This document shows, piece by piece, positions 1-64,000 of a stretch of 64,000 nt of DNA. The position numbers and the translations under genes were made by a program. The notes under the pieces are model-generated. The model saw only the letters and a program-made list of their open reading frames with translations. It searched no databases and was not told the DNA's origin. Within the stretch, counting starts at the first letter, position 1, and every line of letters begins with the position of its first letter. The stretch covers positions 864,001 to 928,000 of the forward strand of contig OY761556.1 in NCBI GenBank assembly GCA_963664705.1. Direction: 5' to 3'. Source of the stretch: Acidobacteriota bacterium (GTDB lineage Bacteria > Acidobacteriota > UBA6911).

Positions 1-831
1 GACGTGAAAGAAGGACTCGCCGCAGGAAAAAGCCTGGATATGCTGGAAGCAGGGCCCATTCGCAGGTATGACACCGACATTCGAGGAGGCGATAGCATTG
101 AGGCCATCCGCGGCAGCGATATTGTGGTTGTAGCGGCGGGGCGCGTACGTGCTCCGGACCAGAGTCGGGATGATCTGTTTCAGGAAAATTCCAAATTGAT
201 GTTGCAGATTTGCGAAGACATCATCCGGCTGGCGCCGGATGCCGTGGTTATCAATGTTATGGAACCGGTAGATATGATCACCCTCCTGGCGCAGAAAGCG
301 CTCGGATTTGATCGTAATAGGGTTCTGGGTGTCGGTGGCCTCCTGAGTTCCATGCGTATGCAATACCTGGTCAGCAATGCGTTGGGAGTCTCTTCGCGCG
401 AGGCGACCGGAATGGTGATCGGCCCGCACCGGCCGACCATGGTATTTCTGCGCGATACCATCCGGGTTTCCGGGATACCGGTGGACAAGCTGTTGTCGCC
501 CGAAAAGATCAACACCATCTTGAACGAGGTAAGAAAGGCGGGAGACGATATCCTGCATATGGCTCAGCGCTCCACCGCGTACTATGCCCCCAGCGCGGCT
601 GTCGCCGGCCTCGTCGAAGCGATTGTCCGCAACAGCAAGGCGCTTCTGCCTGTTTCCGTCCGTTTGCAGGGAGAATACGGAGTTGGCGGGGTTGCGGTCA
701 GCATCCCCACGCAAATAGGGGAAAACGGCGTCGATAAGATTGTTTCCGTCAGGATGAGTCCTGACGAAAACCGCGAATTTATTGATGCCGTGAATGATTT
801 GTGCGCCTCACTGTCTCGTGCCAACTGTTAG
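1..831 (+). CDS. LDH-like malate dehydrogenase paralog, 5'-truncated by the window edge, degenerate active site
   Basis: Motifs AGRVRAPDQSRDDL, VIGPH and AYYAP align with the downstream MDH. NP reads EP and LDSxR reads LSSMR. Confidence 0.85.
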   Translation, partial: DVKEGLAAGKSLDMLEAGPIRRYDTDIRGGDSIEAIRGSDIVVVAAGRVRAPDQSRDDLFQENSKLMLQICEDIIRLAPDAVVINVMEPVDMITLLAQKALGFDRNRVLGVGGLLSSMRMQYLVSNALGVSSREATGMVIGPHRPTMVFLRDTIRVSGIPVDKLLSPEKINTILNEVRKAGDDILHMAQRSTAYYAPSAAVAGLVEAIVRNSKALLPVSVRLQGEYGVGGVAVSIPTQIGENGVDKIVSVRMSPDENREFIDAVNDLCASLSRANC

Positions 832-859
832 CCCGGCCGAAAAAAAGGAGGATGAGATC

Positions 860-1804
860 ATGCCTGGTAAAAAGGTAAGCATTATTGGGGCCGGCAATGT
901 CGGCGCAACCGCTGCCTATTACATAGCCGAGAAGGTCATTGCAGACATCGTGATGGTGGATGTCATCGAAGGAATGACTCAAGCCAAGGCTCTGGACTTC
1001 CTGCACGCGGGCCCGATGCGACGGTATGATGTGTCCATTCGCGGAACCGGAGATTTTTCGGAAATAGCGGACAGCGATGTGGTGGTGATCACCGCAGGAC
1101 TGCCCCGGAAACCGGGAATGGATCGCATGGACCTTCTCAAGGTAAATGCTGAAATTGTCAAATCTGCATCGCAAAGCATTGCCCGATATGCTCCGAACTC
1201 CACAGTAATCGTTGTTTCCAACCCGCTGGATATTATGTGTCATGTGGCGTTTCGAACAACGGGTTTTGCGGTGCAGCGCGTGGTGGGAATGGCCGGAATC
1301 CTGGATTCAACCCGATTTCGTTACTTTGTTGCCCAGGAACTTGGATGTGCATTTACGGATGTACATGCAATGGTGTTGGGGGGGCATGGAGATCAGATGG
1401 TGCCACTGCCGAGATTTACTACCGTGGCCGGCATCCCGATCACCGATCTTCTTGAAAAGCCGGTCATCGATCGAATGGTGGACCGAACACGCAATGGCGG
1501 AGCGGAAATCGTTTCCCTCCTGAAAACGGGATCTGCCTACTATGCGCCCGCAGCGTCCGTTGCGGAAATGGTGGAAGCCATTATTACTGATCGGAAGACC
1601 CTGGCGCCCTGCGCCTGCTATTTGCGGGGCGAATATGGGATTGAGGGCCTGTTTATTGGAGTGCCCGTGATTCTTGGACGCAACGGTGTCGAGCGTATTG
1701 TGGAACTGGATCTGGAAAAAGAAGAGACGGAACTACTGCAGAAAAGCGCCATGGCTGTTCGCCGTGGCGTGGATGACCTGGCTTCGTTTTTTACAGTGCG
1801 ATGA
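860..1804 (+). CDS. mdh: Malate dehydrogenase (LDH-like, NAD)
   Basis: GAGNVG, TAGLPRKPGMDRMDL, VSNPLD, LDSTR and GGHGD motifs. AAGGAG RBS precedes ATG 860. Confidence 0.95.
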   Translation: MPGKKVSIIGAGNVGATAAYYIAEKVIADIVMVDVIEGMTQAKALDFLHAGPMRRYDVSIRGTGDFSEIADSDVVVITAGLPRKPGMDRMDLLKVNAEIVKSASQSIARYAPNSTVIVVSNPLDIMCHVAFRTTGFAVQRVVGMAGILDSTRFRYFVAQELGCAFTDVHAMVLGGHGDQMVPLPRFTTVAGIPITDLLEKPVIDRMVDRTRNGGAEIVSLLKTGSAYYAPAASVAEMVEAIITDRKTLAPCACYLRGEYGIEGLFIGVPVILGRNGVERIVELDLEKEETELLQKSAMAVRRGVDDLASFFTVR

Positions 1805-1807
1805 TGA

Positions 1808-1872
1808 AAACCACGAATGACGAATTACGAATGGACATGGTTTTTCCATTCGTAATTCGTCATTCGTGGTTT
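1808..1872. repeat. Perfect 28-bp inverted repeat built from 7-bp ACGAAT(G/T) units; probable bidirectional terminator or REP-like element
   Basis: Arms 1808-1835 and 1845-1872 are exact reverse complements. Lies between convergent mdh and gltA. Confidence 0.9.
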
Positions 1873-1879
1873 GTGTTCC

Positions 1880-3151
1880 TTACGTTCTTTTTCCAATCGG
1901 GACGTAGTGATTTCCGACCGGACCATTGTAGACCTGTCGCGGTCGCCCAATGCGGCCTTCGGTGTCTTCCAGGATTTCCTTGTAGTTTGCAATCCATCCC
2001 GGCATGCGGCCAATGGCAAACATGACGGTGAACATGTTGATGGGGATCCCGATTGCCCGCATGATGATACCGCTGTAGAAATCGACATTCGGGTAGAGTT
2101 TTCGTTCAACGAAATAGGAGTCGCTTAACGCCGCTTCCTCAAGCCGTTTGGCAATGTCGAGCAGTGGATCTTTTTTCTTCAGCACCGCCAGCAATTCGTC
2201 GCATTTCTTCTTGATGATCCGGGCGCGCGGATCATAATTTTTATACACTCGGTGGCCGAATCCCATCAGCCGTTTTCCCTGCTTGCCCTTGGCCTGTTCG
2301 ATAAACTTGGATCCGTTGTCGCCGGATTGGTGGATCTCCCCGAGCATTTCCAGCACCGCCTGGTTGGCTCCGCCGTGCAGGGGGCCCCAGAGCGCGCAGA
2401 CACCGGCGGCGGCACTGGCGAACAAATTGGCTTTGCTTGATGCGACCATGCGTACCGTCGCGGTTGAACAATTCTGCTCATGATCGGCGTGCAGGAGGAA
2501 AATCAAATCCAGCGCCTGGACTACCTCCGGGAACAGTTCATAGTCTTGATAGGGCTCGGAAAACATCATGTGGAGCAGATTGGCCGTATATTTGTACGTA
2601 GGCTTCGGGTACATGTTGGGCAATCCGAGCGACTTGCGATAGGAAAACGCGGCAATAGTCCTGACTTGCGAGATCAGCCGCGCCGCCTGCATCAGAAAGA
2701 GTTCGTTCTTTTCCAGAACTTCAGGGAAAAAGCAGCCGGCGGCATTAATCATGGAAGACAATATTGCCATCGGATGAGCGCTCGTTGGAAAGCCCTCAAA
2801 ATGAAATTTCATGTCCTCATGAAGCATTTCATTTTTTGTCAGAAGCTGCGAGAAAGCGTTCAACTCCTGGCTTGTTGGCAGTTTTCCCCAGATCAGCAGA
2901 TAGGCTGTTTCAACGAAGGTCGAGTTTTCGGCCAGTTCCTCGATGGGGATCCCACGGTAGCGCAGGATGCCCTGTTCTCCATCGATAAATGTGATCTTGC
3001 TGATGCAGGAGCCCGTGTTCCCGTAGCCCTCATCCAGCGTTATGTATCCGGTAGCGTTGCGAAGCGAGGAGATATCGATTGCCTTCTCTCCTTCGGATCC
3101 CACAACCACAGGGAATTCGTATGTTTTACCGTCGAGTTCAAGTTTGGCCAT
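1880..3151 (-). CDS. gltA: Citrate synthase
   Basis: [25 protein letters not shown] and YPNVDFYSG motifs. GGAGG RBS before ATG 3151. Confidence 0.96.
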
Positions 3152-3441
3152 CTGTAGTCCAATGCCTCCATGGCAGGAGTGGTTAAACAAGGTCCCGGCT
3201 AGAAGAATACCAATAATAATAATATCCGAGAAGAGGTTGACCGAAATGTAAATATTTCCGAATTAAAGCGATAGCCGGTCCTGGGTTCCATGGGGAGGAA
3301 ACTGCCGAGCCTGCTTTCCTGTCCATTGCCGCAATTCGGGGCGGACTTCTGGTGACTCCGACCCGCGAAACAGCTATAATGATTTCTTATTCGTTTGGCA
3401 TAATTAGATTACTTTTATATTACTCGAGCGAAGGAGGTTCT

Positions 3442-5250
3442 GTGAGCGCTCCGACAAAAAATACCAAGCTACTGTCGTGGGTGGAAGAAATTGCAGCAAT
3501 GACCCAACCCGACAGCATTATCTGGTGCAACGGCACCAAAGAGGAATACGATTCATTGATGAAGGGCATGGTGGATGGCGGGATGGCCACGCCGCTGGCT
3601 CGACGGCCCAATTCGTTTTTATTCCGATCCGACCCTTCCGATGTAGCACGCGTCGAAAACCGGACCTATATAGCATCCAAGACCAAGGAAGAAGCTGGAC
3701 CCACGAACAACTGGATTGATCCGGTCGAATTGAATGACGCAATGAAGAAGCTCTATACGGGATGCATGCGGGGCCGTAACTTGTATGTTATTCCGTTTTC
3801 CATGGGACCCATCGGATCCCCTATCGCCAAAATCGGCGTTCAGATTACCGATTCCCCTTACGTGGTCGTCAGCATGCATATCATGGCCCGGGTGGGGAGG
3901 AGAGTTCTGCAGGTGATGGGAGATTCCGGCGATTTCGTTCCCTGCCTGCACTCCATCGGTAAACCGCTGCTTTCATGTCAGGATGACGCAGGGCAATGGC
4001 CATGCGCTCCCTTGGATAAGAAGTACATCGCCCATTTCCCGGATACGAAAACGATCTGGTCCTACGGTTCAGGCTACGGAGGGAATGCCTTGCTGGGCAA
4101 GAAATGCCTGGCTTTGCGGATAGCCTCGGTTATAGCCAGGGAAGAAGGATGGCTTGCCGAGCACATGCTGATTTTGAAGATTACCAATCCGGAAGGAAAA
4201 TCGAAACACATTGCGGCCGCGTTTCCTTCCGCCTGCGGCAAAACCAATCTGGCGATGCTTGTTCCTACTATTCCGGGATGGAAAGTTGAGACCATCGGAG
4301 ACGACATTGCCTGGATGAAACCGGGCAAAGATGGAAGATTATACGCCATCAATCCCGAAGCGGGATTCTTCGGCGTGGCACCGGGAACATCCTTGGATTC
4401 GAACCCGAATGCCATGCGCTCCGTGGAGAAAAACACGATTTTCACCAATGTGGCCCTGACCAAAGACAGCGATGTCTGGTGGGAAGGCATCGGTTACGAT
4501 GCGCCCGGCGAAGTGATCGATTGGACAGGTAAGCCCTGGATTCAAGATAAAGGAAACAAATCCCAGGCTCCCGCGGCTCATCCCAACTCGCGTTTTACCG
4601 CTCCTGCGGCACAGTGCCCGGCAATTGCATCCGATTGGGAAAATCCCGCGGGTGTTCCGATTGACGCATTTCTCTTTGGCGGACGACGCCCATCGACGGT
4701 TCCTCTCGTAACGCAAGCCTTTGATTGGAATCATGGCGTCTTTATGGGATCGATCGCAGGATCGGAAATTACCGCCGCCGCGCTCGACCTGAAGGTCGGA
4801 TCGGTGCGGCGCGACCCATTTGCCATGCTGCCATTCTGCGGCTACCATATGGGCGACTATTTTGCTCACTGGATTCGAATGGGTGAGCGGACTCCGCTGA
4901 AATCACAACCGAAATTCTTCTTTGTAAACTGGTTCCGGAAGACGAGCAGCGGTAAGTGGCTGTGGCCTGGGTACGGCGAGAACAGCCGTGTCCTCAAATG
5001 GATCTTTGAACGGTGCGACGGCGGCGGCAAGGCCGTGGAGACCGCGATTGGTCACATGCCCACGGTGGATGCCATTGAGCCTCCAGCCGGCGTGAGCGAA
5101 GAGGATATGCGATCCTTGCTTGCGGTCGATGTCAAAGGCTGGAAATCCGAACTGCAGGATATCAAAGCCGAACACTATCCGAAATTTGGCACCAGGCTCC
5201 CGAAGGAGCTTAACGAACAGCTTGAAGCTTTAACAAAACGCCTGGGCTAG
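3442..5250 (+). CDS. pckG: Phosphoenolpyruvate carboxykinase (GTP)
   Basis: [28 protein letters not shown] and HPNSRF motifs. AAGGAGG RBS before GTG 3442. Confidence 0.96.
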
Positions 5251-5256
5251 TAACGC

Positions 5257-5297
5257 GCCGGAACGGCATCTCAAAATGTTTGAGATGCCGTTCCGGC
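5257..5297. terminator. Perfect 19-bp stem hairpin after pckG
   Basis: gccggaacggcatctcaaa / tttgagatgccgttccggc. No clear U-tract. Confidence 0.6.
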
Positions 5298-5342
5298 TAT
5301 GCGCGTCTATTCTGTTGCCCGGACTTTCATAACGGAGAGCAA

Positions 5343-6644
5343 ATGATGAAAGCGTACAATCCCCTTGCCGAGGCTTTAAACAAGGACATTGAGAATGGTG
5401 CTCCGCAGATCCTCAGCATGCTCTCGGCACGCGGAAAAGCAATCTATTTCCCGTCCAAGGGAATTCTTGGCCAAACGGCCGAGGCAAAGAGCGTCAAGAT
5501 CAACGCTACCATTGGAACTGCCTTTGAAAATGATGGCTCCCCTCTCACGCTGGAATGCATGGAAGGAATGGTCAATATTCCATCGGAATCCTTTCTCTAT
5601 GCACCGAGTTTCGGAATGCCCAAGCTGCGCGAGGAGTGGGGCAAAATACTGGCTACCAAGAATCCGGGGTTGGAAGGCAAGACATTCAGTCAGCCGGTTG
5701 TAACCGCTGCATTGACGCATGGACTCTCCATGGCCGGCTATCTTTTCGCAGACGAGGGGGACGAAATCATTCTCCCCAACCTCTATTGGGATAACTACGA
5801 GCTCGTATTCTGTGAAGCCTATGGAGCCAAACTTAATTTCTACAATACCTTTGTCTCCGGCGGGTTTGATGTTGCAGCCTTCGGGAAGGCGCTCAATGCG
5901 GGCAAAGTGGGAAAGAAAATTGTTCTTCTGAATTTTCCGAATAACCCCACCGGCTATACGCCAACTGAGGCTGAAGCGAAAGCCCTGGCTTCCGAGATAC
6001 AAAAGGCTGCGGAGGCGGGGAATAAGGTCGTGGTGATCCTCGACGACGCATATTTCGGCCTAGTGTATGAAGAGGGCATTTCCCAGGAATCCCTGTTCAG
6101 CCTGCTGGTGGACCTGCATCCCAATGTTCTGAGCGTCAAGCTGGATGGCGCGACCAAGGAAGATTATGTATGGGGTTTCCGCGTTGGTTTTATCACATTT
6201 GGTTTCAAAGGTGCCAATGCGGCCCAATTGAAGGCGCTGGAGAATAAGGCCGCCGGCGCCGTGCGTGGAACCATCTCCAATGCTCCCTGCCTTTCGCAGT
6301 CTATTCTTCTGAAGGCATATACCGCTCCGGAATATGCGGATCAGAAGAAGCAGAAATATGGGATCCTGGCCGATCGCGTTCGGAAAATCAAAGCCACGCT
6401 GAAGGCGCATCCCGAGTACGCCGGGAGTTTTGAAGTGATGCCGTTTAACTCAGGCTACTTCATGTGCGTAAAGCCTATTGGAGTGGATAACGAGGAACTG
6501 CGCAAGGAACTGATTTCGAATTACAGCACCGGAGTTATCGTGCTGTCCGGCTTGATTCGGCTGGCCTTTTCGGCCGTGCCAACAGAACTGGTTGAAAACC
6601 TGTTTGCCAACCTGCATTCGGCCATTCAAAAGCTCCAGAAATAA
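5343..6644 (+). CDS. Class I/II PLP aminotransferase, probably aspartate transaminase
   Basis: NFPNNPTG, DDAY and ATKEDYVWGFRVG (PLP Lys) motifs. The N-terminus resembles the staphylococcal aspartate transaminase subfamily as I recall it. Confidence 0.85.
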   Translation: MMKAYNPLAEALNKDIENGAPQILSMLSARGKAIYFPSKGILGQTAEAKSVKINATIGTAFENDGSPLTLECMEGMVNIPSESFLYAPSFGMPKLREEWGKILATKNPGLEGKTFSQPVVTAALTHGLSMAGYLFADEGDEIILPNLYWDNYELVFCEAYGAKLNFYNTFVSGGFDVAAFGKALNAGKVGKKIVLLNFPNNPTGYTPTEAEAKALASEIQKAAEAGNKVVVILDDAYFGLVYEEGISQESLFSLLVDLHPNVLSVKLDGATKEDYVWGFRVGFITFGFKGANAAQLKALENKAAGAVRGTISNAPCLSQSILLKAYTAPEYADQKKQKYGILADRVRKIKATLKAHPEYAGSFEVMPFNSGYFMCVKPIGVDNEELRKELISNYSTGVIVLSGLIRLAFSAVPTELVENLFANLHSAIQKLQK

Positions 6645-6826
6645 TTCCAGCTGAACATCCTGATCGGATCGGGGTAAGCAAATTTTGTTGTTTGCCCCGA
6701 TCCTCCGTGCCGCTCTCCGTGGTACAGTTAATCCAGGTATGTTTCCGAGTCAGAAACATCGCCGCGAAATGTGCATACGCTTGAGGGTGCATTCCTATAT
6801 CCTGTTGAAGGTTGCGGAGGACATCT

Positions 6827-7354
6827 ATGGGGCAGAAACGAATTGCATGGGCGATCACAGGGGCTGGACATGGTTTAGAAGAGTGTATCGATGTGCTGTT
6901 GAACCATGAGCACGTCGACATATTCCTCTCCCGGGCCGCTGAAGAAGTGCTGGGGATGTATAACATGGATGCGCGCATCAGCGTGCCGAAAATCAGAATC
7001 TACCAGGAGACGAAATACAGTGCGCCTCAGGTGATACAGCTTTTCGCCGGCACCTACAGCGTTCTGGTGGTTGCGCCGGCCACATCCAATTCGGTGGCCA
7101 AGTTTGTCGCCGGTATATCGGATACGCTGATAACAAACCTGCTGGCCCAGGCCGGAAAATCAAGGGTGCCCGCAGTCGTGTATCCCACCGATGTCGTGCC
7201 CGCCGTTGAGTCTGTCGGGCCGAAGGGAAAGCCAATCAAGGTCTATCCTCGTCCCATTGATCTTGAAAATACGGCAAAGCTGAAGACTTTTCCCGGGGTT
7301 ACCGTCGTGGGTGACCTGAAGGAACTGGAAGCAGCGCTGGCCCAATTTGCTTGA
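6827..7354 (+). CDS. Flavoprotein of the AfpA/DmrB (dihydromethanopterin reductase-like) family
   Basis: IAWAITGAGH, SRAAEEV, APATSNSVAK..GISDTL and PRPIDLEN motifs. GGAGG RBS. Confidence 0.8.
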   Translation: MGQKRIAWAITGAGHGLEECIDVLLNHEHVDIFLSRAAEEVLGMYNMDARISVPKIRIYQETKYSAPQVIQLFAGTYSVLVVAPATSNSVAKFVAGISDTLITNLLAQAGKSRVPAVVYPTDVVPAVESVGPKGKPIKVYPRPIDLENTAKLKTFPGVTVVGDLKELEAALAQFA

Positions 7355-7374
7355 CCGGCTGAAAGGTTGAATCA

Positions 7375-7992
7375 ATGTCTGATGATTTATTGGCAGATAA
7401 GCTTGCCATTCGGGAGGTCGTGGAAAACTGGGTGCTATGGCGTGACTCCGCCAATTGGGAGCGCTTTGCCACGGTCTGGCATCCGGAAGGCTGGATGACG
7501 GCAACATGGTTTCAGGGGCTTGCAAGCGATTTTATCAAAGTGAGCCGCGAAGGATTCGATAAAGGTGTGAACATCCTCCACTTTCTCGGAGGGTGGACGT
7601 GCGAGATATCCGGGAATCGGGCGATCTCGCAAATGAAAATGACGATTCACCAGCGAGCTCCATTGGATGGCGTGCCGGTGGATGTTGCCTGCATCGGCCG
7701 GTTCTATGACTTCTTTGAAAAACGCCAGGGGCGCTGGGCTATTGTTCGCCGGCAGCCTATTTATGAGAAGGATCGGCTGGATCCGGTCGATCCTGGATCC
7801 TCCCTGAAATTGGATCAGGACCTGCTGGCGCAGTTTCCGGAGGGTTATCAATACCTGGCGTACTTGCAGGCTAAAAATGGATTCAAGGTAAAGAAAGGAT
7901 TGCCGGGACTGCGCGGCCCTGAAGTGGAATCACTCTACCGGGAGGGAAAGGAATGGCTCGCCGGTTCCGAGAAACCGGGAATACCTCTTTAG
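7375..7992 (+). CDS. NTF2/SnoaL-like family protein
   Basis: AIREVVENW..WRD..W, HFLGG, GRFYDFFEKR.GRW.I..RQPIYE pattern. Confidence 0.75.
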   Translation: MSDDLLADKLAIREVVENWVLWRDSANWERFATVWHPEGWMTATWFQGLASDFIKVSREGFDKGVNILHFLGGWTCEISGNRAISQMKMTIHQRAPLDGVPVDVACIGRFYDFFEKRQGRWAIVRRQPIYEKDRLDPVDPGSSLKLDQDLLAQFPEGYQYLAYLQAKNGFKVKKGLPGLRGPEVESLYREGKEWLAGSEKPGIPL

Positions 7993-7996
7993 TGCG

Positions 7997-8053
7997 AGTT
8001 CGTGGAATTCGTGGCTGACTTGCAGGTGCTTTTTGCCACGAATTCCACGAATT
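7997..8053. repeat. REP-like inverted repeat (TTCGTGGAATTCGTGGC family)
   Basis: 19-bp arms with 1 mismatch, between convergent genes. Confidence 0.85.
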
Positions 8054-8056
8054 ATC

Positions 8057-9256
8057 CTATGCTTCCGCCTTAAGCTCTTTGACGCCTGCTCTGAAGAGTC
8101 TTTCTATGTCGGATTTGCTGTAGCCGAGCTCCGCAAGAATCGCATCCGTATGCTCGCCCGGGATCGGAGATGGACCGGATTTTTCCAGGGTCAGACCTCC
8201 AAAGTTCACCGGACCCGTTACAAATTTCGCCTTTCCTGCCTTTGGATGCTCCACTTCTTCCGTTATGCCAAGATGAAGAACCTGCGGGTCCTCGAGAACT
8301 TCCTTCATGTTGTATAACGGGCTCGCCGGGACATCGGCTTCTTCCAGGAGCCGCAGCCACTCTTCCCGGTTCCTGGTCGTGAAAGTTGGCGCCAGTTCTT
8401 TTTCAAGGATCTCGAAATTATTGCGTCGGTCATTGCGCGTCTTGAATCTCGGATCATCCGCAATTTCCATTCGATCCGCGGTTTTCAAGAGCGCAAGCCA
8501 GAATTTTTCCGGCACCGAGCAATGAATGGCCAAAGGCAATTGATCCTTCGTGACAAACGCAAATGCATGGCCGTTCTTGACCCGGGCAATGCGCGTTGGG
8601 ACCGTGCCGGTAGCAAAATACCCGGCAGCCGTCTCGCCGATGAATGACAGTGTCGCCTGCAGCAGCGATGTTTCTACATTCAGTCCCTGTCCAGTATTCT
8701 GCCGTGACATCAATCCGGCGAGAATTCCGTAGGCAGCCGAAAACCCTGTTATGTAGTCGGATAGGGCAATTCCCATGATCTTGGGCTCATCCGGATCGGC
8801 GAGCAAGCCCAGCAAGCCGCTCATCGCCTGACCCAGCGTGTCAAAGCCAGGCTTTTTTGCATAGGGGCCTGATTTGCCGAATGCCGAGATTGAGCAATAG
8901 ACCAGCCTGGAATTCAATGCGCGCAAGGTTTCATAGCCCAGACCAAGGCGATCCGCGACGCCTGGACGGAAATTCTCCACAAAAACATCGGCTTTGCTGG
9001 CCAGATCAATGCAGACCTTTTTGCCTTCAGGTGTTTTCAGGTCCAGAAGAATACTTTCTTTATTGCGATGCAAATGGGCAAAATTGGGGCTGTAGTATTC
9101 GCCCGGAGCAAAATAACGATAGGGATCGCCCTCAGGCGGTGACTCGATTTTAATGACACGTGCACCCAGATCAGCCAATAAAGCGGTAGCATACGGCCCA
9201 GTGACATAGGTGGCACATTCAACGACTGTAATATCTTTAAGCACAGAAACTGGCAT
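8057..9256 (-). CDS. Family III CoA-transferase (CaiB/BaiF)
   Basis: LADLGARVIKIE, RNKES, ENFRPG, ALSD (catalytic Asp) and GEHTD motifs. AAGGAG RBS before ATG 9256. Confidence 0.93.
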   Translation of the reverse strand: MPVSVLKDITVVECATYVTGPYATALLADLGARVIKIESPPEGDPYRYFAPGEYYSPNFAHLHRNKESILLDLKTPEGKKVCIDLASKADVFVENFRPGVADRLGLGYETLRALNSRLVYCSISAFGKSGPYAKKPGFDTLGQAMSGLLGLLADPDEPKIMGIALSDYITGFSAAYGILAGLMSRQNTGQGLNVETSLLQATLSFIGETAAGYFATGTVPTRIARVKNGHAFAFVTKDQLPLAIHCSVPEKFWLALLKTADRMEIADDPRFKTRNDRRNNFEILEKELAPTFTTRNREEWLRLLEEADVPASPLYNMKEVLEDPQVLHLGITEEVEHPKAGKAKFVTGPVNFGGLTLEKSGPSPIPGEHTDAILAELGYSKSDIERLFRAGVKELKAEA

Positions 9257-9555
9257 CTTCAACTCCTTAAATGATTCCACAAAAGAGGGCATTATACCCA
9301 TTCTGTCAAGTTTACTGGGCCCAGCTGTGCCTAATTGCAGGCAATCGAGCATTTCCTGCCGGGATATCGACTTTGTTTTTCATTGGGAAAATGATTTGGT
9401 GGTCTTGGAGTTTGACGACTTTGCTTGACAGTGCCCCCGGGATTTCACGAGAATTGCACAAAACGAATTTTCTTTTAAAGCAGCCCCAGAAATAACACGG
9501 GAGCATTGGTAAACACGGAGGCTGAGTTTTCCTATACGCAGAAAGGAAGGCCGGT

Positions 9556-10311
9556 ATGTCGTTAGAAGGCAAGGTTGTGTTCGTGACAGGGGCTTCAATG
9601 CCGAAGGGCATTGGAAAGGCTATAGCCCTTACATTAGCCAAGCAGGGAGCTGACGTGGCCGTGAGTGGCTACAATCATATGGAAGGGGCATACGCAATTG
9701 CCGATGAAATAAAGGCGCTGGGCCGGAAATCCATGGCTGTCAAAATGGATGTTCGCAATTATCCGGATGTCAAGCAGGCCTTTGCCGACATAAAGAAGGA
9801 ACTTGGATCGGTGAGCATCCTGGTAAACAACGCCGCGCTCATGGGACACAATGTTTCGATTGCAAAGACCACGGTGGAGGAGTGGGATAATGAAGTCAAG
9901 ACATGTCTCAATTCGGCTTTTTACTGCATCAAAGAGGCGTGGGCGGATATGTGTGCCGGCAAGTGGGGCCGCATTATCAACATTACCTCTGTTGCCGGCG
10001 TCATCGGCGGTTATGGCCAGTCGAGCTATGGTGCTGCTAAGGGGGGCATGATTGCCCTTGCCAAGTCTGCTGCGCTGGAAGGATCCCGGTTCAATGTCAC
10101 AGCGAACTGTGTGGCGGTCGGGATATCTTCTACCGACGGATATGATCTTCTTCCTCAGCCGGTGCGTGAGAAGGTCGAAAAGAAAACAGCGGTGGGCCGG
10201 CCGGCCGATACTCAGGAAATAGCGGACGCTGTCGCGTTCATCGCGGGCGGGGGGTATATGACCGGCGCCGTGGTGAATATGCTGGGAGGCCTCGATCTTT
10301 TCGTATTCTGA
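9556..10311 (+). CDS. SDR oxidoreductase (FabG-like)
   Basis: TGASMPKGIG, NNAA and YGAAK motifs. Confidence 0.9.
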   Translation: MSLEGKVVFVTGASMPKGIGKAIALTLAKQGADVAVSGYNHMEGAYAIADEIKALGRKSMAVKMDVRNYPDVKQAFADIKKELGSVSILVNNAALMGHNVSIAKTTVEEWDNEVKTCLNSAFYCIKEAWADMCAGKWGRIINITSVAGVIGGYGQSSYGAAKGGMIALAKSAALEGSRFNVTANCVAVGISSTDGYDLLPQPVREKVEKKTAVGRPADTQEIADAVAFIAGGGYMTGAVVNMLGGLDLFVF

Positions 10312-10330
10312 TTCTGGCAGCTAAAACTTT

Positions 10331-10359
10331 GTGGAATTCGAGACAGCCGCGAATTCCAT
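10331..10359. repeat. Short degenerate copy of the GTGGAATTCG REP-like hairpin
   Basis: gtggaattcg ... cgaattccat, between convergent genes. Confidence 0.65.
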
Positions 10360-10419
10360 GGACTGTTATTTGCACAATTTGCCGAGATGGGTTTAGCCAG
10401 GGTTGAATCGTTTTGCCTG

Positions 10420-10611
10420 TTATGCGTAGACGTCAAGCTGACCTTGGTTTGCCTGAGGCAACGATTCTTCCATCATCTGGATGAGTGCGGAGCCTTCCTG
10501 CTGGGCAATGTCGTTGGTTTTTTTCAGCACGGCCAGTCCGGCTTCACGACTGACACTTTGGAGTGCAGCACTGCCGGCAAGCAGCGATACAGCAGATATA
10601 GGATTTCCCAT
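10420..10611 (-). CDS. Small YjfB-like (putative motility) protein
   Basis: 63 aa with AVLKK..D..QQ.G..LIQMM and C-terminal G.LDVYA. Confidence 0.7.
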   Translation of the reverse strand: MGNPISAVSLLAGSAALQSVSREAGLAVLKKTNDIAQQEGSALIQMMEESLPQANQGQLDVYA

Positions 10612-10677
10612 ATTTGCTGTATCGGTAAAAGAGCTGCCGGCCTTTAGCCGGAACATCGTCCGGCCAGGATTTATCTG

Positions 10678-12834
10678 TTATCGAGGCTTGGAAATAATTA
10701 TTCTCGCGTCGACGGCAATGCAGCCGTCGGTGTAGGGGAAGACCGGGTTGAAGTCCACTTCCTCAATCTGCGGCTGTTCTTCCAGCAGTTTTCCCAGCGA
10801 GACGAGGACGTTGGCAATCGACTCCACGTTCATCGGGCCTCTGCCGCGCACTCCTTTGATCAAGGCCGGCGGGAGCGTTCCAAGGATCAGCTTTTTCGCA
10901 TCATCAAAAGTGAGGGGGGCGAGGCGGAAGCCAACCATTTTCAACGCCTCTACATAAATCCCTCCCATGCCGAACATTACCGTCGGTCCGAAGGATTTAT
11001 CCCGGAGCGCTCCGATTACGAGTTCCGTGTTCGAAGGCATCATCTTCTGAATCAATACACTCATCTTGGTCAGCTTGGGCGCTGCTTTTTTTATATTTGC
11101 GACGAGCTGTTCATAGGATGTTTTCAAAGCGTCATCCGATGTTATTCCCAGCATGACGCCGCCGGCATCTGTCTTGTGGAGAATTTCTTCCGAAACCACC
11201 TTTAATGCAACCGGGTATCCAATTTCCTTGGCGGCCGCAATGGCATTGTCGATGGAATCCGTTACGCGGAAGGGCGGCACCTTGATGCCGTACTCCGTGC
11301 ATACTTCGTAGGCTTCAGGTTCCAGCAGGCTGACCCGATCTTTCTTTAGAGCCCCAGCAATAATTCCCGCGGATTGGTTTTTCGGATTGGGCTGGTATTG
11401 AGGACTATCGGCTTTTTCGGAATGGGCTTTGCGGTAAGCTCCGTATGTCGCCATGTTTCCGGCAACCCTGGCCAGCATATCGGAATACTCGAAGGTGGGC
11501 AAACCCGCATCCTCCAAACCCTGCCTTGCGTTGAAGGCAAACTCTCCGAAAGTCACGGCATTCAGAAACGTCTTCCCGCCTTGCTGCGCCTGGCAGGCTT
11601 CCGCAATTTCCTTCACCAGGAGTTTCTGGTCGAGAAATGCGCTCGGTGCCAGGATCTGCAGTACCATATCAATGTTCTTATCTTGGAACAGTATTTGCAG
11701 GACCTGGTTGTGGAGCTTTTCGTAATGAGCCGCAGTCAAATCGACATATCCGTCAGGGTGGCCGATATTAGCCATCGGGGCACAAATGCTCTTCAATGTT
11801 TTTTCGGTTTCGGGCGAAAGCTTCGCCAGTTGCAGTTCCTGGGTTGCAGAGAGCTCATCCATGCAGATGGTTCCCGGTCCGCCCATATGCGTGAGAATGG
11901 ACACTCGATTGCCTGTTGGAACCGGCTGTTTCGCAAAGGCTCGCACGGTGTCGTAGAATTCAAGAATGGTCCTGGCGCGGATAATGCCCGCTTGTTTGAA
12001 TGCGCCTTCGTAAATGGCATCGGATCCGGCCACCGAACCGGTATGAGACAGCGCAGCCTTTGAGCCGATGTCGCTTTTCCCGGTTTTCATGACCACGATG
12101 GGCTTTACCGCACTGACTTCGCGCGCGATTTCAAAAAACTCCCTTGGGTTCGAGAACCCTTCCATGTACAGCGCGATAACGCGCGTGGACTCATCATCTT
12201 TGAGATAGCTCAGGAGTTCGCCCATGGTGACGTCAGCCATGTTTCCAATAGAAGCGAACTTGCTGAGGCCGATCAGGCGCATTCTCTCGGCCCAGAAAAC
12301 AAACGAATTGGCGAAGGCTCCGCTCTGAGTCAGGATGCTTACTCCGCCTTTGGGATAGGTGGCAATGTCGAAATTTGTGTTGAATCCGCTGTAGGTATCG
12401 AATACGCCAACGCAATTAGGCCCGATGAGTCTGATCCCGGAGGATCTTAGGGACTGGACAAGATCATGTTCCCGCTTTTTTCCCTCCGGAGTGCCCAATT
12501 CTCCAAATCCCGCAGACATGCAAATGGCGGCGGTGACATCGTTGTGTTTGCTCTTTCGCTGAACGAGTTCCTGGGCGACCTGCATCGTTAGATCTGCGGA
12601 GACGAGCAAAACGCAGGCATCCACCGGTTCCGGGATTTCCAGCATGTTTTTATAGCAGCGATGGCCCAGAATGGATTCCTCTCGCGGATTAATCGGGAAG
12701 ATTTTACCCTGATAGCCCATGGCGATAAGGTTCTTAAATGCTGTATTGCCAACCTTTTTGGGATCAGAGGACGCTCCGACAATGGCTACGCTTTTCGGCC
12801 TAAAGAATGCGTCTAATGAAGAAATCTGTCCCAT
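10678..12834 (-). CDS. ADP-forming acyl-CoA synthetase, fused alpha-beta
   Basis: AIVGAS, GPNC.G, SHTGS (phospho-His) and ATP-grasp ILHKTD/FGP.VMFG.GG motifs. No GNAT domain. Confidence 0.92.
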   Translation of the reverse strand: MGQISSLDAFFRPKSVAIVGASSDPKKVGNTAFKNLIAMGYQGKIFPINPREESILGHRCYKNMLEIPEPVDACVLLVSADLTMQVAQELVQRKSKHNDVTAAICMSAGFGELGTPEGKKREHDLVQSLRSSGIRLIGPNCVGVFDTYSGFNTNFDIATYPKGGVSILTQSGAFANSFVFWAERMRLIGLSKFASIGNMADVTMGELLSYLKDDESTRVIALYMEGFSNPREFFEIAREVSAVKPIVVMKTGKSDIGSKAALSHTGSVAGSDAIYEGAFKQAGIIRARTILEFYDTVRAFAKQPVPTGNRVSILTHMGGPGTICMDELSATQELQLAKLSPETEKTLKSICAPMANIGHPDGYVDLTAAHYEKLHNQVLQILFQDKNIDMVLQILAPSAFLDQKLLVKEIAEACQAQQGGKTFLNAVTFGEFAFNARQGLEDAGLPTFEYSDMLARVAGNMATYGAYRKAHSEKADSPQYQPNPKNQSAGIIAGALKKDRVSLLEPEAYEVCTEYGIKVPPFRVTDSIDNAIAAAKEIGYPVALKVVSEEILHKTDAGGVMLGITSDDALKTSYEQLVANIKKAAPKLTKMSVLIQKMMPSNTELVIGALRDKSFGPTVMFGMGGIYVEALKMVGFRLAPLTFDDAKKLILGTLPPALIKGVRGRGPMNVESIANVLVSLGKLLEEQPQIEEVDFNPVFPYTDGCIAVDARIIISKPR

Positions 12835-12989
12835 ACGTCTCTCCCGTTTCTGTCCATAATTGTTTTAAGTAGGGCACTTTCCATCCCTTGAGCGGTTCCC
12901 AAGGCAAAGAGCAAATAATCCTGTTCCAGATAATCGGGTTACGTTATCAACATGTTTGATTAGGCGTCAAGAAGCAATTTTGCCGCTGG

Positions 12990-13006
12990 GTTCCATCTGC
13001 TGGAAC
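12990..13006. promoter_or_regulatory. Perfect palindrome GTTCCA-N5-TGGAAC, candidate IclR-type operator
   Basis: Matches the motif repeated at 30029-31552. Sits in a divergent intergenic region. Confidence 0.6.
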
Positions 13007-13033
13007 ATGGGTCCAGGCATGGGCATTTCGTCC

Positions 13034-13063
13034 TTGACTATGATTCTCGGTCCCTCCTATTCT
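13034..13063 (+). promoter_or_regulatory. Candidate sigma70 promoter TTGACT-18-TATTCT
   Basis: Near-consensus hexamers, about 415 bp upstream of the thiolase start. Confidence 0.4.
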
Positions 13064-13478
13064 ATCTCCCGGAATCTGAGATTTTGCTGCGCATGCACTA
13101 TCTTATTCAGTGCGCGTGTGTGATTTCGAAGAAGTGAACCGACAAGAAGCGGGTAAGGCGTAGGCCAGTGGGTGGCGACTCCTCCCCGTAGCCGCCGTGA
13201 AATAGAATCCCCATGTTTACCAGCGTGATTTTTTTCAGAGTCGGCAGCTTGTTATGGAACTGCCTCGAGTAGACTGGGCTTGGAAAGCGGTCATGCTGTG
13301 ATGGTGTTAAAACAATGCATCAATGTTGATGGGAGAAGATATCCTTCGGTTTTGCGGAAAGCGTATGACCTGTTTCAAAGAGCCAATAGCTTTGCATTCC
13401 TATCTTCATTACCTAAAGGCCCCAAGGCAAGAGCCTGACCAAGAGAGTCGCTAAGGATTTATTCGAAAGGAGCTGGAA

Positions 13479-14666
13479 ATGTTTAAAAATGTATATGTTC
13501 CCTACAAAGGATACTGGAGCTCACCTTTTTGTAAATGGCAGGAATCGCTGCAGAATCAGCATGCTGTAAAACTGGCCGCTTCCACGGCGAAGAAATTTTT
13601 TGAATTGCGCGGGATCACGCCGGACATCTTTGACGGCATCGTTTTCGGCACGACTATTCCGCAGAAAATGTGGTTTTATGATGCCCCGTGGTTTGCCACG
13701 CTGATGGGCAATCCAAATATCAGCGGCCCCCGGATTTCTCAGGCATGCGCTACGTCCACAGTTTCGATCAATGTTGCTTCATCCTTCATTGAAGCGGGGA
13801 ACAATTCCAACATGCTGGTGGCCACTGCTGACCGGTCATCGAATTGCCCGAACATTCTCTGGCCGAATCCGGCAGGTCTCGGTGGCAAGCCGGATTTCGA
13901 GAGCTGGATGCTGGATGGCTTTAACTTTGAGCCGACAGGCGACACAGGTCCACTGGGCACAGCCAATAACGTTGTAAAGGAACATGGCATTACCCGAGAA
14001 GAGTCCGATGCCCTGGTTCTGGATCGATATAACAAATACCTGATGTCAACCGCGAATGACCGCGAATTCCAGAAGCGCTATATGCTTCCGGTTGAAGTCG
14101 TAATTTCCAAGAAAAAATCCATATTCGTTGAAGCGGACGAGGGCATTTCTCCGTGCACAGCTGAAGGCCTGGCCGCTCTTAGACCGATGCCGGATTCGAT
14201 TATGACTGTTGGCGCCCAGACACACGCCGCCGATGGCAATGCCGGTATGATTATCACCACCAAGGACAAGGCTGCTTCGCTGTCCGCTGACAAGAGCGTG
14301 ACCATCCAGATCCTTTCCTATGGTTTTGCGCGCGTGAAGAAAGCCCACATGCCGGATGCCCCAGTTCCAGCTTCGCAGAATGCTTTGGAAAAAGCGGGGA
14401 TCAAGGTTTCCGATCTCAAGGCTGTCAAAACCCACAATCCGTTTTCCGTCAATGACATCATCATGAGAAAACAGATGGGGATCGATGAGAAGATCTTCAA
14501 CAATTACGGAAGCTCTCTGATTTTCGGACACCCCCAGGGCCCAACGGTAATGAGATTGGCCATCGAATGCATCGAAGAGCTGGTTATCAAGGGCGGCGGT
14601 TATGGACTCGTGGCCGGTTGCGCCGCAGGCGATTCAGGTGCCGCTATTGTGCTCAAAGTGAACTAA
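13479..14666 (+). CDS. Thiolase family protein (atypical HNPF subtype)
   Basis: QACATS, ADGNA, KTHNPF, GHPQG and GCAAG motifs. AAGGAG RBS. Confidence 0.92.
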   Translation: MFKNVYVPYKGYWSSPFCKWQESLQNQHAVKLAASTAKKFFELRGITPDIFDGIVFGTTIPQKMWFYDAPWFATLMGNPNISGPRISQACATSTVSINVASSFIEAGNNSNMLVATADRSSNCPNILWPNPAGLGGKPDFESWMLDGFNFEPTGDTGPLGTANNVVKEHGITREESDALVLDRYNKYLMSTANDREFQKRYMLPVEVVISKKKSIFVEADEGISPCTAEGLAALRPMPDSIMTVGAQTHAADGNAGMIITTKDKAASLSADKSVTIQILSYGFARVKKAHMPDAPVPASQNALEKAGIKVSDLKAVKTHNPFSVNDIIMRKQMGIDEKIFNNYGSSLIFGHPQGPTVMRLAIECIEELVIKGGGYGLVAGCAAGDSGAAIVLKVN

Positions 14667-14697
14667 TACGCAGACGATACGTGAAGGAGAAATCCAA

Positions 14698-16707
14698 ATG
14701 ACGGTAAAAAATCTGTATCCAGTTTTTCAGAATCCTTACCTGATTAAGCCCACCCGGCCCATCCCCAAGGAAATGGCCGTGGTCGGATCCGGAACCATCG
14801 GTCCCGATATTGCCTATGGTTTTCGCGTTGCTTTTCCTCAAATGAAGCTGTTCCTCGTGGACGTAGCGGAAGAGCCCCTCAAGAAGGCAAAGGCACGCTT
14901 TGAAGGCTATGCCCAAAAGGGCGTGGAAAGAAAAACGATCAAGCCCGAGCTGGTGGAAGCAATCCTGGGCGGTATCGTGTACACCACCGATTACAGCCAG
15001 CTGAAAAACTGCGAACTCGTGATCGAAGCCGCGACGGAAAACCTGGATCTGAAAAAGAAGATCCTCTCGCAGATCGAAGCAGTCGTGAGTAAGGATGCGA
15101 TCATCACATCCAACACCAGCGGTATCCTGGCGCATCAGATCTTCAGCCATCTGAACAACCCGGAAAGAACCACGAACACCCATTTCTTCGAACCGGCATG
15201 GCGTAGCATGGGAGTCGAGGTCATCAACTGGGAAAAGGCGAATCCTGAGACCGTTAACTGGCTGCTCTGGTTCTTCGCCCAAGCGGGCAAAGCTCCGATT
15301 GCGGCACAGGATGCATTTTCCTTTGTGCTTAATAGATTGTTTGAAACCTGGGGCAGTGAGACTGCCTGGATGCTGCCAAAGGCCACCAGCAAGGAAATCG
15401 ACTTCATCAGCGAACAGTTCCTGGGCGCTGGTCCTTTCGGTATTATGACCAATCCTCTGACCTATTCATCCATGATGAGAAGAACGGCTGAAGGAGAGTG
15501 CTACACTCCGTCCAGACTGCTCTTGTCCGTCGATAAATGGGCTGCGAACAAGCCCCGCACCAAGGTTGAGGTGGATCCTGAGCTGGCAGAATGGATTCGC
15601 ATGCGCTTCCTCGGATGCGTCTTCTCCCAGGCTTTCGATATCGCCGACAGAAATATCGGTACCAGCAGCGATCTGAATTTCGGCAGCATGATCGCTCTGG
15701 GCTACAAAAAGGGCATCTTCGATCTGATGGCCAGCCTTGGAGCCGAAAAGGTGAAAGGCTACATCGAAAAGTTCGATAAGGAACGTCCTGGTTACCCGAA
15801 GCCGGCAAAGCCCATTCAGGATTACCTCGATTTCCCGCGCGACATCCTGGTCGACAAAAAGGATGGCATCATCATCCTGACTCAGCGCAGGCCGCAGGCA
15901 GCCAATGCTCTGAGCGACAAAACCTGCAACGAGATTCTTGCCGAGCTCAAGAAGGGCGAGGCGGATTCTTCCGTGAAGGGATTTGTGATTACCGGTTACG
16001 GCCCGAAGGCTTTCTGCGCGGGCGCCGATATCGGCGGATTCGTGGCGACTTTCGGCAATCACGAGAAGGGACAGGCGTTGTCTCGTGGAAATTCCAAAGT
16101 CCTCGAATACATCGACAAGATGAGCAAGCCCGTGGTTGCAGCTCTCAACGGACTTGCCATGGGCGGCGGCACGGAACTTGCCACTCGCTGCCACAGCATG
16201 GTTGCGATGGAAAAGGCCTTCATGCAACTGCCGGAAATCACCCTGGGCATGATCCCCGGGATGGGCGGTGTTGTGATCCCGTATCGTAGATGGCCCAAAG
16301 CCGCTGCGAAATTCCATGCCATGATCAGCCAGTCCGAAAGACTGACGGTTCAAGAGGCAGCGGAAATCGGAATCGTGAAGAAGATCGTCAAGACCTTCCC
16401 CGAGTTGATTGATGCGGCAATCGCTGAAGTCAACGCGCTCCAGGGAAATGTCCCCAGAATTCCAGATGGACCGGTGGATATCCCCGAGTACAAGATCCCG
16501 GATGCCCCTATGGCCGGTGAACTTCCGCTCAGCAAGGAAATCCTTGGCATCATCTTCGGCATCGTCAGCAAGGCAGCCAAAGCCAAGACCCTGGCTGAAG
16601 CGCTGGAAATTGCCTATCTCGGTGCCGGCGACATTTCCTGCGCCCCGGATTGCAAGGAAGGCGTCAACGCATTCTTGGAAAAGAGAAAGCCCAACTTCGC
16701 CAAATAG
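14698..16707 (+). CDS. 3-hydroxyacyl-CoA dehydrogenase / enoyl-CoA hydratase fusion (HAD N-terminal)
   Basis: GSGTIG, EAATENLDLK, SNTS and HFF, followed by FCAGADI, GGGTE and LPEITLG. Confidence 0.92.
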   Translation: MTVKNLYPVFQNPYLIKPTRPIPKEMAVVGSGTIGPDIAYGFRVAFPQMKLFLVDVAEEPLKKAKARFEGYAQKGVERKTIKPELVEAILGGIVYTTDYSQLKNCELVIEAATENLDLKKKILSQIEAVVSKDAIITSNTSGILAHQIFSHLNNPERTTNTHFFEPAWRSMGVEVINWEKANPETVNWLLWFFAQAGKAPIAAQDAFSFVLNRLFETWGSETAWMLPKATSKEIDFISEQFLGAGPFGIMTNPLTYSSMMRRTAEGECYTPSRLLLSVDKWAANKPRTKVEVDPELAEWIRMRFLGCVFSQAFDIADRNIGTSSDLNFGSMIALGYKKGIFDLMASLGAEKVKGYIEKFDKERPGYPKPAKPIQDYLDFPRDILVDKKDGIIILTQRRPQAANALSDKTCNEILAELKKGEADSSVKGFVITGYGPKAFCAGADIGGFVATFGNHEKGQALSRGNSKVLEYIDKMSKPVVAALNGLAMGGGTELATRCHSMVAMEKAFMQLPEITLGMIPGMGGVVIPYRRWPKAAAKFHAMISQSERLTVQEAAEIGIVKKIVKTFPELIDAAIAEVNALQGNVPRIPDGPVDIPEYKIPDAPMAGELPLSKEILGIIFGIVSKAAKAKTLAEALEIAYLGAGDISCAPDCKEGVNAFLEKRKPNFAK

Positions 16708-16726
16708 TTGAAGCTTGGTTGGCAGT

Positions 16727-16768
16727 AGTCGCCAGTCGTCAGCGAGATATCGCCGATGACTGGCGATT
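16727..16768. terminator. Hairpin with AGTCG(C/T)C 7-bp units followed by a T-tract; overlaps the MFS stop codon
   Basis: agtcgccagtcgtcagcga / tcgccgatgactggcgatt followed by a T run. Confidence 0.7.
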
Positions 16769-17950
16769 TTTTTTTGTGTTCTCCGTGATGATCAGGACAA
16801 TCAGGGCGATGGCAACGAATCCTGCGCCCGTCCAGCAAACCCCATTCCATCCAAATCTCTCGTACATCGCAGCGCCCGTTTGCGAGCCTATGGCGCCGCC
16901 AAGGAAATAGAGGGTCATATATCCGGTGGTCAGCCTGGATCGAGATCCCGGATTCAGCCGGTAAATCTCACTTTGGTTGGTGATCTGCATTCCGTGAACT
17001 CCGAAGTCCATCAGGATAATCCCGAATACCAGCCAGGCCAGACTGTCGGCTCCAAGCGCGATTGGCAGCCAGGAGACGAGCGTGCACAGGAGAAATGCAG
17101 GGGTCTGGTATCGTGCCCAGCCACGGTCTGCAAGGCGACCGGCTACGGGCGAAGCAATAACGCCGGATACCGCTACCAGTCCGAATAAGCCAATGATTCT
17201 GGCGGAGTAATGATAGGGAGAGCCGGACAGTAGAAACGAAGCCGTTGTCCAGAAGGCTGAAAATCCGGCGAATACGCAGGCGCCATAAATCGAGCGGTGC
17301 TGAAGCACGCGTTCCGTCCGCAAAAGATGCCAGACGCTCTTCATCAGGTGCGAATAGGAGGGAACGCCGATCTCCCGGTGTACAGGCAGTTCCCGGTGCA
17401 ATACGCAAACCAGCGCGAAGACAAGAAGTGCTGCCAGGATATAGATAGCGCGCCAGCCAAGATAGTCCGCAACAAATCCTGCAAATGTGCGGGCGGTAAG
17501 CATCCCGATGAGCAGCCCGCTCATAACCGTTCCTACCACGAGACCGCGCTCATGCTCAGCGGCCAAGGATGCGGAAAATGGCACCGCCACCTGGGCGACA
17601 ACCGAGGTCACGCCGACAATGAGACTGGCCATGGCCAGCACGACCAGATTGGGCGAAAAAGCAGCGGCAAACAGGCCGATTGCTGAAATGCCAAGCAGTC
17701 CCGTGATCAGACGGCGACGCTCCAGCAGATCACCCAGAGGCACGACTGCAGCCAGACCCAGCGCATAGCCGACCTGGCTGGAAGTGACTAGAAGGCTGGT
17801 GGCGCGCCGAGTGACATTCAGATGATGCGAAATGATCGCAAGAAGCGGTTGAGCATAATAATTACTGGCAACGGCAGTTCCGGCGGTAACCGCCAGCAGG
17901 AGAACCAGCCGTCGTTGTATCGAATCCGATTCACGGAGGGGAGAATGCAT
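16739..17950 (-). CDS. MFS transporter
   Basis: About 12 hydrophobic segments; YYAQPLL, GDLLERRR and GRLADRG motifs. Confidence 0.92.
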   Translation of the reverse strand: MHSPLRESDSIQRRLVLLLAVTAGTAVASNYYAQPLLAIISHHLNVTRRATSLLVTSSQVGYALGLAAVVPLGDLLERRRLITGLLGISAIGLFAAAFSPNLVVLAMASLIVGVTSVVAQVAVPFSASLAAEHERGLVVGTVMSGLLIGMLTARTFAGFVADYLGWRAIYILAALLVFALVCVLHRELPVHREIGVPSYSHLMKSVWHLLRTERVLQHRSIYGACVFAGFSAFWTTASFLLSGSPYHYSARIIGLFGLVAVSGVIASPVAGRLADRGWARYQTPAFLLCTLVSWLPIALGADSLAWLVFGIILMDFGVHGMQITNQSEIYRLNPGSRSRLTTGYMTLYFLGGAIGSQTGAAMYERFGWNGVCWTGAGFVAIALIVLIITENTKKNRQSSAISR

Positions 17951-18096
17951 AAATTCCTATTGTGAAACGTCGGATTATATCACGCCAAATTTCCAATATC
18001 GGCGTTCGACCCGATACTGAAAATTTTTCACCGGATTTCACGAGTGGGAGTTTTTATTGTATAGTCACAATCGGAAAACTTGATGAAGGGACCAAG

Positions 18097-18870
18097 ATGC
18101 TGGAGCTAAAAAACCTGGCCAAATACAGGCGTTATCTGATTGAAGATGCCAACCTGCTGGTGGTGCGCGGGAGCATTATGCCGATAATCGCGGGGATGCG
18201 CGAATATGATTCTCGCCACAGGATCACCCCTCCACCCGAAAAATTGGATGCTCTGATTCAGGAGCTTCTGGCAACGACAGCGCTTTCGGCGATTTCGCTT
18301 GCCGACAGGGAATCCTGGGGGTGGTCGCTTACATTCAGGGGGATGAATGTAGGATTTTTCGTGGGGATTGAGCCGGAGGGAATGGTCTGCCTGAAGATTC
18401 TGGACGCTGAATCGGAAAGGGTCTCGGTTATGGTCCAAAGACAGAAGGCCGGGCTGCCAATGACCCAGAGCCATATCAAGGCGCGCACCACGAGTCCGCG
18501 TGCGATGGTCGAACAGTATTTCGCCGAGGTGGATCAGACGGGAACTCGACTTGAAGTAAGGGAAAATGGAGACGGCATTCTTGTGCAGGCCCTGCCCGGA
18601 GGCAATTTTGACGCGGTGCGTTCTCTTGATGACGATGCATTGTTTGCGTATCTCGACACTGCATTAAGTGGCGGACGTGTTAAAGCCCTCGATGAAGTAC
18701 TGCTGTTTTATGAATGCCGGTGTTCGGAAGATATGATTATCCGGATGGTGGATAACATGAGCGAAATGGATCGCAAAGATATCTTCGGCGATTTGCCGTA
18801 TGTATCGATCGAGTGCCCTCGATGCGGCCGAGCCTACACTGTGACAAGAACCGACATAAGCATTCACTGA
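18097..18870 (+). CDS. Hsp33 (HslO)-like redox chaperone, divergent
   Basis: C-terminal CRC-x~30-CPRC zinc motif and GILVQALP. Confidence 0.72.
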   Translation: MLELKNLAKYRRYLIEDANLLVVRGSIMPIIAGMREYDSRHRITPPPEKLDALIQELLATTALSAISLADRESWGWSLTFRGMNVGFFVGIEPEGMVCLKILDAESERVSVMVQRQKAGLPMTQSHIKARTTSPRAMVEQYFAEVDQTGTRLEVRENGDGILVQALPGGNFDAVRSLDDDALFAYLDTALSGGRVKALDEVLLFYECRCSEDMIIRMVDNMSEMDRKDIFGDLPYVSIECPRCGRAYTVTRTDISIH

Positions 18871-18879
18871 GCTGAACCA

Positions 18880-19656
18880 ATGTGCCTGATCTTTGTGGCG
18901 GTTGAAGCCCATCCAAAATACCGACTGATCATTGCCGCTAATCGCGATGAATTCTACGATCGACCATCCGCGCCCGCCTCCTTTTGGTCTGACGCGCCAT
19001 GGCTGCTCGCGGGCAGAGATCTTCGAGCCGGCGGCACATGGTTGGGCGTTACCAGGAATGGACGCTTTGCGGCCTTGACCAACTACAGAGATCCGGAGTC
19101 GAACCGAGTTACTGCGCCTTCTCGAGGACACCTGGTTTCCGATTTTCTGCTCGGCGCGATGGAGTCTGCGGATTATCTGGCGCATCTGTGCCCGAATGCT
19201 CATCAATATAACGGGTTCAACCTTCTTGCAGGACAAGGCGCGGATTTGCATTGCTACTCCAGCAGCACGGGAGAAATCCAATCGCTTGAGCCTGGAATTC
19301 ACGGCTTGAGCAACCACCTGATGGATACCCCATGGCCCAAGGTAAAAAAGGGAAAACAGTCGTTGCAGTTGCTGCTGGCTGAAAAGGATGTTTGCCCTGA
19401 GGACCTGTTCCGCCTTCTCCATGACAATGAAGCCGCGCCGGATGAGTCGCTGCCGGATACGGGCGTAGGCCTGGCCTTGGAGCGTATGCTGTCTCCCGTT
19501 TTTATCAACAGTCCTGACTACGGCACACGGTCATCCACCGTGCTTCTGATGGAGCAATCCGGCAGGGTCACGTTTGTTGAGAAATCGTTTCGGGATGGTT
19601 CCGGGCCTCCGTCCACGGTTGAATTCTCGTTCATGTCGGGAATCGATTTGCCCTGA
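18880..19656 (+). CDS. NRDE/TANGO2 family protein
   Basis: MCLIF, NRDEF, GGTWLG, GLSN and YGTRSST motifs. Confidence 0.93.
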   Translation: MCLIFVAVEAHPKYRLIIAANRDEFYDRPSAPASFWSDAPWLLAGRDLRAGGTWLGVTRNGRFAALTNYRDPESNRVTAPSRGHLVSDFLLGAMESADYLAHLCPNAHQYNGFNLLAGQGADLHCYSSSTGEIQSLEPGIHGLSNHLMDTPWPKVKKGKQSLQLLLAEKDVCPEDLFRLLHDNEAAPDESLPDTGVGLALERMLSPVFINSPDYGTRSSTVLLMEQSGRVTFVEKSFRDGSGPPSTVEFSFMSGIDLP

Positions 19657-19843
19657 TAACGGTGGTTTCCGTGCAGCGGCAGATGCTGATCCGCGCCGGA
19701 TCGTTCTGTCTCATTTACCCGGCTTGCGAAAAAAGGGAAATGGGAATCTCGTCCGCTGCCGATTCATTTAGCACTTAGAGGGTATGCATTTTTCTGTGAT
19801 AAGATGCAGACATTTCATTTCAAAATGACAGGAGAATTTCCTC

Positions 19844-20677
19844 ATGTTTAGAACACGGCTGTTAATGTCCATGATCCTTGCCGCATTCTTTGCATTTTGT
19901 GTCCAGGCCGAAGAGACGGATATGAAGGGCAGCCAGGATCATCCGCTTTTGACGCGCATGCAAAACATGTACATTACGGTGTACAAGACCTCGGAGTTCG
20001 ATCAGTTCGCTTTCAGAACCGGACCCAAATTGGCCACCACTCCTGTGGAAGGGAAAAAGTTCGAGATCCGATATGTTGCCAAGGCCGGAGCGGTGCCTCC
20101 TACCCCGGTCGCCGTTATCCGTAACCACCAGCAGGCTATTGCCAAGATCGGTGGATCTACTGTCTTTGAAGACGCGAGATATGCCACGCTGAAAGTTGTC
20201 AAGGACGGGAAAGAGATTTGGATCCAGGTCGATACCGCATGGGGGAGGGGATACTTTTTGACCATCGTAGAGAAACAGGCGATGGTTCAGGAAGTGACCG
20301 CGAATGCAGACTTTTTTAAATCCGGCTTGAATTCTACCGGCCACGTCGAAGTTCCGGGGATCTTTTTCGATACGGGGAAATCCATCCTGAAGCCCGAATC
20401 GGATGCTGCGGTGGCTGAAGTTGCCAAGTTGCTGCAGGCGGACGCCGCACTGAAGGTTTATGTAGTGGGTCATACGGACAATGTGGCTGCGCTGGACCTC
20501 AATATGAAACTGTCTCAGGCCCGAGCGGAGGCTGTGGTGCAGGCGCTTGTTACAAAACATGGCATTGCCGCCGCGCGCTTAACCGGCCGTGGCGCGGGTC
20601 CCCTTTGCCCGGTGGCCAGCAATGATGCCGAAGAGGGGCGTGCCAAGAACCGCCGCGTGGAGCTGGTCAAACAGTAG
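19844..20677 (+). CDS. Secreted OmpA-family peptidoglycan-binding protein
   Basis: Signal peptide; GHTD, LSQARA and NRRVE motifs. Confidence 0.92.
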   Translation: MFRTRLLMSMILAAFFAFCVQAEETDMKGSQDHPLLTRMQNMYITVYKTSEFDQFAFRTGPKLATTPVEGKKFEIRYVAKAGAVPPTPVAVIRNHQQAIAKIGGSTVFEDARYATLKVVKDGKEIWIQVDTAWGRGYFLTIVEKQAMVQEVTANADFFKSGLNSTGHVEVPGIFFDTGKSILKPESDAAVAEVAKLLQADAALKVYVVGHTDNVAALDLNMKLSQARAEAVVQALVTKHGIAAARLTGRGAGPLCPVASNDAEEGRAKNRRVELVKQ

Positions 20678-20704
20678 CCTCGAACTGTCGTCAAAGGTCT
20701 CCTT

Positions 20705-20805
20705 CGGGGACGTTCCGCTCGCTCCTCCCATTTTTCAGTATCCACGGCACCCAGCCGGATTGCTGAAAATAGGAGAATGCGTGAGGAATGTCCCCGTTTT
20801 TTTTT
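20705..20805. repeat. Long imperfect inverted repeat (GGGGACGTTCC..GGAATGTCCCC) with T9 tail; terminator or REP-like
   Basis: About 40-bp imperfect arms followed by T run 20797-20805. Confidence 0.7.
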
Positions 20806-20905
20806 AGTCCAGCTTCCGGTTTGAAGTAAAATCCGCTCTGCGAAGCTCGAACTTGAGAGCGCAGATTCCAAATAATTGCCTGCCCTTTTTGTGGAGGTTC
20901 ATTCC

Positions 20906-22294
20906 ATGACCAGAACTGTTGTTGAGCCGACTCGTGAGATAGAAGTGTGCCAGGAAGCGGATGTTGTCGTCATAGGCGGTGGGCCGGGCGGCATTGGATC
21001 CGCGCTCGCTGCGGCCAGAGCCGGCGCGAAGACGGTGCTGGTCGAGCGCTATGGACATCTCGGTGGAATGTCAACCGGCGGCCTGGTTGCCATTATCCCA
21101 AATCTCAGCACAATTCAGGGAGAGCAATGGATTGCCGGAATCTGCCAGGAGTTGATCGATAGAGTCGACGCGCGCGGGGCAGCTCATGTCCCCAAGAGGG
21201 AAAACTGGGGCTCCGACGATGAGAAACTCGTTAAATACTACATCGATGCCAATTTCGCTTTTTTCTATATTCGGGACGATCTCAAAACGAGACGTAAGCG
21301 GGTTCTATACACTGCATTGGTCGATCCGGAAATTCTGAAATGCGAGCTGAACAACATGATGGAAGAAGCGGGCGTCCAACTCTGTCTCCATTCATGGGGG
21401 ACTCGCCCGATCATGGAAGGGAATACGGTGAAGGGTGTTTTCATCGAAAACAAGTCGGGACGGCAGGCCATTCTGGCAAAAGTTGTGATCGACTGTACCG
21501 GTGACGGCGATCTTCTCAAACCGGCAGGAGCCGAATGCGATCCACGGATGCTTCCAGGGATGAGAATCGCCGCATTCGCTTTTCCATTCTGGATCGGGAA
21601 CGTCAACATGAAGAAGCTTGAAGAATTCAGGGAGACGCAGCCGAAGCGATATGCCGAGTTGATGGATGATTTAAGAGGGCGGGGCGGCGCCGGGTATTAT
21701 ATAAAGGACCTTCTTCCGCAACACGATGGAGTCGCCTGGTTCTATCCGTTTCTCCCGAGTCTGGATCAGGATGATATCGTCGAGATCAATCGGGCAGAGC
21801 TTCAAGGCCGTAAGCTCATGCAATCCTCGTATGAGTTTTATCGACGACATCTCCCCGGGTTTGAGAACAGCTATATTACGCTCAGCTCAATGCAACTCGG
21901 CATTCAGGGCGGGCAGCGAGTCGTAGGAGAATATGTCCTGGGTCAAAAGGATATGGTGTCCGATGAAATATTCGATGACACCATCGCGGTATTCCCCAAC
22001 AACGACAACGGCGAGGACTCCGCCCGGCATCCTAGCGTTTGTATCCCCTACCGCGCGCTTGTCCCCAAAGGAGTTGAAGGTCTGCTGGTCGCCTGTCGCG
22101 CCTATTCCTCAGAGTATCAGCATAACGAGTATTTCAATCTGATTCCCCATTGCATCGCCTTTGGTCAGGCAGCCGGATCCGCGGCTGCTCTTGCGGTGAA
22201 AGCCGGAATCAGGCCAAGAGATATTGACATCCGTCTGCTGCAGAAGCATCTGCTCAACCATGGAGTCTTGCTCCCCAAGTCCGTGGCTGTGTAG
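20906..22294 (+). CDS. FAD-dependent oxidoreductase (FAD_oxidored family)
   Basis: VIGGGPGG, LGGMSTGG, IDCTGDGD, IPYRAL.P and GQAAG motifs. Confidence 0.9.
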   Translation: MTRTVVEPTREIEVCQEADVVVIGGGPGGIGSALAAARAGAKTVLVERYGHLGGMSTGGLVAIIPNLSTIQGEQWIAGICQELIDRVDARGAAHVPKRENWGSDDEKLVKYYIDANFAFFYIRDDLKTRRKRVLYTALVDPEILKCELNNMMEEAGVQLCLHSWGTRPIMEGNTVKGVFIENKSGRQAILAKVVIDCTGDGDLLKPAGAECDPRMLPGMRIAAFAFPFWIGNVNMKKLEEFRETQPKRYAELMDDLRGRGGAGYYIKDLLPQHDGVAWFYPFLPSLDQDDIVEINRAELQGRKLMQSSYEFYRRHLPGFENSYITLSSMQLGIQGGQRVVGEYVLGQKDMVSDEIFDDTIAVFPNNDNGEDSARHPSVCIPYRALVPKGVEGLLVACRAYSSEYQHNEYFNLIPHCIAFGQAAGSAAALAVKAGIRPRDIDIRLLQKHLLNHGVLLPKSVAV

Positions 22295-22444
22295 GGCATT
22301 CTAGGGATTGAAAGGGGCGGCGCGGATTATCTGGCATTCAGGGACGGCAGGCATGTGAAGCAACGATCACGACGCGATTTCTGCGATCGGTTTTATTGAC
22401 GCTCCGGACAACGCAGGATACGTCCCGCCAAAAGGGGAATTGAA

Positions 22445-24736
22445 ATGGCTGATATCGTGGATGAAGAAACAGGGGTAGAGATCAGGAAGACAATCTGCTG
22501 GCCGTCTCCGGGCTGTCATTGCAATTGCGGCCTGCTGGTACGCGTCAAAGACAACAAGATACTAAGCATCCGGGGGAATCCTGACTTCCCATACAATCGC
22601 GGGTCTGTCTGCGCCGAGCGCATGCCTCACTTCCGCAAATGGCTCGATCATCCCGATCAGCTGCAGCATCCGCTCAAACGCAAAGGAGAGCGCGGCGAAA
22701 ATCTGTGGGAGAGAATTTCCTGGGAGCAGGCGCTGGACGAGATCTCCGCAAAACTGCTGGCTCTCAAGGCCGAGCACGGCGCCGAGTGTCTGTCCACGAT
22801 CGAGGGGACCTATCGCTCCGATTTCTACGCTATCCGGGCACGATTCCTGAATCTGTTTGGCAACCCGGCCAACGTGGGGGCTTCCGGGACAGCCTGCGCA
22901 TGCAACAAGGTCGCGCTGTCCTTCGCATTGGCCGGAACCAATATTCCCTGCATCCTGGCGCCTCCCATCAAGCATTTGAACTGCCTGGTACTGCTGGGTC
23001 GGGATTATACATTTTCAAATCCGATCCGGCGGCGCCCGATGCAGAAATGGCGTGCGCAGAATTCCGGCGCCAAGCTGATCGTCATAGATCCGCGGCAGAC
23101 AGAGATGGCCAAAATGGCCGATATCTGGTTGCAGCTACGCCCTGGGACGGACACAGCCCTGCTCATGGGCTGGATCCATGTGATTATTTCGCGCCAGCTT
23201 TACGACCGAGCCTTCGTCGAACAATGGACCTATGGTTTTGAGCAGCTCAAACAGCGCGCAGCGGAGTATACGCCGGAACGCGTTGCCGAGATCACATGGA
23301 TCCCGGCCGATCAGATCATCGCTTCCGCAATCGCCTATGCCGGCAATAAACCCGGATGTATCACCAGCGGACTGGCGCCCGATCAGCTGGGCCTCAACGC
23401 CACGCGCGTGGAGCAGGCCAAGCTTTGTCTGCATGCCATTACCGGGAACATGCGTGGTGATGCGCCCGGGCTCGCGCCCGAAGGTCCGGGCCCCGTTGTC
23501 AATGGCACCATGGCCCTGCGCGATTCCATGATGCAAATGGCGGAGTTGTGCCCGCCGGAACAACGAGCCAAACAGCTGGGCAGCGATCGGTTCAAGTTGA
23601 TGACCTGGCCTGCGTATGAGCGTATGAACGCAATGTATGAGCAGACGTATGGCGTGCCTATATCCATGAGCGGCCACAGCTTTACTGCCCCGGAACCGGC
23701 CATCTGGCGCAGTATTGTGGATGGCGTCCCCTATCCTACGAAAGCTCTCATCACCTGGGGCAGTAATCCTCTGCTCAATGCAGCCAATACCAGGATGGTA
23801 TACAGAGCTTTGAAGAGCCCCAACCTTGATCTGCATGTAGTTTTGGAACACTTCATGACTCCGACGGCCCTGCTGGCGGATTATGTCCTTCCCGCAGCCA
23901 GCAAACTGGAGCGCGGGACGTTGTCCACGATGGAGGATTTCACCTCCGTTTTCGTCGCGGCCGAGCGTGCCATCCCGCCTATCGGCGAGCGCAAATCGGA
24001 TTATTATTTTTTCCGCGAGCTCGCTATCCGGATGGGTTTTGGCGAGCACTTTCCGTGGGAAACCGACGAGGATCTCTATAACTATCGCCTTCAGCCCTTG
24101 GGGATTACCTTCGAAGAGGCAGCCACGAAAAGGTATGTTATCGCCAGTTCTGAATCCTGGACATACGACAAGATTAATCCGCGAACTGGAAAGATAACGG
24201 GTTTCGCTACGCGCAGCGGCAAGTTCGAGCTCTATTCGAATATCCTCGAGGAACTGGGATATGATCCGCTTCCTTATTATGAAGAACCTCCCGAGAGCCC
24301 GATACGAACTCCGGAAATTGCGGCCGAATACCCGCTCATATTGATCAATGGCGGGCGATTTCTTCCGCAGTTTCAATCCGAGCATCGACAGTTCGGTATG
24401 GGGCTGCGCGAACAACACCCCGATCCGCTTCTGCAGATTCATCCGGAAACAGCAGCCCGGCTGGATCTTCGAGAAGGAGACTGGGCGCGAATTGAATCAC
24501 CCAGAGGCGCCATTATCATGAAAACGCAGCTTACTCCGGGCATCGATCCGCGTGTTGTGCATGCAGAGCATTGCTGGTGGTTTCCTGAACAGCCGGGAGA
24601 AGAGCCGTCTTTGCATGGTCTGTGGCAGTCGAATGTAAATGTATTGACCACCGATGAACTGGATACGTGCGACCAGGTTACCGGAAGCTGGCCGGGCAGA
24701 GCCTTGTTGTGTCGAGTGAGCCGGGTCAGCGTCTAG
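22445..24736 (+). CDS. Cytoplasmic bis-MGD molybdo/tungstoenzyme, acetylene hydratase/catechol dehydroxylase-like clade
   Basis: CWPSPGCHCNC..C Fe-S motif, RISWEQALD, IDPR, RPGTD, TPTA..ADYVLP and C-terminal molydopterin-dinucleotide domain. No Tat signal. Confidence 0.88.
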   Translation: MADIVDEETGVEIRKTICWPSPGCHCNCGLLVRVKDNKILSIRGNPDFPYNRGSVCAERMPHFRKWLDHPDQLQHPLKRKGERGENLWERISWEQALDEISAKLLALKAEHGAECLSTIEGTYRSDFYAIRARFLNLFGNPANVGASGTACACNKVALSFALAGTNIPCILAPPIKHLNCLVLLGRDYTFSNPIRRRPMQKWRAQNSGAKLIVIDPRQTEMAKMADIWLQLRPGTDTALLMGWIHVIISRQLYDRAFVEQWTYGFEQLKQRAAEYTPERVAEITWIPADQIIASAIAYAGNKPGCITSGLAPDQLGLNATRVEQAKLCLHAITGNMRGDAPGLAPEGPGPVVNGTMALRDSMMQMAELCPPEQRAKQLGSDRFKLMTWPAYERMNAMYEQTYGVPISMSGHSFTAPEPAIWRSIVDGVPYPTKALITWGSNPLLNAANTRMVYRALKSPNLDLHVVLEHFMTPTALLADYVLPAASKLERGTLSTMEDFTSVFVAAERAIPPIGERKSDYYFFRELAIRMGFGEHFPWETDEDLYNYRLQPLGITFEEAATKRYVIASSESWTYDKINPRTGKITGFATRSGKFELYSNILEELGYDPLPYYEEPPESPIRTPEIAAEYPLILINGGRFLPQFQSEHRQFGMGLREQHPDPLLQIHPETAARLDLREGDWARIESPRGAIIMKTQLTPGIDPRVVHAEHCWWFPEQPGEEPSLHGLWQSNVNVLTTDELDTCDQVTGSWPGRALLCRVSRVSV

Positions 24737-24754
24737 CCGGGTGCGCAATCTTAC

Positions 24755-24797
24755 GTGGAATTCGTGGCAGAGGGGCTCTTTCTGTCGCGAATTCCAC
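24755..24797. repeat. REP-like inverted repeat (GTGGAATTCGTGGC family)
   Basis: gtggaattcgtggcagag / ttctgtcgcgaattccac, between convergent genes. Confidence 0.8.
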
Positions 24798-24803
24798 CGG
24801 CGG

Positions 24804-25913
24804 CTAAAAGCCGAGATTGTGGGTCATCAGCAGATCTGCGCATAGTGCATTCAGATTTTTCTGAACGCTGGGGGGGATGCGGATCCCTTCCACCATCGCC
24901 TTTTTCATGCATTCGTACGCCTTTTCTCCCGCGGTATATATTCTGGCGTTGGGGCCGGCATCCGGAGTTCTTTCGTATGCCCTCAATTCCCTCAGAATGC
25001 TTCCGGTCGTATGTTTGAAATTTTCCACCGGGAGGAAATTCGCAATATTGATTGCCATGAAGAAATGGCCGATGCGGGAGGGTTGTTGCTTCCCGTCCTT
25101 ATCGTGATCGTGGAGTTGAGAGAGATAGCACCCATCCTGGAAGGCTGAGGAAAGAATCTCCACTATCGTTGCCAGCCCATATCCTTTATGCCCGCCCATC
25201 AGTTCCCCTTTTCCTCCGAGGGGAAGAAGCGCGGCCTTTCCCCTGTTCATTTGCTCGATCAGCCTGGAGCTGTCGGTTGCGGGCGATCCGTCTTCTTTGA
25301 TCACCCATCCTTCGGGAATTGGTTTTTTGGCGCGGGCGGCAATTTCAATTTTGCCGCGTGGAGCAATCGATGTGGCAGCATCGAATGTAAATGGAAACTC
25401 CTCATCGGTCGGAGCGCTGAATGCGATTGGGTTAGTACCCAACATGGGTTCGACGCCGAAGGTCGGGGCGATGGAAGGATGGGCGTTGGTAAAGCTCATC
25501 CCGACCATGCCTTCGTTGGCCGCCATCCGGGAATAGTAGCCGGCGATTCCGTAGTGGCTCGAATTTCGAACGGCAACTGCCCCCATGCCATATTTGTGGG
25601 CTTTTTCGATGGCCAGTTTCATTGCATTGAACCCGACAACCATTCCCATCCCATTGGCTCCGTCAACAACGGCGGTAGTGAGAGATTCATTTACGATTTT
25701 CCAATGGGTTGTCGGCTGCTGCAGTCCTGACTTGATGCGCTTGTAATACCAGTGAAGATGGGCGATCCCGTGAGAGCGAACGCCCTTCAGGTCGGAGGCG
25801 AGAAGGACATCTGCCGCAATTTCGGCATCGGGGCGGGGAAGCCCCATGCGAGTCATTGCCTCAATCATAAACTCGGTCAGCTTCTTAACGGGTACATAGA
25901 CGGCTTCTGCCAT
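24804..25913 (-). CDS. Ldh_2 family (malate/lactate/sulfolactate/ureidoglycolate) dehydrogenase
   Basis: GVRSHG, RNSSHYG, GTNPI and GGHKGYGL motifs. GGAG RBS before ATG 25913. Confidence 0.92.
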   Translation of the reverse strand: MAEAVYVPVKKLTEFMIEAMTRMGLPRPDAEIAADVLLASDLKGVRSHGIAHLHWYYKRIKSGLQQPTTHWKIVNESLTTAVVDGANGMGMVVGFNAMKLAIEKAHKYGMGAVAVRNSSHYGIAGYYSRMAANEGMVGMSFTNAHPSIAPTFGVEPMLGTNPIAFSAPTDEEFPFTFDAATSIAPRGKIEIAARAKKPIPEGWVIKEDGSPATDSSRLIEQMNRGKAALLPLGGKGELMGGHKGYGLATIVEILSSAFQDGCYLSQLHDHDKDGKQQPSRIGHFFMAINIANFLPVENFKHTTGSILRELRAYERTPDAGPNARIYTAGEKAYECMKKAMVEGIRIPPSVQKNLNALCADLLMTHNLGF

Positions 25914-26010
25914 GGCTGTCTCTCCATTGTTCAAGCCGGATTCCGAGATGGGGGGCAGGGTATTCCGCGCGGAATCCTTCAGTCCGTGTTCAGCATTCAC
26001 ACTCCATTTA

Positions 26011-27393
26011 CTAATCTTGGAACATTTTTCCCGGATTTAGAATATTCAATGGATCCAGCGCCTGTTTGATTTGCCGTTGAACTCCGACAGAAACCGGACC
26101 CAACGCCTGTTCGAAATATGGGCGCTTGAGAACTCCGACACCGTGTTCTCCGGACAGTGTTCCGCCCTGGGCGAGCGCAACTGCGAAGATCTCCTTTACC
26201 ATCTTCTCCACCTTTGCCCACTCTTCCGGCTTGCGCTTATCAAAGAGAATATTGGGATGCAGGTTCCCGTCTCCCGCGTGGCCGAAGATGACGATGGGAA
26301 GCCCGTATCGGGCGCTGATCTCGCGCAGTCGCTGCACGACTTCCGGAATGGCGCTGCGCGGAACTGTGATATCTTCACCCAGCTTATTGGGAGCCTTGCG
26401 GGCGAGCGACGGGGAAATGGAACGTCGGGCCTTCCACAAGCCGGCGCGCTCAGCTTCAGTTTTGGCAACCTTTACCGACCGGGCTCCATTGTCTGTACAG
26501 ATCTCTCCTGCCGCCTCGATTTCACGGATGACCGTCTGCTCATCCGAGCCATCCGTTTCGATAATCAGAGTGGCTTCAACATCGGTCGGCAATCCCAGGT
26601 GCATCGCCTCCTCTATGCAGGATATGGCTGTCTGGTCCATCAGTTCAAGGCTTGCCGGCACTATACCCGCCGCAATGATTGCATTGACGGCCTTGGACGC
26701 ATTTGCGAGAGAGCTGAATTCGCCCAGGGCGGTCTTGGCATATCGGGGCTTGGCGACCAGACGGAGGAGCGCTTCAGTGATGAGCCCAAGAGTCCCTTCG
26801 GATGCCGTAAACAGGGCATTCAGATTATAGCCGGTTACATCTTTGATCGGTTTACCCCCGGTTTTCAGAACACTGCCATTGGCCAGCACCACGGTCAGTC
26901 CCAATACGTAATTGCCTGTGACTCCATACTTCAGACAGCGAGCCCCACCTGCATTGCAGGCAATGTTGCCGCCGATGGTGGAATGGCGGATGCTGGATGG
27001 ATCCGGAGGATAAAAGAATCCCAGTTTTTCGACTTCTGCCTGCAGGTCGGATGTGACCACGCCAGCCTGGGCGCGGATCGTGGAATTGCCGGCATCGATT
27101 TCCAGAATCCTGTTCATTCGTGTGAAGCTGACAATGATGCCGCCGGCGCGAATCGGGATTGAGCCTGCAGCCAGTCCGGACCCCATGCCGCGCGCGATCA
27201 GCGAGGTGCGGGTTTCCGCTGCCAGCTTGACTACTTCCGCTGCCTGTTCCGTCGATTGCGGCAGCACGACCACGTCGGGCAGCCCTTCGGCAAAGGTTCC
27301 ATCATAGCTATACACGGCCAGGTCTTCCGGCGTGCACAGCACGCCATCCTTGCCGGCAATTCCCACCAAACGCTCGATAATTTTACTTTCCAT
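26011..27393 (-). CDS. GlcD-like FAD-linked 2-hydroxyacid oxidoreductase
   Basis: YPPDPSS, TIGGN, LKYGVT, GHAGDGNLH and SGEHG motifs. Confidence 0.93.
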   Translation of the reverse strand: MESKIIERLVGIAGKDGVLCTPEDLAVYSYDGTFAEGLPDVVVLPQSTEQAAEVVKLAAETRTSLIARGMGSGLAAGSIPIRAGGIIVSFTRMNRILEIDAGNSTIRAQAGVVTSDLQAEVEKLGFFYPPDPSSIRHSTIGGNIACNAGGARCLKYGVTGNYVLGLTVVLANGSVLKTGGKPIKDVTGYNLNALFTASEGTLGLITEALLRLVAKPRYAKTALGEFSSLANASKAVNAIIAAGIVPASLELMDQTAISCIEEAMHLGLPTDVEATLIIETDGSDEQTVIREIEAAGEICTDNGARSVKVAKTEAERAGLWKARRSISPSLARKAPNKLGEDITVPRSAIPEVVQRLREISARYGLPIVIFGHAGDGNLHPNILFDKRKPEEWAKVEKMVKEIFAVALAQGGTLSGEHGVGVLKRPYFEQALGPVSVGVQRQIKQALDPLNILNPGKMFQD

Positions 27394-28654
27394 CCGCACC
27401 CCCGTACGCTTCGTCCAATAAAGTAACCGGGTGTACGACGCGAACCGGCAAGCCGCGCCGCTGCAGTCCCGTGTTGAGCTGCATCTGGCAGCCCGGGCAA
27501 CCGGAGGCAAGAACACGTGCCTCCGTTCCTGCGATATTATCCAGTTTCCTGTTCAGAACTTTCCATGAAGTTTCATAGTGCGTGATCAATTGACTTCCCG
27601 CAGATCCACAGCACCAGTCGGCTTCCGGCATCTCGACAAATTGCAGGCCGTCGATCAGGGACAACAGCTTTCTGGGTTGCTGCCACACTTTCTGGCCCCT
27701 TCGCAAATGACAGGGATCATGGTAGGTGACCTTTGTCTCGAGCCGCCCGGAAGGTTTCTCCAGCGGTATTTCCGAAAGAAATTCGCTGATATCCCGCACC
27801 TTGGATTCAAAGGCTTTTGCCCGGCTTGCCCAATCCGGATCGCCCGAAAGCAGAACGCCATATTCCTTCAGGCTGGATCCACACGTTGCGCAATCTGTAA
27901 CAATCTTGTCCACGTGATAGCGTTCAAAAACAGCGATATTATGCCGGGCCTGTTTTTCCACAAGATCCATGCGGCCATAGCCTCGTGCCGGCATGCCGCA
28001 GCATTCAATCTCCTTCGGGGAAATGACGGTGCAGCCGTTTCGGGCCAGGACACGCAGCGTAGCTGCGCTCTGGTCGGCGAATAATAGACTCTGGGCGCAT
28101 CCGAGAAAGAAACCGATGCGATACCGTTCTTCGCCCCTGGCTTTGGTTACCTCCGGCAGGATGCGCCGCAAAGGGCGCTGCGGGAGCCTCGGGAGCATGG
28201 CTTCGAGATCACGAAGTTTCCCGGGCAGAAGCTTGTTCAGCCCGAGCATGTATACCAGGCGGCGCAGCCCAAGTTTTTCGTAAAGCCGAAGAGGCCAGGT
28301 TGCCATTTCCATCCGACCCGCGTGGGAAACCAGTCCTCCAAAAAGCCACTGTTTCCATTTGGCAGGGCGGATCTGTTCCTGGACGTGACGCATGGAAAGC
28401 GCCAGATCGGCGGGACGAATTCCCACGGGACAGAGATCATTGCAGGCCATGCAATCGAAACAGCCGTACATCTGCTCGATAAGGTTGGGGCTGAGTTCCA
28501 GCTGTCCTTCGAGCCCTTTCCGTGCCAGGGCAACGCGACCGCGCGGAGAGGCTGTTTCCTTTAAATACTCCCGATAGGTCGGACAAACAGCCAGACATAA
28601 CCCGCAGCGAATGCAATTGTGATACGCAGATTCGTCAGGTTTAACCAGGTTCAA
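27383..28654 (-). CDS. GlcF-like Fe-S subunit
   Basis: Two CxxCxxCxxxCP motifs, two CCG domains and YHDPCH. TTG start after GAGGT. Confidence 0.92.
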   Translation of the reverse strand: MNLVKPDESAYHNCIRCGLCLAVCPTYREYLKETASPRGRVALARKGLEGQLELSPNLIEQMYGCFDCMACNDLCPVGIRPADLALSMRHVQEQIRPAKWKQWLFGGLVSHAGRMEMATWPLRLYEKLGLRRLVYMLGLNKLLPGKLRDLEAMLPRLPQRPLRRILPEVTKARGEERYRIGFFLGCAQSLLFADQSAATLRVLARNGCTVISPKEIECCGMPARGYGRMDLVEKQARHNIAVFERYHVDKIVTDCATCGSSLKEYGVLLSGDPDWASRAKAFESKVRDISEFLSEIPLEKPSGRLETKVTYHDPCHLRRGQKVWQQPRKLLSLIDGLQFVEMPEADWCCGSAGSQLITHYETSWKVLNRKLDNIAGTEARVLASGCPGCQMQLNTGLQRRGLPVRVVHPVTLLDEAYGGADGK

Positions 28655-28704
28655 GGCAATTACCTCATTTAGCGTTGCGGGCTCAATGCTCGCTCGGCCG
28701 GTAT

Positions 28705-29991
28705 TTATTTTGTCACGACCGGAAGCGTCAGAAGCGAATGCGGCACAATCAACACATCGCACGACAAGCCCCTGTCGCGGGCCGCAATCTGAATGGCTTC
28801 GTCCATTGTAGCCGCGGGGATCATTTTACACGCGGCCACAACTTCGGGACACTCACTGCCAACGATGATAATTTTCGTCTGTTCAAGCACCTTGGCAATG
28901 ACGAAAGCGCGCTGCTGGCCGGGAGGGAATCCGTTGGTTCGTCCGTCCTGCAGGATCGATTGAACGTCGGGCATGTCGCGCATTGCCGAAAGGAACCGTT
29001 GCTCGCCGACGCCGCTTCCGGCCCCTTCCTCACAGCGCGCGGGGACGATAAAATATCCACCCGGGCGAAGGACGCAGGTCGGTGCAAAGAAGAGGTAGGA
29101 TGGCGCCCGGCTTGCCTGGTACAGATTGCTGTCCTTTGGAAAACCGACACCGGCAATTGCAATATCGTATTGCCCGGGAATCGGAACTTCATAAACCGAG
29201 CGCGCGAAAGCGACAAGATCCTGGAACGCCTGTTCCGGATGGCCCGCGGCCACCCGCAGCACGCGCTTGTCGTCGTCGAGTACCACATTCAGAATGAATC
29301 GGAGTCCCTCGCGCTGCGCAGCCTCCGTAATGGCTTCATGGAATGGGTTCCCCTCAATCTGTCCAAGCCGTGTTCCCGGATGATCGACAAAGGCGGGGCC
29401 GTGCGAATAGGCAATCAGAGCTTCTCCGGCAGCCCCGACAGCAAGCGTTTTCCTGCCTCCGGAATAGCCGGCATATTGATGCGGTTCGACGATTCCGGTC
29501 GCGATGACAAGGTCCGATTCGACGACGGCACGATGTGCGGAAACGGGAACTCCGCCCTCCGTGGTACCAAGGTCGACCAGGGCGGACGGGTTTTGCGGTT
29601 CATTGTCAATGACGCGATAGCGGGCGACAACCGCCGCTCCCAGTTTGGATATCTTCTCCTCCCGGGTGGAGGCGCGATGCATGCCGATGCCGCAAAGCAA
29701 GGTGATGTTTTCATCTTTGACGCCGGCATCCTGCAGTTCGGACAGGATGGGCGGCACCAGAAGACTGTCGGGGCAGGAACGGGTAATATCCGTGAAAACA
29801 ATGCATACTCGACTATCGGCGTGGGCCAATTTTCTTAGAGGCTGGGATCCGATTGGATGCGCCAGTGCGTCCAGTACGGCTTTTTCCTCATTTGCAACAG
29901 GAGGAACGGGTCTGGATACGGCCTGACTGACGCGCATTTCCGAAGGAAGCGAGAACTCCATCGTCGTTTTTCCATACGGCACCTTGTACAT
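28705..29991 (-). CDS. larA: LarA-family nickel-pincer 2-hydroxyacid racemase/epimerase
   Basis: VPYG, DITR, GMHR, EPH..AGYSGGRK and H200-equivalent AYSH. Substrate not established. Confidence 0.88.
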   Translation of the reverse strand: MYKVPYGKTTMEFSLPSEMRVSQAVSRPVPPVANEEKAVLDALAHPIGSQPLRKLAHADSRVCIVFTDITRSCPDSLLVPPILSELQDAGVKDENITLLCGIGMHRASTREEKISKLGAAVVARYRVIDNEPQNPSALVDLGTTEGGVPVSAHRAVVESDLVIATGIVEPHQYAGYSGGRKTLAVGAAGEALIAYSHGPAFVDHPGTRLGQIEGNPFHEAITEAAQREGLRFILNVVLDDDKRVLRVAAGHPEQAFQDLVAFARSVYEVPIPGQYDIAIAGVGFPKDSNLYQASRAPSYLFFAPTCVLRPGGYFIVPARCEEGAGSGVGEQRFLSAMRDMPDVQSILQDGRTNGFPPGQQRAFVIAKVLEQTKIIIVGSECPEVVAACKMIPAATMDEAIQIAARDRGLSCDVLIVPHSLLTLPVVTK

Positions 29992-30028
29992 TTTTCGCCC
30001 CCTCTACTTTTTATATTCGCGTCCTGAT

Positions 30029-30065
30029 GTTTCGCAATGCGAAACCTTGTTCCATAAGGCAGAAT
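30029..30065. promoter_or_regulatory. Two tandem candidate IclR operators, 20 bp apart start-to-start
   Basis: GTTTCG-CAATG-CGAAAC (30029-30045) and GTTCCA-TAAGG-CAGAAT (30049-30065), upstream of larA. Confidence 0.7.
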
Positions 30066-30165
30066 ATTCCTTGGTATTCCTTTTGTCAAAAGAATTGGAC
30101 CCAGTAATAATTGTGTAATTGTGGACACCCACCATCGGAGCCAATTGCGGATTATTCTTAAACCT

Positions 30166-30214
30166 GTTCCGGCATACGAAAATGATTGACACAGGGTGGA
30201 ATTTGATCTATAAA
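30166..30214 (+). promoter_or_regulatory. Operator plus sigma70 promoter
   Basis: GTTCCG-GCATA-CGAAAA (30166-30182), TTGACA (30186-30191), 17 bp spacer, TATAAA (30209-30214). Confidence 0.78.
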
Positions 30215-30288
30215 AGCGCTTTATTTGACGCAGTAAAGTCTCAGGGCGAGTATATCGATCGGATGCCCTGCCAAAACAAAGGAGGATT

Positions 30289-31383
30289 ATGAAGGAAGGG
30301 AATATCAGTTATCAGGAGCTATCATCTTATACGCAGCAGGTCCTCGAAAAGCTGGGCTATCCGAAGGAGCAGGCAGAGGTAACCGCATGGACCCTCGTCG
30401 AAGCGGATGCGCGCGGTGTTCCTTCTCACGGGGTAGGTCGGCTTCCTTTCTATGAATCCAATATCAAGTCAAAGTTCGTCTTTCCGGAGGCGAAGCTGGA
30501 AGTTGTGCATGAGACTCCGTTGTCTCTGACCGTGGATGGGCACAATGGCATTGGACCGTATCTTGCCAAGTATACGATGAACCAGGCGATTGAGAAGGCG
30601 AAGAAAGTCGGAGCGGGTTTTGGCGCCCTGCGGAATTCGAGCCATTTCGGAATGGCGGCATTGTGGGCTGAAATGGCCACCAATGAGGGTTTCATCGGCA
30701 TGTCTTTTACCAACACAAGAATCTGTTCGGTTGTTACCTACGGGAAGGAACGCATTCTGGGAACAAACCCGATCTGCTTTGCGATCCCTTCTGCCGGAAA
30801 AGTACCGTTTATTCTGGATATGGCGACCACCACAACGGCGCATGGCAAAGTAGAAGTGTATGAACGCCGCAACAAGCCGATGCCTTTGGGTTGGGTCGTA
30901 GATGAAAATGGAAATGACACGAGCGATACGATTGAATTCCAGAAGCTGTATCGCAGCACGAACCCGAATGGCGGCCATTTGTTCCTCGGCGGTGCCGGGG
31001 AAGAGTTGGGCGGACACAAGGGTTATGGTCTTGGACTTTTCGTAGATCTTCTCTGCGCCGGTATGTCCATGGGTGCGTGGAGCAAAGAGACCTTCAGCAA
31101 AACCAATGGCTGCTGCGTGGCCAGCTTCTTCGCCGCGATCCGCACCGATCTTTTTGGGAATGCAAAGGACATTGCCGACCATGTCGAATCGATTCTGGAA
31201 GGCGTCCGCACCAGCAACAAGGCAGCAGGGCATGACAGGATTTACGTCCATGGCGAAAAGGAAATTGAAAAGCGCGCGGAATCCATGGTCGACGGAGTAA
31301 GCTTGGAGGATACCGAATGGAAGATGCTTGCCGGCTATGCCGAGAGATTCGGCTTTAAGAAGCTGGAGCCATGCAAGGCTTAG
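30289..31383 (+). CDS. Second Ldh_2 family dehydrogenase
   Basis: GVPSHG, RNSSHFG, GTNPI, DMAT and GGHKGYGL motifs. AAGGAGG RBS. Confidence 0.92.
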   Translation: MKEGNISYQELSSYTQQVLEKLGYPKEQAEVTAWTLVEADARGVPSHGVGRLPFYESNIKSKFVFPEAKLEVVHETPLSLTVDGHNGIGPYLAKYTMNQAIEKAKKVGAGFGALRNSSHFGMAALWAEMATNEGFIGMSFTNTRICSVVTYGKERILGTNPICFAIPSAGKVPFILDMATTTTAHGKVEVYERRNKPMPLGWVVDENGNDTSDTIEFQKLYRSTNPNGGHLFLGGAGEELGGHKGYGLGLFVDLLCAGMSMGAWSKETFSKTNGCCVASFFAAIRTDLFGNAKDIADHVESILEGVRTSNKAAGHDRIYVHGEKEIEKRAESMVDGVSLEDTEWKMLAGYAERFGFKKLEPCKA

Positions 31384-31423
31384 GAAAAGGTATCCGCTAA
31401 GTTTCATCTGGTGTTAGGTTTCA

Positions 31424-31467
31424 GGCAGCCGCCAAGAAGTTGATTCTCAGCGGCTGCCCCTTTTTTT
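31424..31467 (+). terminator. Rho-independent terminator
   Basis: ggcagccgc/gcggctgcc stem followed by T7. Confidence 0.75.
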
Positions 31468-31478
31468 GCAAAAAAATT

Positions 31479-31552
31479 GTTCCGAAGTACGAAATTCGTT
31501 GACACGTCGTGGAATTGCACCTACAATGGAACGCGATTCCGCATAATGGAAC
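31479..31552 (+). promoter_or_regulatory. Sigma70 promoter flanked by two operators
   Basis: GTTCCG-AAGTA-CGAAAT (31479-31495), TTGACA (31499-31504), 17 bp spacer, TACAAT (31522-31527), ATTCCG-CATAA-TGGAAC (31536-31552). Confidence 0.8.
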
Positions 31553-31576
31553 AGAACATTGGAGGATTTATTAACT

Positions 31577-31951
31577 ATGGAAAACAAGCCGCAAGTATTG
31601 CCATTTAAAGCAGCCGCTGACGTGCAGGGAGAATTCAGAACGCCTCCGCGCACATCCAAGCTCTTACTAGCTCCCAAGTTCGGGGGCGTTAAGAACGTAT
31701 CGATGGGTATGAATATCACAGAAGTCGGAAGCCAGATCCCCGACCACGTCCATGATGAATCCGAGGAAGTTCTGTTCCTGATCAGCGGGAAGGCGCGGAT
31801 TGTGATTGAAGGGGTAGGATCCTGGGAAATCGGACCGGAAACCGCCTTCTACTCACCGCTTGGTGTAAAGCACAGAGTAGAAAACATCGGTGACGAGCCG
31901 CTTCGAATAGTCTGGTGCTATTGTCCACCTTTGCCGTCTCATTGCAGTTAA
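31577..31951 (+). CDS. Cupin domain protein
   Basis: PDHVH...EE..F.ISG and P.GVKH..EN.G metal-binding motifs. GGAGG RBS. Confidence 0.9.
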   Translation: MENKPQVLPFKAAADVQGEFRTPPRTSKLLLAPKFGGVKNVSMGMNITEVGSQIPDHVHDESEEVLFLISGKARIVIEGVGSWEIGPETAFYSPLGVKHRVENIGDEPLRIVWCYCPPLPSHCS

Positions 31952-31981
31952 TTTCCATATTTTTTTAAGGAGATTTTAGTC

Positions 31982-32902
31982 ATGATTTTCGATGCAACAC
32001 GTAAGGCCATGAAAAAGCTCGGGCTGCCGGAAGGCGATGCCTTCGATATGCCCTCTTCAACCAAGAGATTTCCTGATGGCGCAGCATTCCGTATTGAATG
32101 CCCGACCGTCAATTCCTCGGAAACGGTTGCCGCCCTTCTGGACACCGCCGACAAAACCGGCGTTACCATCAACCGTATCACTGAAACCTACGGGATGTTC
32201 CGCCACACCGCAACGGAAATCAAAGAATACTGCAAGCTGTGCCACGATTATGGCTGCGAACTGCTGCTTTCCACCGGCCCCCGCGCAACATATGACACGG
32301 GCGCAACGGTTCTCTCTTCGCAGGGTGTTCGCGTAGGCTATCGTCTCCGTGGTCAGGAACAGCTGATCCGCGCCATCGAAGACATCAAGCGCGGCTATGA
32401 GCTCGGCTGCCGTGGCTTCCTGGTTTATGATGAAGGCATGCTGTGGGTTGCCAACGAAATGCGCAAAAACGGCGACCTCCCGAAGGACATCGTATTCAAG
32501 TGCTCCGCTCACCTTGGCCATTGCAACCCGGCGTCCATGAAGCTCCTGAAGGACCTCGGCGCAGACAGCATCAACCCGATCCGCGATCTGCAGATCCCGA
32601 TGCACTCTGCCATCCGCCAGGCCATCGGCGACACGCCACTTGACATCCACATGGACAACCCTCCGGGATCCGGCGGATTCATCCGCGTGTTTGAAGCCCC
32701 CGAGATCGTCCGCGTAGCCGCTCCGCTGCACTGCAAAACCGGTAACTCCGTTATCGGCGGCCACGGCGAAATGACTGGCGCTTCCGAAGGAAAGAAAATG
32801 GCCAACCAGGCCACCATCGTTGTTGAAATGATCACCCGGTACGCTCCAGAGCTCAAACAGTCCGGCAAGCGAGCCAAGGATATGTGTATTCCTGTTGTGT
32901 AA
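31982..32902 (+). CDS. U32-peptidase-like TIM-barrel protein of unknown function
   Basis: RFPDGA.FRIE.P, GPRA.YD.G, G.RGFLV.DEG, LGADSINP and GGF.R motifs. AAGGAG RBS. Confidence 0.75.
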   Translation: MIFDATRKAMKKLGLPEGDAFDMPSSTKRFPDGAAFRIECPTVNSSETVAALLDTADKTGVTINRITETYGMFRHTATEIKEYCKLCHDYGCELLLSTGPRATYDTGATVLSSQGVRVGYRLRGQEQLIRAIEDIKRGYELGCRGFLVYDEGMLWVANEMRKNGDLPKDIVFKCSAHLGHCNPASMKLLKDLGADSINPIRDLQIPMHSAIRQAIGDTPLDIHMDNPPGSGGFIRVFEAPEIVRVAAPLHCKTGNSVIGGHGEMTGASEGKKMANQATIVVEMITRYAPELKQSGKRAKDMCIPVV

Positions 32903-32951
32903 GACTGAACCTTGTTCCGCGGACGTCAGTTCCGCAGATTAGGAGGATGTC

Positions 32952-33935
32952 ATGGGTAGTAAATGGGGAGAATGGGGTAAGTGGGAATTGCCGTCGAAAG
33001 GCGGCCACATGGAGACCCCCGGAGTATATCTCCAGACCATGAACATGACGCAGATCAACGACCGTCTCAAGACAAACGATCTGATCATTGTCCCGATCGG
33101 AAGCACGGAATGTCATGGGGCGGCTCAGCCTATCGGCGAAGACACCTTCCTCGTCACGCGCATGGCCGAACAGGTCGCCGCGAAGATGGGGTGCACGATC
33201 GCAATGCCGGTCTGGTACGGATCTCATCCGTTCAACCATCTTGGCATGCCGGGCACGGTTGTCGTTCCCGAGGACGCATTTCTGGCAAACCTGCGAGCCA
33301 TTATTGCCGGCTTGTGGAATATGGGCTTCAGAAAGCAGATTTTTCTGAACGGCCATGGCCAGGAGGAAGTCATTCCACTCGCACTCCATCAGTGGGCGAA
33401 GAAGTACCAGGTTCCATCAGTTCTGGTTTCGCTGCACTGGGAGACAGTCATTCATGACCATCTCAGAACCAAAGAGTTCGGCGGACCTTTCGAGACGCAG
33501 TTCTCACATGCGGACGAAGCGGAAGCTTCTTACTCGCTGGCGCTTTTCCCTGAGTTCTGCGACATGAAGCTGGCTGTGGACAACAAACCCTCTGGATTCA
33601 TTCCCAAGGGGCACGTGGACGGTGGCGGCGAAGTGTATCATCGACCCATCCGCGGCCACGAGCATGTTGGCCTGAGTGGTACGGAAGTGAATGTTTATCC
33701 GGAAGGCGTTATCGGACATCCGACGCTTGCCAGTGCGGATAAGGCCTATGCAGGTCTTAACGAGCTGTTGGATTATATGTGCAAGCTGATCACCGATATC
33801 ATGACCGCCTTCCCGGCCGGTAAATTGCCTCCGGCTGAAAAGACTACTCAGCGCGATCCGAAGGAAATTGAAGCGCTCCTGAAGGGCCCGCTGAATGGTG
33901 GAAAGCATCTCTATACGATCGCTTATCCCCCATAG
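32952..33935 (+). CDS. iolN: Creatininase-family hydrolase resembling IolN (3-dehydro-scyllo-inosose hydrolase)
   Basis: GSTECHG..GEDT, NGHGQE, HADEAE, YPEGV.G and FPAGKLPPAE match Thermotoga IolN as I recall it. Confidence 0.8.
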   Translation: MGSKWGEWGKWELPSKGGHMETPGVYLQTMNMTQINDRLKTNDLIIVPIGSTECHGAAQPIGEDTFLVTRMAEQVAAKMGCTIAMPVWYGSHPFNHLGMPGTVVVPEDAFLANLRAIIAGLWNMGFRKQIFLNGHGQEEVIPLALHQWAKKYQVPSVLVSLHWETVIHDHLRTKEFGGPFETQFSHADEAEASYSLALFPEFCDMKLAVDNKPSGFIPKGHVDGGGEVYHRPIRGHEHVGLSGTEVNVYPEGVIGHPTLASADKAYAGLNELLDYMCKLITDIMTAFPAGKLPPAEKTTQRDPKEIEALLKGPLNGGKHLYTIAYPP

Positions 33936-33996
33936 GCTTTTGCGCAGTTGTTGTAAAGGGGGCGCCGTTTGCCCCCTGCTTTTCTGATAAGGATGG

Positions 33997-34043
33997 CCTG
34001 GGGGTTGCGGCGATTTTTCCGGCAGCCCCCAGGGAGTTTTTTT
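33997..34043 (+). terminator. Rho-independent terminator; a second weaker hairpin lies at about 33957-33984
   Basis: cctgggggttgc / gcagcccccagg stem followed by T7. Confidence 0.7.
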
Positions 34044-34107
34044 AGCAGCGTGTCATCATAAAAAGCAGAGCGTCTTTAGGATACCAAGATCTCAAAGGAG
34101 GTTTGAT

Positions 34108-34899
34108 TTGTCCCAGTCTGTACGCTCCGTTGAAAGAGCTCTGGATATTCTGCTCTGCTTTACACGCGAAGAACCTACTCGTTCTCTGACCCAGATTGCC
34201 GAGTCGGTCCACATGTCCAAAACCACTGTGCACCGGCTCCTGACCACGCTCGAGAACAAGCGCTTTATTACCAGAGACAAAGTTACAGGTCTATACCGGC
34301 TCGGCTTCTGCTTTATCGAAATGGCCTCGCTGGTTCTTCAGGATGTCGAGCTGCATCGTTGGGCTCAGCCATACCTGAAGCGCCTTTCTTCTGATTTTGG
34401 AGAAACGGTGGATCTCTCTATCCTGGAGGGATCCCATGTGATCTACCTCGAGGTCATTGAGAGTCCCCAAAGGGTCAAATTGGCTGCAGCGGTCGGACAG
34501 CGGCTGCCGGCTTTTTTTACAGCATCCGGAAAAGCCCTGCTCGCCTTTCTTCCCGGGGAACAAGTTCGAAAAATCATCAACGAAAACCTGGCCGAATCCT
34601 CTAATCACGCATCAATGGCCTTAGAGGACGTGATGGCGGATTTGAAAGCTACTTCAGAACGTGGCTATGCCATTTCTGAGCAGGAATACGAAGAGGCTAT
34701 CAACGCCGTCGCTGCCCCGATTTTTGACGCCGACAAGCATCCCATTGCGTCGATAGCGATTGTCGGCCCATCCTATCGGCTTACCAAGGAACGTCTGCCT
34801 TTACTCGGAGAAGCGCTTTGCAATATGACTCGCGCAATTTCGAGCGAAGTAGGGATGGTTGCCCTCTCCGCAATCGTCAACAAGACTCGCCCCCGATGA
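34108..34899 (+). CDS. IclR family transcriptional regulator
   Basis: SVERALDIL, KTTVHRLL.TL, TASGKALLA, RGYA and AAPIF motifs. TTG start with AAGGAGG RBS. Confidence 0.95.
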   Translation: MSQSVRSVERALDILLCFTREEPTRSLTQIAESVHMSKTTVHRLLTTLENKRFITRDKVTGLYRLGFCFIEMASLVLQDVELHRWAQPYLKRLSSDFGETVDLSILEGSHVIYLEVIESPQRVKLAAAVGQRLPAFFTASGKALLAFLPGEQVRKIINENLAESSNHASMALEDVMADLKATSERGYAISEQEYEEAINAVAAPIFDADKHPIASIAIVGPSYRLTKERLPLLGEALCNMTRAISSEVGMVALSAIVNKTRPR

Positions 34900-34962
34900 A
34901 CTGAGCGCGCCGCCGCTTCCCCCTTATGATTGCCAAGGCTGGAGTGGCCCGGTACTCAGATG

Positions 34963-36591
34963 TCAATCCATTCCATAAGTGATTTTTGTTTCTGAACCGC
35001 GGATAGCAATGTTCGCGAACTGGGCCCTGAGCCGATAAATCCTGCTTCCGTGGATCTGCGCTTCTGGAACATACATCTCGTTGATCAGACTCTGGAATAT
35101 AGGATATTTATCGATCGTCGCGACCTTCTGCACGTCCGCAATCAGCAGCGGTTTGGTCGCGCGAATAAACTCTGCCGTCCGGAACTGGTTTGCCGGATCG
35201 CCTGCGTGTGGAGGATAGTCGTCGGCTATATCATAATCCATCCATCCGGTTACCGTCTGTCTTTGGGCAAGGAATAGGAGCTGCGGCTTCGACCCCCAGA
35301 TGAATATCTTATCTCCAGGCGAAGATGTCGACCTGATGTAGGCGGCGATTTCCCGGTTGCTCTTTTCTTCGTGCCCCATCTCCCAGAGTTTTATCTGGTG
35401 CAGTTTGGGGAACGGAAGCGCCAGCCAGTTTATGAGGGTTCGTGAGTGGAACCAGACGACTGAGATCAGAAATGCGGTGCCGCAAATCTTAAGAGGCCTT
35501 CGCAGGCTTTGTTGGTTTCTGTGCTGCCACAGGTAGTTCAATCCCAGTCCCCCGAGGAGGGACAAAGGGGGCATCCATTGCAGAAAGTAGTTCGCATAAT
35601 AGCGTCTTCCAGCAACAACTCCAGCGAAAGCAGCGATGCTCCAGCAAATCAGGAACAGATAGGCCCTGGAGTTTTCGCCCCGTGACTTCCGGCTCATCCA
35701 CATCAGGATGACAAGCCATGCAAAGATAAGTCCGAAGGCGATCGTCACGCGAATTGATTTGCCGAAAAAGGAGGCGATGTTGATTCTGCCGACATACCGG
35801 AAAGCATAAAGAATGGCCTGATCCCACCATGCCATCAAAATTCCCGTGTGGAAGAGCCATCCTGTGAACAATGCCAGGCAGGAAAACACTCCGGAAACAA
35901 GGACGAAAGCAGAATAAAGAGTTTCCTTAACCGAGCGCTCATTGCCAAAAAAGAGAAATATGGCCAGCAGCGCCGCTTCAGGCGCCGACACCGGTTTTGT
36001 CAGAAATGCGCAACAGGCGAAAAATCCCGCTGCAAAAAAGGCCGGTCTGCGGCCGTGAATCAGGGCATGAAGGTAGAACAATACGGCAAGGGAGGTAAAA
36101 ACCACCATCAGGGTTTCGGTGTTCATTCCGATAATTCGTGGGATGTAGTATGTCGTGCTGGCGAAGGCATGAATGATGGCGGCCGCGGCTCCCGCGCCCC
36201 GGGAGAAAAACTTTGCTCCCAATAGATACAGCAGGATAGAGGTCATCCACACCAGCAGGAGGGCTCCGATGTGAATAGCCGTCATACTGGGTCCGAATAT
36301 CTTGAAGAGAAATGCGCAGAACCAGAAGATCGGCGGATTCTTGTCCAGCGCGATATCGAGATAAAGCCGGCCTCCCTGATGCAGGACATTCGCGCCATTG
36401 GCCCAGTGGGCCTCATCCACGAAAATGAAGTCGTACTGAAAATACGGAAGCCTTAGGAATGCCGAGATGAAGACACTAAGAACGACCAGTAGAAGGTATT
36501 TGTGCCTTTCGGCCCAACTCAACAACTGACGAGACACTTCTTCCAAAGCAAGCTCCACTGCATGGACTGGTTTCGATTTGCGCTCCTGCAA
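34963..36591 (-). CDS. GT-C glycosyltransferase (ArnT/PMT-like)
   Basis: DE in the first loop, LY....DKNPP motif and many TM helices. Start codon uncertain. Confidence 0.85.
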   Translation of the reverse strand: MQERKSKPVHAVELALEEVSRQLLSWAERHKYLLLVVLSVFISAFLRLPYFQYDFIFVDEAHWANGANVLHQGGRLYLDIALDKNPPIFWFCAFLFKIFGPSMTAIHIGALLLVWMTSILLYLLGAKFFSRGAGAAAAIIHAFASTTYYIPRIIGMNTETLMVVFTSLAVLFYLHALIHGRRPAFFAAGFFACCAFLTKPVSAPEAALLAIFLFFGNERSVKETLYSAFVLVSGVFSCLALFTGWLFHTGILMAWWDQAILYAFRYVGRINIASFFGKSIRVTIAFGLIFAWLVILMWMSRKSRGENSRAYLFLICWSIAAFAGVVAGRRYYANYFLQWMPPLSLLGGLGLNYLWQHRNQQSLRRPLKICGTAFLISVVWFHSRTLINWLALPFPKLHQIKLWEMGHEEKSNREIAAYIRSTSSPGDKIFIWGSKPQLLFLAQRQTVTGWMDYDIADDYPPHAGDPANQFRTAEFIRATKPLLIADVQKVATIDKYPIFQSLINEMYVPEAQIHGSRIYRLRAQFANIAIRGSETKITYGMD

Positions 36592-36650
36592 CCCGTTGAC
36601 TGAATCGTGATCATCCTACGATATTTTTAGTTGTAAAAGCGAGCGGCATT

Positions 36651-38027
36651 CTACCCTTGAACGGCAGTTTTTTTCGCGGCGATCTGCTCCTGCATTTCCA
36701 CGATGCCGGTTTCTTCCAGCTTATAACCGAGAAAGAAGGTGATGGCGGTTAAAGCATATCCAATGGATGGACCGAAGGACATTATGGAACTGATACCTTC
36801 AATGACACGCGGTGTGGGCTGTGTATTGGCCACAAATCCGATCATAATCAACCCCGCTGTCATGACAGCGCTGCGAATCAAAACGCCCATCTTGATCGGA
36901 AAGTTCATCAGCGCCATCGTAAAGGCCCTGAGGTTGATCCCGGTTTTCCATTCTCCAAAAACCACCGTGTCTGCAAATAACGCCGTATTCATCGACGTGG
37001 ATACCGACACACAGAGAACGGAAAGGCTGAAGGTCAGGGTGAATCCCCACAGATAATGGTTCAGGAATCTTGTAAGGGCAAACCCCACGGCCGCCAGTAC
37101 AAAGAACAGCCAATAGGAATGCCGTTTTCCCATTTTCAATCCAATCCATGTCGCCGCAAATGTTCCGGCAAGCCGCGAGATGCTGATGGACAGCAGGAAT
37201 ACCGAGAGAAACGCCGCATTGCCTGCCACATAAGTGAAATAGTAGATGGCCATAGCCGTAATAATGAAGAAGCTGGTGCTGCTGAAAGTCTGGGCCAGAA
37301 TAAGAACCATCAGAGGAGGATTCTTGAAAACCAGGCCCATGATTTCCTTCACCGTCAAGCCGGCATTGGGACCGGAGCCCTGGAGCGCCGTTTCGTCATA
37401 GGGGTCCTTTCCCGCAGTTTTCCAATAGATGAACCAATATCCCAGGATCATCAGGATTGCGTACACGGCTACCGTATAGGTAAATCCTGCTATTTTGTTT
37501 GTGCGTGCGGCAAAAAACGCGACCATCGGCATAGCCGATGCAGAAAAGAGAATCTGTCCGGCGGACATCCCCTGGGCGCGGCTGGTGGAAAGGATCGTTC
37601 TTTCATTCGGCAGCTGGCTGAGTCTGCCCAGCATTCCGCCCGTCGCGGAAACGACGACATTAAAAAAGAGATGGCTGGTGACAAATCCAAAGACAACAAA
37701 CAGCGCGGCCGTAGGCGTCCCGCCAATTTTGGTGAATTGAAGAATGAACAGCGGTGCAACGAGCGGTGGTCCGATCAGGAACCATGAACGGTATTTGCCT
37801 CCATATCGCAGCGTCACTTTTTGCAGGAGGACTCCACCGGCCAGGGCAAAAATGATGTCGATGATGCTGGTGAAGTGCAGGATCTGACCGGCCAGTGCGA
37901 TGGAAAATTGTGCGTAATCGGTCAGAAACGCGGCGAAGAAATATGCCTCCATGCTGATCATCGCATTGAAGAACATGTCTGGAATGCCGTAGGTGTAAAG
38001 CAGCGATTTGCTTAATCTCTCCGCCAT
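36651..38027 (-). CDS. GPH-family (Na+/melibiose-like) MFS symporter
   Basis: YG..D, FLTD, GKYR.W, ADTV.FGEWKTG and about 12 TM segments. Confidence 0.9.
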   Translation of the reverse strand: MAERLSKSLLYTYGIPDMFFNAMISMEAYFFAAFLTDYAQFSIALAGQILHFTSIIDIIFALAGGVLLQKVTLRYGGKYRSWFLIGPPLVAPLFILQFTKIGGTPTAALFVVFGFVTSHLFFNVVVSATGGMLGRLSQLPNERTILSTSRAQGMSAGQILFSASAMPMVAFFAARTNKIAGFTYTVAVYAILMILGYWFIYWKTAGKDPYDETALQGSGPNAGLTVKEIMGLVFKNPPLMVLILAQTFSSTSFFIITAMAIYYFTYVAGNAAFLSVFLLSISISRLAGTFAATWIGLKMGKRHSYWLFFVLAAVGFALTRFLNHYLWGFTLTFSLSVLCVSVSTSMNTALFADTVVFGEWKTGINLRAFTMALMNFPIKMGVLIRSAVMTAGLIMIGFVANTQPTPRVIEGISSIMSFGPSIGYALTAITFFLGYKLEETGIVEMQEQIAAKKTAVQG

Positions 38028-38080
38028 AAAACCGTTCTCCGAGGATGGATGTGCGTCCGGGAAACCGCGCCTGCCTTGAA

Positions 38081-39310
38081 TTACCGCGCGAACACGCCGT
38101 CAAAGAAAGCCCTCATTTCAGCGGCGTAGGGCACTCCATAGCGGACGAAAGTTTCTTTGGTCAGCGAATCCGGCTTCCAGTCAAAAAAAGCATGATTCGC
38201 CCCTTCCACCTGAACATAGTTCGCGGTCTGTCCGGCGGCCTTGAGCGCATCGGCATACATCTGGACCGCTTCATGGGTGATCAGCATGTCTTTGGTTCCA
38301 CGCAGCAGGTAGTGCGGGACCGCTCGTGTTTTTGCGTTGGGGATTCGATCGATGGGGGAAACCGCCCGCAGCCAGGATTCGTCCGGAAAACTGCCGGCGA
38401 AGCTCTTCAGAAGAGATCCGCTAAATACGCCATAGCTGGGAGCAGCGGCTTTGACCGCCTGTGTGATTTCCTTCCGAACCTGAGCCGCAGTTTTTCCTTT
38501 GGGCATGTAGCTCGGCATGAATTCAAATACCCCTGGCTTTTTCCCGAAACCGCCGTCTCCGATAAATTCGGTCATATCAATCGCTGCCGCGGAGAGATGC
38601 CCTCCGGCGCTGTCTCCCGTCACACCTATGCGCGCGGGATCACACCCGTACTCGCTGCAGTGTTCCTGGATGTGCGCGATGGCGCCATATACATCCTCAA
38701 TCAGATTCGCCAATGTGTTGGGCGTTTTATCGCCATCCAGCTTATCTACCCATCGATAGTCTATGCTGACCGCTACATATCGATGGTCCTTGATTAACTC
38801 TCTTGCCAGCCCGCGCATGATATCTTCCGTATTCGTGGACCAACCGCCCCCGTGAATAATGACGATGCAGGGCAGTTTTTTTGCGCCTTCGGGCGAGAAT
38901 ACATCGTACTTGAGTTTTTTGGCGCCCGGCTGCGCATACACCACATCCTGGATAACCTTGTAGCCGCGCGCCTTTTCTTTTTCTATGAAGGAAGCACCAA
39001 TGAATTTGTCCTGGTCCACGGTCACTTGGAATACCGGAGTCATGGATTCATAGAACATTTTTCCCCATTTGCCTGGAGTGGCGTAGTACCCGCTGTCAAA
39101 AGCATATCCTTCGGCCGGTGTGGCCGTTACGGTGAGAACGGAGCCGGCCGGCATCCTGCCATCTGCCGGCAGGGCGGGATCCATTCGAATACTTCCGTTT
39201 GCTGGGGTATCCAGCTTTATAGAAAAGGTTTTTTGCGAATCGGTTTCCTGTCCGGGGAATGCGGGAATGGAGAAGACCAGGAACAACACAAGGGCATAGG
39301 CCATTTTCAT
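38081..39310 (-). CDS. Secreted alpha/beta hydrolase (HSL-like esterase) with an N-terminal B-repeat-like domain
   Basis: Signal peptide, TATPAEGY.F, HGGGW, GDSAGG, G.KD and GANH motifs. Confidence 0.9.
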   Translation of the reverse strand: MKMAYALVLFLVFSIPAFPGQETDSQKTFSIKLDTPANGSIRMDPALPADGRMPAGSVLTVTATPAEGYAFDSGYYATPGKWGKMFYESMTPVFQVTVDQDKFIGASFIEKEKARGYKVIQDVVYAQPGAKKLKYDVFSPEGAKKLPCIVIIHGGGWSTNTEDIMRGLARELIKDHRYVAVSIDYRWVDKLDGDKTPNTLANLIEDVYGAIAHIQEHCSEYGCDPARIGVTGDSAGGHLSAAAIDMTEFIGDGGFGKKPGVFEFMPSYMPKGKTAAQVRKEITQAVKAAAPSYGVFSGSLLKSFAGSFPDESWLRAVSPIDRIPNAKTRAVPHYLLRGTKDMLITHEAVQMYADALKAAGQTANYVQVEGANHAFFDWKPDSLTKETFVRYGVPYAAEMRAFFDGVFAR

Positions 39311-39425
39311 AAATAGGTCCTGTTGGTGGCGGTTGTTGAAATTGTTCGTCCATCAAGATAGTGGATTTCTGAGCCGGAGTCATGTACAAGATATAAAAAG
39401 CAGTTTTTTTATTGCCGGGTGTTCC

Positions 39426-40853
39426 ATGGCGAATCGTCCTTTTTCGATGACGCGCCGGGATTTTCTAGGAGCGTCTGTAAAAATTGCGGCCGCAACCGCG
39501 GTTACCCCTCGGTGTCTCTTTCCCTCAACGCCGCCTGAATCCGTATCGATTGCTTTCCCAAAAGGTTTCTGCTGGGGAACCGCTGCCGGATCCTATCAGG
39601 TCGAAGGGGCCTGGCGTGAGGATGGCAAAGGTGAATCGATATGGGATCGATTTACCCATACTGCAGGTAAGGTTAAAACCGGAGATACTGGGGATGTCGC
39701 GTGCGATCAATACCGGAGGTATCGGGATGATGTGCAATTGATGCGGGACCTCGGTCTCAATAGCTATCGATTCTCCATTTCCTGGCCTCGTATACAGCCT
39801 GACGGCTGCGGCAGTAAAAATGACAGGGGTCTCGATTACTACAAACGTCTGATTGACAATCTCCTCGCTGCGCGCATTCGTCCGGTTCCCGCCCTGTATC
39901 ATTGGGATTTGCCTCAGGCGCTTGAAGACGCGGGCGGCTGGCCCAAGCGAGATACGGCGCAGCGTTTTGCCGATTATGCCGATATCGTGGTGCGCGAACT
40001 GGGAGATCGTCTGCAGAGCTACCTGATCTTCAACGAACCCTGGCTTTTCACCACCCTTGGTTACCTCGTGGGCACCCATGCGCCCGGGCGCTCGGATTTA
40101 TATGATTTCCTATATTCCATCCATACGGTCAGTCTTGCCCAGGGATTGGCCTTCCGCGCCATCAAAGCCGTGCAGCCCTCTGCCATGGTGGGCACTGCAT
40201 TGGGCATGTCCTGGGTGAATACACCGACGGATTGCGCGGCCGACAGGCAGGCGGCCGAGCGGACGCACCTGTCGTTCAATGTCTGGTTCCTGGAGGCGGC
40301 CTACAAGGGCCGCTACCCGGAAGCCATGGTCGGCGTAGCACCGGAAAATTTCGGTGTGCGGGCGGGAGACATGGAGAAGGTTATGGCCCCCCTCGATTTT
40401 GTGGCGCTTGTAAGCTATCCGCCGAGCCGAGTCTCCGCGACTTCCACGCATTCCGCCTCGAATTCCCAAAGCAAGTCGTCCGCAGCAGCGGTCGACAGCT
40501 ATGGTCTGCGCGAAATGATCATGCGCATCACAAAAGACTATAACCGGCCCATCATTGAGGTCACGCAAAGGGGGCACGATTTCGGAGAGACTCCCGATGC
40601 GCAGTGCAGAGTACAGGACAAGATCCGTATCGGCTTTCTCCGCAACCGACTGCTGGATATTTCCTATGCAATCCAGGATGGCGCCGATGTCCGCGGTTAC
40701 TATATTTCAAATCTCACCGACGGCTTTGAATGGGCCGATGGCTATGCAAAACGTTGCGGGCTTGCCCATGTAGACTTTGCCACGCAACGGCGCGTTTTAA
40801 AGGAATCCGGGCGCTGGTATGCAAACCTGGCGCGAACCAACAGCCTGTTGTGA
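39426..40853 (+). CDS. Tat-exported GH1 beta-glucosidase homolog, nucleophile motif altered
   Basis: TRRDFL, F.WGTA..SYQVEG, YRFSISW, YHWD and NEP present. TENG reads TQRG. Confidence 0.9.
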   Translation: MANRPFSMTRRDFLGASVKIAAATAVTPRCLFPSTPPESVSIAFPKGFCWGTAAGSYQVEGAWREDGKGESIWDRFTHTAGKVKTGDTGDVACDQYRRYRDDVQLMRDLGLNSYRFSISWPRIQPDGCGSKNDRGLDYYKRLIDNLLAARIRPVPALYHWDLPQALEDAGGWPKRDTAQRFADYADIVVRELGDRLQSYLIFNEPWLFTTLGYLVGTHAPGRSDLYDFLYSIHTVSLAQGLAFRAIKAVQPSAMVGTALGMSWVNTPTDCAADRQAAERTHLSFNVWFLEAAYKGRYPEAMVGVAPENFGVRAGDMEKVMAPLDFVALVSYPPSRVSATSTHSASNSQSKSSAAAVDSYGLREMIMRITKDYNRPIIEVTQRGHDFGETPDAQCRVQDKIRIGFLRNRLLDISYAIQDGADVRGYYISNLTDGFEWADGYAKRCGLAHVDFATQRRVLKESGRWYANLARTNSLL

Positions 40854-40861
40854 ATACGAGC

Positions 40862-41752
40862 CTAGAGACTTAATCCAAGAAGCCGGCAAATATTGCCGTT
40901 GAAAATCTGCGCGGCGTCTTCTGTCGAAAAATGGGCATCGCTCAGCAGTTGTGAAATGAAGGCAATTTCATCCGCATGCCTGAACCACGGCCAGTCGGTT
41001 CCGAAAAGTATCTTCTGCGGACCGTGACGCTCAAGAAGAAATAGGAATTCCTTCCTGTCAAGCGTCCGGGACGCATTGGACGTATCCAGATACAAGTTGT
41101 CTCTCGGGCTCAGGTATTCCTCGATTTCGGCAAACGGGGCTGCAAGTCCACCCATATGCGCCCCGACAAAAGTGATTTCCGGGAAAGCGGCCGCCAGGCT
41201 GCTTAAGCGCCTGGGCGTGGTGATGTATTCCGGAGGAGTTCCGAAAAAAACATCTGCTTTATAGAAGGTATCCAGAAGCACAAAGAAACAAGGCTTTCCG
41301 GACATGTTATGTTTGCGTATCTTTTCGAACAGCCGGATCGTGATCTCAGAATCCAGCCTGAAGCCTTGGGAGAAAGAGGAAAGTTTTAGGGCCCGGATAC
41401 CTGCGCTGCAGAGCCATTCCAATTCCTTCTCAATTTCCGGCCATGCCGGATGAATTGTGCCTGCCGTGAAGAGACTTTGTTCCCCTTCTATGGCAGAGAC
41501 GAACGTCTTGTTGGCCTCATGGACTCCATTGACCGGGGCAATGGGCAAGAGTAGACATGCGTATACGCCAGCCAGGGTGAATTCTTCCTTTAGTTTGGAT
41601 TTGTCCGTGCGCTCAGAAGCCCCCTCCATGTTTAGGCCGAGCGCCGGAGCAAGACCCTCTCTTCGTGAGACGCTGGAAATTATGGATGGTGTATATAGAT
41701 GCGTATGCGCGTCGAAAATCCCAGAAGAGTCGCAGGTCTGGTTTCTTTCCAT
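40862..41752 (-). CDS. Amidohydrolase_2 family protein
   Basis: DAHTH, AHMGG, LDTS and FGTDWP motifs. Confidence 0.88.
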   Translation of the reverse strand: MERNQTCDSSGIFDAHTHLYTPSIISSVSRREGLAPALGLNMEGASERTDKSKLKEEFTLAGVYACLLLPIAPVNGVHEANKTFVSAIEGEQSLFTAGTIHPAWPEIEKELEWLCSAGIRALKLSSFSQGFRLDSEITIRLFEKIRKHNMSGKPCFFVLLDTFYKADVFFGTPPEYITTPRRLSSLAAAFPEITFVGAHMGGLAAPFAEIEEYLSPRDNLYLDTSNASRTLDRKEFLFLLERHGPQKILFGTDWPWFRHADEIAFISQLLSDAHFSTEDAAQIFNGNICRLLGLSL

Positions 41753-42004
41753 TTTTGCCACTCTAAGGGATGATGTCGTGTTTTGCCAGCAATACCTTCA
41801 TGGTCGCATAGAAATGGCGATACCTCCGCTGCCCCGAAGATTGACTTTGCTGATCATTCAGGATACTTTCGGGCCATTTGCACCGAGGCGGCGGTTTTCA
41901 TCCTGTTGTGTCCATGATGGAGAAGGAAGCACTCGGATCATAATCATTTTTGAAAGGGATTTGTTTCGAAGAGCGGTTTGTTCAGAACCTTCGTGCGTCC
42001 GCTT

Positions 42005-43669
42005 ATGGTTATACAATCGTCCCGGTGGCGTAAAAGCGCCTGCATTTTGTCTGCGCTCGCGTTTTTTCTGCTTTGCATCAATGCGGCATTGCTTTCCTGG
42101 CTCGGCGGCTACGACGTCCGTTTGGGGAATATGCACATCTCCGCCCACGGATTGTTCAAGCCTCTGCTGATGCTGAATGGAAGCTTTATCCTGATGCTAA
42201 TGGCTTGGGGGAGACTCGGGCGCAGCCTTTGTCCGCGGGATGATGTGCCCTCTATGTCCCTCCGGGATTGGGCGTGGATAGGAAGTGCCATTGTGGCGCT
42301 TGTATCCTCGCTTTACCTGTCTTCCGCGCTAATCAATATAAATCATCCGGACTGGACACACCGCCATATCAGTTCGGGGATTCACTCGCTTAGTGATGCC
42401 TGGCAACTATTCATCGGCAAACAGGCCGATGGATTTTGCCGCCCGCTAACCTTTGTCTCTCTCTGGGTAGACTATCGGATGTTTGGGTCATGGTATCCGG
42501 GGTATCACATCCAGAGCATTGTATTGCACATTCTGAATTCCCTGTTGGTTGTGACTCTTGCCGGAACCATGAGATTTGGGCGAATTCCATCCATGTGGGC
42601 GGGACTGCTTTTTGCCGCGACGTCCGTCGGATTTGAGCCTGTTCTGTGGCCTGCGGCCAGGTTTGATTTATTGGCCGCAGCGTTCACTCTTGCCGCATTT
42701 ATCTTTGCTATCAGGTATTTTCGTGATCCGGCCTTATGGACATGGGAACTGGTGCTGTCCAATGGGTTTTATGCGGCTGGGATTTTGAGCAAAGAAAGCA
42801 GCTATGCGCTCCCTTTCCTAGTGTTGGCGGTTGTGGGCTTCTATCCTGTTTGGTCTTTGCTGCGGCCGAGGTTTTTCAAGTGGCTGGCGTATTTTGCCTG
42901 TTCCACGGTTATTAGTGCGCTTGCCGTGTGTGCCCGGATAGCAATTTATGGAAATCTGGGCGGGTATTCAGGCACGACAAATTGGGCGTCCCCTCATTTT
43001 GTGCCCGGATTCAGGACGATTGGGTCTCTGTTGAGAGTTCTGCCCCTTTCGATTTTGGGTGTCAACACAACTGCTTTTGCGCCGCGCTGGGCGACCATCG
43101 GGCTGATCCTCTTTATCATCTTTCTTGTTGTCGCCGCCCTCATTTGTCGCGGCAATTTTCAGCTTCAAGAGTATTTGCTGGCGGGTTGGACCCTGATTGC
43201 TGCAATCCCGGTTATGAATATTGTCTCCTGGATCGGCTCTTCCATGCAACACAGTCGATACCTATACCTGCCCGCGGTTTTCGCCGCGCTGATGATGGCA
43301 TCTGTTCTCAATCGGGGGCGGTTCTCCAGCCTCTTGCTGACGGGATACCTTCTGCTGAGTGCAGCTGGAGTACTGACCAATATTCAGGGCTATAAGAGGG
43401 CGCTTGCCAGAACCGAAATTATCGCTGAATCGGTGCGTATGGAATGGCTAAGGAATCCAGAAGCGCGCAGGATCTGCATTGTGGGCCTTCCAGAACATGT
43501 CGATGGCGTTTTTTATTTTGGGTCGGAATTGATCGAGAGAGTAAAGGGTAAAGTCCCGCGGGCAGAGATCGTGCGAGTAGAATCCAATCAGGTTGGGACT
43601 GAACCAAAATCCACATCCATTTACAGGTGGAGCCCGGCGAAGCATGACTTGGTTCGTATCGGGTCATAG
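42005..43669 (+). CDS. Polytopic GT-C-like membrane glycosyltransferase
   Basis: RPL, YH..S..LH..N, EPV.W..AR.D, SKE and RYLYLP motifs. Start codon uncertain. Confidence 0.8.
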   Translation: MVIQSSRWRKSACILSALAFFLLCINAALLSWLGGYDVRLGNMHISAHGLFKPLLMLNGSFILMLMAWGRLGRSLCPRDDVPSMSLRDWAWIGSAIVALVSSLYLSSALININHPDWTHRHISSGIHSLSDAWQLFIGKQADGFCRPLTFVSLWVDYRMFGSWYPGYHIQSIVLHILNSLLVVTLAGTMRFGRIPSMWAGLLFAATSVGFEPVLWPAARFDLLAAAFTLAAFIFAIRYFRDPALWTWELVLSNGFYAAGILSKESSYALPFLVLAVVGFYPVWSLLRPRFFKWLAYFACSTVISALAVCARIAIYGNLGGYSGTTNWASPHFVPGFRTIGSLLRVLPLSILGVNTTAFAPRWATIGLILFIIFLVVAALICRGNFQLQEYLLAGWTLIAAIPVMNIVSWIGSSMQHSRYLYLPAVFAALMMASVLNRGRFSSLLLTGYLLLSAAGVLTNIQGYKRALARTEIIAESVRMEWLRNPEARRICIVGLPEHVDGVFYFGSELIERVKGKVPRAEIVRVESNQVGTEPKSTSIYRWSPAKHDLVRIGS

Positions 43670-43797
43670 CCGGATGCGCCTGCGCTCCCAATAGGTGCCC
43701 CGGTCTTGGTCTGGAATCTGAAATCTGGAATCTGGAATCTGAAATCTGGAATCCTGCGAATAATCCGCGGCATCAGGCGAGACGCCGGCGTTCCCAG
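43669..43797. repeat. Composite repeat: two GC-rich REP-like units ending in CG(T/C)TCCCA around six tandem TG(G/A)AATC units (43712-43753)
   Basis: Read directly. 43778-43795 matches the hairpin arm at 51807-51824 with 1 mismatch. Confidence 0.85.
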
Positions 43798-43806
43798 TAA
43801 GACTTA

Positions 43807-44343
43807 TTAAAGCACCAGCGCATAACAGAAAACGTCAAGCGGGGTTGCGGCATTCAGGTTGGGGAACTCCGAATGACGGTGCAGAATTCCTTCTCGAAGG
43901 AATCCGTTCTTTTGCAGCACGCCGCAGGAAGCCAGGTTTTTCGTGTGGCAAAGGGCATACAGCCGCACCAACCCAAGATGCCGCGCGATCTCGACTACTG
44001 AACCCAGGGCCTCTGTTGCGAATCCTTTTCCCCAGGCATCTTTGGCCAGTACGTAGCCGGTTGATGCGCGATAGGATGTTTCGAAGCCGAATCCGGTGCT
44101 GCCAAGAACGGAGCCGGTTTCCCGGGATACTATGATATAGGGGCCGGCAGGCCATCTTTCCCATTCCGCGGAGCTGAATGCCAGGAACATCTCCGCGTCC
44201 CTGATAGAATGATGCTTTGGCCAGCTCAGATAGCGGGTCACATCTTCATCGCTGGAGTAGCGATGGAAAATGGCCTCCGCATCTTCAGGACGTGGTTTCC
44301 GCAAAACCAGCCTCCGGGTTTCAACATATTCAGGGGCTCTCAT
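43807..44343 (-). CDS. GNAT acetyltransferase (RimJ/RimL type)
   Basis: ETRRL.LR, GY.L....WGKG.ATEA and N.AS..VL.K.GF..EG motifs. Confidence 0.92.
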   Translation of the reverse strand: MRAPEYVETRRLVLRKPRPEDAEAIFHRYSSDEDVTRYLSWPKHHSIRDAEMFLAFSSAEWERWPAGPYIIVSRETGSVLGSTGFGFETSYRASTGYVLAKDAWGKGFATEALGSVVEIARHLGLVRLYALCHTKNLASCGVLQKNGFLREGILHRHSEFPNLNAATPLDVFCYALVL

Positions 44344-44419
44344 AGCAGCCCTTCTATCGCAGGCTGCTTCTTTTTGTCAAACTGAAAGCTGTTCCGCCCA
44401 TCATTGGTTCATTTGCACA

Positions 44420-44470
44420 ATTCGCGAAACTCGTGGCATACCTCTCTGATCTGCCAGGAATTTCGCGAAT
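44420..44470. repeat. Degenerate REP-like inverted repeat (ATTCGCGAAA.TCGTGGCA)
   Basis: attcgcgaaactcgtggca / tgccaggaatttcgcgaat. Confidence 0.7.
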
Positions 44471-44500
44471 ATTGCGCTTCATCGCCTAATGGCAAACAAA

Positions 44501-45697
44501 CTAGTTTCTGAGCAGGAAGACATCCCAAGCCCATTTATTGATACTCGAATTTGCCTTGGTTTGCACCTTAGCCCGATACCGGAGTTGATTCCCGTACTCA
44601 TCCACTTTTTTGGATAACTTGTAGTCCAGGCTGATGCTCACTATCCCGGATGCATCCAGGCTGAATAATTCATCCGGTTCCGATACTCCGTTGTGATTTC
44701 TGTCGCGCCACAACTGGAGTTCTGTATAGATCGGGTCCTCGCTATCAATGACGCCATTGCCGTTGCCTCCCTTTTCGATTGTGTCATAGACAGCCAGGGC
44801 CAGGAATCCGTTTGGTTCCGATCCCTGCGGCGGATCCGGCTGGGGTGTGTAATTGCCAAATAGTTCAGTGCCATCGTCGACCATGCCGTTATGGTTTCGA
44901 TCCAGGCAAAGCCAGGCATCGTCCGTGTTTACTTTGGTCCATGAAAGCTGTTCCCTGGTTCCGTCAGAGTCGAGATCAAAGAGGACTCCATCATCTCTGG
45001 ATGTGAGCTCCAGGACTCCCTTTCCCATGCCGATCAATATCGGGGAATTAATGCAACGAGGCTCGAGAAAATCCATCGACCCGTTGCAGTTTGCATCATA
45101 TCCCGGATAGCAGACAGGAGGAGCGCCGGGATAAATAAACGGGACGTAATCGTTGCAGTCATCGCCTCCGGCACTTATCGCCCGATGCCCATCTTGATCC
45201 ATATCGCTTGACGGGCAGCCGTTGCAGGTGTGAGTGATGCCGATATAGCGCAGCGGCCCGGTGGCTCCGGTGCAATAGACTGCCGACACATACGACATGA
45301 TGGAACACCACTGCATAATAACGCCGGTTCCATTATCCGCCGCCGCAGAATAGTAGTTTCTGCTGGTCATGACGGGAGAATAAAAGTCTGGCCAGCAATC
45401 CCTGTGATACCAGGGCGCTCCTATCCAGTCTTTCATGCAGCTCGCCGCGCAGGCAGATCGCCCATAGGCAGTCAGCCAGGCACTTTGGAGTTGCCCATCA
45501 GGCCACAAAATCGTGTGCTGCGTTGTTTTGCGGATTACATCGATACAAAATTCCCCGGGTGAAGCGCCACCACAAGGGTTATACAGTTCTACATTGTGGA
45601 CTGTCGAGACCGGCACGCAATTCGTGCAGTCCTGACCATTCAATGGCGTAACACATGCCGCCAAGACCAAAAGGGATACAAGAAGTTTCGCGTTCAT
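44501..45697 (-). CDS. Secreted Cys-rich protein with a C-terminal FrpC-like Ca2+-binding self-processing module homolog
   Basis: Signal peptide, 16 Cys in residues 1-215, DxDxDG..DCND motif, then SP..., FDLD.DG, DD..L.LD.N.NG..D.G.ELFG, GF.ALA..D and L.LW.D.N.NG.S...EL. Confidence 0.8.
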   Translation of the reverse strand: MNAKLLVSLLVLAACVTPLNGQDCTNCVPVSTVHNVELYNPCGGASPGEFCIDVIRKTTQHTILWPDGQLQSAWLTAYGRSACAASCMKDWIGAPWYHRDCWPDFYSPVMTSRNYYSAAADNGTGVIMQWCSIMSYVSAVYCTGATGPLRYIGITHTCNGCPSSDMDQDGHRAISAGGDDCNDYVPFIYPGAPPVCYPGYDANCNGSMDFLEPRCINSPILIGMGKGVLELTSRDDGVLFDLDSDGTREQLSWTKVNTDDAWLCLDRNHNGMVDDGTELFGNYTPQPDPPQGSEPNGFLALAVYDTIEKGGNGNGVIDSEDPIYTELQLWRDRNHNGVSEPDELFSLDASGIVSISLDYKLSKKVDEYGNQLRYRAKVQTKANSSINKWAWDVFLLRN

Positions 45698-46503
45698 TAG
45701 CGACCTCCCTGTGTCTTGTCGAGCAATGAAAGCGCCCGCGTGTTTTGCGCGTCATACTGCTCCTGCAAAATAGATAGGATTGCGGCTCTTGAGGCATGCT
45801 CGTCGTTGGCCGATATGACAGGAAATTGCTTCACCGCTTCAATCTGGTGCATGGCCTTTTCCCTGGCGGTGGAAACTCCCCACAACACCGCGTCCCGGGA
45901 TTTCTCCCCGGATTTACGGAGAGAATCCAGCTGGATTCCCGGCACGATGGTGCCGGCCAATGACATGAATGCATCTTCGGCGGAGAGGGGCAATTTTCCT
46001 AATTTCTGCAGCAGAGCGTTCATGCTGGCATCATCCTGGGTTGAACGTCGACTCCGGAGTATCTCCTTTACACGAGAGCTCTCGAGAATTTGTCCCAGCC
46101 GATGACATTGCATCACTTCCAGTTGTGTCTGATCTCCTTTGCCGCTGCCATCATCAAAAATTGCCGCAGAAATCTCGACCTTTCGGTCTGCGGCATGTTC
46201 GTGGGATATTGTCAGGTTAAAGGATTGTCCTGGAGCGAGGCCGGAAGGCTCGGCATTGAGCCAGTCCTGATAATAGTGCGCATCCGCCTTGAAGGACAGC
46301 GCGACAGCCGTGATCACGTCTGTCGATTTGTTTTTAAAGGATAGCGTCCACATTGGACCGCTCTCATCAATGGATGCCAATTCGATAGCCTGGGTCCGAT
46401 CTGTTGTCCGCCATGAGGACAAATCATCTTTGGCTCCTGCCAGCAAATCTAGCGAGCAGAGGATCAGACAGGCTGTGACACAAAACGAAAACCTGGTGAG
46501 CAT
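45697..46503 (-). CDS. Secreted hypothetical protein (beta-sandwich plus helical domain), coupled to the downstream gene
   Basis: 268-aa ORF with signal peptide and AAGGAG RBS. Its TAA overlaps the next ATG (TAATG). Confidence 0.75.
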   Translation of the reverse strand: MLTRFSFCVTACLILCSLDLLAGAKDDLSSWRTTDRTQAIELASIDESGPMWTLSFKNKSTDVITAVALSFKADAHYYQDWLNAEPSGLAPGQSFNLTISHEHAADRKVEISAAIFDDGSGKGDQTQLEVMQCHRLGQILESSRVKEILRSRRSTQDDASMNALLQKLGKLPLSAEDAFMSLAGTIVPGIQLDSLRKSGEKSRDAVLWGVSTAREKAMHQIEAVKQFPVISANDEHASRAAILSILQEQYDAQNTRALSLLDKTQGGR

Positions 46504-46702
46504 ATTTCGTCTCCTTCCGAGTTGATGGATTAAAACCTGAGGGATGCGCCAGTTCCGGCGATTACTGGGTCCTGCGCGGATATTGTTTCTGCCGGCAGAG
46601 ACTTATTTCAGGAAATCTGAAGTGCGGCCGCCCAATCAATAGATCGATGGTTGCCGTTGCCAACTGAATCCGCAAACGGTCATAATGAACTTGAGGTGGA
46701 CA

Positions 46703-47461
46703 ATGCAGATCGTCATGCGTACGGCATTTGCCGACAACTACATATTCTTGCTCCCTGAGGATGAAGGATCCGGCGTTGCCGTCGTTGATCCAGGGCTTGC
46801 AGAACCTGTCGAAGCGTACCTGCAAAGCACAGGCCGGTGTCTCACGGCGATCCTCAATACGCACCATCATCATGACCACACCGGTGGCAACCGGAAATTG
46901 CTCGAGGCCTACCCCGATATTGCCGTTTATGGCGGGGCAGGAGATCGAGGCCGCATTCCCGGGCAAACGCATTTTGTTCGGGAGGGAGACCGCATCTCTC
47001 TTTCAGGAATGGAGGCAATGGTCCTGGATGTACCTGGACACACGCGTGCTCATATCGCCTATTACGTCGCCGGGATTGATGGGGAAGGAGACCTGTTTTC
47101 CGGCGATACGGTTTTTGGCGGGACGATAGGAAATCTCTTCGAAGGCACTCCGGATACGATGTTTGAATCCATACGAAAAATCAGGAGCCTGCCGCGAAAG
47201 ACTCGAATCTGGGCCGCCCATGAATACACGCTTCAGTTTGTTCGAGAGGCCGCGCGGCTGGATCCCAACAATGCCTGCCTTGTATCGCGGTTGAAAAGGC
47301 TCGAGGAGGAAGCTCGCGTCGGGAAACCCTCGATCCCGCTGACGCTGCAGGAGGAATGCTGCACCAATCCATTTTTCCGCTGGGATGATCCTGCCCTGGC
47401 AAAATCTCTTTCCAAAACGCCGGGGCTGGAGACATTCCGGCATCTGTGTGAGATCACCTAA
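46703..47461 (+). CDS. gloB: Hydroxyacylglutathione hydrolase (glyoxalase II)
   Basis: DNY, THHHHDH, PGHT..H, FSGDT, AHEYT and E...NPF motifs. Confidence 0.9.
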   Translation: MQIVMRTAFADNYIFLLPEDEGSGVAVVDPGLAEPVEAYLQSTGRCLTAILNTHHHHDHTGGNRKLLEAYPDIAVYGGAGDRGRIPGQTHFVREGDRISLSGMEAMVLDVPGHTRAHIAYYVAGIDGEGDLFSGDTVFGGTIGNLFEGTPDTMFESIRKIRSLPRKTRIWAAHEYTLQFVREAARLDPNNACLVSRLKRLEEEARVGKPSIPLTLQEECCTNPFFRWDDPALAKSLSKTPGLETFRHLCEIT

Positions 47462-47610
47462 AACCAAAAAGGACGAGTTTCCGGCTTTGCGGCGGAGGGA
47501 TGGCTTTTCCGGCTCGCCCCCCCTTCCAAAGACTATCGTGGCAAATATCGCAAATTCGAAGCGCATGTCATTATGGTACTTCCGAACATGCAGGTTATCG
47601 GTGCTTACGC

Positions 47611-47904
47611 TCACCGAAAGGTCCGCCGCGTAATGTCCTGAGTCGCATCAGGCATCGTTTGACGCCCTGTCGGCTTTCCATTCAGTAGACGCACTTCGGC
47701 ATATAAAAATCCTACCGGAGGCCAACCTGCAGATACAAAATTCATGACGGTCTCCGAGGGGGCGACCGAGCCAAATGGTACCGGCTGGGCCGACAGGTTT
47801 ATGGAAGGCATGACGAGGTGACAGGCCCAGGCAATCCATTGTGCATATATGCTTCCAAGCAGAACTGCACAGAGGCAAAGCACCACAATGCGCTCCTTCT
47901 TCAT
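47611..47904 (-). CDS. Small (97 aa) putative secreted protein or gene remnant
   Basis: GGAG RBS, MKK plus hydrophobic signal-like N-terminus, upstream promoter. No recognised domain. Confidence 0.45.
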   Translation of the reverse strand: MKKERIVVLCLCAVLLGSIYAQWIAWACHLVMPSINLSAQPVPFGSVAPSETVMNFVSAGWPPVGFLYAEVRLLNGKPTGRQTMPDATQDITRRTFR

Positions 47905-47952
47905 CTGCCAATCTCCCTTTTTTTGCAGCCTGACGTCCATCCATTGGAGTCA

Positions 47953-47997
47953 ATTGCAAAATGCGATATATATATTGCAATATGCAATAACTGTCAA
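47953..47997 (-). promoter_or_regulatory. Promoter TTGACA-17-TATATA overlapped by two ATTGCA-N3-TGCRAT palindromes
   Basis: Palindromes at 47953-47967 and 47974-47988. The -35 hexamer runs 47997-47992. Confidence 0.65.
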
Positions 47998-48322
47998 CGG
48001 GAATCGGTTTGGGGGAAGCGAGAAAGCGCGAGGTGATTTAGATAAGTTGTTATTATGCAACTAAATACGGTTATAATTGTAAAAGTCGATTTTCGAGGGA
48101 TCGGAGAAGGTGGGCAGGGGCAGCAATGGATACTGTTCTTGGATCTTCGAGGGACGGGGATGCGAAAGAAGGAGCTTGGCCGCATGCGGATTCGGATACT
48201 GTCCACACAAAAATCCGGAGTGACGCCATAATTGATTTTTTTGCCCGGTACCCTTTGCCTATACTGTGGACGCGGTATTTCTGGAATGCTGCCCATAACA
48301 AAGCTGCTTCAGGAGAAGATGG

Positions 48323-49855
48323 ATGAGCGTATCGAACAACATCATGGTGGAGACAGATTGCGGGAAACTCGAGGGCGTGTACGAGAGAGGCCTCTATACA
48401 TTCAAAGGTGTGCCCTATGCGGCACCGCCTGTGGGAGAGCTGCGCTGGCTTCCTCCGCAGCCACCTGTGGCTTGGAAGGGAATCAGGCCAGCAACGGCCT
48501 ATGGTGCGATTTCGCCCCAGGATGCATCGATTCTGCCGGTCCTGCCGTCCGTACCGGAGGAGCAGAGCGAAGACTGTCTTTTTCTGAATGTGTATTCGCC
48601 TGGCTTGGACCGTGGCCGGCGTCCGGTCATGGTTTGGATTCATGGCGGCGCATTTTCGATCGGCTCCGGTTCGACAGACATGTACACGACCGGCACCCTT
48701 GCCTCCAATAGCGACGTTGTATTGGTCACCATCAATTACCGCCTCGGTGTGCTGGGATTTCTTAACCTGAATGAGGTCACGAATGGCCGGATCCCATCTA
48801 CCGGGAACGAGGGATTGCTCGATCAGGTTGCCGCGCTGAAATGGGTGCAGCGAAACATTGCGGCCTTTGGAGGCGATCCGGACAATGTCACCGTATTTGG
48901 CGAGTCGGCCGGAGCCATGAGCATTGGATGCCTGCTGAATCTTCCTGCGGCGCAGGGCTTGTTCCAGCGGGCTATTCTCGAAAGCGCGGTTGGCGAAATG
49001 GCAAGGCCTTTGGATATGTCGGTTGAAATAACCGAACAGTTCCTCCGGCTTAGCGGTTTGAATCGAAATGATATTCCAGGCTTGCGATCCGCTTCCCCCG
49101 AAATACTGCTGCGTGCTCAACAGCAGACGGCACTGCAGATGGAGCAGGGAGCTGCGCCGGTGATCCCGGTCGCCGATGGCAAGGTAATGCCGATGATGCC
49201 GCTGGCTTCGCTGGAGGCTGGACGCGGAGCCAAGGTGCCGACGCTGGTCGGCTGCAACCTGGACGAAGACAAGTTCTTCTCTCTGATGAATCCGAAGCTT
49301 TTCAAAATAGATGAGGAAGGATTGCGGCAGCGCGCTGAAAAATATGTGAAATCGGAGGATGTGTCCCGGCTGCTGGATGTCTATCAGGCTGCCAGGGCAA
49401 AACGTGGAGAACCGATCGCATCCTTTGATTTGTTCTCGGCAATCAACACCGATGTCATGTTCAGGAGGACAGCCATTCGCGTTGCCGAGGCGCAGTGCAG
49501 ATTTGCTCCGGGCGGATATAACTATCTGTTTACCTGGAAATCGCCGGCTTCAGGCGGGAAGCTGGGAGCCTGCCACGTTCTCGAGGTCGCGTTTATCTTC
49601 GGAAACTATAATGCAACGTTTAATGGAAAAGGGCCGCAGGCGGATCAACTCTCCGGGCAAATGCAGGATGCCTGGACCAGTTTTGCGCGAACCGGGAAGC
49701 CGAGCTGCGCGCAGCTTGGCGAATGGCCTCAATATGGCGAAGAACGGGCAACGATGGTGCTTGATTCGAATTGCCGCGTGGAGAAAGCCGTTATGGAAGA
49801 GGAACGGCGGGTTTGGGAGACGCTGCACGAGCTGCAGTTCGCAAATATGCCCTGA
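48323..49855 (+). CDS. Type B carboxylesterase/lipase
   Basis: FKGVPYA.PP, EDCL.LNV, HGGA, FGESAG and GACH motifs. Confidence 0.95.
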   Translation: MSVSNNIMVETDCGKLEGVYERGLYTFKGVPYAAPPVGELRWLPPQPPVAWKGIRPATAYGAISPQDASILPVLPSVPEEQSEDCLFLNVYSPGLDRGRRPVMVWIHGGAFSIGSGSTDMYTTGTLASNSDVVLVTINYRLGVLGFLNLNEVTNGRIPSTGNEGLLDQVAALKWVQRNIAAFGGDPDNVTVFGESAGAMSIGCLLNLPAAQGLFQRAILESAVGEMARPLDMSVEITEQFLRLSGLNRNDIPGLRSASPEILLRAQQQTALQMEQGAAPVIPVADGKVMPMMPLASLEAGRGAKVPTLVGCNLDEDKFFSLMNPKLFKIDEEGLRQRAEKYVKSEDVSRLLDVYQAARAKRGEPIASFDLFSAINTDVMFRRTAIRVAEAQCRFAPGGYNYLFTWKSPASGGKLGACHVLEVAFIFGNYNATFNGKGPQADQLSGQMQDAWTSFARTGKPSCAQLGEWPQYGEERATMVLDSNCRVEKAVMEEERRVWETLHELQFANMP

Positions 49856-49860
49856 TGGAA

Positions 49861-49900
49861 AACGGGCTCCCTGGTTCTGCCGAATGCCGGGGAGCCCGTT
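49861..49900. terminator. Hairpin between convergent genes
   Basis: aacgggctccc / gggagcccgtt. Confidence 0.7.
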
Positions 49901-49905
49901 GATGG

Positions 49906-50367
49906 CTACTTGTCTTCGATCTTTTGCCGCCTGCCAGCCCGAAATATTATGAGCAGTCCTATAAAAATCAGTATGGATGGCCACAAAAAGTTCCATCCCA
50001 TATTCCAGAACCACCAGTAGTACTGGTGAAAGAAGGGGATGTGTCGCAGAAGAAAGCTGAGTCCAAGAACGATCAGAATTACGCCAACAATCAATCCTCC
50101 GGTTTGACCTGTCCTGCCCGGGATTGGAGGGGGAGGAGGAACCGGGTCCACTCCGGATTGGTAATTGGGGGCGGCGGATTCCGGCGGCCGCTCCGGAATG
50201 ATGATCATGCCAATGATATATGCTATAAGCGATCCTCCGCCCACAAAGAGCAGGAGAACCGCAATGAGACGAACCAGCACCGGATCGACTTCGAGATACT
50301 CGGCGATGCCGCCGCAAACGCCCGCGATCACCTTGTTCTTTCTGCTTCTGTAGAGTCTCGTCATCAT
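49906..50367 (-). CDS. PspC domain membrane protein
   Basis: LYRS......AGVCGG.AEY...DP..VR, plus C-terminal TM helices with WP. Confidence 0.9.
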   Translation of the reverse strand: MMTRLYRSRKNKVIAGVCGGIAEYLEVDPVLVRLIAVLLLFVGGGSLIAYIIGMIIIPERPPESAAPNYQSGVDPVPPPPPIPGRTGQTGGLIVGVILIVLGLSFLLRHIPFFHQYYWWFWNMGWNFLWPSILIFIGLLIIFRAGRRQKIEDK

Positions 50368-50590
50368 TGCCTCCTTGGCAGTCTATTCCCTATAACGAAA
50401 TAAGCATCCAAAGAGTTCAATCTCTCGTTTGAATGCAGCCGATTCCATGGCGGATGGAGTCGGGGGGCGCGCGCCTGATATAATGCCATAGTTCTTCTCT
50501 GCTTGTTCGGGTGAGTCTGGAGATAAATTGGATAGGGTCCCAGGCCTCAGGAGCCATGTATCGCGGACCTGTCCAAAGAAAGGCCTGAAA

Positions 50591-51292
50591 ATGAAGCTAA
50601 TGTTATTTGTGGCGATGGCGGTTCTTTGTGGTTCTTTTGCCGGTTGGGCCCAAACATCTTCGGAACCGGAAACCTTGAGACCCTTGGTTCGCGGCTTTTC
50701 GGCGGGACCAAATTCGGCGCCTTCCGATCGGCCATTTCATTTCGAGTTGAATCTTCCGAAGAGTTTTGAAAATGAAAATATTCCTTTTGCAGCAAACAGG
50801 GTCCCGGCATTGGAGACAGACGCATTGGAGACGCAAGCCACTGCCTCACGCCCGAAAACGTTTAACTATACCAAAGGCTATGCCACAAGACGAAAGATTC
50901 ACAAATATGCCAGCATCGCAACTTTGCCGCTGGCTGTCTCGGAAGCCATCGTTGGCCAGAAATTGATAGATAGCAGAAGTGATAGTTCCTTGCGCTCTGC
51001 GCATTCTGCCTTGGCTGCCGGGATTGGCGTGCTCTTTGGAGTCGAGAGCGTTACGGGTGTCTGGAATTTATGGGATGCCAGGAAACTCTCAAAAGGCAGA
51101 AGCCGGCGTCTGGTCCATGGCATTTTGATGCTGGCGGCAGATGCGGGATTTGTGGCAACCGCTGCCCTGGCTCCACACCATGAGGATGATGGGGGCATTC
51201 GAAGCGGGGATGCATCCGCGCATAGAGCGGTGGCCTATGCTTCATTCGGTGTTGCGACGACCAGTTATTTATATATGCTCTTTACAAAGTAA
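50591..51292 (+). CDS. Hypothetical membrane protein with four His-bearing helices (cytochrome b561-like?)
   Basis: Signal peptide. IHKY, AHSA, VHGI and AHRA each start a hydrophobic segment. Confidence 0.65.
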   Translation: MKLMLFVAMAVLCGSFAGWAQTSSEPETLRPLVRGFSAGPNSAPSDRPFHFELNLPKSFENENIPFAANRVPALETDALETQATASRPKTFNYTKGYATRRKIHKYASIATLPLAVSEAIVGQKLIDSRSDSSLRSAHSALAAGIGVLFGVESVTGVWNLWDARKLSKGRSRRLVHGILMLAADAGFVATAALAPHHEDDGGIRSGDASAHRAVAYASFGVATTSYLYMLFTK

Positions 51293-51302
51293 CCGGGGAT
51301 TT

Positions 51303-51773
51303 ATGAATTATTCCGAAATGAACAGCCCGATCGGGCTGCTGACAATTGCCGCAGATGATGAAGGGCTGTGCTCGATAGAATTTGGCAAAGGAAAAGATGT
51401 TTCTCCATCGGCGTCATGGGGAAATACCGGATTGGTTCGTGAGGCAATCCAGCAGTTACAGTCCTATTTTCAAAGAAAGCTGATCCGGTTTGATATCCCG
51501 CTAAAACCAAAGGGGACCCTTTTTCAGCTGCAGGTCTGGCAGGAGCTTCAAAATATTCCATATGGAACCGTGATCTCTTATGCGGAGCTGGCGCGACGGG
51601 TTGGCAATTTGAAGGCGTCCCGTGCGGTCGGCGCCGCTAATGGCGCCAATCCGATTCCCATTATGATTCCGTGCCACCGTGTGATTGGAAGCAATGGCAA
51701 GATGACCGGTTATGCAGGGGGATTGTCCATCAAAGAAGAACTGCTTCAACTGGAAAGGGCGCGACTCTTTTAG
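51303..51773 (+). CDS. ogt: Methylated-DNA--protein-cysteine methyltransferase
   Basis: GT.FQ..VW..L..IPYG, RAVG.A and PCHRV motifs. Confidence 0.95.
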   Translation: MNYSEMNSPIGLLTIAADDEGLCSIEFGKGKDVSPSASWGNTGLVREAIQQLQSYFQRKLIRFDIPLKPKGTLFQLQVWQELQNIPYGTVISYAELARRVGNLKASRAVGAANGANPIPIMIPCHRVIGSNGKMTGYAGGLSIKEELLQLERARLF

Positions 51774-51778
51774 CCTGC

Positions 51779-51825
51779 CGGGAACGCCGTCGTCTCGCTT
51801 ATGGTTCGAGACGACGGCGTTCCCG
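51779..51825. repeat. Perfect 19-bp inverted repeat (GGGAACGCCG REP-like) between convergent genes
   Basis: cgggaacgccgtcgtctcg / cgagacgacggcgttcccg. Confidence 0.85.
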
Positions 51826-51848
51826 ATTTTTGCAGGATCGCCGCGAAT

Positions 51849-52874
51849 CTAGTAAGACTCGTCCTCGGCCAGAGCGTCGGCGCCGATCGGACCCGAAAAC
51901 TTAAAGTACACCCACGTTTGATAGATCAACACGATCGGAACCATTACCAATGCCACTCCAAGCATAATGGCCAAGGTCAGAGGGCTCGACTGCGTATTGA
52001 AAGCGGTTCGGGAAAATGCGGGATCGATGTTGGAGGGAAGCAGTGCCGGATAAAGCCCTGCAACTCCAAACAGCGTGCACCCGACAATGGTTGCGCAGGA
52101 TGAAAACCAGGATTTCCACCAGGCTCCCTTTCCCAGGAAAACTCGTGAAAGAAACAGCCCTGCTACCGACAGGAGCGGAAGAATCAGGAGTACCGGTTTG
52201 GCCAGAACATTTTGCCAGAGCGGCGTTGCGAACCAGGTATAAATGAGAAACAGTACCGCTACGACCAGAAGCACGGCCCACAGTCCTCGTGCCGCCTTGG
52301 AGGCACGAGCCTGCAGTTCACCTTCAGATTTCGTCAGCAGCCAAATCGTTCCATGAACGGCGAACAAAAGAACAAAGAGAACTCCGCCCAGCAACCCGTA
52401 AGGATTGAGCAATGTAAACAGATTGCCGTGAAAGATCCCCTCTTTGTCGATGGGTATACCGGAGAAGATATTGGCGAACGCTACGCCCAGCAGGAGCGCC
52501 GGCAGGAAGCTTCCTATAAATTGGCAGGCATCCCACGTTTTTCTCCACCAGGCTGCTTCTTCCTTTCCGCGAAATTCGTAGGAAATGCCGCGGAGAATCA
52601 ATGCAAACAACAGCAGCATCAGCGGTGTGTACAGCGCTGAGAACATGACCGCATAGGTTCCTGGAAATGCGGCAAAGGTAACGCCGCCAGCCGTGATCAG
52701 CCAAACTTCATTCCCATCCCAGAAGGGTCCCATGGCATTCAGCGTGATTCGTTTTTCTTGCTCACTCTTGGCGATAAACGGCCGGATAATGCCCAGGCCC
52801 AGATCAAATCCGTCCAGCATGAAATAAACCGCCCAGAGCACTCCCCAAAGAATAAACCATATGGTCGGCATCAT
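51849..52874 (-). CDS. cydB: Cytochrome bd oxidase subunit II
   Basis: LDGFDLG, PFWDGNEVW and FAAFP..Y motifs. Confidence 0.95.
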   Translation of the reverse strand: MMPTIWFILWGVLWAVYFMLDGFDLGLGIIRPFIAKSEQEKRITLNAMGPFWDGNEVWLITAGGVTFAAFPGTYAVMFSALYTPLMLLLFALILRGISYEFRGKEEAAWWRKTWDACQFIGSFLPALLLGVAFANIFSGIPIDKEGIFHGNLFTLLNPYGLLGGVLFVLLFAVHGTIWLLTKSEGELQARASKAARGLWAVLLVVAVLFLIYTWFATPLWQNVLAKPVLLILPLLSVAGLFLSRVFLGKGAWWKSWFSSCATIVGCTLFGVAGLYPALLPSNIDPAFSRTAFNTQSSPLTLAIMLGVALVMVPIVLIYQTWVYFKFSGPIGADALAEDESY

Positions 52875-52877
52875 TGA

Positions 52878-54221
52878 TCACCTCCCCGCCTGCGCCAGGG
52901 CCGAAGCGGATTTTGCATTCGCCGGTTGTGGGCCTTTGCGCGCGAACTTGAATAGTAGGTAGAAGTCTGCAATTCCGAGCAGAGTGTAGACCAGGAAGAA
53001 GGCAGCGGTACTGATCGCTACTTGAGAAACGGCAATGGGTGAAACCGCGTCCCTGGTTTTCATCATGCCATAGATAATCCACGGCTGTCGCCCGACCTCC
53101 GTGAGCGTCCAGCCAAACTGGATAGCCAGGTAGGGCAGAGGAATGCCCCAGACCAGCAGTTTCAGAAGCCCCGGGGATTCCATTATCTTTTCCCGCTTGA
53201 ACCAGGCCCAAATGCAGACGGCAATGAAGAGGACGCCGAGCCCCACCATGATTCTAAAGGAGAGGAATGAGATAAGAACTGGAGGGCGTTCATCCGCGGG
53301 AAAAGCCTTTAAGCCTTTGACTTCGGCATTTCCATCATAGAACGCAAGAAACGAGAGGAGCCGGGGGATCGACCAGGTTTGAATGCTATTTCGTTCATTC
53401 GCCGAGTCGGGCCATTGAACGAGATTCATTGGAACCGCGCGTCCGGTTTCCCAGTGCGATTCCATTGCCGCAAACTTCGCCGGTTGATATTCACCCAGCA
53501 TCTCCGCATTCATGTGTCCCTGTACCGCTTCGAAAAGGGAAAAGATGAGAGTGAAGAGCAGCGCTACACGGAAAGACTTCTGGAAAAAGGCGACTTCATG
53601 TTTCCTTAACAGATGCCAGGCAGAAATGCCGATCACAAAGAAGCCGCCAAGGATGTACGCGCCCCCGACCGTATGCACGAAAGTGAGAACGGCATAGCGC
53701 TGAGTCATGATCTCAAACAAATTGGACAGTTCAGCGCGCCCATTCCGGATCACATAACCTACCGGGTGCTGCATCCAGGAGTTTGCGGTCAGAATCCAAT
53801 AGGCCGAAACATTGGACGCCGCGGCCACAATCCATATGCACGCGGCATGGGCTTTCGGCGAGAGCTTCTTCCAGCCAAAGAACCAGACGGCAATGAAGGT
53901 GGACTCGAGGAAAAATGCCAGAGTGGCCTCGATGGCCAGCAGGGAGCCGAAAATATCCCCCACATAAGCGGAATAGCGTGACCAGTTTGTTCCGAACTGA
54001 AATTCGAGAGTAATCCCCGTTACAATACCGATGGCGAAATTGATCAGAAAAAGCTTTCCCCAGAATTTTGCTGCTCGTTTGTAATCCTCATCGCGCCGGG
54101 TCACATAGAGAGTCTCCATGATCGCGACCAGGATGGAAAGCCCGAGAGTCAGCGGCACAAATAGAAAGTGAAAATATGTGGCCACTGCAAACTGCAGGCG
54201 TGAAAGACTAAGCACGTCCAC
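52878..54221 (-). CDS. cydA: Cytochrome bd oxidase subunit I
   Basis: RLQFA...FH, EFQFGTNW, QPAK.AAME and EVGRQPW motifs. GTG start overlaps the Rrf2 gene end. Confidence 0.96.
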   Translation of the reverse strand: MDVLSLSRLQFAVATYFHFLFVPLTLGLSILVAIMETLYVTRRDEDYKRAAKFWGKLFLINFAIGIVTGITLEFQFGTNWSRYSAYVGDIFGSLLAIEATLAFFLESTFIAVWFFGWKKLSPKAHAACIWIVAAASNVSAYWILTANSWMQHPVGYVIRNGRAELSNLFEIMTQRYAVLTFVHTVGGAYILGGFFVIGISAWHLLRKHEVAFFQKSFRVALLFTLIFSLFEAVQGHMNAEMLGEYQPAKFAAMESHWETGRAVPMNLVQWPDSANERNSIQTWSIPRLLSFLAFYDGNAEVKGLKAFPADERPPVLISFLSFRIMVGLGVLFIAVCIWAWFKREKIMESPGLLKLLVWGIPLPYLAIQFGWTLTEVGRQPWIIYGMMKTRDAVSPIAVSQVAISTAAFFLVYTLLGIADFYLLFKFARKGPQPANAKSASALAQAGR

Positions 54222-54699
54222 GGCCGTCTCCTTTCTTCTTTTTTTCAGATGGACCGGCTTGTTTGTTCAAGCTGTTTGGCCGGTGGGAAAGACCAGAAGC
54301 TTTGGCGAGATAGTCAAAACGAATGGCTCCGAGGGAAGCGGCGGTCTGGTCGGTTACCGCAGCCCACGAGGCCCGTACCGGGCAGCCGCTCGTGAGCGGA
54401 CATGCCTGCGGATTGTCCACGCAGGGGTTGAGGGCAAGTTCCCCCTCCATAGCCCGTATAACATCGAGAAGACTGATCTGCGAAGAGGGACGGGATAGCG
54501 TTATCCCGCCGCCGGCTCCGCGAATCGTACGCAGGATACCTGCACTGCCCAGGCGCCGGATAATCCGTCGCACAAATGCGCGCGGCAACAGGCGCTTCCG
54601 GGCGACCTCCTCGGCGGTAATCTGCGCGCCTTTTCCCAGCATCGAAAGATGGAGAATTATGCGCGCTGCATAATCGGTGTCACGTCTTATTGAAAGCAT
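54208..54699 (-). CDS. Rrf2 family transcriptional regulator with three Cys
   Basis: DYA.R, RG..GG..L, ISLLDVI.A.EG and C-x6-C-x5-C motifs. Confidence 0.93.
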   Translation of the reverse strand: MLSIRRDTDYAARIILHLSMLGKGAQITAEEVARKRLLPRAFVRRIIRRLGSAGILRTIRGAGGGITLSRPSSQISLLDVIRAMEGELALNPCVDNPQACPLTSGCPVRASWAAVTDQTAASLGAIRFDYLAKASGLSHRPNSLNKQAGPSEKKKKGDGRGRA

Positions 54700-54713
54700 G
54701 GTTTTTTTAAAGG

Positions 54714-54755
54714 ATACGAAAATGGTATTGTTACCATAATGGTATTCTTTGTCAA
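54714..54755 (-). promoter_or_regulatory. rrf2-cydAB promoter with tandem TAC-N7-GTA palindromes
   Basis: TTGACA at 54755-54750; ATACGAAAATGGTAT (54714-54728) and TTACCATAATGGTAT (54731-54745). Confidence 0.65.
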
Positions 54756-54764
54756 CGAAAAAAT

Positions 54765-54811
54765 GGACTGCCCCTTCAAGGCGCTGAACCGGTGGCGCCG
54801 AGGGGCAGTCC
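54765..54811 (-). terminator. Hairpin downstream of the beta-propeller gene
   Basis: ggactgcccct / aggggcagtcc; a T-tract follows on the minus strand. Confidence 0.7.
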
Positions 54812-54817
54812 TCGAAC

Positions 54818-56137
54818 TTACTGACCGATGCAGTACAGGTGTTTCAATGTTCGAACAAACATCCTGCCCTGGGAAATCGCAGGCGAAGCCATGACCGCCT
54901 CCCCGAGGGAATTCTTGGCCAGCAGCTCAAACTTTGGCCCTGCATTGATCACGTACACCTCTCCGTCTTCGCTCATGACGTAGAGCTTGCCGTCGATGCC
55001 GACCGGTGACGCGGAAAAATTGGCTCCGGTTTCTATTCTCGTTTTGCCGTACAGTTCTTTTCCCGTTTTGACGTCGTAGCAGGCAATGAAGCCCTGGTCG
55101 AGCACGACAAAGACAAAATCCCCGTAGGCTATCGGCGAGGGGATGTAAGGCGCAGCGGTGAGTTGCCGCCAGGCGATATCCTTTGAACTGGTCTCGCCTT
55201 GTTTGAGCGTAATGTCACCGTTGGCGCCCGGCCGGAATGCGGTCAAGGGACGGACTTCTTCCATAATAAAGCCGGACGATACGAGAATCAGCCCGTTGGA
55301 AAATGTCGGCGTGGGCGTGGTTATGGATGTTGCGGGCCCGCGGCATTCCCACAGGAGTTTTCCCGTAGCCGGATCATAGCTGCGAACGGCACGGGTGGCA
55401 TTGACGATCAGTTCCGGTCTTGCGCCTTTGTCATACAAAAACGGCGTACTCCAGGAGGAAGCTTCATCGCGATCGGTCTTCCAGATGGTGTTGCCGGTCT
55501 TTTTATCCAATGCAATGATGAAGGAGCCGCCGGGTTCCTGATCGCAGGTCTGGATCACGTAGTCCTTGAATAGCACGGGCGAGCTTCCCATGCCCCAGTT
55601 ATTTCTCATGGTGAATTTGCCGAGATCCTTGCTCCAGATCAGCTTGCCGTTGAAGTCATAGCAGTACATGCCCTGGTCGCCGAAAAATGCGATGACATAG
55701 GTGCCATCCGTGACAGGGGTTTGGGAGGCATAGCTGTTTTTGGTATGGCGTGCGTTGACCGGTTTTGTGCGAACCGCAGTCTGCTCCCAGAGAAGTTTGC
55801 CGGTGTTGCGATCATAGCAGAGTACCTTCCATGAAATTTCGGCTGCATCCGGTTTACGTTCACTGCGTGGAAATCCCTTCTCCCAGTAATCTTCTTTTGG
55901 ATCACTGCTGATGGCCGTGGTGACAAAGATGCGGTTTCCCCACACAATGGGAGACGAGTGGCCCAGGCCCGAAACTTCCACTTTCCATTTCACGTTTTTC
56001 GATATATCCCAGGTTGCCGGGAATCCTTTATCTCCGGATATTCCGAGTCCGCCTGCTCCACGCCAGCCCGGCCAGTTTTCTGCATGTGCCAGTGAAAACG
56101 ATGCAATCAGCAAGAAATAGGCAAGTATTCTGCGCAT
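54818..56137 (-). CDS. Secreted PQQ-like beta-propeller protein
   Basis: Signal peptide, NWP.WRG, and repeated SSP / D..TG..LW blades. Confidence 0.9.
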   Translation of the reverse strand: MRRILAYFLLIASFSLAHAENWPGWRGAGGLGISGDKGFPATWDISKNVKWKVEVSGLGHSSPIVWGNRIFVTTAISSDPKEDYWEKGFPRSERKPDAAEISWKVLCYDRNTGKLLWEQTAVRTKPVNARHTKNSYASQTPVTDGTYVIAFFGDQGMYCYDFNGKLIWSKDLGKFTMRNNWGMGSSPVLFKDYVIQTCDQEPGGSFIIALDKKTGNTIWKTDRDEASSWSTPFLYDKGARPELIVNATRAVRSYDPATGKLLWECRGPATSITTPTPTFSNGLILVSSGFIMEEVRPLTAFRPGANGDITLKQGETSSKDIAWRQLTAAPYIPSPIAYGDFVFVVLDQGFIACYDVKTGKELYGKTRIETGANFSASPVGIDGKLYVMSEDGEVYVINAGPKFELLAKNSLGEAVMASPAISQGRMFVRTLKHLYCIGQ

Positions 56138-56196
56138 TCTTTATCTCTCCTTCGTTCCAAGCCTCTCATAAAAAAGTAGGACGGGAGACAGCCCTG

Positions 56197-56775
56197 TCAG
56201 CCCGCCGGCTGTATCTCAATAGACCAAGTCTGATCACCCCAGGATATGAACAGAGTTGCCCCGGCCGCCGCAGGCTCAAAGTGGTATATCAGGATTTCCG
56301 TTTTTTTGCCTTGGACCTGCTTCAGCGGAATGCGAGCCACCTCCTGGTCCTTGATGGACATGGAATAGTCCGCAAAATGCGGATAAGGGCGATTGGCTCT
56401 GTCGGATGCGGCCTTAGGAAAAGGTTCGTTGCGCGGCTGTCCGATATCACTATTGATGATCAGGGCATAGTCTCCTTTTTCGGGACAATACATGTAAAGA
56501 GAATAATTGCCGGCTGGTATCTTTTTTCCGCCTATCGACAGGTCTGCTTCCGTGCTCAGGATCGTCATGGGGCCGGCACCGGCACGCCAGATGCGGTCTG
56601 CCGGAAGCTGCCTCATAAGGCTGGCCAGCGGCCGGCCTTTCAGATTGGGTCGGCCATATTCAATCGAAACCGTCTTGCCGTTGACTGACGTTCTGGCCCT
56701 ATCCCAAATATCCTGTCCAAAAACTCCGATAGCAGATCCGAAAATCAGCATCCATGCAACGATGAATTTAGGCAT
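56197..56775 (-). CDS. DUF2911 family secreted protein
   Basis: I.YGRP..KGR, WR.GA, PAG.YSL and W near the C-terminus. AAGGAG RBS. Confidence 0.82.
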   Translation of the reverse strand: MPKFIVAWMLIFGSAIGVFGQDIWDRARTSVNGKTVSIEYGRPNLKGRPLASLMRQLPADRIWRAGAGPMTILSTEADLSIGGKKIPAGNYSLYMYCPEKGDYALIINSDIGQPRNEPFPKAASDRANRPYPHFADYSMSIKDQEVARIPLKQVQGKKTEILIYHFEPAAAGATLFISWGDQTWSIEIQPAG

Positions 56776-56990
56776 CGAAATCTCCTTGGCATATTCTTGA
56801 TTCCGCGGCAATTATACCTCTGTTTTATCCTGATCCCGGCCACATGTTAATATGGTGTAAATTCTGTCGCGTCAAACAGCTATGTGGAAGTATGCTGTAA
56901 AAAGAATGAACGAATTTGGCCATAATATTATCAATGATTGCGTGAGAGTTAGTCGAAGTTTTGGCCCATCCATGAATCAGGAAGATATGT

Positions 56991-59900
56991 ATGCGACCTC
57001 GAATCAGTAGTGTCCGCCTCAAAGTTTTTTTCCCCATCGTAGCCTTGGTTCTGTTGACGACCGAACTGGCCGGCATTTCCTTCCCCGCGCGGAGGGAGTC
57101 AAAGGGGACTGATGTTTCACGGTCGCTACAGCGGATGGTGATACCAGGGACTCAGGATCTACAGTTGATTGTGGAATTATCCGATCCGTCGGTTCTGGAC
57201 CGGTTGCAGGGGACGGAGACTTCCGGATCCACGCGAAGTGCTCTGTCCCTGAGTTTGCGTGGACGCCGCGTGGATTTCTCCACGGCTCAGGCGCGGACGC
57301 ATCGCCAGACAATCGAGCGTGGACAGGAGTCCATGAAGGCGCGGATTGCCGCTATCCCCAACGTCCAGGTGCAGGGAACCACCAGTACCATCATGAACAG
57401 CATAATTATACGCGTGCCCGCTGTTCAATATGACGCGGTTCGAAAGCTGCCCGGCGTAAAAAAGGTCTACTTTTCCTTGCCGCGGAAGCCATTGCTTGAC
57501 ACTGCCGCCACCTTGCAAAATGCGCAAACCATGTGGACGCTTGCCGGCGGCAAAAGCAGCACTGGACAGGGCGTCAAAATAGGGATCCTTGACAGCGGTA
57601 TCGATATCTCGAACCCAATGTTCAGCGGTACCGGGATGACAGCTCCGGCCGGATTTCCCAAGTATTCCCCTTCCTCAAGCGCAGCCTTTACAAATGCGAA
57701 AGTGATTGTTGCCAGAAGCTATTATCAACAGTATCTGGGTTCGTCCGGTGTGTTTACAGCTGAGGATGAACTGGGACACGGCACTTTTGTCGCTGCGTGC
57801 GCGGCGGGCGTACAGGTTGCCGCTCCTCGAGCCACCATTTCCGGCATGGCTCCGGGTGCCTACCTGGGTGTTTATAAGATTCTCTCGACCGGCTCCACTT
57901 CAACGGCAGCCGAGGTGGCCGCCCTGGATGATGCCGTGAGCGACGGCATGGATGTCGTCAATATGAGCATCGGCGCGCTGGACAACCTGCCTCCGGATGA
58001 AATAGCGGAATACGCCGCGATCACAAAAGCCATCCAGGCCGGCGTGGTCATGACTGTATCTGCCGGGAACGACGGGTCCTCGACCCATACGATCAGCAGT
58101 CCCGCAACGATTGCGGATGTCATCGCTGTCGGTTCGGTTTCAAATTCACGCGACTTCCTGGCCGTTGTCCGCACCAATTCTCCCAGCCTCAGCACGATTG
58201 CCTATGCCGCTTCGGCCGATGGCATCCAGGTCTCTACCGACCAGGCGCTGAAAAAAATAGTGGATGTAGCTTCCCTCGATGGAGACGGATTGGGCTGCTC
58301 CACCTTCCCCTCCGCCAGTCTTTCCAACTCCATCGCATTGATTGAGCGGGGCGTCTGCCTCTTTTCCGACAAAGTAGGGAATGCGGCCCAAGCCGGTGCC
58401 GTGGGAGTCGTCGTTTATAACAATGCCGCTAACGGAACCATTTCGATGAGCGGCCTGGGGACGGCCACAATTCCTGCGGTCATGATTTCCAATTCGGACG
58501 GCCTTGCGCTTAAGCAGTATGTGGATGCAAACGCCAGTACGGCAACGGCGGGAATTGGCAGCGCCACCAATCTGAGTGCGGTCGATGTTCCGGCGCGCAT
58601 CATTTCTTCCTTCAGCTCCGTCGGCCCAGGGCCGGATTTCAGCATTAAGCCTGACCTGGTAGCCGTTGGTGAATATGTTTACTCGGCAACCGAAAAGACG
58701 AGAACCTCCGGTGAAATGTACGACTCTTCGGGATTCACGACAGAAAACGGGACAAGCTTCTCCTCTCCGATGGTTGCCGGGGCCGCGGCGGGGGTGATAC
58801 AAAAATATCCCTCACTCGGAGTTCTGGCGATCAAATCTCTCCTGACAACCACCGCCAGCAGGAATTTGACTGCCGATGGAACCAACCCTCCCAGCGTGCT
58901 TCAAGCGGGAAGCGGGCTCCTCGATATGGGAGCTGCTATTCAGGGGACTGCGGTCTTTTATCCGACAAACCTGAATTTTGGAGTGCACTCCTATAGCGGA
59001 ACCCTGTCGCTGCCTCTCAAGTTGACGGTGCAGAACATTTCGTCCGGCTCTGATCAGTTTGCGTTTGGTTTTGAACCCCTTGTTTCGGGACCCGCAATCA
59101 GTTTCAGTTCCCCCGGTACCGGCTCCGTGGCATCGGGAGCCAGTGCGGACGTAACCGTAACCTTGCAGTCCACGGCGCCTGCGACCGGCGGTTTTCAGGG
59201 ATTTGTCACGATCAAAAGTGCATCTACATCTTTTGTGTATAGAATCCCGTATTGGGCGGGGCTGTATGTGCCGGATGCCACGCGCATTCTGGAAGTATCG
59301 CAGAGCGGATCCGGAGCCTACACAACCCTGGCCGATGCCGTGGCCGCTGCGCAGCCCGGCAATGTGATCCAGATCAGCGACAATTCCACCTATTCCATTG
59401 AAAGCCCGGGATTGTCCATTATCACAAACAGCCAGGGTCTTCCTTTGCACGGGCTGGTCATTCGAGCTGCCTCCGGAAAGACTCCGATCATTCAGGCGCC
59501 GAATCTTTCCACCGGCATCCAGATAGTCGGATTGAAAAATGTTCTTCTGCAGGGACTGCAGGTGTCCGGAGGGTATACCGGAATTGAGCTGGTGCAGCCC
59601 TCCACCAGCATCCCGATGTCGGCAACCATTGACCAGTGTACGGTCCTCAATGCATCGGGTAATTCAGCTGCGGCCAATATCTTCATCGATGGCGGCGGGA
59701 TCGTGGATATTACCAAGTCCACGATAAGCGGTTCTTCCGGGTATGGCATTGCCGCGGGTTTATATGCGGATAACACGCAGCTGACGATTACCGGCTCCAC
59801 CGTGCAAAACAACAGCTATGATGGGCTCGATGCCTATGTCTCCGATGTCTACATCGCCAATTCAACCCTTAGGGCCAATGGCGGGACCGGAGCCTTCCTC

Positions 59901-61994
59901 TCCGATTGCACCGGAACCATCTCGGGAAGTACTTTTTCGCAAAATCGGGACACCTCGAGCCTGTATGGTGACGGGATCCAGATTCAGGATGGGAATGTTA
60001 CCCTGCAGGGCAATCTGTTTGACTCCAATGATGAAGCCGGGATCGCACTGGTTTCCGCCAATGCAACGGGCGGCTCAAAGGCCAGAATTACCGGCAATGT
60101 CATGCAGTCGAATGGCTATTATGGCATCTATTCAGACCCGGCGCTTTCAGTGACGGCGGATGGCAATTTGATCAAGGACAATGCCGGAGGCGTGGATCTG
60201 TATTCGACCGCCGATGCGCTCCTTACTAACAACATCATCGTGCGATCCACAAGCGGCTTCCTCGGCGATGGAGTTCTGGTCGAAGGAAGCAGCACGGCCA
60301 GGCTCATCAACAATACCGTTTATGGCAACAAACTGTATGGAGTTCATCAGTTGCTCGGAACCACTTCCGTGGCAAATTCCATCATCAGTGCGAATAGCGC
60401 CGGGAATATTCAAGGAGTCAATTCAGGCTCCATTCAATCCTCGATTACGGCGGCGGATCCCAAATTTGTAAGCGCGAGTTCGGACAACTTTTCGCTGTCC
60501 GCGGGATCACCCGCCATCGATGCCGGCAGCAATACGGTAGCCGGCTTACCCTTCCTTGATTTTCTTGGCCAGGTGCGTATTGCCTCCGCCAGCACTTTCC
60601 CGGGGCAGGGGACGGTTGATGCCGGCGCCGTGGAATCCAGTTCAGCCTACCCGCTGATCTATCCTCTTCTCGTCAGCGGCAATAACACGACTCTTGGCTC
60701 GTCATTCACAACGGGCATTGCATTTCTCAATCCCACCAGTACGAGTCAGGATTTTGCTTTTGCCGGATTTGATCCGACGGGAGGCAAACTTGCCGGTACG
60801 CAAAATCCCTATACCCGCTCCCTGGATCCTGAAGCCCAGATTCCAATCCTGGATTGGCAGATGTTCGGATACAGTTCTGCCGACACGGCGCGTGGAGGAG
60901 TCTTGGGTGCCACGGATGTTCCGACTGCCGGTTTTTTGGTGTATATGGATTCCGAGGCCAAGAAATTTGCGACGGGAGTGAATGCGGCAACGCGTCTTTC
61001 CAGCGATATGGTCTTCATGCGGCACCAGACAGGATCGGGCAAAACGAGCAGCTATGTCCTCTTTAATCCGGGCGTGACCACTGCCAATATCACTGCAAAA
61101 CTGCATGGCAGCGATGGGACTACTGTTTCCACGCAAGCCGTCTCTGTCGCGGCCAAGGGGCAGACCATCGTTCAATTCAATTCAACAACATCCACCGGCT
61201 ACGTGACCATTGCTTCCGACCGGCCAATATCCGGCCTGGAACTGGTAGGTAGCGCAAATATCATGGCGGCTCTGGGCGGATTTTCTCCTGGAACCCAGGC
61301 TCGTCTATTCTTCCCGCATTTTGCAGTGGGGGGGCACTATTCGACCACTGTGGGGATCATCAATACCAATGCTTCCCTGACGGTCAATTTGAATTTGAGT
61401 GCCTATGATCCGCTTGGCAACCTGATCGGCAGCGTTGATGGACTGTCACTGCTGCCAGGAGAACAAATGCTGAAAACGGTAACGGAGTTGTTCGGAATTT
61501 CGGATGCGAGTGCACTCCAGACCGGGTATCTGGTGGCCCAGAGCGATCAAGCGGGGATCATGGGCTTCACCAACTATATCTATGGCGACGGGATTGCCGC
61601 CTCGGATGCAATGATTCCGGCGGATTCGGTTCCAAGCCGGAGATTGCTTTTCTCGCAAATAGCCAATGGGGTGCCCGCCGGGAATGGCGTGCCTTATCAG
61701 ACCGGGATCGCATTGCTGAATCCGTACGGAACCAGCGTCAGTTTTACGATGACTGTTTACGATGGCGCAGGCGCCATCCGATACCAGGGGACGCAAACGA
61801 TCGGTCCGCACGAGAAGATGTCCCGGATTCTGGTTTACCCGGATGCAGGGGTCGGCTTCTTTACGGGAGACCTCGTATTGGGGAACGGCCATGTTGAAGT
61901 GACATCGGATTACGGACTGCTGGGGCTGGAGGTTTTCTTCACCGAAGATCTTTCTCAGATGGTAAGCGTTCCAGCGCAGACTATAGAAGAGTAG
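56991..61994 (+). CDS. Large secreted S8 (Vpr-like) serine protease with PA, beta-helix and C-terminal repeat domains
   Basis: ILDSG, GHGT and GTSFSSP triad; PA motif IERG.C.F..K; N/S/G-rich beta-helix; SPAIDAG..D.GA.E; repeated TGIA..NP. Confidence 0.92.
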   Translation: MRPRISSVRLKVFFPIVALVLLTTELAGISFPARRESKGTDVSRSLQRMVIPGTQDLQLIVELSDPSVLDRLQGTETSGSTRSALSLSLRGRRVDFSTAQARTHRQTIERGQESMKARIAAIPNVQVQGTTSTIMNSIIIRVPAVQYDAVRKLPGVKKVYFSLPRKPLLDTAATLQNAQTMWTLAGGKSSTGQGVKIGILDSGIDISNPMFSGTGMTAPAGFPKYSPSSSAAFTNAKVIVARSYYQQYLGSSGVFTAEDELGHGTFVAACAAGVQVAAPRATISGMAPGAYLGVYKILSTGSTSTAAEVAALDDAVSDGMDVVNMSIGALDNLPPDEIAEYAAITKAIQAGVVMTVSAGNDGSSTHTISSPATIADVIAVGSVSNSRDFLAVVRTNSPSLSTIAYAASADGIQVSTDQALKKIVDVASLDGDGLGCSTFPSASLSNSIALIERGVCLFSDKVGNAAQAGAVGVVVYNNAANGTISMSGLGTATIPAVMISNSDGLALKQYVDANASTATAGIGSATNLSAVDVPARIISSFSSVGPGPDFSIKPDLVAVGEYVYSATEKTRTSGEMYDSSGFTTENGTSFSSPMVAGAAAGVIQKYPSLGVLAIKSLLTTTASRNLTADGTNPPSVLQAGSGLLDMGAAIQGTAVFYPTNLNFGVHSYSGTLSLPLKLTVQNISSGSDQFAFGFEPLVSGPAISFSSPGTGSVASGASADVTVTLQSTAPATGGFQGFVTIKSASTSFVYRIPYWAGLYVPDATRILEVSQSGSGAYTTLADAVAAAQPGNVIQISDNSTYSIESPGLSIITNSQGLPLHGLVIRAASGKTPIIQAPNLSTGIQIVGLKNVLLQGLQVSGGYTGIELVQPSTSIPMSATIDQCTVLNASGNSAAANIFIDGGGIVDITKSTISGSSGYGIAAGLYADNTQLTITGSTVQNNSYDGLDAYVSDVYIANSTLRANGGTGAFLSDCTGTISGSTFSQNRDTSSLYGDGIQIQDGNVTLQGNLFDSNDEAGIALVSANATGGSKARITGNVMQSNGYYGIYSDPALSVTADGNLIKDNAGGVDLYSTADALLTNNIIVRSTSGFLGDGVLVEGSSTARLINNTVYGNKLYGVHQLLGTTSVANSIISANSAGNIQGVNSGSIQSSITAADPKFVSASSDNFSLSAGSPAIDAGSNTVAGLPFLDFLGQVRIASASTFPGQGTVDAGAVESSSAYPLIYPLLVSGNNTTLGSSFTTGIAFLNPTSTSQDFAFAGFDPTGGKLAGTQNPYTRSLDPEAQIPILDWQMFGYSSADTARGGVLGATDVPTAGFLVYMDSEAKKFATGVNAATRLSSDMVFMRHQTGSGKTSSYVLFNPGVTTANITAKLHGSDGTTVSTQAVSVAAKGQTIVQFNSTTSTGYVTIASDRPISGLELVGSANIMAALGGFSPGTQARLFFPHFAVGGHYSTTVGIINTNASLTVNLNLSAYDPLGNLIGSVDGLSLLPGEQMLKTVTELFGISDASALQTGYLVAQSDQAGIMGFTNYIYGDGIAASDAMIPADSVPSRRLLFSQIANGVPAGNGVPYQTGIALLNPYGTSVSFTMTVYDGAGAIRYQGTQTIGPHEKMSRILVYPDAGVGFFTGDLVLGNGHVEVTSDYGLLGLEVFFTEDLSQMVSVPAQTIEE

Positions 61995-62014
61995 AACATG
62001 AAATAGCTTTCGAT

Positions 62015-62263
62015 AACCGCGAAAACATCGAAGACCGCAAAGAAAATATTTTTGTAGGCCTTGCGCTTATCGTTCTCGCCAGATCATAGGCTGGATTCCA
62101 TCCTTGATGCCTGGGACCTTCCAGCTTGAGATAGGCAAGCAACTGGGCTCGGTGGACCGGATGGATCACATCGACAGTTTTGTTTTCTATCCATCACACT
62201 ACCTAATTGCTGGTCGACAAAATGAGCCCAAAAATCCTTGCGGTCTCCGAGGTCTTCGCGGTT
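62015..62263 (-). pseudogene. Internally deleted GxxExxY (PD-(D/E)XK-like) gene fragment inside 29-bp inverted repeats
   Basis: 62190-62122 translates to IENKTVDVIHPVHRAQLLAYLKL. IRs at 62015-62043 and 62235-62263 match at 25 of 29 positions. Confidence 0.78.
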
Positions 62264-62289
62264 CAAATACAAAAATTTACCAACGCCAT

Positions 62290-64000
62290 TTATATCGCTT
62301 CAATCTGCACGGCACAAACCTTGAATTCCGGAATCTTGGCAACCGGGTCCAATGCCGCAATGGTCAGATTGTTGACGTTCTGCGCTCCCGGATAATGGAA
62401 ATTGCCGAAGACAAGTCCCTCGCAAACGCGATCCGTTACAAGCGCGCGCACGATCATTTCCCCGCGGCGTGATTTGACGCGCACCATCGACTGTTCATTC
62501 AATCCGATCCTGGCGGCATCCTCCGGGCTGATCTCGATAGCCGATTCGGGATAAAGCTCCTGCAGTGCCTGCGCTCTGCGGGTCATTTCAGCTCCATGCC
62601 AGTGATATAAAACGCGCCCCGTGGTCAGGAGCAGCGGATATTCGCTATCCGGCGTTTCCTGCGGCGGGATATGTTCGGTCGGATGGAACTTGCCTTTCCC
62701 GCGCGTAAATTGCCCTATGTGAAGAATCGGAGTGCCGGGGTGGTCCGATGTTGGCACCGGCCAATGCAATTGCTCTCCTCTTTCGAGACGCTCGTATTGG
62801 ATTCCACGGTAAATGGGCGTCAAGTCGGAAATCTCCTCGCTGATTTCCCTCGGGTTTGAATACTGCCAGGATGCGTGCACTCCGATCGGTTGCCGTTGTT
62901 CGCGCTCGAGGACCTGGCGGGCAAGATCCATGACGATCACCCAGTCCGGATGTGATTCGCCCAAGGGCGAAATGGCTTGGCGAATCAGCTGAACTCTCCG
63001 CTCGGTGTTGGTAAAAGTTCCTTCCTTCTCCGCCCATGTGGTTCCGGGCAAAAGAACGTCGGCCAGCGCCGCAGTTTCGGAGGGAAAGATCTCCTGCAGC
63101 ACGACGAACTCGCAGGCGGCCAGACACCGATGCGAGTGTCCGAGGTCGGGGTCTGTCATTGCCGGGTTCTCGCCGACGATGTAAAGACCTCGCACTTTCC
63201 CGGTTCCTGCCTGGTCGATCATTTCCGTATTTGTCAGACCGGGCTTGGGGCAGAGAGCAAATGTGGGCTGTTGATCCGTATCCCAACTGGACAATTCCAG
63301 CTGCCAGGCCGTGTTGATTTTTTCGCGTGCCGATGCATCGGTGACCAGTTGATAGCCCGGCAGGAAATTAGGCAGGGCTCCGACATCGCATGCGCCCTGG
63401 ACATTGTTTTGTCCCCTGAGCGGATTAACGCCTCCGCCGGGAATGCCCATGTTTCCCAGAAGCATTTGCAGATTTCCGAGCGCCAGGACATTCAGGACTC
63501 CAGTGGTATGTTGCGTGATCCCCATGGACCAGATGACGGCGGCCGGCCGATGGTGTCCGAGTATTTCGGCTGCCTTTTCCAAATCCGCCACCGATACGCC
63601 CGTGATCTCAGATGCTCTTTCCGGCGGGTATGACTCAACCACGGAGAGAAACTCTTCGAAATTTTCGCAGCGTTGATCGATAAACGATTGATCCTGCCAT
63701 CCCTTTTTCAGAATGATGTGCATGATGCCGTTGATCAGGGCAACATCAGTGCCCGGTTGCTGCTTTAGATGAAGCGCAGCAAATTCGGTAATATCGATTT
63801 GCCGCGGATCGGCGACAATCATCGGCACGCCGCGTCGCAGGACTGCCTGTCTCAACATGGTTCCAAAGACTGGATGCTGTTCCGTGGTATTGGAACCGAT
63901 GATGAAAAACGCCTGGGCCTCGCGGGCCACGTCCTTCATGGTATTGCTCATGGCTCCGGAACCAAACGAGAGCGCAAGGCCCGCGACAGTTGAGGCGTGG
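62290..64000 (-). CDS. fdhF: Formate dehydrogenase alpha subunit (FdhF-like), 5' end outside the window
   Basis: HASTVAGL..SFGSGAMSN, GSN..E.HP, PLRGQNNVQG, EKEGTFTN.ERR and K.PEFK motifs. Confidence 0.93.
   Translation of the reverse strand, partial: HASTVAGLALSFGSGAMSNTMKDVAREAQAFFIIGSNTTEQHPVFGTMLRQAVLRRGVPMIVADPRQIDITEFAALHLKQQPGTDVALINGIMHIILKKGWQDQSFIDQRCENFEEFLSVVESYPPERASEITGVSVADLEKAAEILGHHRPAAVIWSMGITQHTTGVLNVLALGNLQMLLGNMGIPGGGVNPLRGQNNVQGACDVGALPNFLPGYQLVTDASAREKINTAWQLELSSWDTDQQPTFALCPKPGLTNTEMIDQAGTGKVRGLYIVGENPAMTDPDLGHSHRCLAACEFVVLQEIFPSETAALADVLLPGTTWAEKEGTFTNTERRVQLIRQAISPLGESHPDWVIVMDLARQVLEREQRQPIGVHASWQYSNPREISEEISDLTPIYRGIQYERLERGEQLHWPVPTSDHPGTPILHIGQFTRGKGKFHPTEHIPPQETPDSEYPLLLTTGRVLYHWHGAEMTRRAQALQELYPESAIEISPEDAARIGLNEQSMVRVKSRRGEMIVRALVTDRVCEGLVFGNFHYPGAQNVNNLTIAALDPVAKIPEFKVCAVQIEAI

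What the first reader, a model, noticed from the sequence alone, without database searches (positions are those of the whole stretch)
24804..34899. Candidate undescribed catabolic pathway: IolN-like hydrolase, U32-like protein, cupin, LarA, GlcDF and two Ldh_2 enzymes under one IclR
Seen: divergent units larA-glcF-glcD-ldh2 and ldh2 / cupin-U32-iolN followed by iclR, tied together by shared operators. Known: Thermotoga IolN hydrolyses 3-dehydro-scyllo-inosose to 5-keto-L-gluconate alongside IolG/M/O, none of which is here. LarA homologs epimerise C2 of 2-hydroxyacids; GlcDF and Ldh_2 enzymes interconvert 2-hydroxy and 2-oxo acids. Inference: C-C hydrolysis of a diketone or cyclitol product, then stereo-inversion and redox of a hydroxy or sugar acid. 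The U32-like barrel is probably a metabolic enzyme (lyase or isomerase) rather than a protease.
Basis: partly seen in the sequence, partly recalled or inferred. Interest (0 to 1): 0.78.

Follow-up and report, generated by a model that had tools for sequence, protein, structure and literature searches.

The report
Undescribed ring-opening pathway, likely for quinate
This is a real, co-regulated gene set, shared by uncultured Acidobacteriota and Chloroflexota, that likely opens a hydroxylated six-carbon ring (best guess: the plant acids quinate or shikimate) and would break it down to pyruvate plus a four-carbon acid, using an uncharacterised enzyme family that is predicted to be an aldolase.

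Summary
All nine genes and the shared operators are real. The cupin–U32-like–IolN-like core is conserved in Acidobacteriota and Anaerolineae, usually with an aldehyde:ferredoxin oxidoreductase (AOR) that this genome lacks.

The hydrolase passes the IolN cut-off but lies in its own clade. Of 39 clade loci found by IolN alone, 33 carry the U32-like gene and 0 carry IolO; of the other 41, 0 carry it and 27 carry IolO. IolG, IolM and IolO were not found in this genome; LarB, LarC and LarE were.

The U32-like protein is a cysteine-free TIM barrel. Elsewhere it sits beside sugar-acid dehydratases, and one cluster has a CHA-aldolase-family gene in its place, so a pyruvate aldolase is likely.

Inferred route: ring hydrolysis, cupin isomerisation, AOR oxidation, LarA/GlcDF/Ldh_2 redox, aldol cleavage (about 0.6). 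Quinate, shikimate or gallate fit best as substrate (about 0.4); deoxy-inositols are the main rival. Nothing was assayed.

The scan noted this block before in an archaeon (e1-9718442). Side finding: the genus lacks AroE and has a zinc dehydrogenase before aroQ.

The parts
24804..25913 (-). ldh2a: Ldh_2-family NAD(P)-linked (S)-2-hydroxyacid dehydrogenase (likely start 25913; longest ORF from 26000)
   Evidence: PF02615 385.6 bits; below ComC/AllD cut-offs; start from GGAG motif; an Ldh_2 gene in 23 of 31 well-flanked clade loci
26011..27393 (-). glcD-like FAD subunit of a D-2-hydroxyacid dehydrogenase
   Evidence: TIGR00387 482 vs cut-off 568; 72-88% identical in relatives; start
27383..28654 (-). 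glcF-like Fe-S/CCG subunit
   Evidence: PF02754 + Fer4; NF008434 188 vs 333; start
28705..29991 (-). larA homologue, NPN-dependent 2-hydroxyacid racemase/epimerase with malate-racemase-like basic residue
   Evidence: H105, H171, K181, H197 match LarA1 H108, H174, K184, H200; specificity positions Q,Y,Q,R; QQR motif in 28 of 29 orthologue rows; below all LarA subfamily cut-offs
30029..30065 (.). two operator palindromes (30029-30045, 21.2 bits; 30049-30065, 15.7 bits) at and behind the larA promoter (30089-30061, minus strand)
30166..30214 (+). operator (30166-30182, 12.1 bits) just before TTGACA-17-TATAAA upstream of ldh2b
30289..31383 (+). ldh2b: second Ldh_2 dehydrogenase, optional; seen in Acidobacteriota loci at 70-89% identity
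   Evidence: PF02615 362.9 bits; nearest solved sequence is named malate dehydrogenase, 1v9n, E 2.5e-70; 65% paralogue at C1:5334144
31479..31552 (+). promoter (TTGACA 31499, -10 ending 31527) flanked by two operators (31479-31495, 13.9 bits; 31536-31552, 19.9 bits)
31577..31951 (+). small cupin with HxHxxxE...H metal motif; inferred ketol-aldehyde isomerase
   Evidence: PF07883; motif aligned to OxdC; 30 of 31 well-flanked clade loci; no named family
31982..32902 (+). cysteine-free U32-superfamily TIM barrel; inferred pyruvate aldolase or hydratase-aldolase
   Evidence: AF2 model pLDDT 95.7; TIM-barrel matches tied at Z 14-16; no conserved Cys, conserved E39 R101 D105 R123 D150 K173 S175 N198 D221 R235 K252; hhalign to U32
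32952..33935 (+). IolN-clade creatininase-fold hydrolase; inferred retro-Claisen hydrolase of a 2-hydroxy-cyclohexane-1,3-dione
   Evidence: NF041098 494.6 vs 245; E53 H55 D64 H135 H186 E189 invariant, clade-specific pocket changes; own clade
34108..34899 (+). IclR-family regulator, inferred repressor of the operators
   Evidence: PF09339+PF01614; 71-81% identical at the same place in Acidobacteriota loci; binding not tested

Best explanation
This conserved regulon, likely under the adjacent IclR, likely encodes an oxygen-independent catabolic pathway in which the IolN-clade hydrolase would open a 2-hydroxy-cyclohexane-1,3-dione, most likely made from quinate, shikimate or gallate, and the other enzymes would turn the open chain into a 2-oxo acid that the U32-like barrel is predicted to split into pyruvate and oxaloacetate. 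Steps, all inferred: (1) MDR/IolM-type dehydrogenases oxidise C3 and C5 of the ring, giving 3,5-didehydroquinate; or a flavin ene-reductase (OYE or nitroreductase) gives dihydrogallate. (2) The hydrolase gives a chain ending in CO-CH2OH, as IolN does. (3) The cupin isomerises this end to CHOH-CHO, the reverse of the IolB reaction (recalled). (4) AOR oxidises the aldehyde to a 2-hydroxy polycarboxylate. (5) Ldh_2 oxidises the (S) form; LarA plus GlcDF handle the (R) form. From quinate the product is 4-carboxy-4-hydroxy-2-oxoadipate (CHA). (6) The U32-like enzyme cleaves CHA. (7) Oxaloacetate goes to malate (second Ldh_2), and in some loci to fumarase and malic enzyme. Shown here: the genes, their linkage, the operator motif, the fold and the residue patterns. 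Confidence is about 0.6 for the order of steps and about 0.4 with the substrate class.
For: (a) Linkage unbiased by the U32 query: among 80 metagenome loci found with an IolN alignment, 33 of 39 in the window's clade have the U32-like gene, 29 a cupin, 23 AOR and 0 IolO; 4 of the 6 without it begin within 300 bases of a contig end. Of the other 41, 0 have U32-like and 27 have IolO. (b) The clade has 70 rows, SH-aLRT 99, nested among inositol-context IolN (quick tree). Metal ligands are invariant, but the pocket differs: I/V185 to Q/S/R, W/F235 to G, Y/W236 to H. This points to the same chemistry on another substrate. (c) Genus: hydrolase at 81% or more in 20 of 24 relatives, AOR orthologue in 16 of 24, MDR in 16 of 24; 0 of 16 same-class genomes carry any of the three at that level. 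AOR has operator-like sites in 6 of 36 loci scored, in Acidobacteriota loci where it is a separate unit. (d) Aldolase reading: locus L046 keeps IolN, cupin, AOR, two MDRs and Ldh_2 but has an RraA/CHA-aldolase-family ORF instead of U32-like (best model NF006731, 151.6 vs 179, on a 168-aa ORF). Outside the clade, U32-like genes lie in an operon with an enolase-superfamily dehydratase gene in 5 of 20 fetched loci (3 scanned are galactonate-dehydratase-like, 1 cycloisomerase-like, 1 not scanned), abut an IlvD gene in 1 and a KdgK-like gene in 1, and abut aminotransferases in L036 and L038. Lys173 and Lys252 are conserved (90 of 95, 80 of 90). (e) LarA has Q and R where malate racemases have H/Q and K, the residue that binds a second carboxylate (PMC11770544). 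(f) 5 of 31 well-flanked loci carry split fumarase/TtdAB plus malic enzyme, none of them with larA or glcDF, so a C4 dicarboxylate is downstream. (g) Shikimate link: an MDR in the L013 cluster is sister to the aroQ-linked MDR of this genus (40% identity, SH-like 94), and the MDRs between U32-like and IolN in L102 and L103 have it as best hit in G000 (34-35%). L013 also has an IolM over cut-off (539.8 vs 450).
Against: No activity, ligand or expression data. This genome lacks the AOR orthologue (best paralogues 45% and 42%), so its pathway may be incomplete or borrowing a paralogue. No aroE, aroD or aroQ gene was recognised in any cluster locus, and G000 has no AroE-type quinate dehydrogenase. 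The five fumarase/malic-enzyme loci other than L102 (L015, L020, L021, L076, L079) show no ring dehydrogenase at all. The shikimate link rests on 3 basal loci, an unstarred branch, and an aroQ-linked MDR whose own function is inferred. A true IolM plus a Gfo/Idh/MocA gene in L013 and L094 fits an inositol-like substrate equally well. The OYE (L013, L102, L103), the nitroreductase with its partner, and the CoA-transferases (13 of 31 loci) have no place in the plain quinate route. 3,5-Didehydroquinate should dehydrate to gallate readily (established chemistry, recalled). The RraA gene near L071's hydrolase is separated from it by another ORF, and L072 has a 2-oxoacid:ferredoxin oxidoreductase instead. 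The fold search does not single out an aldolase: CutC, RLP, U32 Mk0906 and aldolases are near-tied. The IlvD neighbour passes the biosynthetic ilvD cut-off. Loci are related and some are duplicates, so counts overstate independence.
Confidence: 0.4

Rival explanations
1. The order of steps is the same, but the substrate is a neutral cyclitol. A deoxy-inositol (quercitol type) would give a 2-keto-3-deoxy-hexarate, cleaved to pyruvate and tartronate semialdehyde. An inositol would give a 5-keto-hexonate, split to tartrate and glycolate, which LarA, GlcDF and TtdAB would then handle.
For: The clade is nested in inositol-context IolN and passes the IolN cut-off. L013 and L094 carry an IolM orthologue and a Gfo/Idh/MocA gene inside the operon. 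Malate racemases also epimerise tartrate (PMC11770544). The split hydratase scores on both fumarase and TtdAB models.
Against: 0 of 69 clade loci have IolO and 2 have IolM. No IolG, IolM or IolO was found in G000. Transporters in clade loci are branched-chain-type ABC and AEC acid carriers. No glycerate kinase or tartronate-semialdehyde reductase was recognised among conserved neighbours. L013's genome has a separate IolO locus.
Confidence: 0.25
2. Entry is by reducing a polyphenol ring (1,2,3,5-tetrahydroxybenzene or pyrogallol) with the nitroreductase, OYE or MDR, helped by the neighbouring Mo/W enzyme. The chain ends as 4-hydroxy-2-oxoadipate, cleaved to pyruvate and malonate semialdehyde, or as 2-oxoadipate for a ferredoxin oxidoreductase.
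For: OYE (3 loci) and nitroreductase (11 of 69 loci) did not co-occur. Mo enzymes lie beside the cluster in the window, L005, L093 and L096. L072 has KorABG. Reduce-then-hydrolyse is the logic of the phloroglucinol route (PMC10470551).
Against: The Mo enzyme is nearest to acetylene hydratase and lies next to few loci. LarA's basic residue and the fumarase/malic-enzyme module point to a C4 dicarboxylate product. The nitroreductase's match to malonic semialdehyde reductase is weak (39 vs 152 bits).
Confidence: 0.12
3. The substrate is quinate, but the aldol cleavage comes directly after ring opening, giving oxaloacetate and hydroxyacetone. The cupin makes lactaldehyde, AOR makes lactate, and LarA with GlcDF makes pyruvate.
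For: It uses the same genes and gives the same end products. LarA and GlcDF-type enzymes commonly act on lactate (established knowledge).
Against: LarA has Q,Y,Q,R, not the F,F,W,E/Q pattern of lactate racemases. The stand-in in L046 is of a family that cleaves 4-hydroxy-2-oxo acids.
Confidence: 0.1
4. The hydrolase has reverted to C-N hydrolysis of a cyclic amide, and the cluster degrades a nitrogen heterocycle, as the AllD/AllE/AllR-like mix of Ldh_2, cupin, IclR and GlcDF might suggest.
For: The creatininase fold acts on amides. There are weak hits to AllD, ureidoglycine aminohydrolase and AllR models.
Against: All those hits are far below cut-off. The protein nests inside IolN at 57-62% identity to inositol-context members, against E about 1e-11 to creatininase. 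No conserved nitrogen-handling gene was recognised among neighbours.
Confidence: 0.07

Closest known systems
Thermotoga maritima oxidative inositol pathway (IolG, IolM, IolN, IolO; Rodionova et al. 2013, paper not held; operon and metabolites seen in one passage of PMC5931981)
   Same: IolN-family metal hydrolase with the same ligands; MDR dehydrogenases beside it; IolM orthologue in two basal loci.
   Different: Separate hydrolase clade with a changed pocket. No IolO, UxaE or KdgK in the clusters. Cupin, AOR, Ldh_2, LarA, GlcDF and U32-like instead; IclR regulator.
Anaerobic phloroglucinol pathway of Clostridium scatologenes (PGR, DPGC, TfD, TAL; PMC10470551, passages read)
   Same: Oxygen-free retro-Claisen opening of a cyclohexane-1,3-dione, followed by oxidation and a second C-C cleavage.
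   Different: DPGC is a 'cyclase'-family enzyme and TAL a beta-keto acid cleavage enzyme. Here the fold is creatininase, the chain end is inferred to be rebuilt by an isomerase and AOR, and the second cleavage is predicted to be a retro-aldol.
Lower gallate/protocatechuate 4,5-cleavage pathway (LigK/GalC CHA aldolase; reactions recalled, family model seen)
   Same: The inferred last intermediate (CHA) and products (pyruvate, oxaloacetate); a family member stands in at L046.
   Different: That route opens an aromatic ring with O2. Here no dioxygenase is present, and the predicted aldolase is a TIM barrel, not an RraA fold.
Peptidase U32 family (UbiU, UbiV, RlhA: 4Fe-4S hydroxylases; PMC6747719, passages read)
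   Same: Homologous beta4-beta7 core and TIM-barrel fold.
   Different: No four-cysteine motif, below the Pfam cut-off, new conserved Lys173, catabolic gene contexts. Whether it equals the cysteine-free PepU32#5 group named in that paper was not tested.
LarA-superfamily malate racemases (LarAH5/6/62; PMC11770544, parts 1, 3 and 4 of 6 read)
   Same: NPN-binding and catalytic residues; Q plus a basic residue at the W358/T359 positions.
   Different: Arg instead of Lys; 362 and 316 bits against cut-offs of 500 and 462.

Membership tests
IolN (NF041098) | Score over the curated cut-off | tested here: met
   494.6 vs 245
IolN (NF041098) | Creatininase-type metal ligands | tested here: met
   E53, H55, D64, H135, E189 in all 69 clade rows
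IolN (NF041098) | Pocket residues shared with inositol-context members | tested here: not met
   Positions 95, 139, 162, 185, 235, 236 differ by clade; their role in binding is inferred
IolN (NF041098) | Hydrolyses 3-dehydro-scyllo-inosose | not testable with these tools
   needs an assay
Thermotoga-type inositol pathway | IolG, IolM and IolO in the locus or genome | tested here: not met
   Best 123.7 vs 355, 211 vs 450, and no IolO match, in a 98%-complete single contig
Peptidase U32 (PF01136) | Pfam gathering score | tested here: not met
   no family at E 0.01; the own-genome search did not list this gene
Peptidase U32 (PF01136) | Homologous TIM-barrel core | tested here: met
   hhalign 96.8%; Mk0906 Z 14.7, rmsd 2.7, 185 aligned, near-tied with other barrels; Atlas clusters named U32 at 0.97-0.98
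Peptidase U32 (PF01136) | Four conserved cysteines binding 4Fe-4S | tested here: not met
   no Cys column above 46 of 94 in a 96-row alignment; motif described in PMC6747719
Pyruvate aldolase (works like CHA/KDG aldolases) | Schiff-base lysine or metal site at the barrel's C-terminal face | tested here: inconclusive
   K173 and K252 are conserved on strands 5 and 8; model coordinates could not be inspected
Pyruvate aldolase (works like CHA/KDG aldolases) | Retro-aldol activity | not testable with these tools
   context only
LarA superfamily | NPN-binding and catalytic His/Lys residues, and larBCE in the genome | tested here: met
LarA malate racemase (LarAH5/6) | Subfamily cut-off and H/Q-K motif | tested here: not met
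   362 vs 500 and 316 vs 462; motif is Q-R
Glycolate oxidase GlcDEF | GlcD and GlcF equivalog cut-offs; glcE in the operon | tested here: not met
   482 vs 568; 188 vs 333; no glcE ORF between them
L-sulfolactate or ureidoglycolate dehydrogenase | Equivalog cut-offs | tested here: not met
   ComC 251 and 213 vs 500; AllD 193 and 163 vs 496
IclR regulon | The adjacent IclR binds the palindrome | not testable with these tools
   motif conserved and placed over promoters; binding inferred

The most novel reading that the evidence does not exclude
This is the missing oxygen-free, non-aromatic route for quinate and shikimate. It reaches the CHA node by ring hydrolysis, a cupin and a tungsten AOR instead of a dioxygenase. 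It defines a new cysteine-free U32-derived aldolase family with thousands of members, and the same lineage uses a zinc MDR enzyme as a shikimate dehydrogenase unrelated to AroE.
Probability: 0.3. Interest if true: 0.88.

Novelty: new variant of a known kind. Interest (0 to 1): 0.7.

Why it matters
Quinate, shikimate, gallate and other cyclitols are abundant plant compounds in anoxic soils and sediments. Fermenters that break down hydroaromatic acids without aromatic intermediates were described decades ago (recalled), and my searches found no paper giving genes for that route. The cluster gives a short, testable enzyme list. It also shows that the IolN database name covers at least two pathways. 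It proposes a function for a large family labelled 'peptidase' (5065 hits at E 0.001 or better) and a candidate for a gap in the shikimate pathway.

Tried and rejected
1. Full Iol pathway elsewhere in the genome: rejected.
2. uxaE-larA-kdgK operon as part of the regulon: G000 has a 19.7-bit site 69 bases upstream, but 0 of 20 scorable relatives do (best 5.3; 1 locus unscorable), so rejected as chance.
3. Site upstream of the satellite nitroreductase (C1:424403, 18.3 bits): only 2 of 14 related nitroreductase genes score over 12, so weak.
4. Other top genome-wide motif hits showed no common theme.
5. Protease or Fe-S hydroxylase role for the U32-like protein: rejected on the missing cysteines.
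6. Single-sequence fold failed (pLDDT 42). PDB sequence searches with the protein and its profile gave nothing usable. Fold searches gave only generic barrels.
7. Cupin as a DPGC-type hydrolase: DPGC is a cyclase-family protein; my recalled link to cupins was wrong.
8. Solute-binding protein, MDR and cupin searches named no ligand.
9. FAD oxidoreductase and Mo enzyme upstream as core parts: the FAD gene is in 0 and a close Mo orthologue in 1 of 41 loci.
10. Retro-Michael cleavage to pyruvate plus fumarate: rejected on my own rough energy estimate.
11. No RNA holder listed, so no reads were laid.
12. The careful tree did not finish, so the quick tree is used. It left out partial IolN rows (L002, L010, L012, L014, L100, L118) and four duplicate loci.
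13. T. maritima IolN itself could not be fetched, so its place in the tree is untested.
14. Paper searches found no description of this cluster, of a U32-like aldolase or of an MDR shikimate dehydrogenase. These were listings only, the library lacks most subscription journals, and the 2013 IolN paper is not held. No supplements were opened; those of PMC11770544 might place this LarA in a named clade.
15. No complex prediction was run.

Full report
Observation. The nine ORFs are as described. Families are Ldh_2 (twice), GlcD-like, GlcF-like, LarA, Cupin_2, creatininase and IclR. Only the hydrolase passes a function-level cut-off (IolN, 494.6 vs 245); LarA, GlcD, GlcF, both Ldh_2 proteins and the IclR fall below every such model. 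The window lies in a 6.9-Mb, 98%-complete single contig whose closest U32-like relatives come from Acidobacteriota.

Operators. A palindrome matrix built from upstream DNA of relatives only (61 sites in 27 loci, consensus GTTCCRY-N3-RYGGAAC) finds five sites in the two intergenic regions. Shuffles give 0.016 on average and never five. The sites flank three promoter-like elements, as expected for a repressor. The training loci are homologous to the window, so this shows conservation, not binding. That the adjacent IclR binds them is inferred.

Conservation. Of 41 genome loci found with the U32-like protein, the 34 from Acidobacteriota, Chloroflexota and one Omnitrophota bin show or are cut within the cupin-U32-hydrolase string. 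That search is biased, so I repeated it from the hydrolase. A quick tree of 119 rows puts the window's protein in a 70-row clade (SH-aLRT 99) nested among members that sit with IolM, IolG, IolO and UxaE. In the 80 IolN-found loci, the 39 clade members have U32-like 33, cupin 29, AOR 23 and IolO 0; the other 41 have 0, 0, 1 and 27 (the one AOR is a partial row left out of the tree). In 31 well-flanked clade loci the counts are U32-like 31, cupin 30, AOR 26, Ldh_2 23, MDR 18, GlcDF 18, LarA 16, family I CoA-transferase 13, nitroreductase 8, and split fumarase/TtdAB with malic enzyme 5. Many of these were found by the U32 query, and some are near-duplicates. In the window's genus the hydrolase is at 81% or more in 20 of 24 relatives, the AOR orthologue in 16 and the MDR in 16, and none reaches that level in 16 same-class genomes.

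What this genome has. No IolG, IolM or IolO over cut-off. LarB, LarC and LarE are present. The cluster's MDR, a nitroreductase with its small partner and a CaiB-type CoA-transferase sit at C1:423-427 kb. The AOR orthologue was not found; paralogues at 45% and 42% exist. This counts against a complete pathway in this strain.

The hydrolase. The metal ligands and His186 are invariant, but residues at 95, 139, 162, 185, 235 and 236 differ between the clade and the inositol-context members. The simplest reading is IolN chemistry, retro-Claisen cleavage of a 2-hydroxy-1,3-dione to an acid ending in CO-CH2OH, on a different ring. The IolN reaction is taken from the model's name, one passage of PMC5931981 and recall; the original paper is not held.

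The U32-like protein. With a 96-row alignment the model is a confident TIM barrel (pLDDT 95.7), near-tied between CutC, RuBisCO-like proteins, U32 Mk0906 and aldolases. It is homologous to canonical U32 over strands 4-7, and the alignment stops before the region that carries the U32 cysteines. No cysteine is conserved, while two lysines and several arginines and acids are. The 4Fe-4S hydroxylase role described in PMC6747719 therefore does not apply. Context points to an aldolase. In L046 a CHA-aldolase-family ORF takes its place among otherwise matching genes. Among 20 outside loci, 5 have an enolase-superfamily dehydratase gene in the same operon, 1 an IlvD gene and 1 a KdgK-like gene; 7 related loci pair it with an SDR and esterase-like genes, and 6 are uninformative. 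A Thermomicrobium plasmid operon has IclR, sugar ABC, dehydratase, MBL hydrolase and this gene, with no annotated aldolase. This is guilt by association, and several of these loci are kin.

Mechanism. One order of steps uses every core gene once. The hydrolase leaves a hydroxymethyl ketone. A cupin can turn that into a 2-hydroxyaldehyde, the reverse of the IolB reaction (recalled). AOR makes the 2-hydroxy acid. Ldh_2, or LarA with GlcDF, makes the 2-oxo acid. A pyruvate aldolase cleaves it if carbon 3 is CH2 and carbon 4 bears OH. Quinate meets this exactly: oxidation at C3 and C5 gives a 2-hydroxy-1,3-dione, and the chain ends as CHA, giving pyruvate and oxaloacetate. That would explain LarA's extra basic residue, the second Ldh_2, the fumarase/malic-enzyme module and the CHA-aldolase stand-in. 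Shikimate or gallate would enter through the flavin reductases as dihydrogallate, and would then need desaturation and hydration; a Schiff-base hydratase-aldolase could do the latter (NahE precedent, recalled). All of this is inference.

Link to shikimate chemistry. The genus has AroB (24 of 25 genomes) and AroQ (23 of 25) but no AroE domain (0 of 25, against 15 of 16 same-class genomes). G000 has AroC and no AroD, and a profile of relatives' AroD-AroE proteins finds only weak NAD-fold matches. In 15 of 15 aroQ loci a zinc MDR gene lies directly before aroQ, with aroK next to it in 14. An MDR of the L013 cluster is sister to this enzyme (SH-like 94), and the MDRs of L102 and L103 have it as best hit, though unresolved in the tree. 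This modestly supports a hydroaromatic acid substrate.

Against. No assay or expression data. No aroE, aroD or aroQ in the clusters. No ring dehydrogenase in five fumarase-type loci. An IolM orthologue in L013 and L094 fits inositols as well. The CoA-transferases and flavin reductases are unexplained in the plain quinate route. A tempting operator before uxaE proved unconserved.

Comparison and verdict. The system works like the Thermotoga inositol and the phloroglucinol routes (PMC10470551) in opening a 1,3-dione without oxygen, but it is a member of neither. My searches (listings only, in a library without most subscription journals) found no description of it. Verdict: real, conserved and undescribed as far as searched; order of steps about 0.6, substrate class about 0.4; interest 0.7.

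Noticed in passing
G000:C1:3510981-3512435 (L187:5943-7436); L173-L186: The genus has aroB, aroQ, aroK and aroC but no AroE domain (0 of 25 genomes). A zinc MDR gene precedes aroQ in 15 of 15 loci: a candidate shikimate dehydrogenase unrelated to AroE.
   Followed up: partly
G000:C1:423103-427354 (L191): Satellite of the cluster: CaiB-type CoA-transferase, nitroreductase, 183-aa partner without a family hit in relatives, and the cluster MDR.
   Followed up: yes
window 20876-24736: PF12831 FAD oxidoreductase and a Mo/W-bisPGD enzyme nearest to acetylene hydratase (E 3e-129), converging on the cluster; each has about seven paralogues in the genome. Not conserved with the cluster.
   Followed up: partly
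G000:C1:856439-863667 (just upstream of the window): A second larA-glcD-glcF unit with a CoA-transferase-like and a MetF-like gene, judged from tblastn and N-terminal sequence.
   Followed up: no
G000:C1:5327143-5337763: Two larA genes, a 65% paralogue of ldh2b, a CaiB-type gene and 2-hydroxyacyl-CoA dehydratase-like and activator-like ORFs: probably a separate 2-hydroxyacid reduction unit (names by eye).
   Followed up: no
G000:C1:4222026-4227313 (L190): uxaE-like gene, LarA over the 'putative hexonate epimerase' cut-off (656.6 vs 500) and kdgK-like gene; its operator-like site is not conserved.
   Followed up: yes
L047, L051-L057: A long IolN form with an N-terminal extension, 36-40% identical to the window's protein, sits in full IolM/IolG/IolO/UxaE clusters yet scores lower on the IolN model (301-325 bits where scored) than the non-inositol clade (475-527).
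   Followed up: partly
L043:8901-18969 (Enterobacter plasmid NZ_CP097174.1): A U32-like gene inside a biosynthetic-looking operon with a phosphotransferase, oxidoreductase, aminotransferase, iron-containing redox enzymes and an MFS gene.
   Followed up: no
L040, L041: In Bathyarchaeia the U32-like gene lies beside succinyl-CoA synthetase-like and 2-oxoacid:ferredoxin oxidoreductase genes.
   Followed up: no
L072:997-12852: A clade hydrolase without U32-like or cupin, followed by KorABG, Ldh_2, succinyl-CoA:acetate CoA-transferase and mutase-like genes.
   Followed up: partly
window 34963-40853: Downstream glycosyltransferase-like membrane protein, GPH sugar symporter, esterase and a GH1-like ORF; not conserved with the cluster.
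   Followed up: no

Follow-up and report, generated by a model that had tools for sequence, protein, structure and literature searches.

The C-terminal domain of a 398 aa protein encoded by an Acidobacteriota bacterium is, as judged from sequence and from a predicted structure, a true FrpC-type self-processing module (SPM), with serine at the position of the aspartate that reacts in FrpC. Across the wider family, the residue at this junction is limited to Ser, Thr, Cys or Asp, the proline that follows it is near-invariant, as is, in the Ser/Thr/Cys forms, an aspartate near the C-terminus (Asp392 here), and N-terminal cargo domains are matched with particular upstream partner genes. We see an even chance that the Ser/Thr/Cys forms undergo Ca2+-triggered autoprocessing through the junction hydroxyl.

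The window is a 64 000 nucleotide stretch of contig OY761556.1. In it, the cargo-SPM gene (P0001; positions 44501–45697, minus strand) follows a partner gene (P0002, 268 aa; positions 45697–46503, minus strand), and the two share one base in a TAATG stop/start overlap (45695–45699, minus strand) that suggests translational coupling. These open reading frames, the overlap and the junction Asn217-Ser218-Pro219 (45041–45049, minus strand) are all as the initial annotation described them. Contigs assembled from two runs on a single sample, which may be where this DNA came from, showed 0 differences over positions 44400–46650. The pair is single copy in its genome and is flanked by genes for a GNAT protein and for glyoxalase II. 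It recurs in a genome of the same genus (G352), where the genes are 5 bases apart instead of overlapping, and in all 11 same-genus loci examined with 1.5-kb flanks the glyoxalase gene has no adjoining pair. Of 51 genomes from the bacterial family, 2 (its own included) have the partner, and of 24 other genomes from the genus one has an SPM, which makes the pair an accessory unit. Promoter and terminator scans at the locus gave chance-level results, and a search for repeats between positions 43000 and 48000 found none. A PMT-like membrane protein, so described by eye and without a Pfam match, is encoded 0.8 kb away (41978–43669).

The C-terminal domain and its register against FrpC

The SPM (residues 219–398; 44504–45043, minus strand) reaches the C-terminus of P0001, which carries a precomputed match to PF26745, the family named SPM in Pfam 38.1. 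A phmmer comparison with the FrpC SPM structures 6SJW and 6SJX (FrpC residues 415–591) gave an E-value of 1.1e-19. The family profile matched 6SJW with an E-value of 1.7e-35, its Pro aligned with Pro415, the first residue of that structure. The AlphaFold model superimposed on 6SJW with Z 19.6 and an rmsd of 3.0 Å over 158 aligned residues, model residues 219–398 lying on residues 1–171 of the chain, and Foldseek returned an E-value of 9.7e-13 (about 1e-12) with a TM score of 0.77 by target. The resemblance to the FrpC module that had been noticed by eye was thus borne out, as was the placement of Ser at the site of the reactive Asp, since structure and profile alignments both set Ser218-Pro219 against FrpC Asp414-Pro415.

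Residue roles in FrpC were taken from PMC7078468. Seven residues of P0001 (W253, D266, E278, D305, W330, D332 and E343) are the same as their FrpC counterparts (W451, D462, E474, D499, W519, D521 and E532). In the alignment, P0001 has the Pro at the domain start, the W451/W519-type pair and three EF-hand-like Ca loops, and these features are conserved in all junction types. At the transient fifth Ca site, formed by D478 and D579 in FrpC, P0001 has N282 and D392 (44522–44524, minus strand; register from the model against 6SJW). The D478N change merely slows the reaction in FrpC (PMC7078468). The Acidobacterial type closes with an additional conserved strand, RWAWDVFL, which forms the extreme C-terminus.

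The fourth Ca site (D419, D421 and D423 with D456 in FrpC) is lost in P0001, which reads ILIGMGKG there and keeps only the D456 counterpart, D260. G223 and G227 stand where orthologs have Asp, and Asp at 223 is kept in at least 90% of them. Loss of this first loop could mean that P0001 is a decaying copy with an inactivated SPM, in a family that may otherwise function, and the presence of the pair in only 2 of 51 family genomes and of broken cassettes elsewhere (loci L003/L005, L011, L081 and L196) would fit. We consider this very unlikely, as both reading frames are intact and full length, the remaining conserved SPM residues are all kept and the sequence is backed by the other assemblies of the sample.

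In FrpC, replacement of the junction aspartate (D414A) abolishes cleavage, and the Asp side chain is required (PMC7846742). Because P0001 has Ser218 at this position, the known anhydride chemistry cannot run in it. By sequence and modelled fold, P0001 belongs to the SPM domain family and not to the clip-and-link RTX proteins.

Composition and possible role of the junction

Homologs of 218–697 aa numbered 4,552 at E ≤ 1e-5 among 6,211 candidates, and a further 297 were longer. In a sample of 240 proteins, made up of the best 120 from each set, the junction was S-P in 202, T-P in 34, C-P in 2 and S-S in 2. The expectation of an invariant Ser-Pro or Thr-Pro was therefore close to correct (236 of 240). 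A larger pool, drawn with two queries and so biased to their relatives rather than a census, comprised 462 distinct SPMs whose start could be seen, 12 partial hits having been dropped. Pro was present in 459, preceded by Ser in 312, Asp in 68, Thr in 65, Cys in 11, and Lys, Glu and Leu in one each. Ser, Thr or Cys thus made up 388 of the 391 junctions without Asp. Ala, Gly and Asn were found in none of the 459. A single base change turns a Ser codon into a codon for any of them, and together they account for 19% of the X-Pro dipeptides over the 120 residues that precede the junction. Both Ser codon families are in use at the junction (85 TCN, 26 AGY). The residue ahead of the junction Ser is unconstrained, with Gly (87), Tyr (46), Pro (45) and Ser (43) all frequent among the 459.

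Ser had been regarded as a rare replacement peculiar to the P0001 system, but it is not confined to it. A Ser-type RTX query recovered 84 distinct SPMs from loci in plasmids, viruses and metagenomes, and in these the junction residue was Asp in 55, Ser in 21, Thr in 4, Cys in 2, and Lys and Leu in one each. Ser, Thr or Cys is therefore found in 27 of 84 RTX-type SPMs, and these residues dominate the family as a whole. Plasmid loci of other phyla had S-P or T-P in seven of eight cases, the eighth containing one K-P and one D-P. Cys junctions have arisen separately, including in Cys-poor RTX proteins (loci L107 and L111), and comparison of L231 with L244 revealed a Ser-to-Cys swap within a homologous linker. 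Cys precedes Pro in 2.4% of junctions, below the background of 7.4%.

On an unrooted tree of 166 rows, built with the junction columns removed, at least nine changes between Asp and Ser/Thr/Cys were needed. A single Asp/Glu clade was rejected by an AU test (p 0.00016) on 42 hand-picked rows, with the group defined by the residue and the rows picked after the first tree had been seen. One genome (G220) has the layout seen here, with a partner, a 4-base overlap, a signal, 11–12 Cys and an SPM, but with Asp-Pro at the junction. Its Asp/Glu clade nests among Ser/Thr forms and has Val at the D579 position. In raw counts that ignore kinship, Asp is found at the D579 position (Asp392) in 307 of 310 Ser/Thr/Cys forms versus 33 of 62 Asp forms. 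The D478 position tends to be Asn with a Ser junction and Asp with an Asp junction. Covariation of this position with the Asp or Ser/Thr/Cys state was not significant, with two supported independent pairs.

The restriction to Ser, Thr, Cys and Asp at a known scissile site, and an Asp392 that is fixed only where the junction residue has a hydroxyl, argue that this residue is a nucleophile, a case that we judge to be evenly balanced. P0001 would then probably be a precursor exported by Sec, and its C-terminal SPM, by homology with FrpC, would fold on Ca2+ outside the cytoplasm. The Ser218 hydroxyl would likely drive self-excision, freeing or transferring the disulfide-rich cargo, and the protein from the coupled upstream gene is predicted to assist that cargo specifically. 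The most plausible chemistry would be an N-to-O acyl shift between Asn217 and Ser218. The resulting ester (a thioester in the Cys forms) might be hydrolysed or handed to a nucleophile with the assistance of Asp392. Inteins and the Hedgehog, GAIN and SEA domains offer precedents for such shifts. A direct attack on the strained bond between Ser and Pro would be the geometric analogue of the FrpC reaction and would require a four-membered lactone.

Several observations favour autoprocessing. Unrelated cargoes, subtilisins and other peptidases among them, all end in an SPM, the Asp/Glu forms are polyphyletic, and G220 combines the same layout with Asp-Pro. Against it, Pro lies ahead of Ser in 45 of 459 cases, and as known from inteins this is a poor context for an N-to-O shift. 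The low share of Cys at the junction and the missing D419-type Ca loop in P0001 also count against it. In a non-cleaving domain, Asn and Asp could also be missing because they would break a strained bond that has to stay intact, with the hydroxyl hydrogen-bonded to Asp392.

The Ser/Thr/Cys SPM might instead be a non-cleaving, Ca2+-binding C-terminal domain that acts as a switch for folding, a signal for sorting or a tether to the surface of many secreted cargoes. The hydroxyl would cap the first strand or hydrogen-bond to Asp392, and Asp-Pro clip-and-link would have arisen from such a domain several times. We find this credible, though with somewhat less than an even chance of being right. Ser, Thr and Asp are typical turn-capping residues, but pure capping should also admit Asn, and the junction lacks Asn, Gly and Ala yet has acquired Cys 11 times in several clades. 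Conservation of the Pro and of the residues lining the port at the FrpC scissile bond also counts against it, as does the finding of Asp-Pro in the same gene layout (G220). Conversely, the repeated appearance of Asp on unrooted trees fits repeated gain equally, and the conserved RWAWDVFL strand ending the Acidobacterial type, the free choice of residue ahead of Ser (Pro included) and the low Cys share are all in keeping with it, as is the requirement for Asp in FrpC (PMC7846742).

In a further alternative, the SPM would present the junction Ser, Thr or Cys as an acceptor for glycosylation or acylation by another enzyme, with no self-cleavage. A set of Ser, Thr and Cys only is compatible with this, S-linked glycosylation being known, and the PMT-like protein lies nearby. 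We think it unlikely. In 118 loci no modifying enzyme was encoded by the directly upstream gene, Asp substitutes within the same layout in G220, and in FrpC a narrow port shields this residue (PMC7078468).

Cargo domains and their partners

Named homologs are mostly from Acidobacteriota, and an SPM match was found in 33 of 301 genomes of the phylum, with up to 11 per genome. Of 78 named loci, 76 belong to Acidobacteriota, mostly Pyrinomonadaceae, and two to Heliobacteriaceae, and each of the five named genomes tested has 2–6 copies. A search of phage records gave one weak match. Among the best 240 proteins the SPM terminates the chain, with a median of two residues behind it. A Cys lies within six residues ahead of the junction in 212 of 238, and a crude hydropathy rule scored the N-terminus as hydrophobic in 183 of 225 proteins that start with Met. 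At least three GGxGxD hexamers were present in 21 of 240 (a pattern count only). The N-terminal parts form many unrelated clusters (65, 53, 36, 23, 16 and fewer sequences), including subtilisins with PA14/FN3, M10/M12/M43/M64-like peptidases, Cys-rich unknowns and other unknown domains. At locus L011, three cassettes have a 138-nt linker repeat in common and two of them lack an SPM, a single case that suggests cargo exchange through recombination.

P0001 begins with a hydrophobic segment, predicted from an alignment of 17 sequences to be a signal peptide of the Sec/SPI type (residues 1 to about 21, the cleavage site being approximate; 45635–45697, minus strand), and the protein is likely secreted. 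Export by an N-terminal signal, presumably through Sec, is in agreement with the original proposal, as is the lack of RTX repeats, since no GGxGxD hexamer was found in P0001, which ends with the SPM. The possible LAAC lipobox did not hold up. The pattern is present in P0001, but Cys15 is not conserved and none of the 15 full-length close orthologs has the pattern, so P0001 is not taken to be a lipoprotein; across the family it was seen in 6 of 225 Met-starting homologs. Of the 17 Cys in P0001, one (C15) is in the signal region, 15 are in residues 24–215 and one (C264) is inside the SPM.

The predicted model and clustering place a Cys-rich, all-beta cargo domain at residues 24–161 (45215–45628, minus strand). 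It belongs to cargo family 1 (53 sequences), in which C27, C83, C101, C131, C142 and C158 are conserved at 90% or more. A fold search with the whole model, rather than with the cargo domain separately, returned nothing above Z 3.6 for this region. The cargo has no family or fold match, and nothing favours a toxin over an adhesin or a signal. Hypervariable Cys-rich N-termini had been anticipated, and they do vary across the family, but members of the close subfamily have a conserved cargo, with whole-protein identity of 50–72% in the alignment of 17. A linker with a MopE-type Cys/Asp repeat follows (residues 165–209; 45071–45205, minus strand). Its DxDxDG..DCND motif is a single PF11617 (Cu-binding_MopE) repeat at residues 180–209 (E 3e-7; 30.9 bits against a curated cut-off of 27), and phmmer matched the linker to the MopE structure 2VOV from Methylococcus with an E-value of 6e-4. 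This repeat is only a linker element, found in part of the family.

P0002 is predicted to consist of a signal peptide (about residues 1–24), an Ig-like beta-sandwich (32–123) and a helical bundle (125–265), in a model with a pLDDT of 92.7. It has no match above cut-off in Pfam or NCBIfam. A fold search with the model gave no match at E ≤ 0.001, the best being a generic one at Z 8.0, and its profile matched the archaeal pilin 8FK7 weakly (E 0.007). We found 13 close homologs and 349 clusters at 50% identity, as well as 30 unnamed Acidobacteriota clusters in the Atlas at 0.9 or more.

The 118 cargo-SPM loci examined have an upstream open reading frame in 88, and several mutually unrelated partner families exist. 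Cargo 1, that of P0001, was found with a P0002-family partner at five of seven loci, its own included, and the sixth has a profile match. Cargo 3 is accompanied by partner family up1 at 16 of 16 loci, cargo 8 by a SurA-N/DsbA protein at 8 of 8, and cargoes 9 and 12 by their matching families at 5 of 5 and 4 of 4. Most genes for cargo 0 and cargo 2 are without a partner, which is present in 0 of 7 and 1 of 14 respectively; cargo 2 itself starts with a partner-like Ig domain, a weak match (hhalign probability 60%). The conserved upstream partner foreseen in the initial annotation is thus present for cargo family 1 but is not obligatory, as 11 of 16 profile matches of the P0002 family outside its own genome have no SPM gene downstream and the family also occurs alone. 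Two other pairs, P0005/P0130 and P0012/P0133, may be of the same type, as hinted by the equal lengths of their contigs. Because the SPM is constant while the partner tracks the cargo, it is likely the cargo that the partner serves, probably as a chaperone, inhibitor or receptor.

Two further candidates were set aside. A likeness to TIMP/NTR, seen by eye in the partner family of the metallopeptidase cargoes (which is unrelated to the P0002 family), was unsupported in Pfam or PDB sequences. A small Cys-rich protein behind the partner at L188, considered as an SPM-less cargo, was missed by the cargo-1 profile.

Relation to known self-processing systems

The SPM of P0001 has its domain and fold in common with FrpC and FrpA of Neisseria meningitidis and ApxIVA of Actinobacillus. 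The likeness to FrpC includes the starting Pro, the Trp pair, the three EF-hand-like Ca loops, the Asp at D579 and a variable N-terminal passenger. P0001 differs from FrpC in having Ser for the reactive Asp, Asn at D478 and no first Ca loop. It also lacks the RTX repeats of FrpC and ApxIVA and their type I secretion region at the C-terminus, having nothing behind its SPM, and it has an N-terminal signal peptide and a length of 398 aa as opposed to over 1,000 in FrpC. The SPM has been described as exclusive to RTX proteins (PMC7078468). In the frpDC operon, the lipoprotein FrpD binds FrpC residues 1–414 (PMC5233953), and P0002/P0001 is likewise a two-gene unit with a predicted exported partner beside the SPM protein. 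A passenger-specific partner would be common to both, with binding reported for FrpD and suggested for P0002 by cargo-partner matching. P0002 differs in its predicted Ig-like sandwich and helical bundle and in a family without a conserved lipobox, and FrpD was absent among the listed fold and sequence matches of P0002.

Intein/Hint, Hedgehog, GAIN and SEA domains and Ntn hydrolases provide a working analogy, in that a C-terminal module starting with Ser, Thr or Cys lies behind a variable passenger. The domain in P0001 has the SPM fold, and both the Pro after the junction residue and folding that depends on Ca2+ are traits of the SPM; the domain matches 6SJW, and Hint, GAIN, SEA and Ntn folds were absent among the listed fold matches. 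In literature listings and abstracts, SPM papers dealt only with Asp-Pro RTX proteins and with engineering, and none with Ser/Thr/Cys forms, PF26745 or Acidobacteriota, though homolog alignments in earlier papers or their supplements may include non-Asp members. The domain itself is already named; the sequences gathered here reveal a very large class that has neither the Asp nor RTX repeats.

Taken together, and tentatively, at a little short of even, the SPM fold may support a second Ca2+-triggered chemistry, proceeding through a Ser/Thr ester or Cys thioester. The SPM would then be a general detachable C-terminal module in Acidobacteriota that releases or covalently attaches swappable cargoes with helper genes of their own, and the Asp-Pro reaction of FrpC would be one of several offshoots. 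The SPM already serves as a protein ligation tool (NeissLock). If the Ser/Thr/Cys forms do not cleave, they would show the role of the fold without clip-and-link and would caution against reading anhydride chemistry into an SPM annotation. If they do cleave, calcium-inducible ester or thioester chemistry would join the short list of self-processing reactions, with direct use in protein labelling, and these forms would define a secretome system in a phylum that is abundant and poorly understood.

Partner families and neighbouring genes

Upstream of the metallopeptidase-like cargoes fused to an SPM (self-processing module), a gene of another partner family, up1 (alignment A7; loci L019, L023, L028 and others), was found in all 16 of 16 loci. 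The up1 proteins are unnamed exported proteins of 250 aa, no Pfam or PDB match was found for the family, and they are candidates for the cognate inhibitor of these cargoes. The gene upstream of cargo family 8 encodes a SurA-N domain and a DsbA-like thioredoxin in 8/8 loci (L047, L062, L063, L069, L076, L225, L236 and L243).

Elsewhere in the window, a 1,667-aa subtilase with a PA insert and beta-helix domains is encoded on the forward strand (56991-61994). A multi-pass membrane protein of 563 aa (41978-43669, forward strand) had no significant Pfam match and, judged by eye, looks similar to PMT-type glycosyltransferases.

Cassette arrays and cargo lacking the module

In locus L011 (371-4585), cargo cassettes lie in tandem and have in common a Cys-rich linker repeat of 138 nt, whose copies are 90-93% identical. 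Only the last cassette is fused to an SPM. Downstream of a partner-family gene in L188 is a Cys-rich, exported-looking protein of 148 aa (2527-2970) that has no SPM and was not matched by the profile of cargo 1, the query protein's family.

Variation at the reactive position

The query layout of partner, Cys-rich cargo and SPM also occurs with Asp-Pro in genome G220, at L194 (5260-6360), L195 (4309-5325) and L207, one member having Glu-Pro instead. In this set the positions of FrpC D478 and D579 are His and Val, respectively, and several repeated, broken cassettes lie nearby. A separate clade (L216, L218, L219, L220 and L222) comprises Cys-free proteins with a short C-terminal Asp-Pro SPM of 154-159 aa.

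Phage contigs (L094, L097-L101) carry ORFs of approximately 540-600 aa with a C-terminal Asp-Pro SPM and no RTX repeats. The ORF in L094 (1912-3528) starts with a lipoprotein-like signal and had no match in a local Pfam search.

Ser/Thr/Cys-Pro SPMs were found in many RTX-type proteins (L084, L087, L088, L103-L112, L119-L129), and the reactive Asp is therefore not obligatory for the SPM of an RTX protein.
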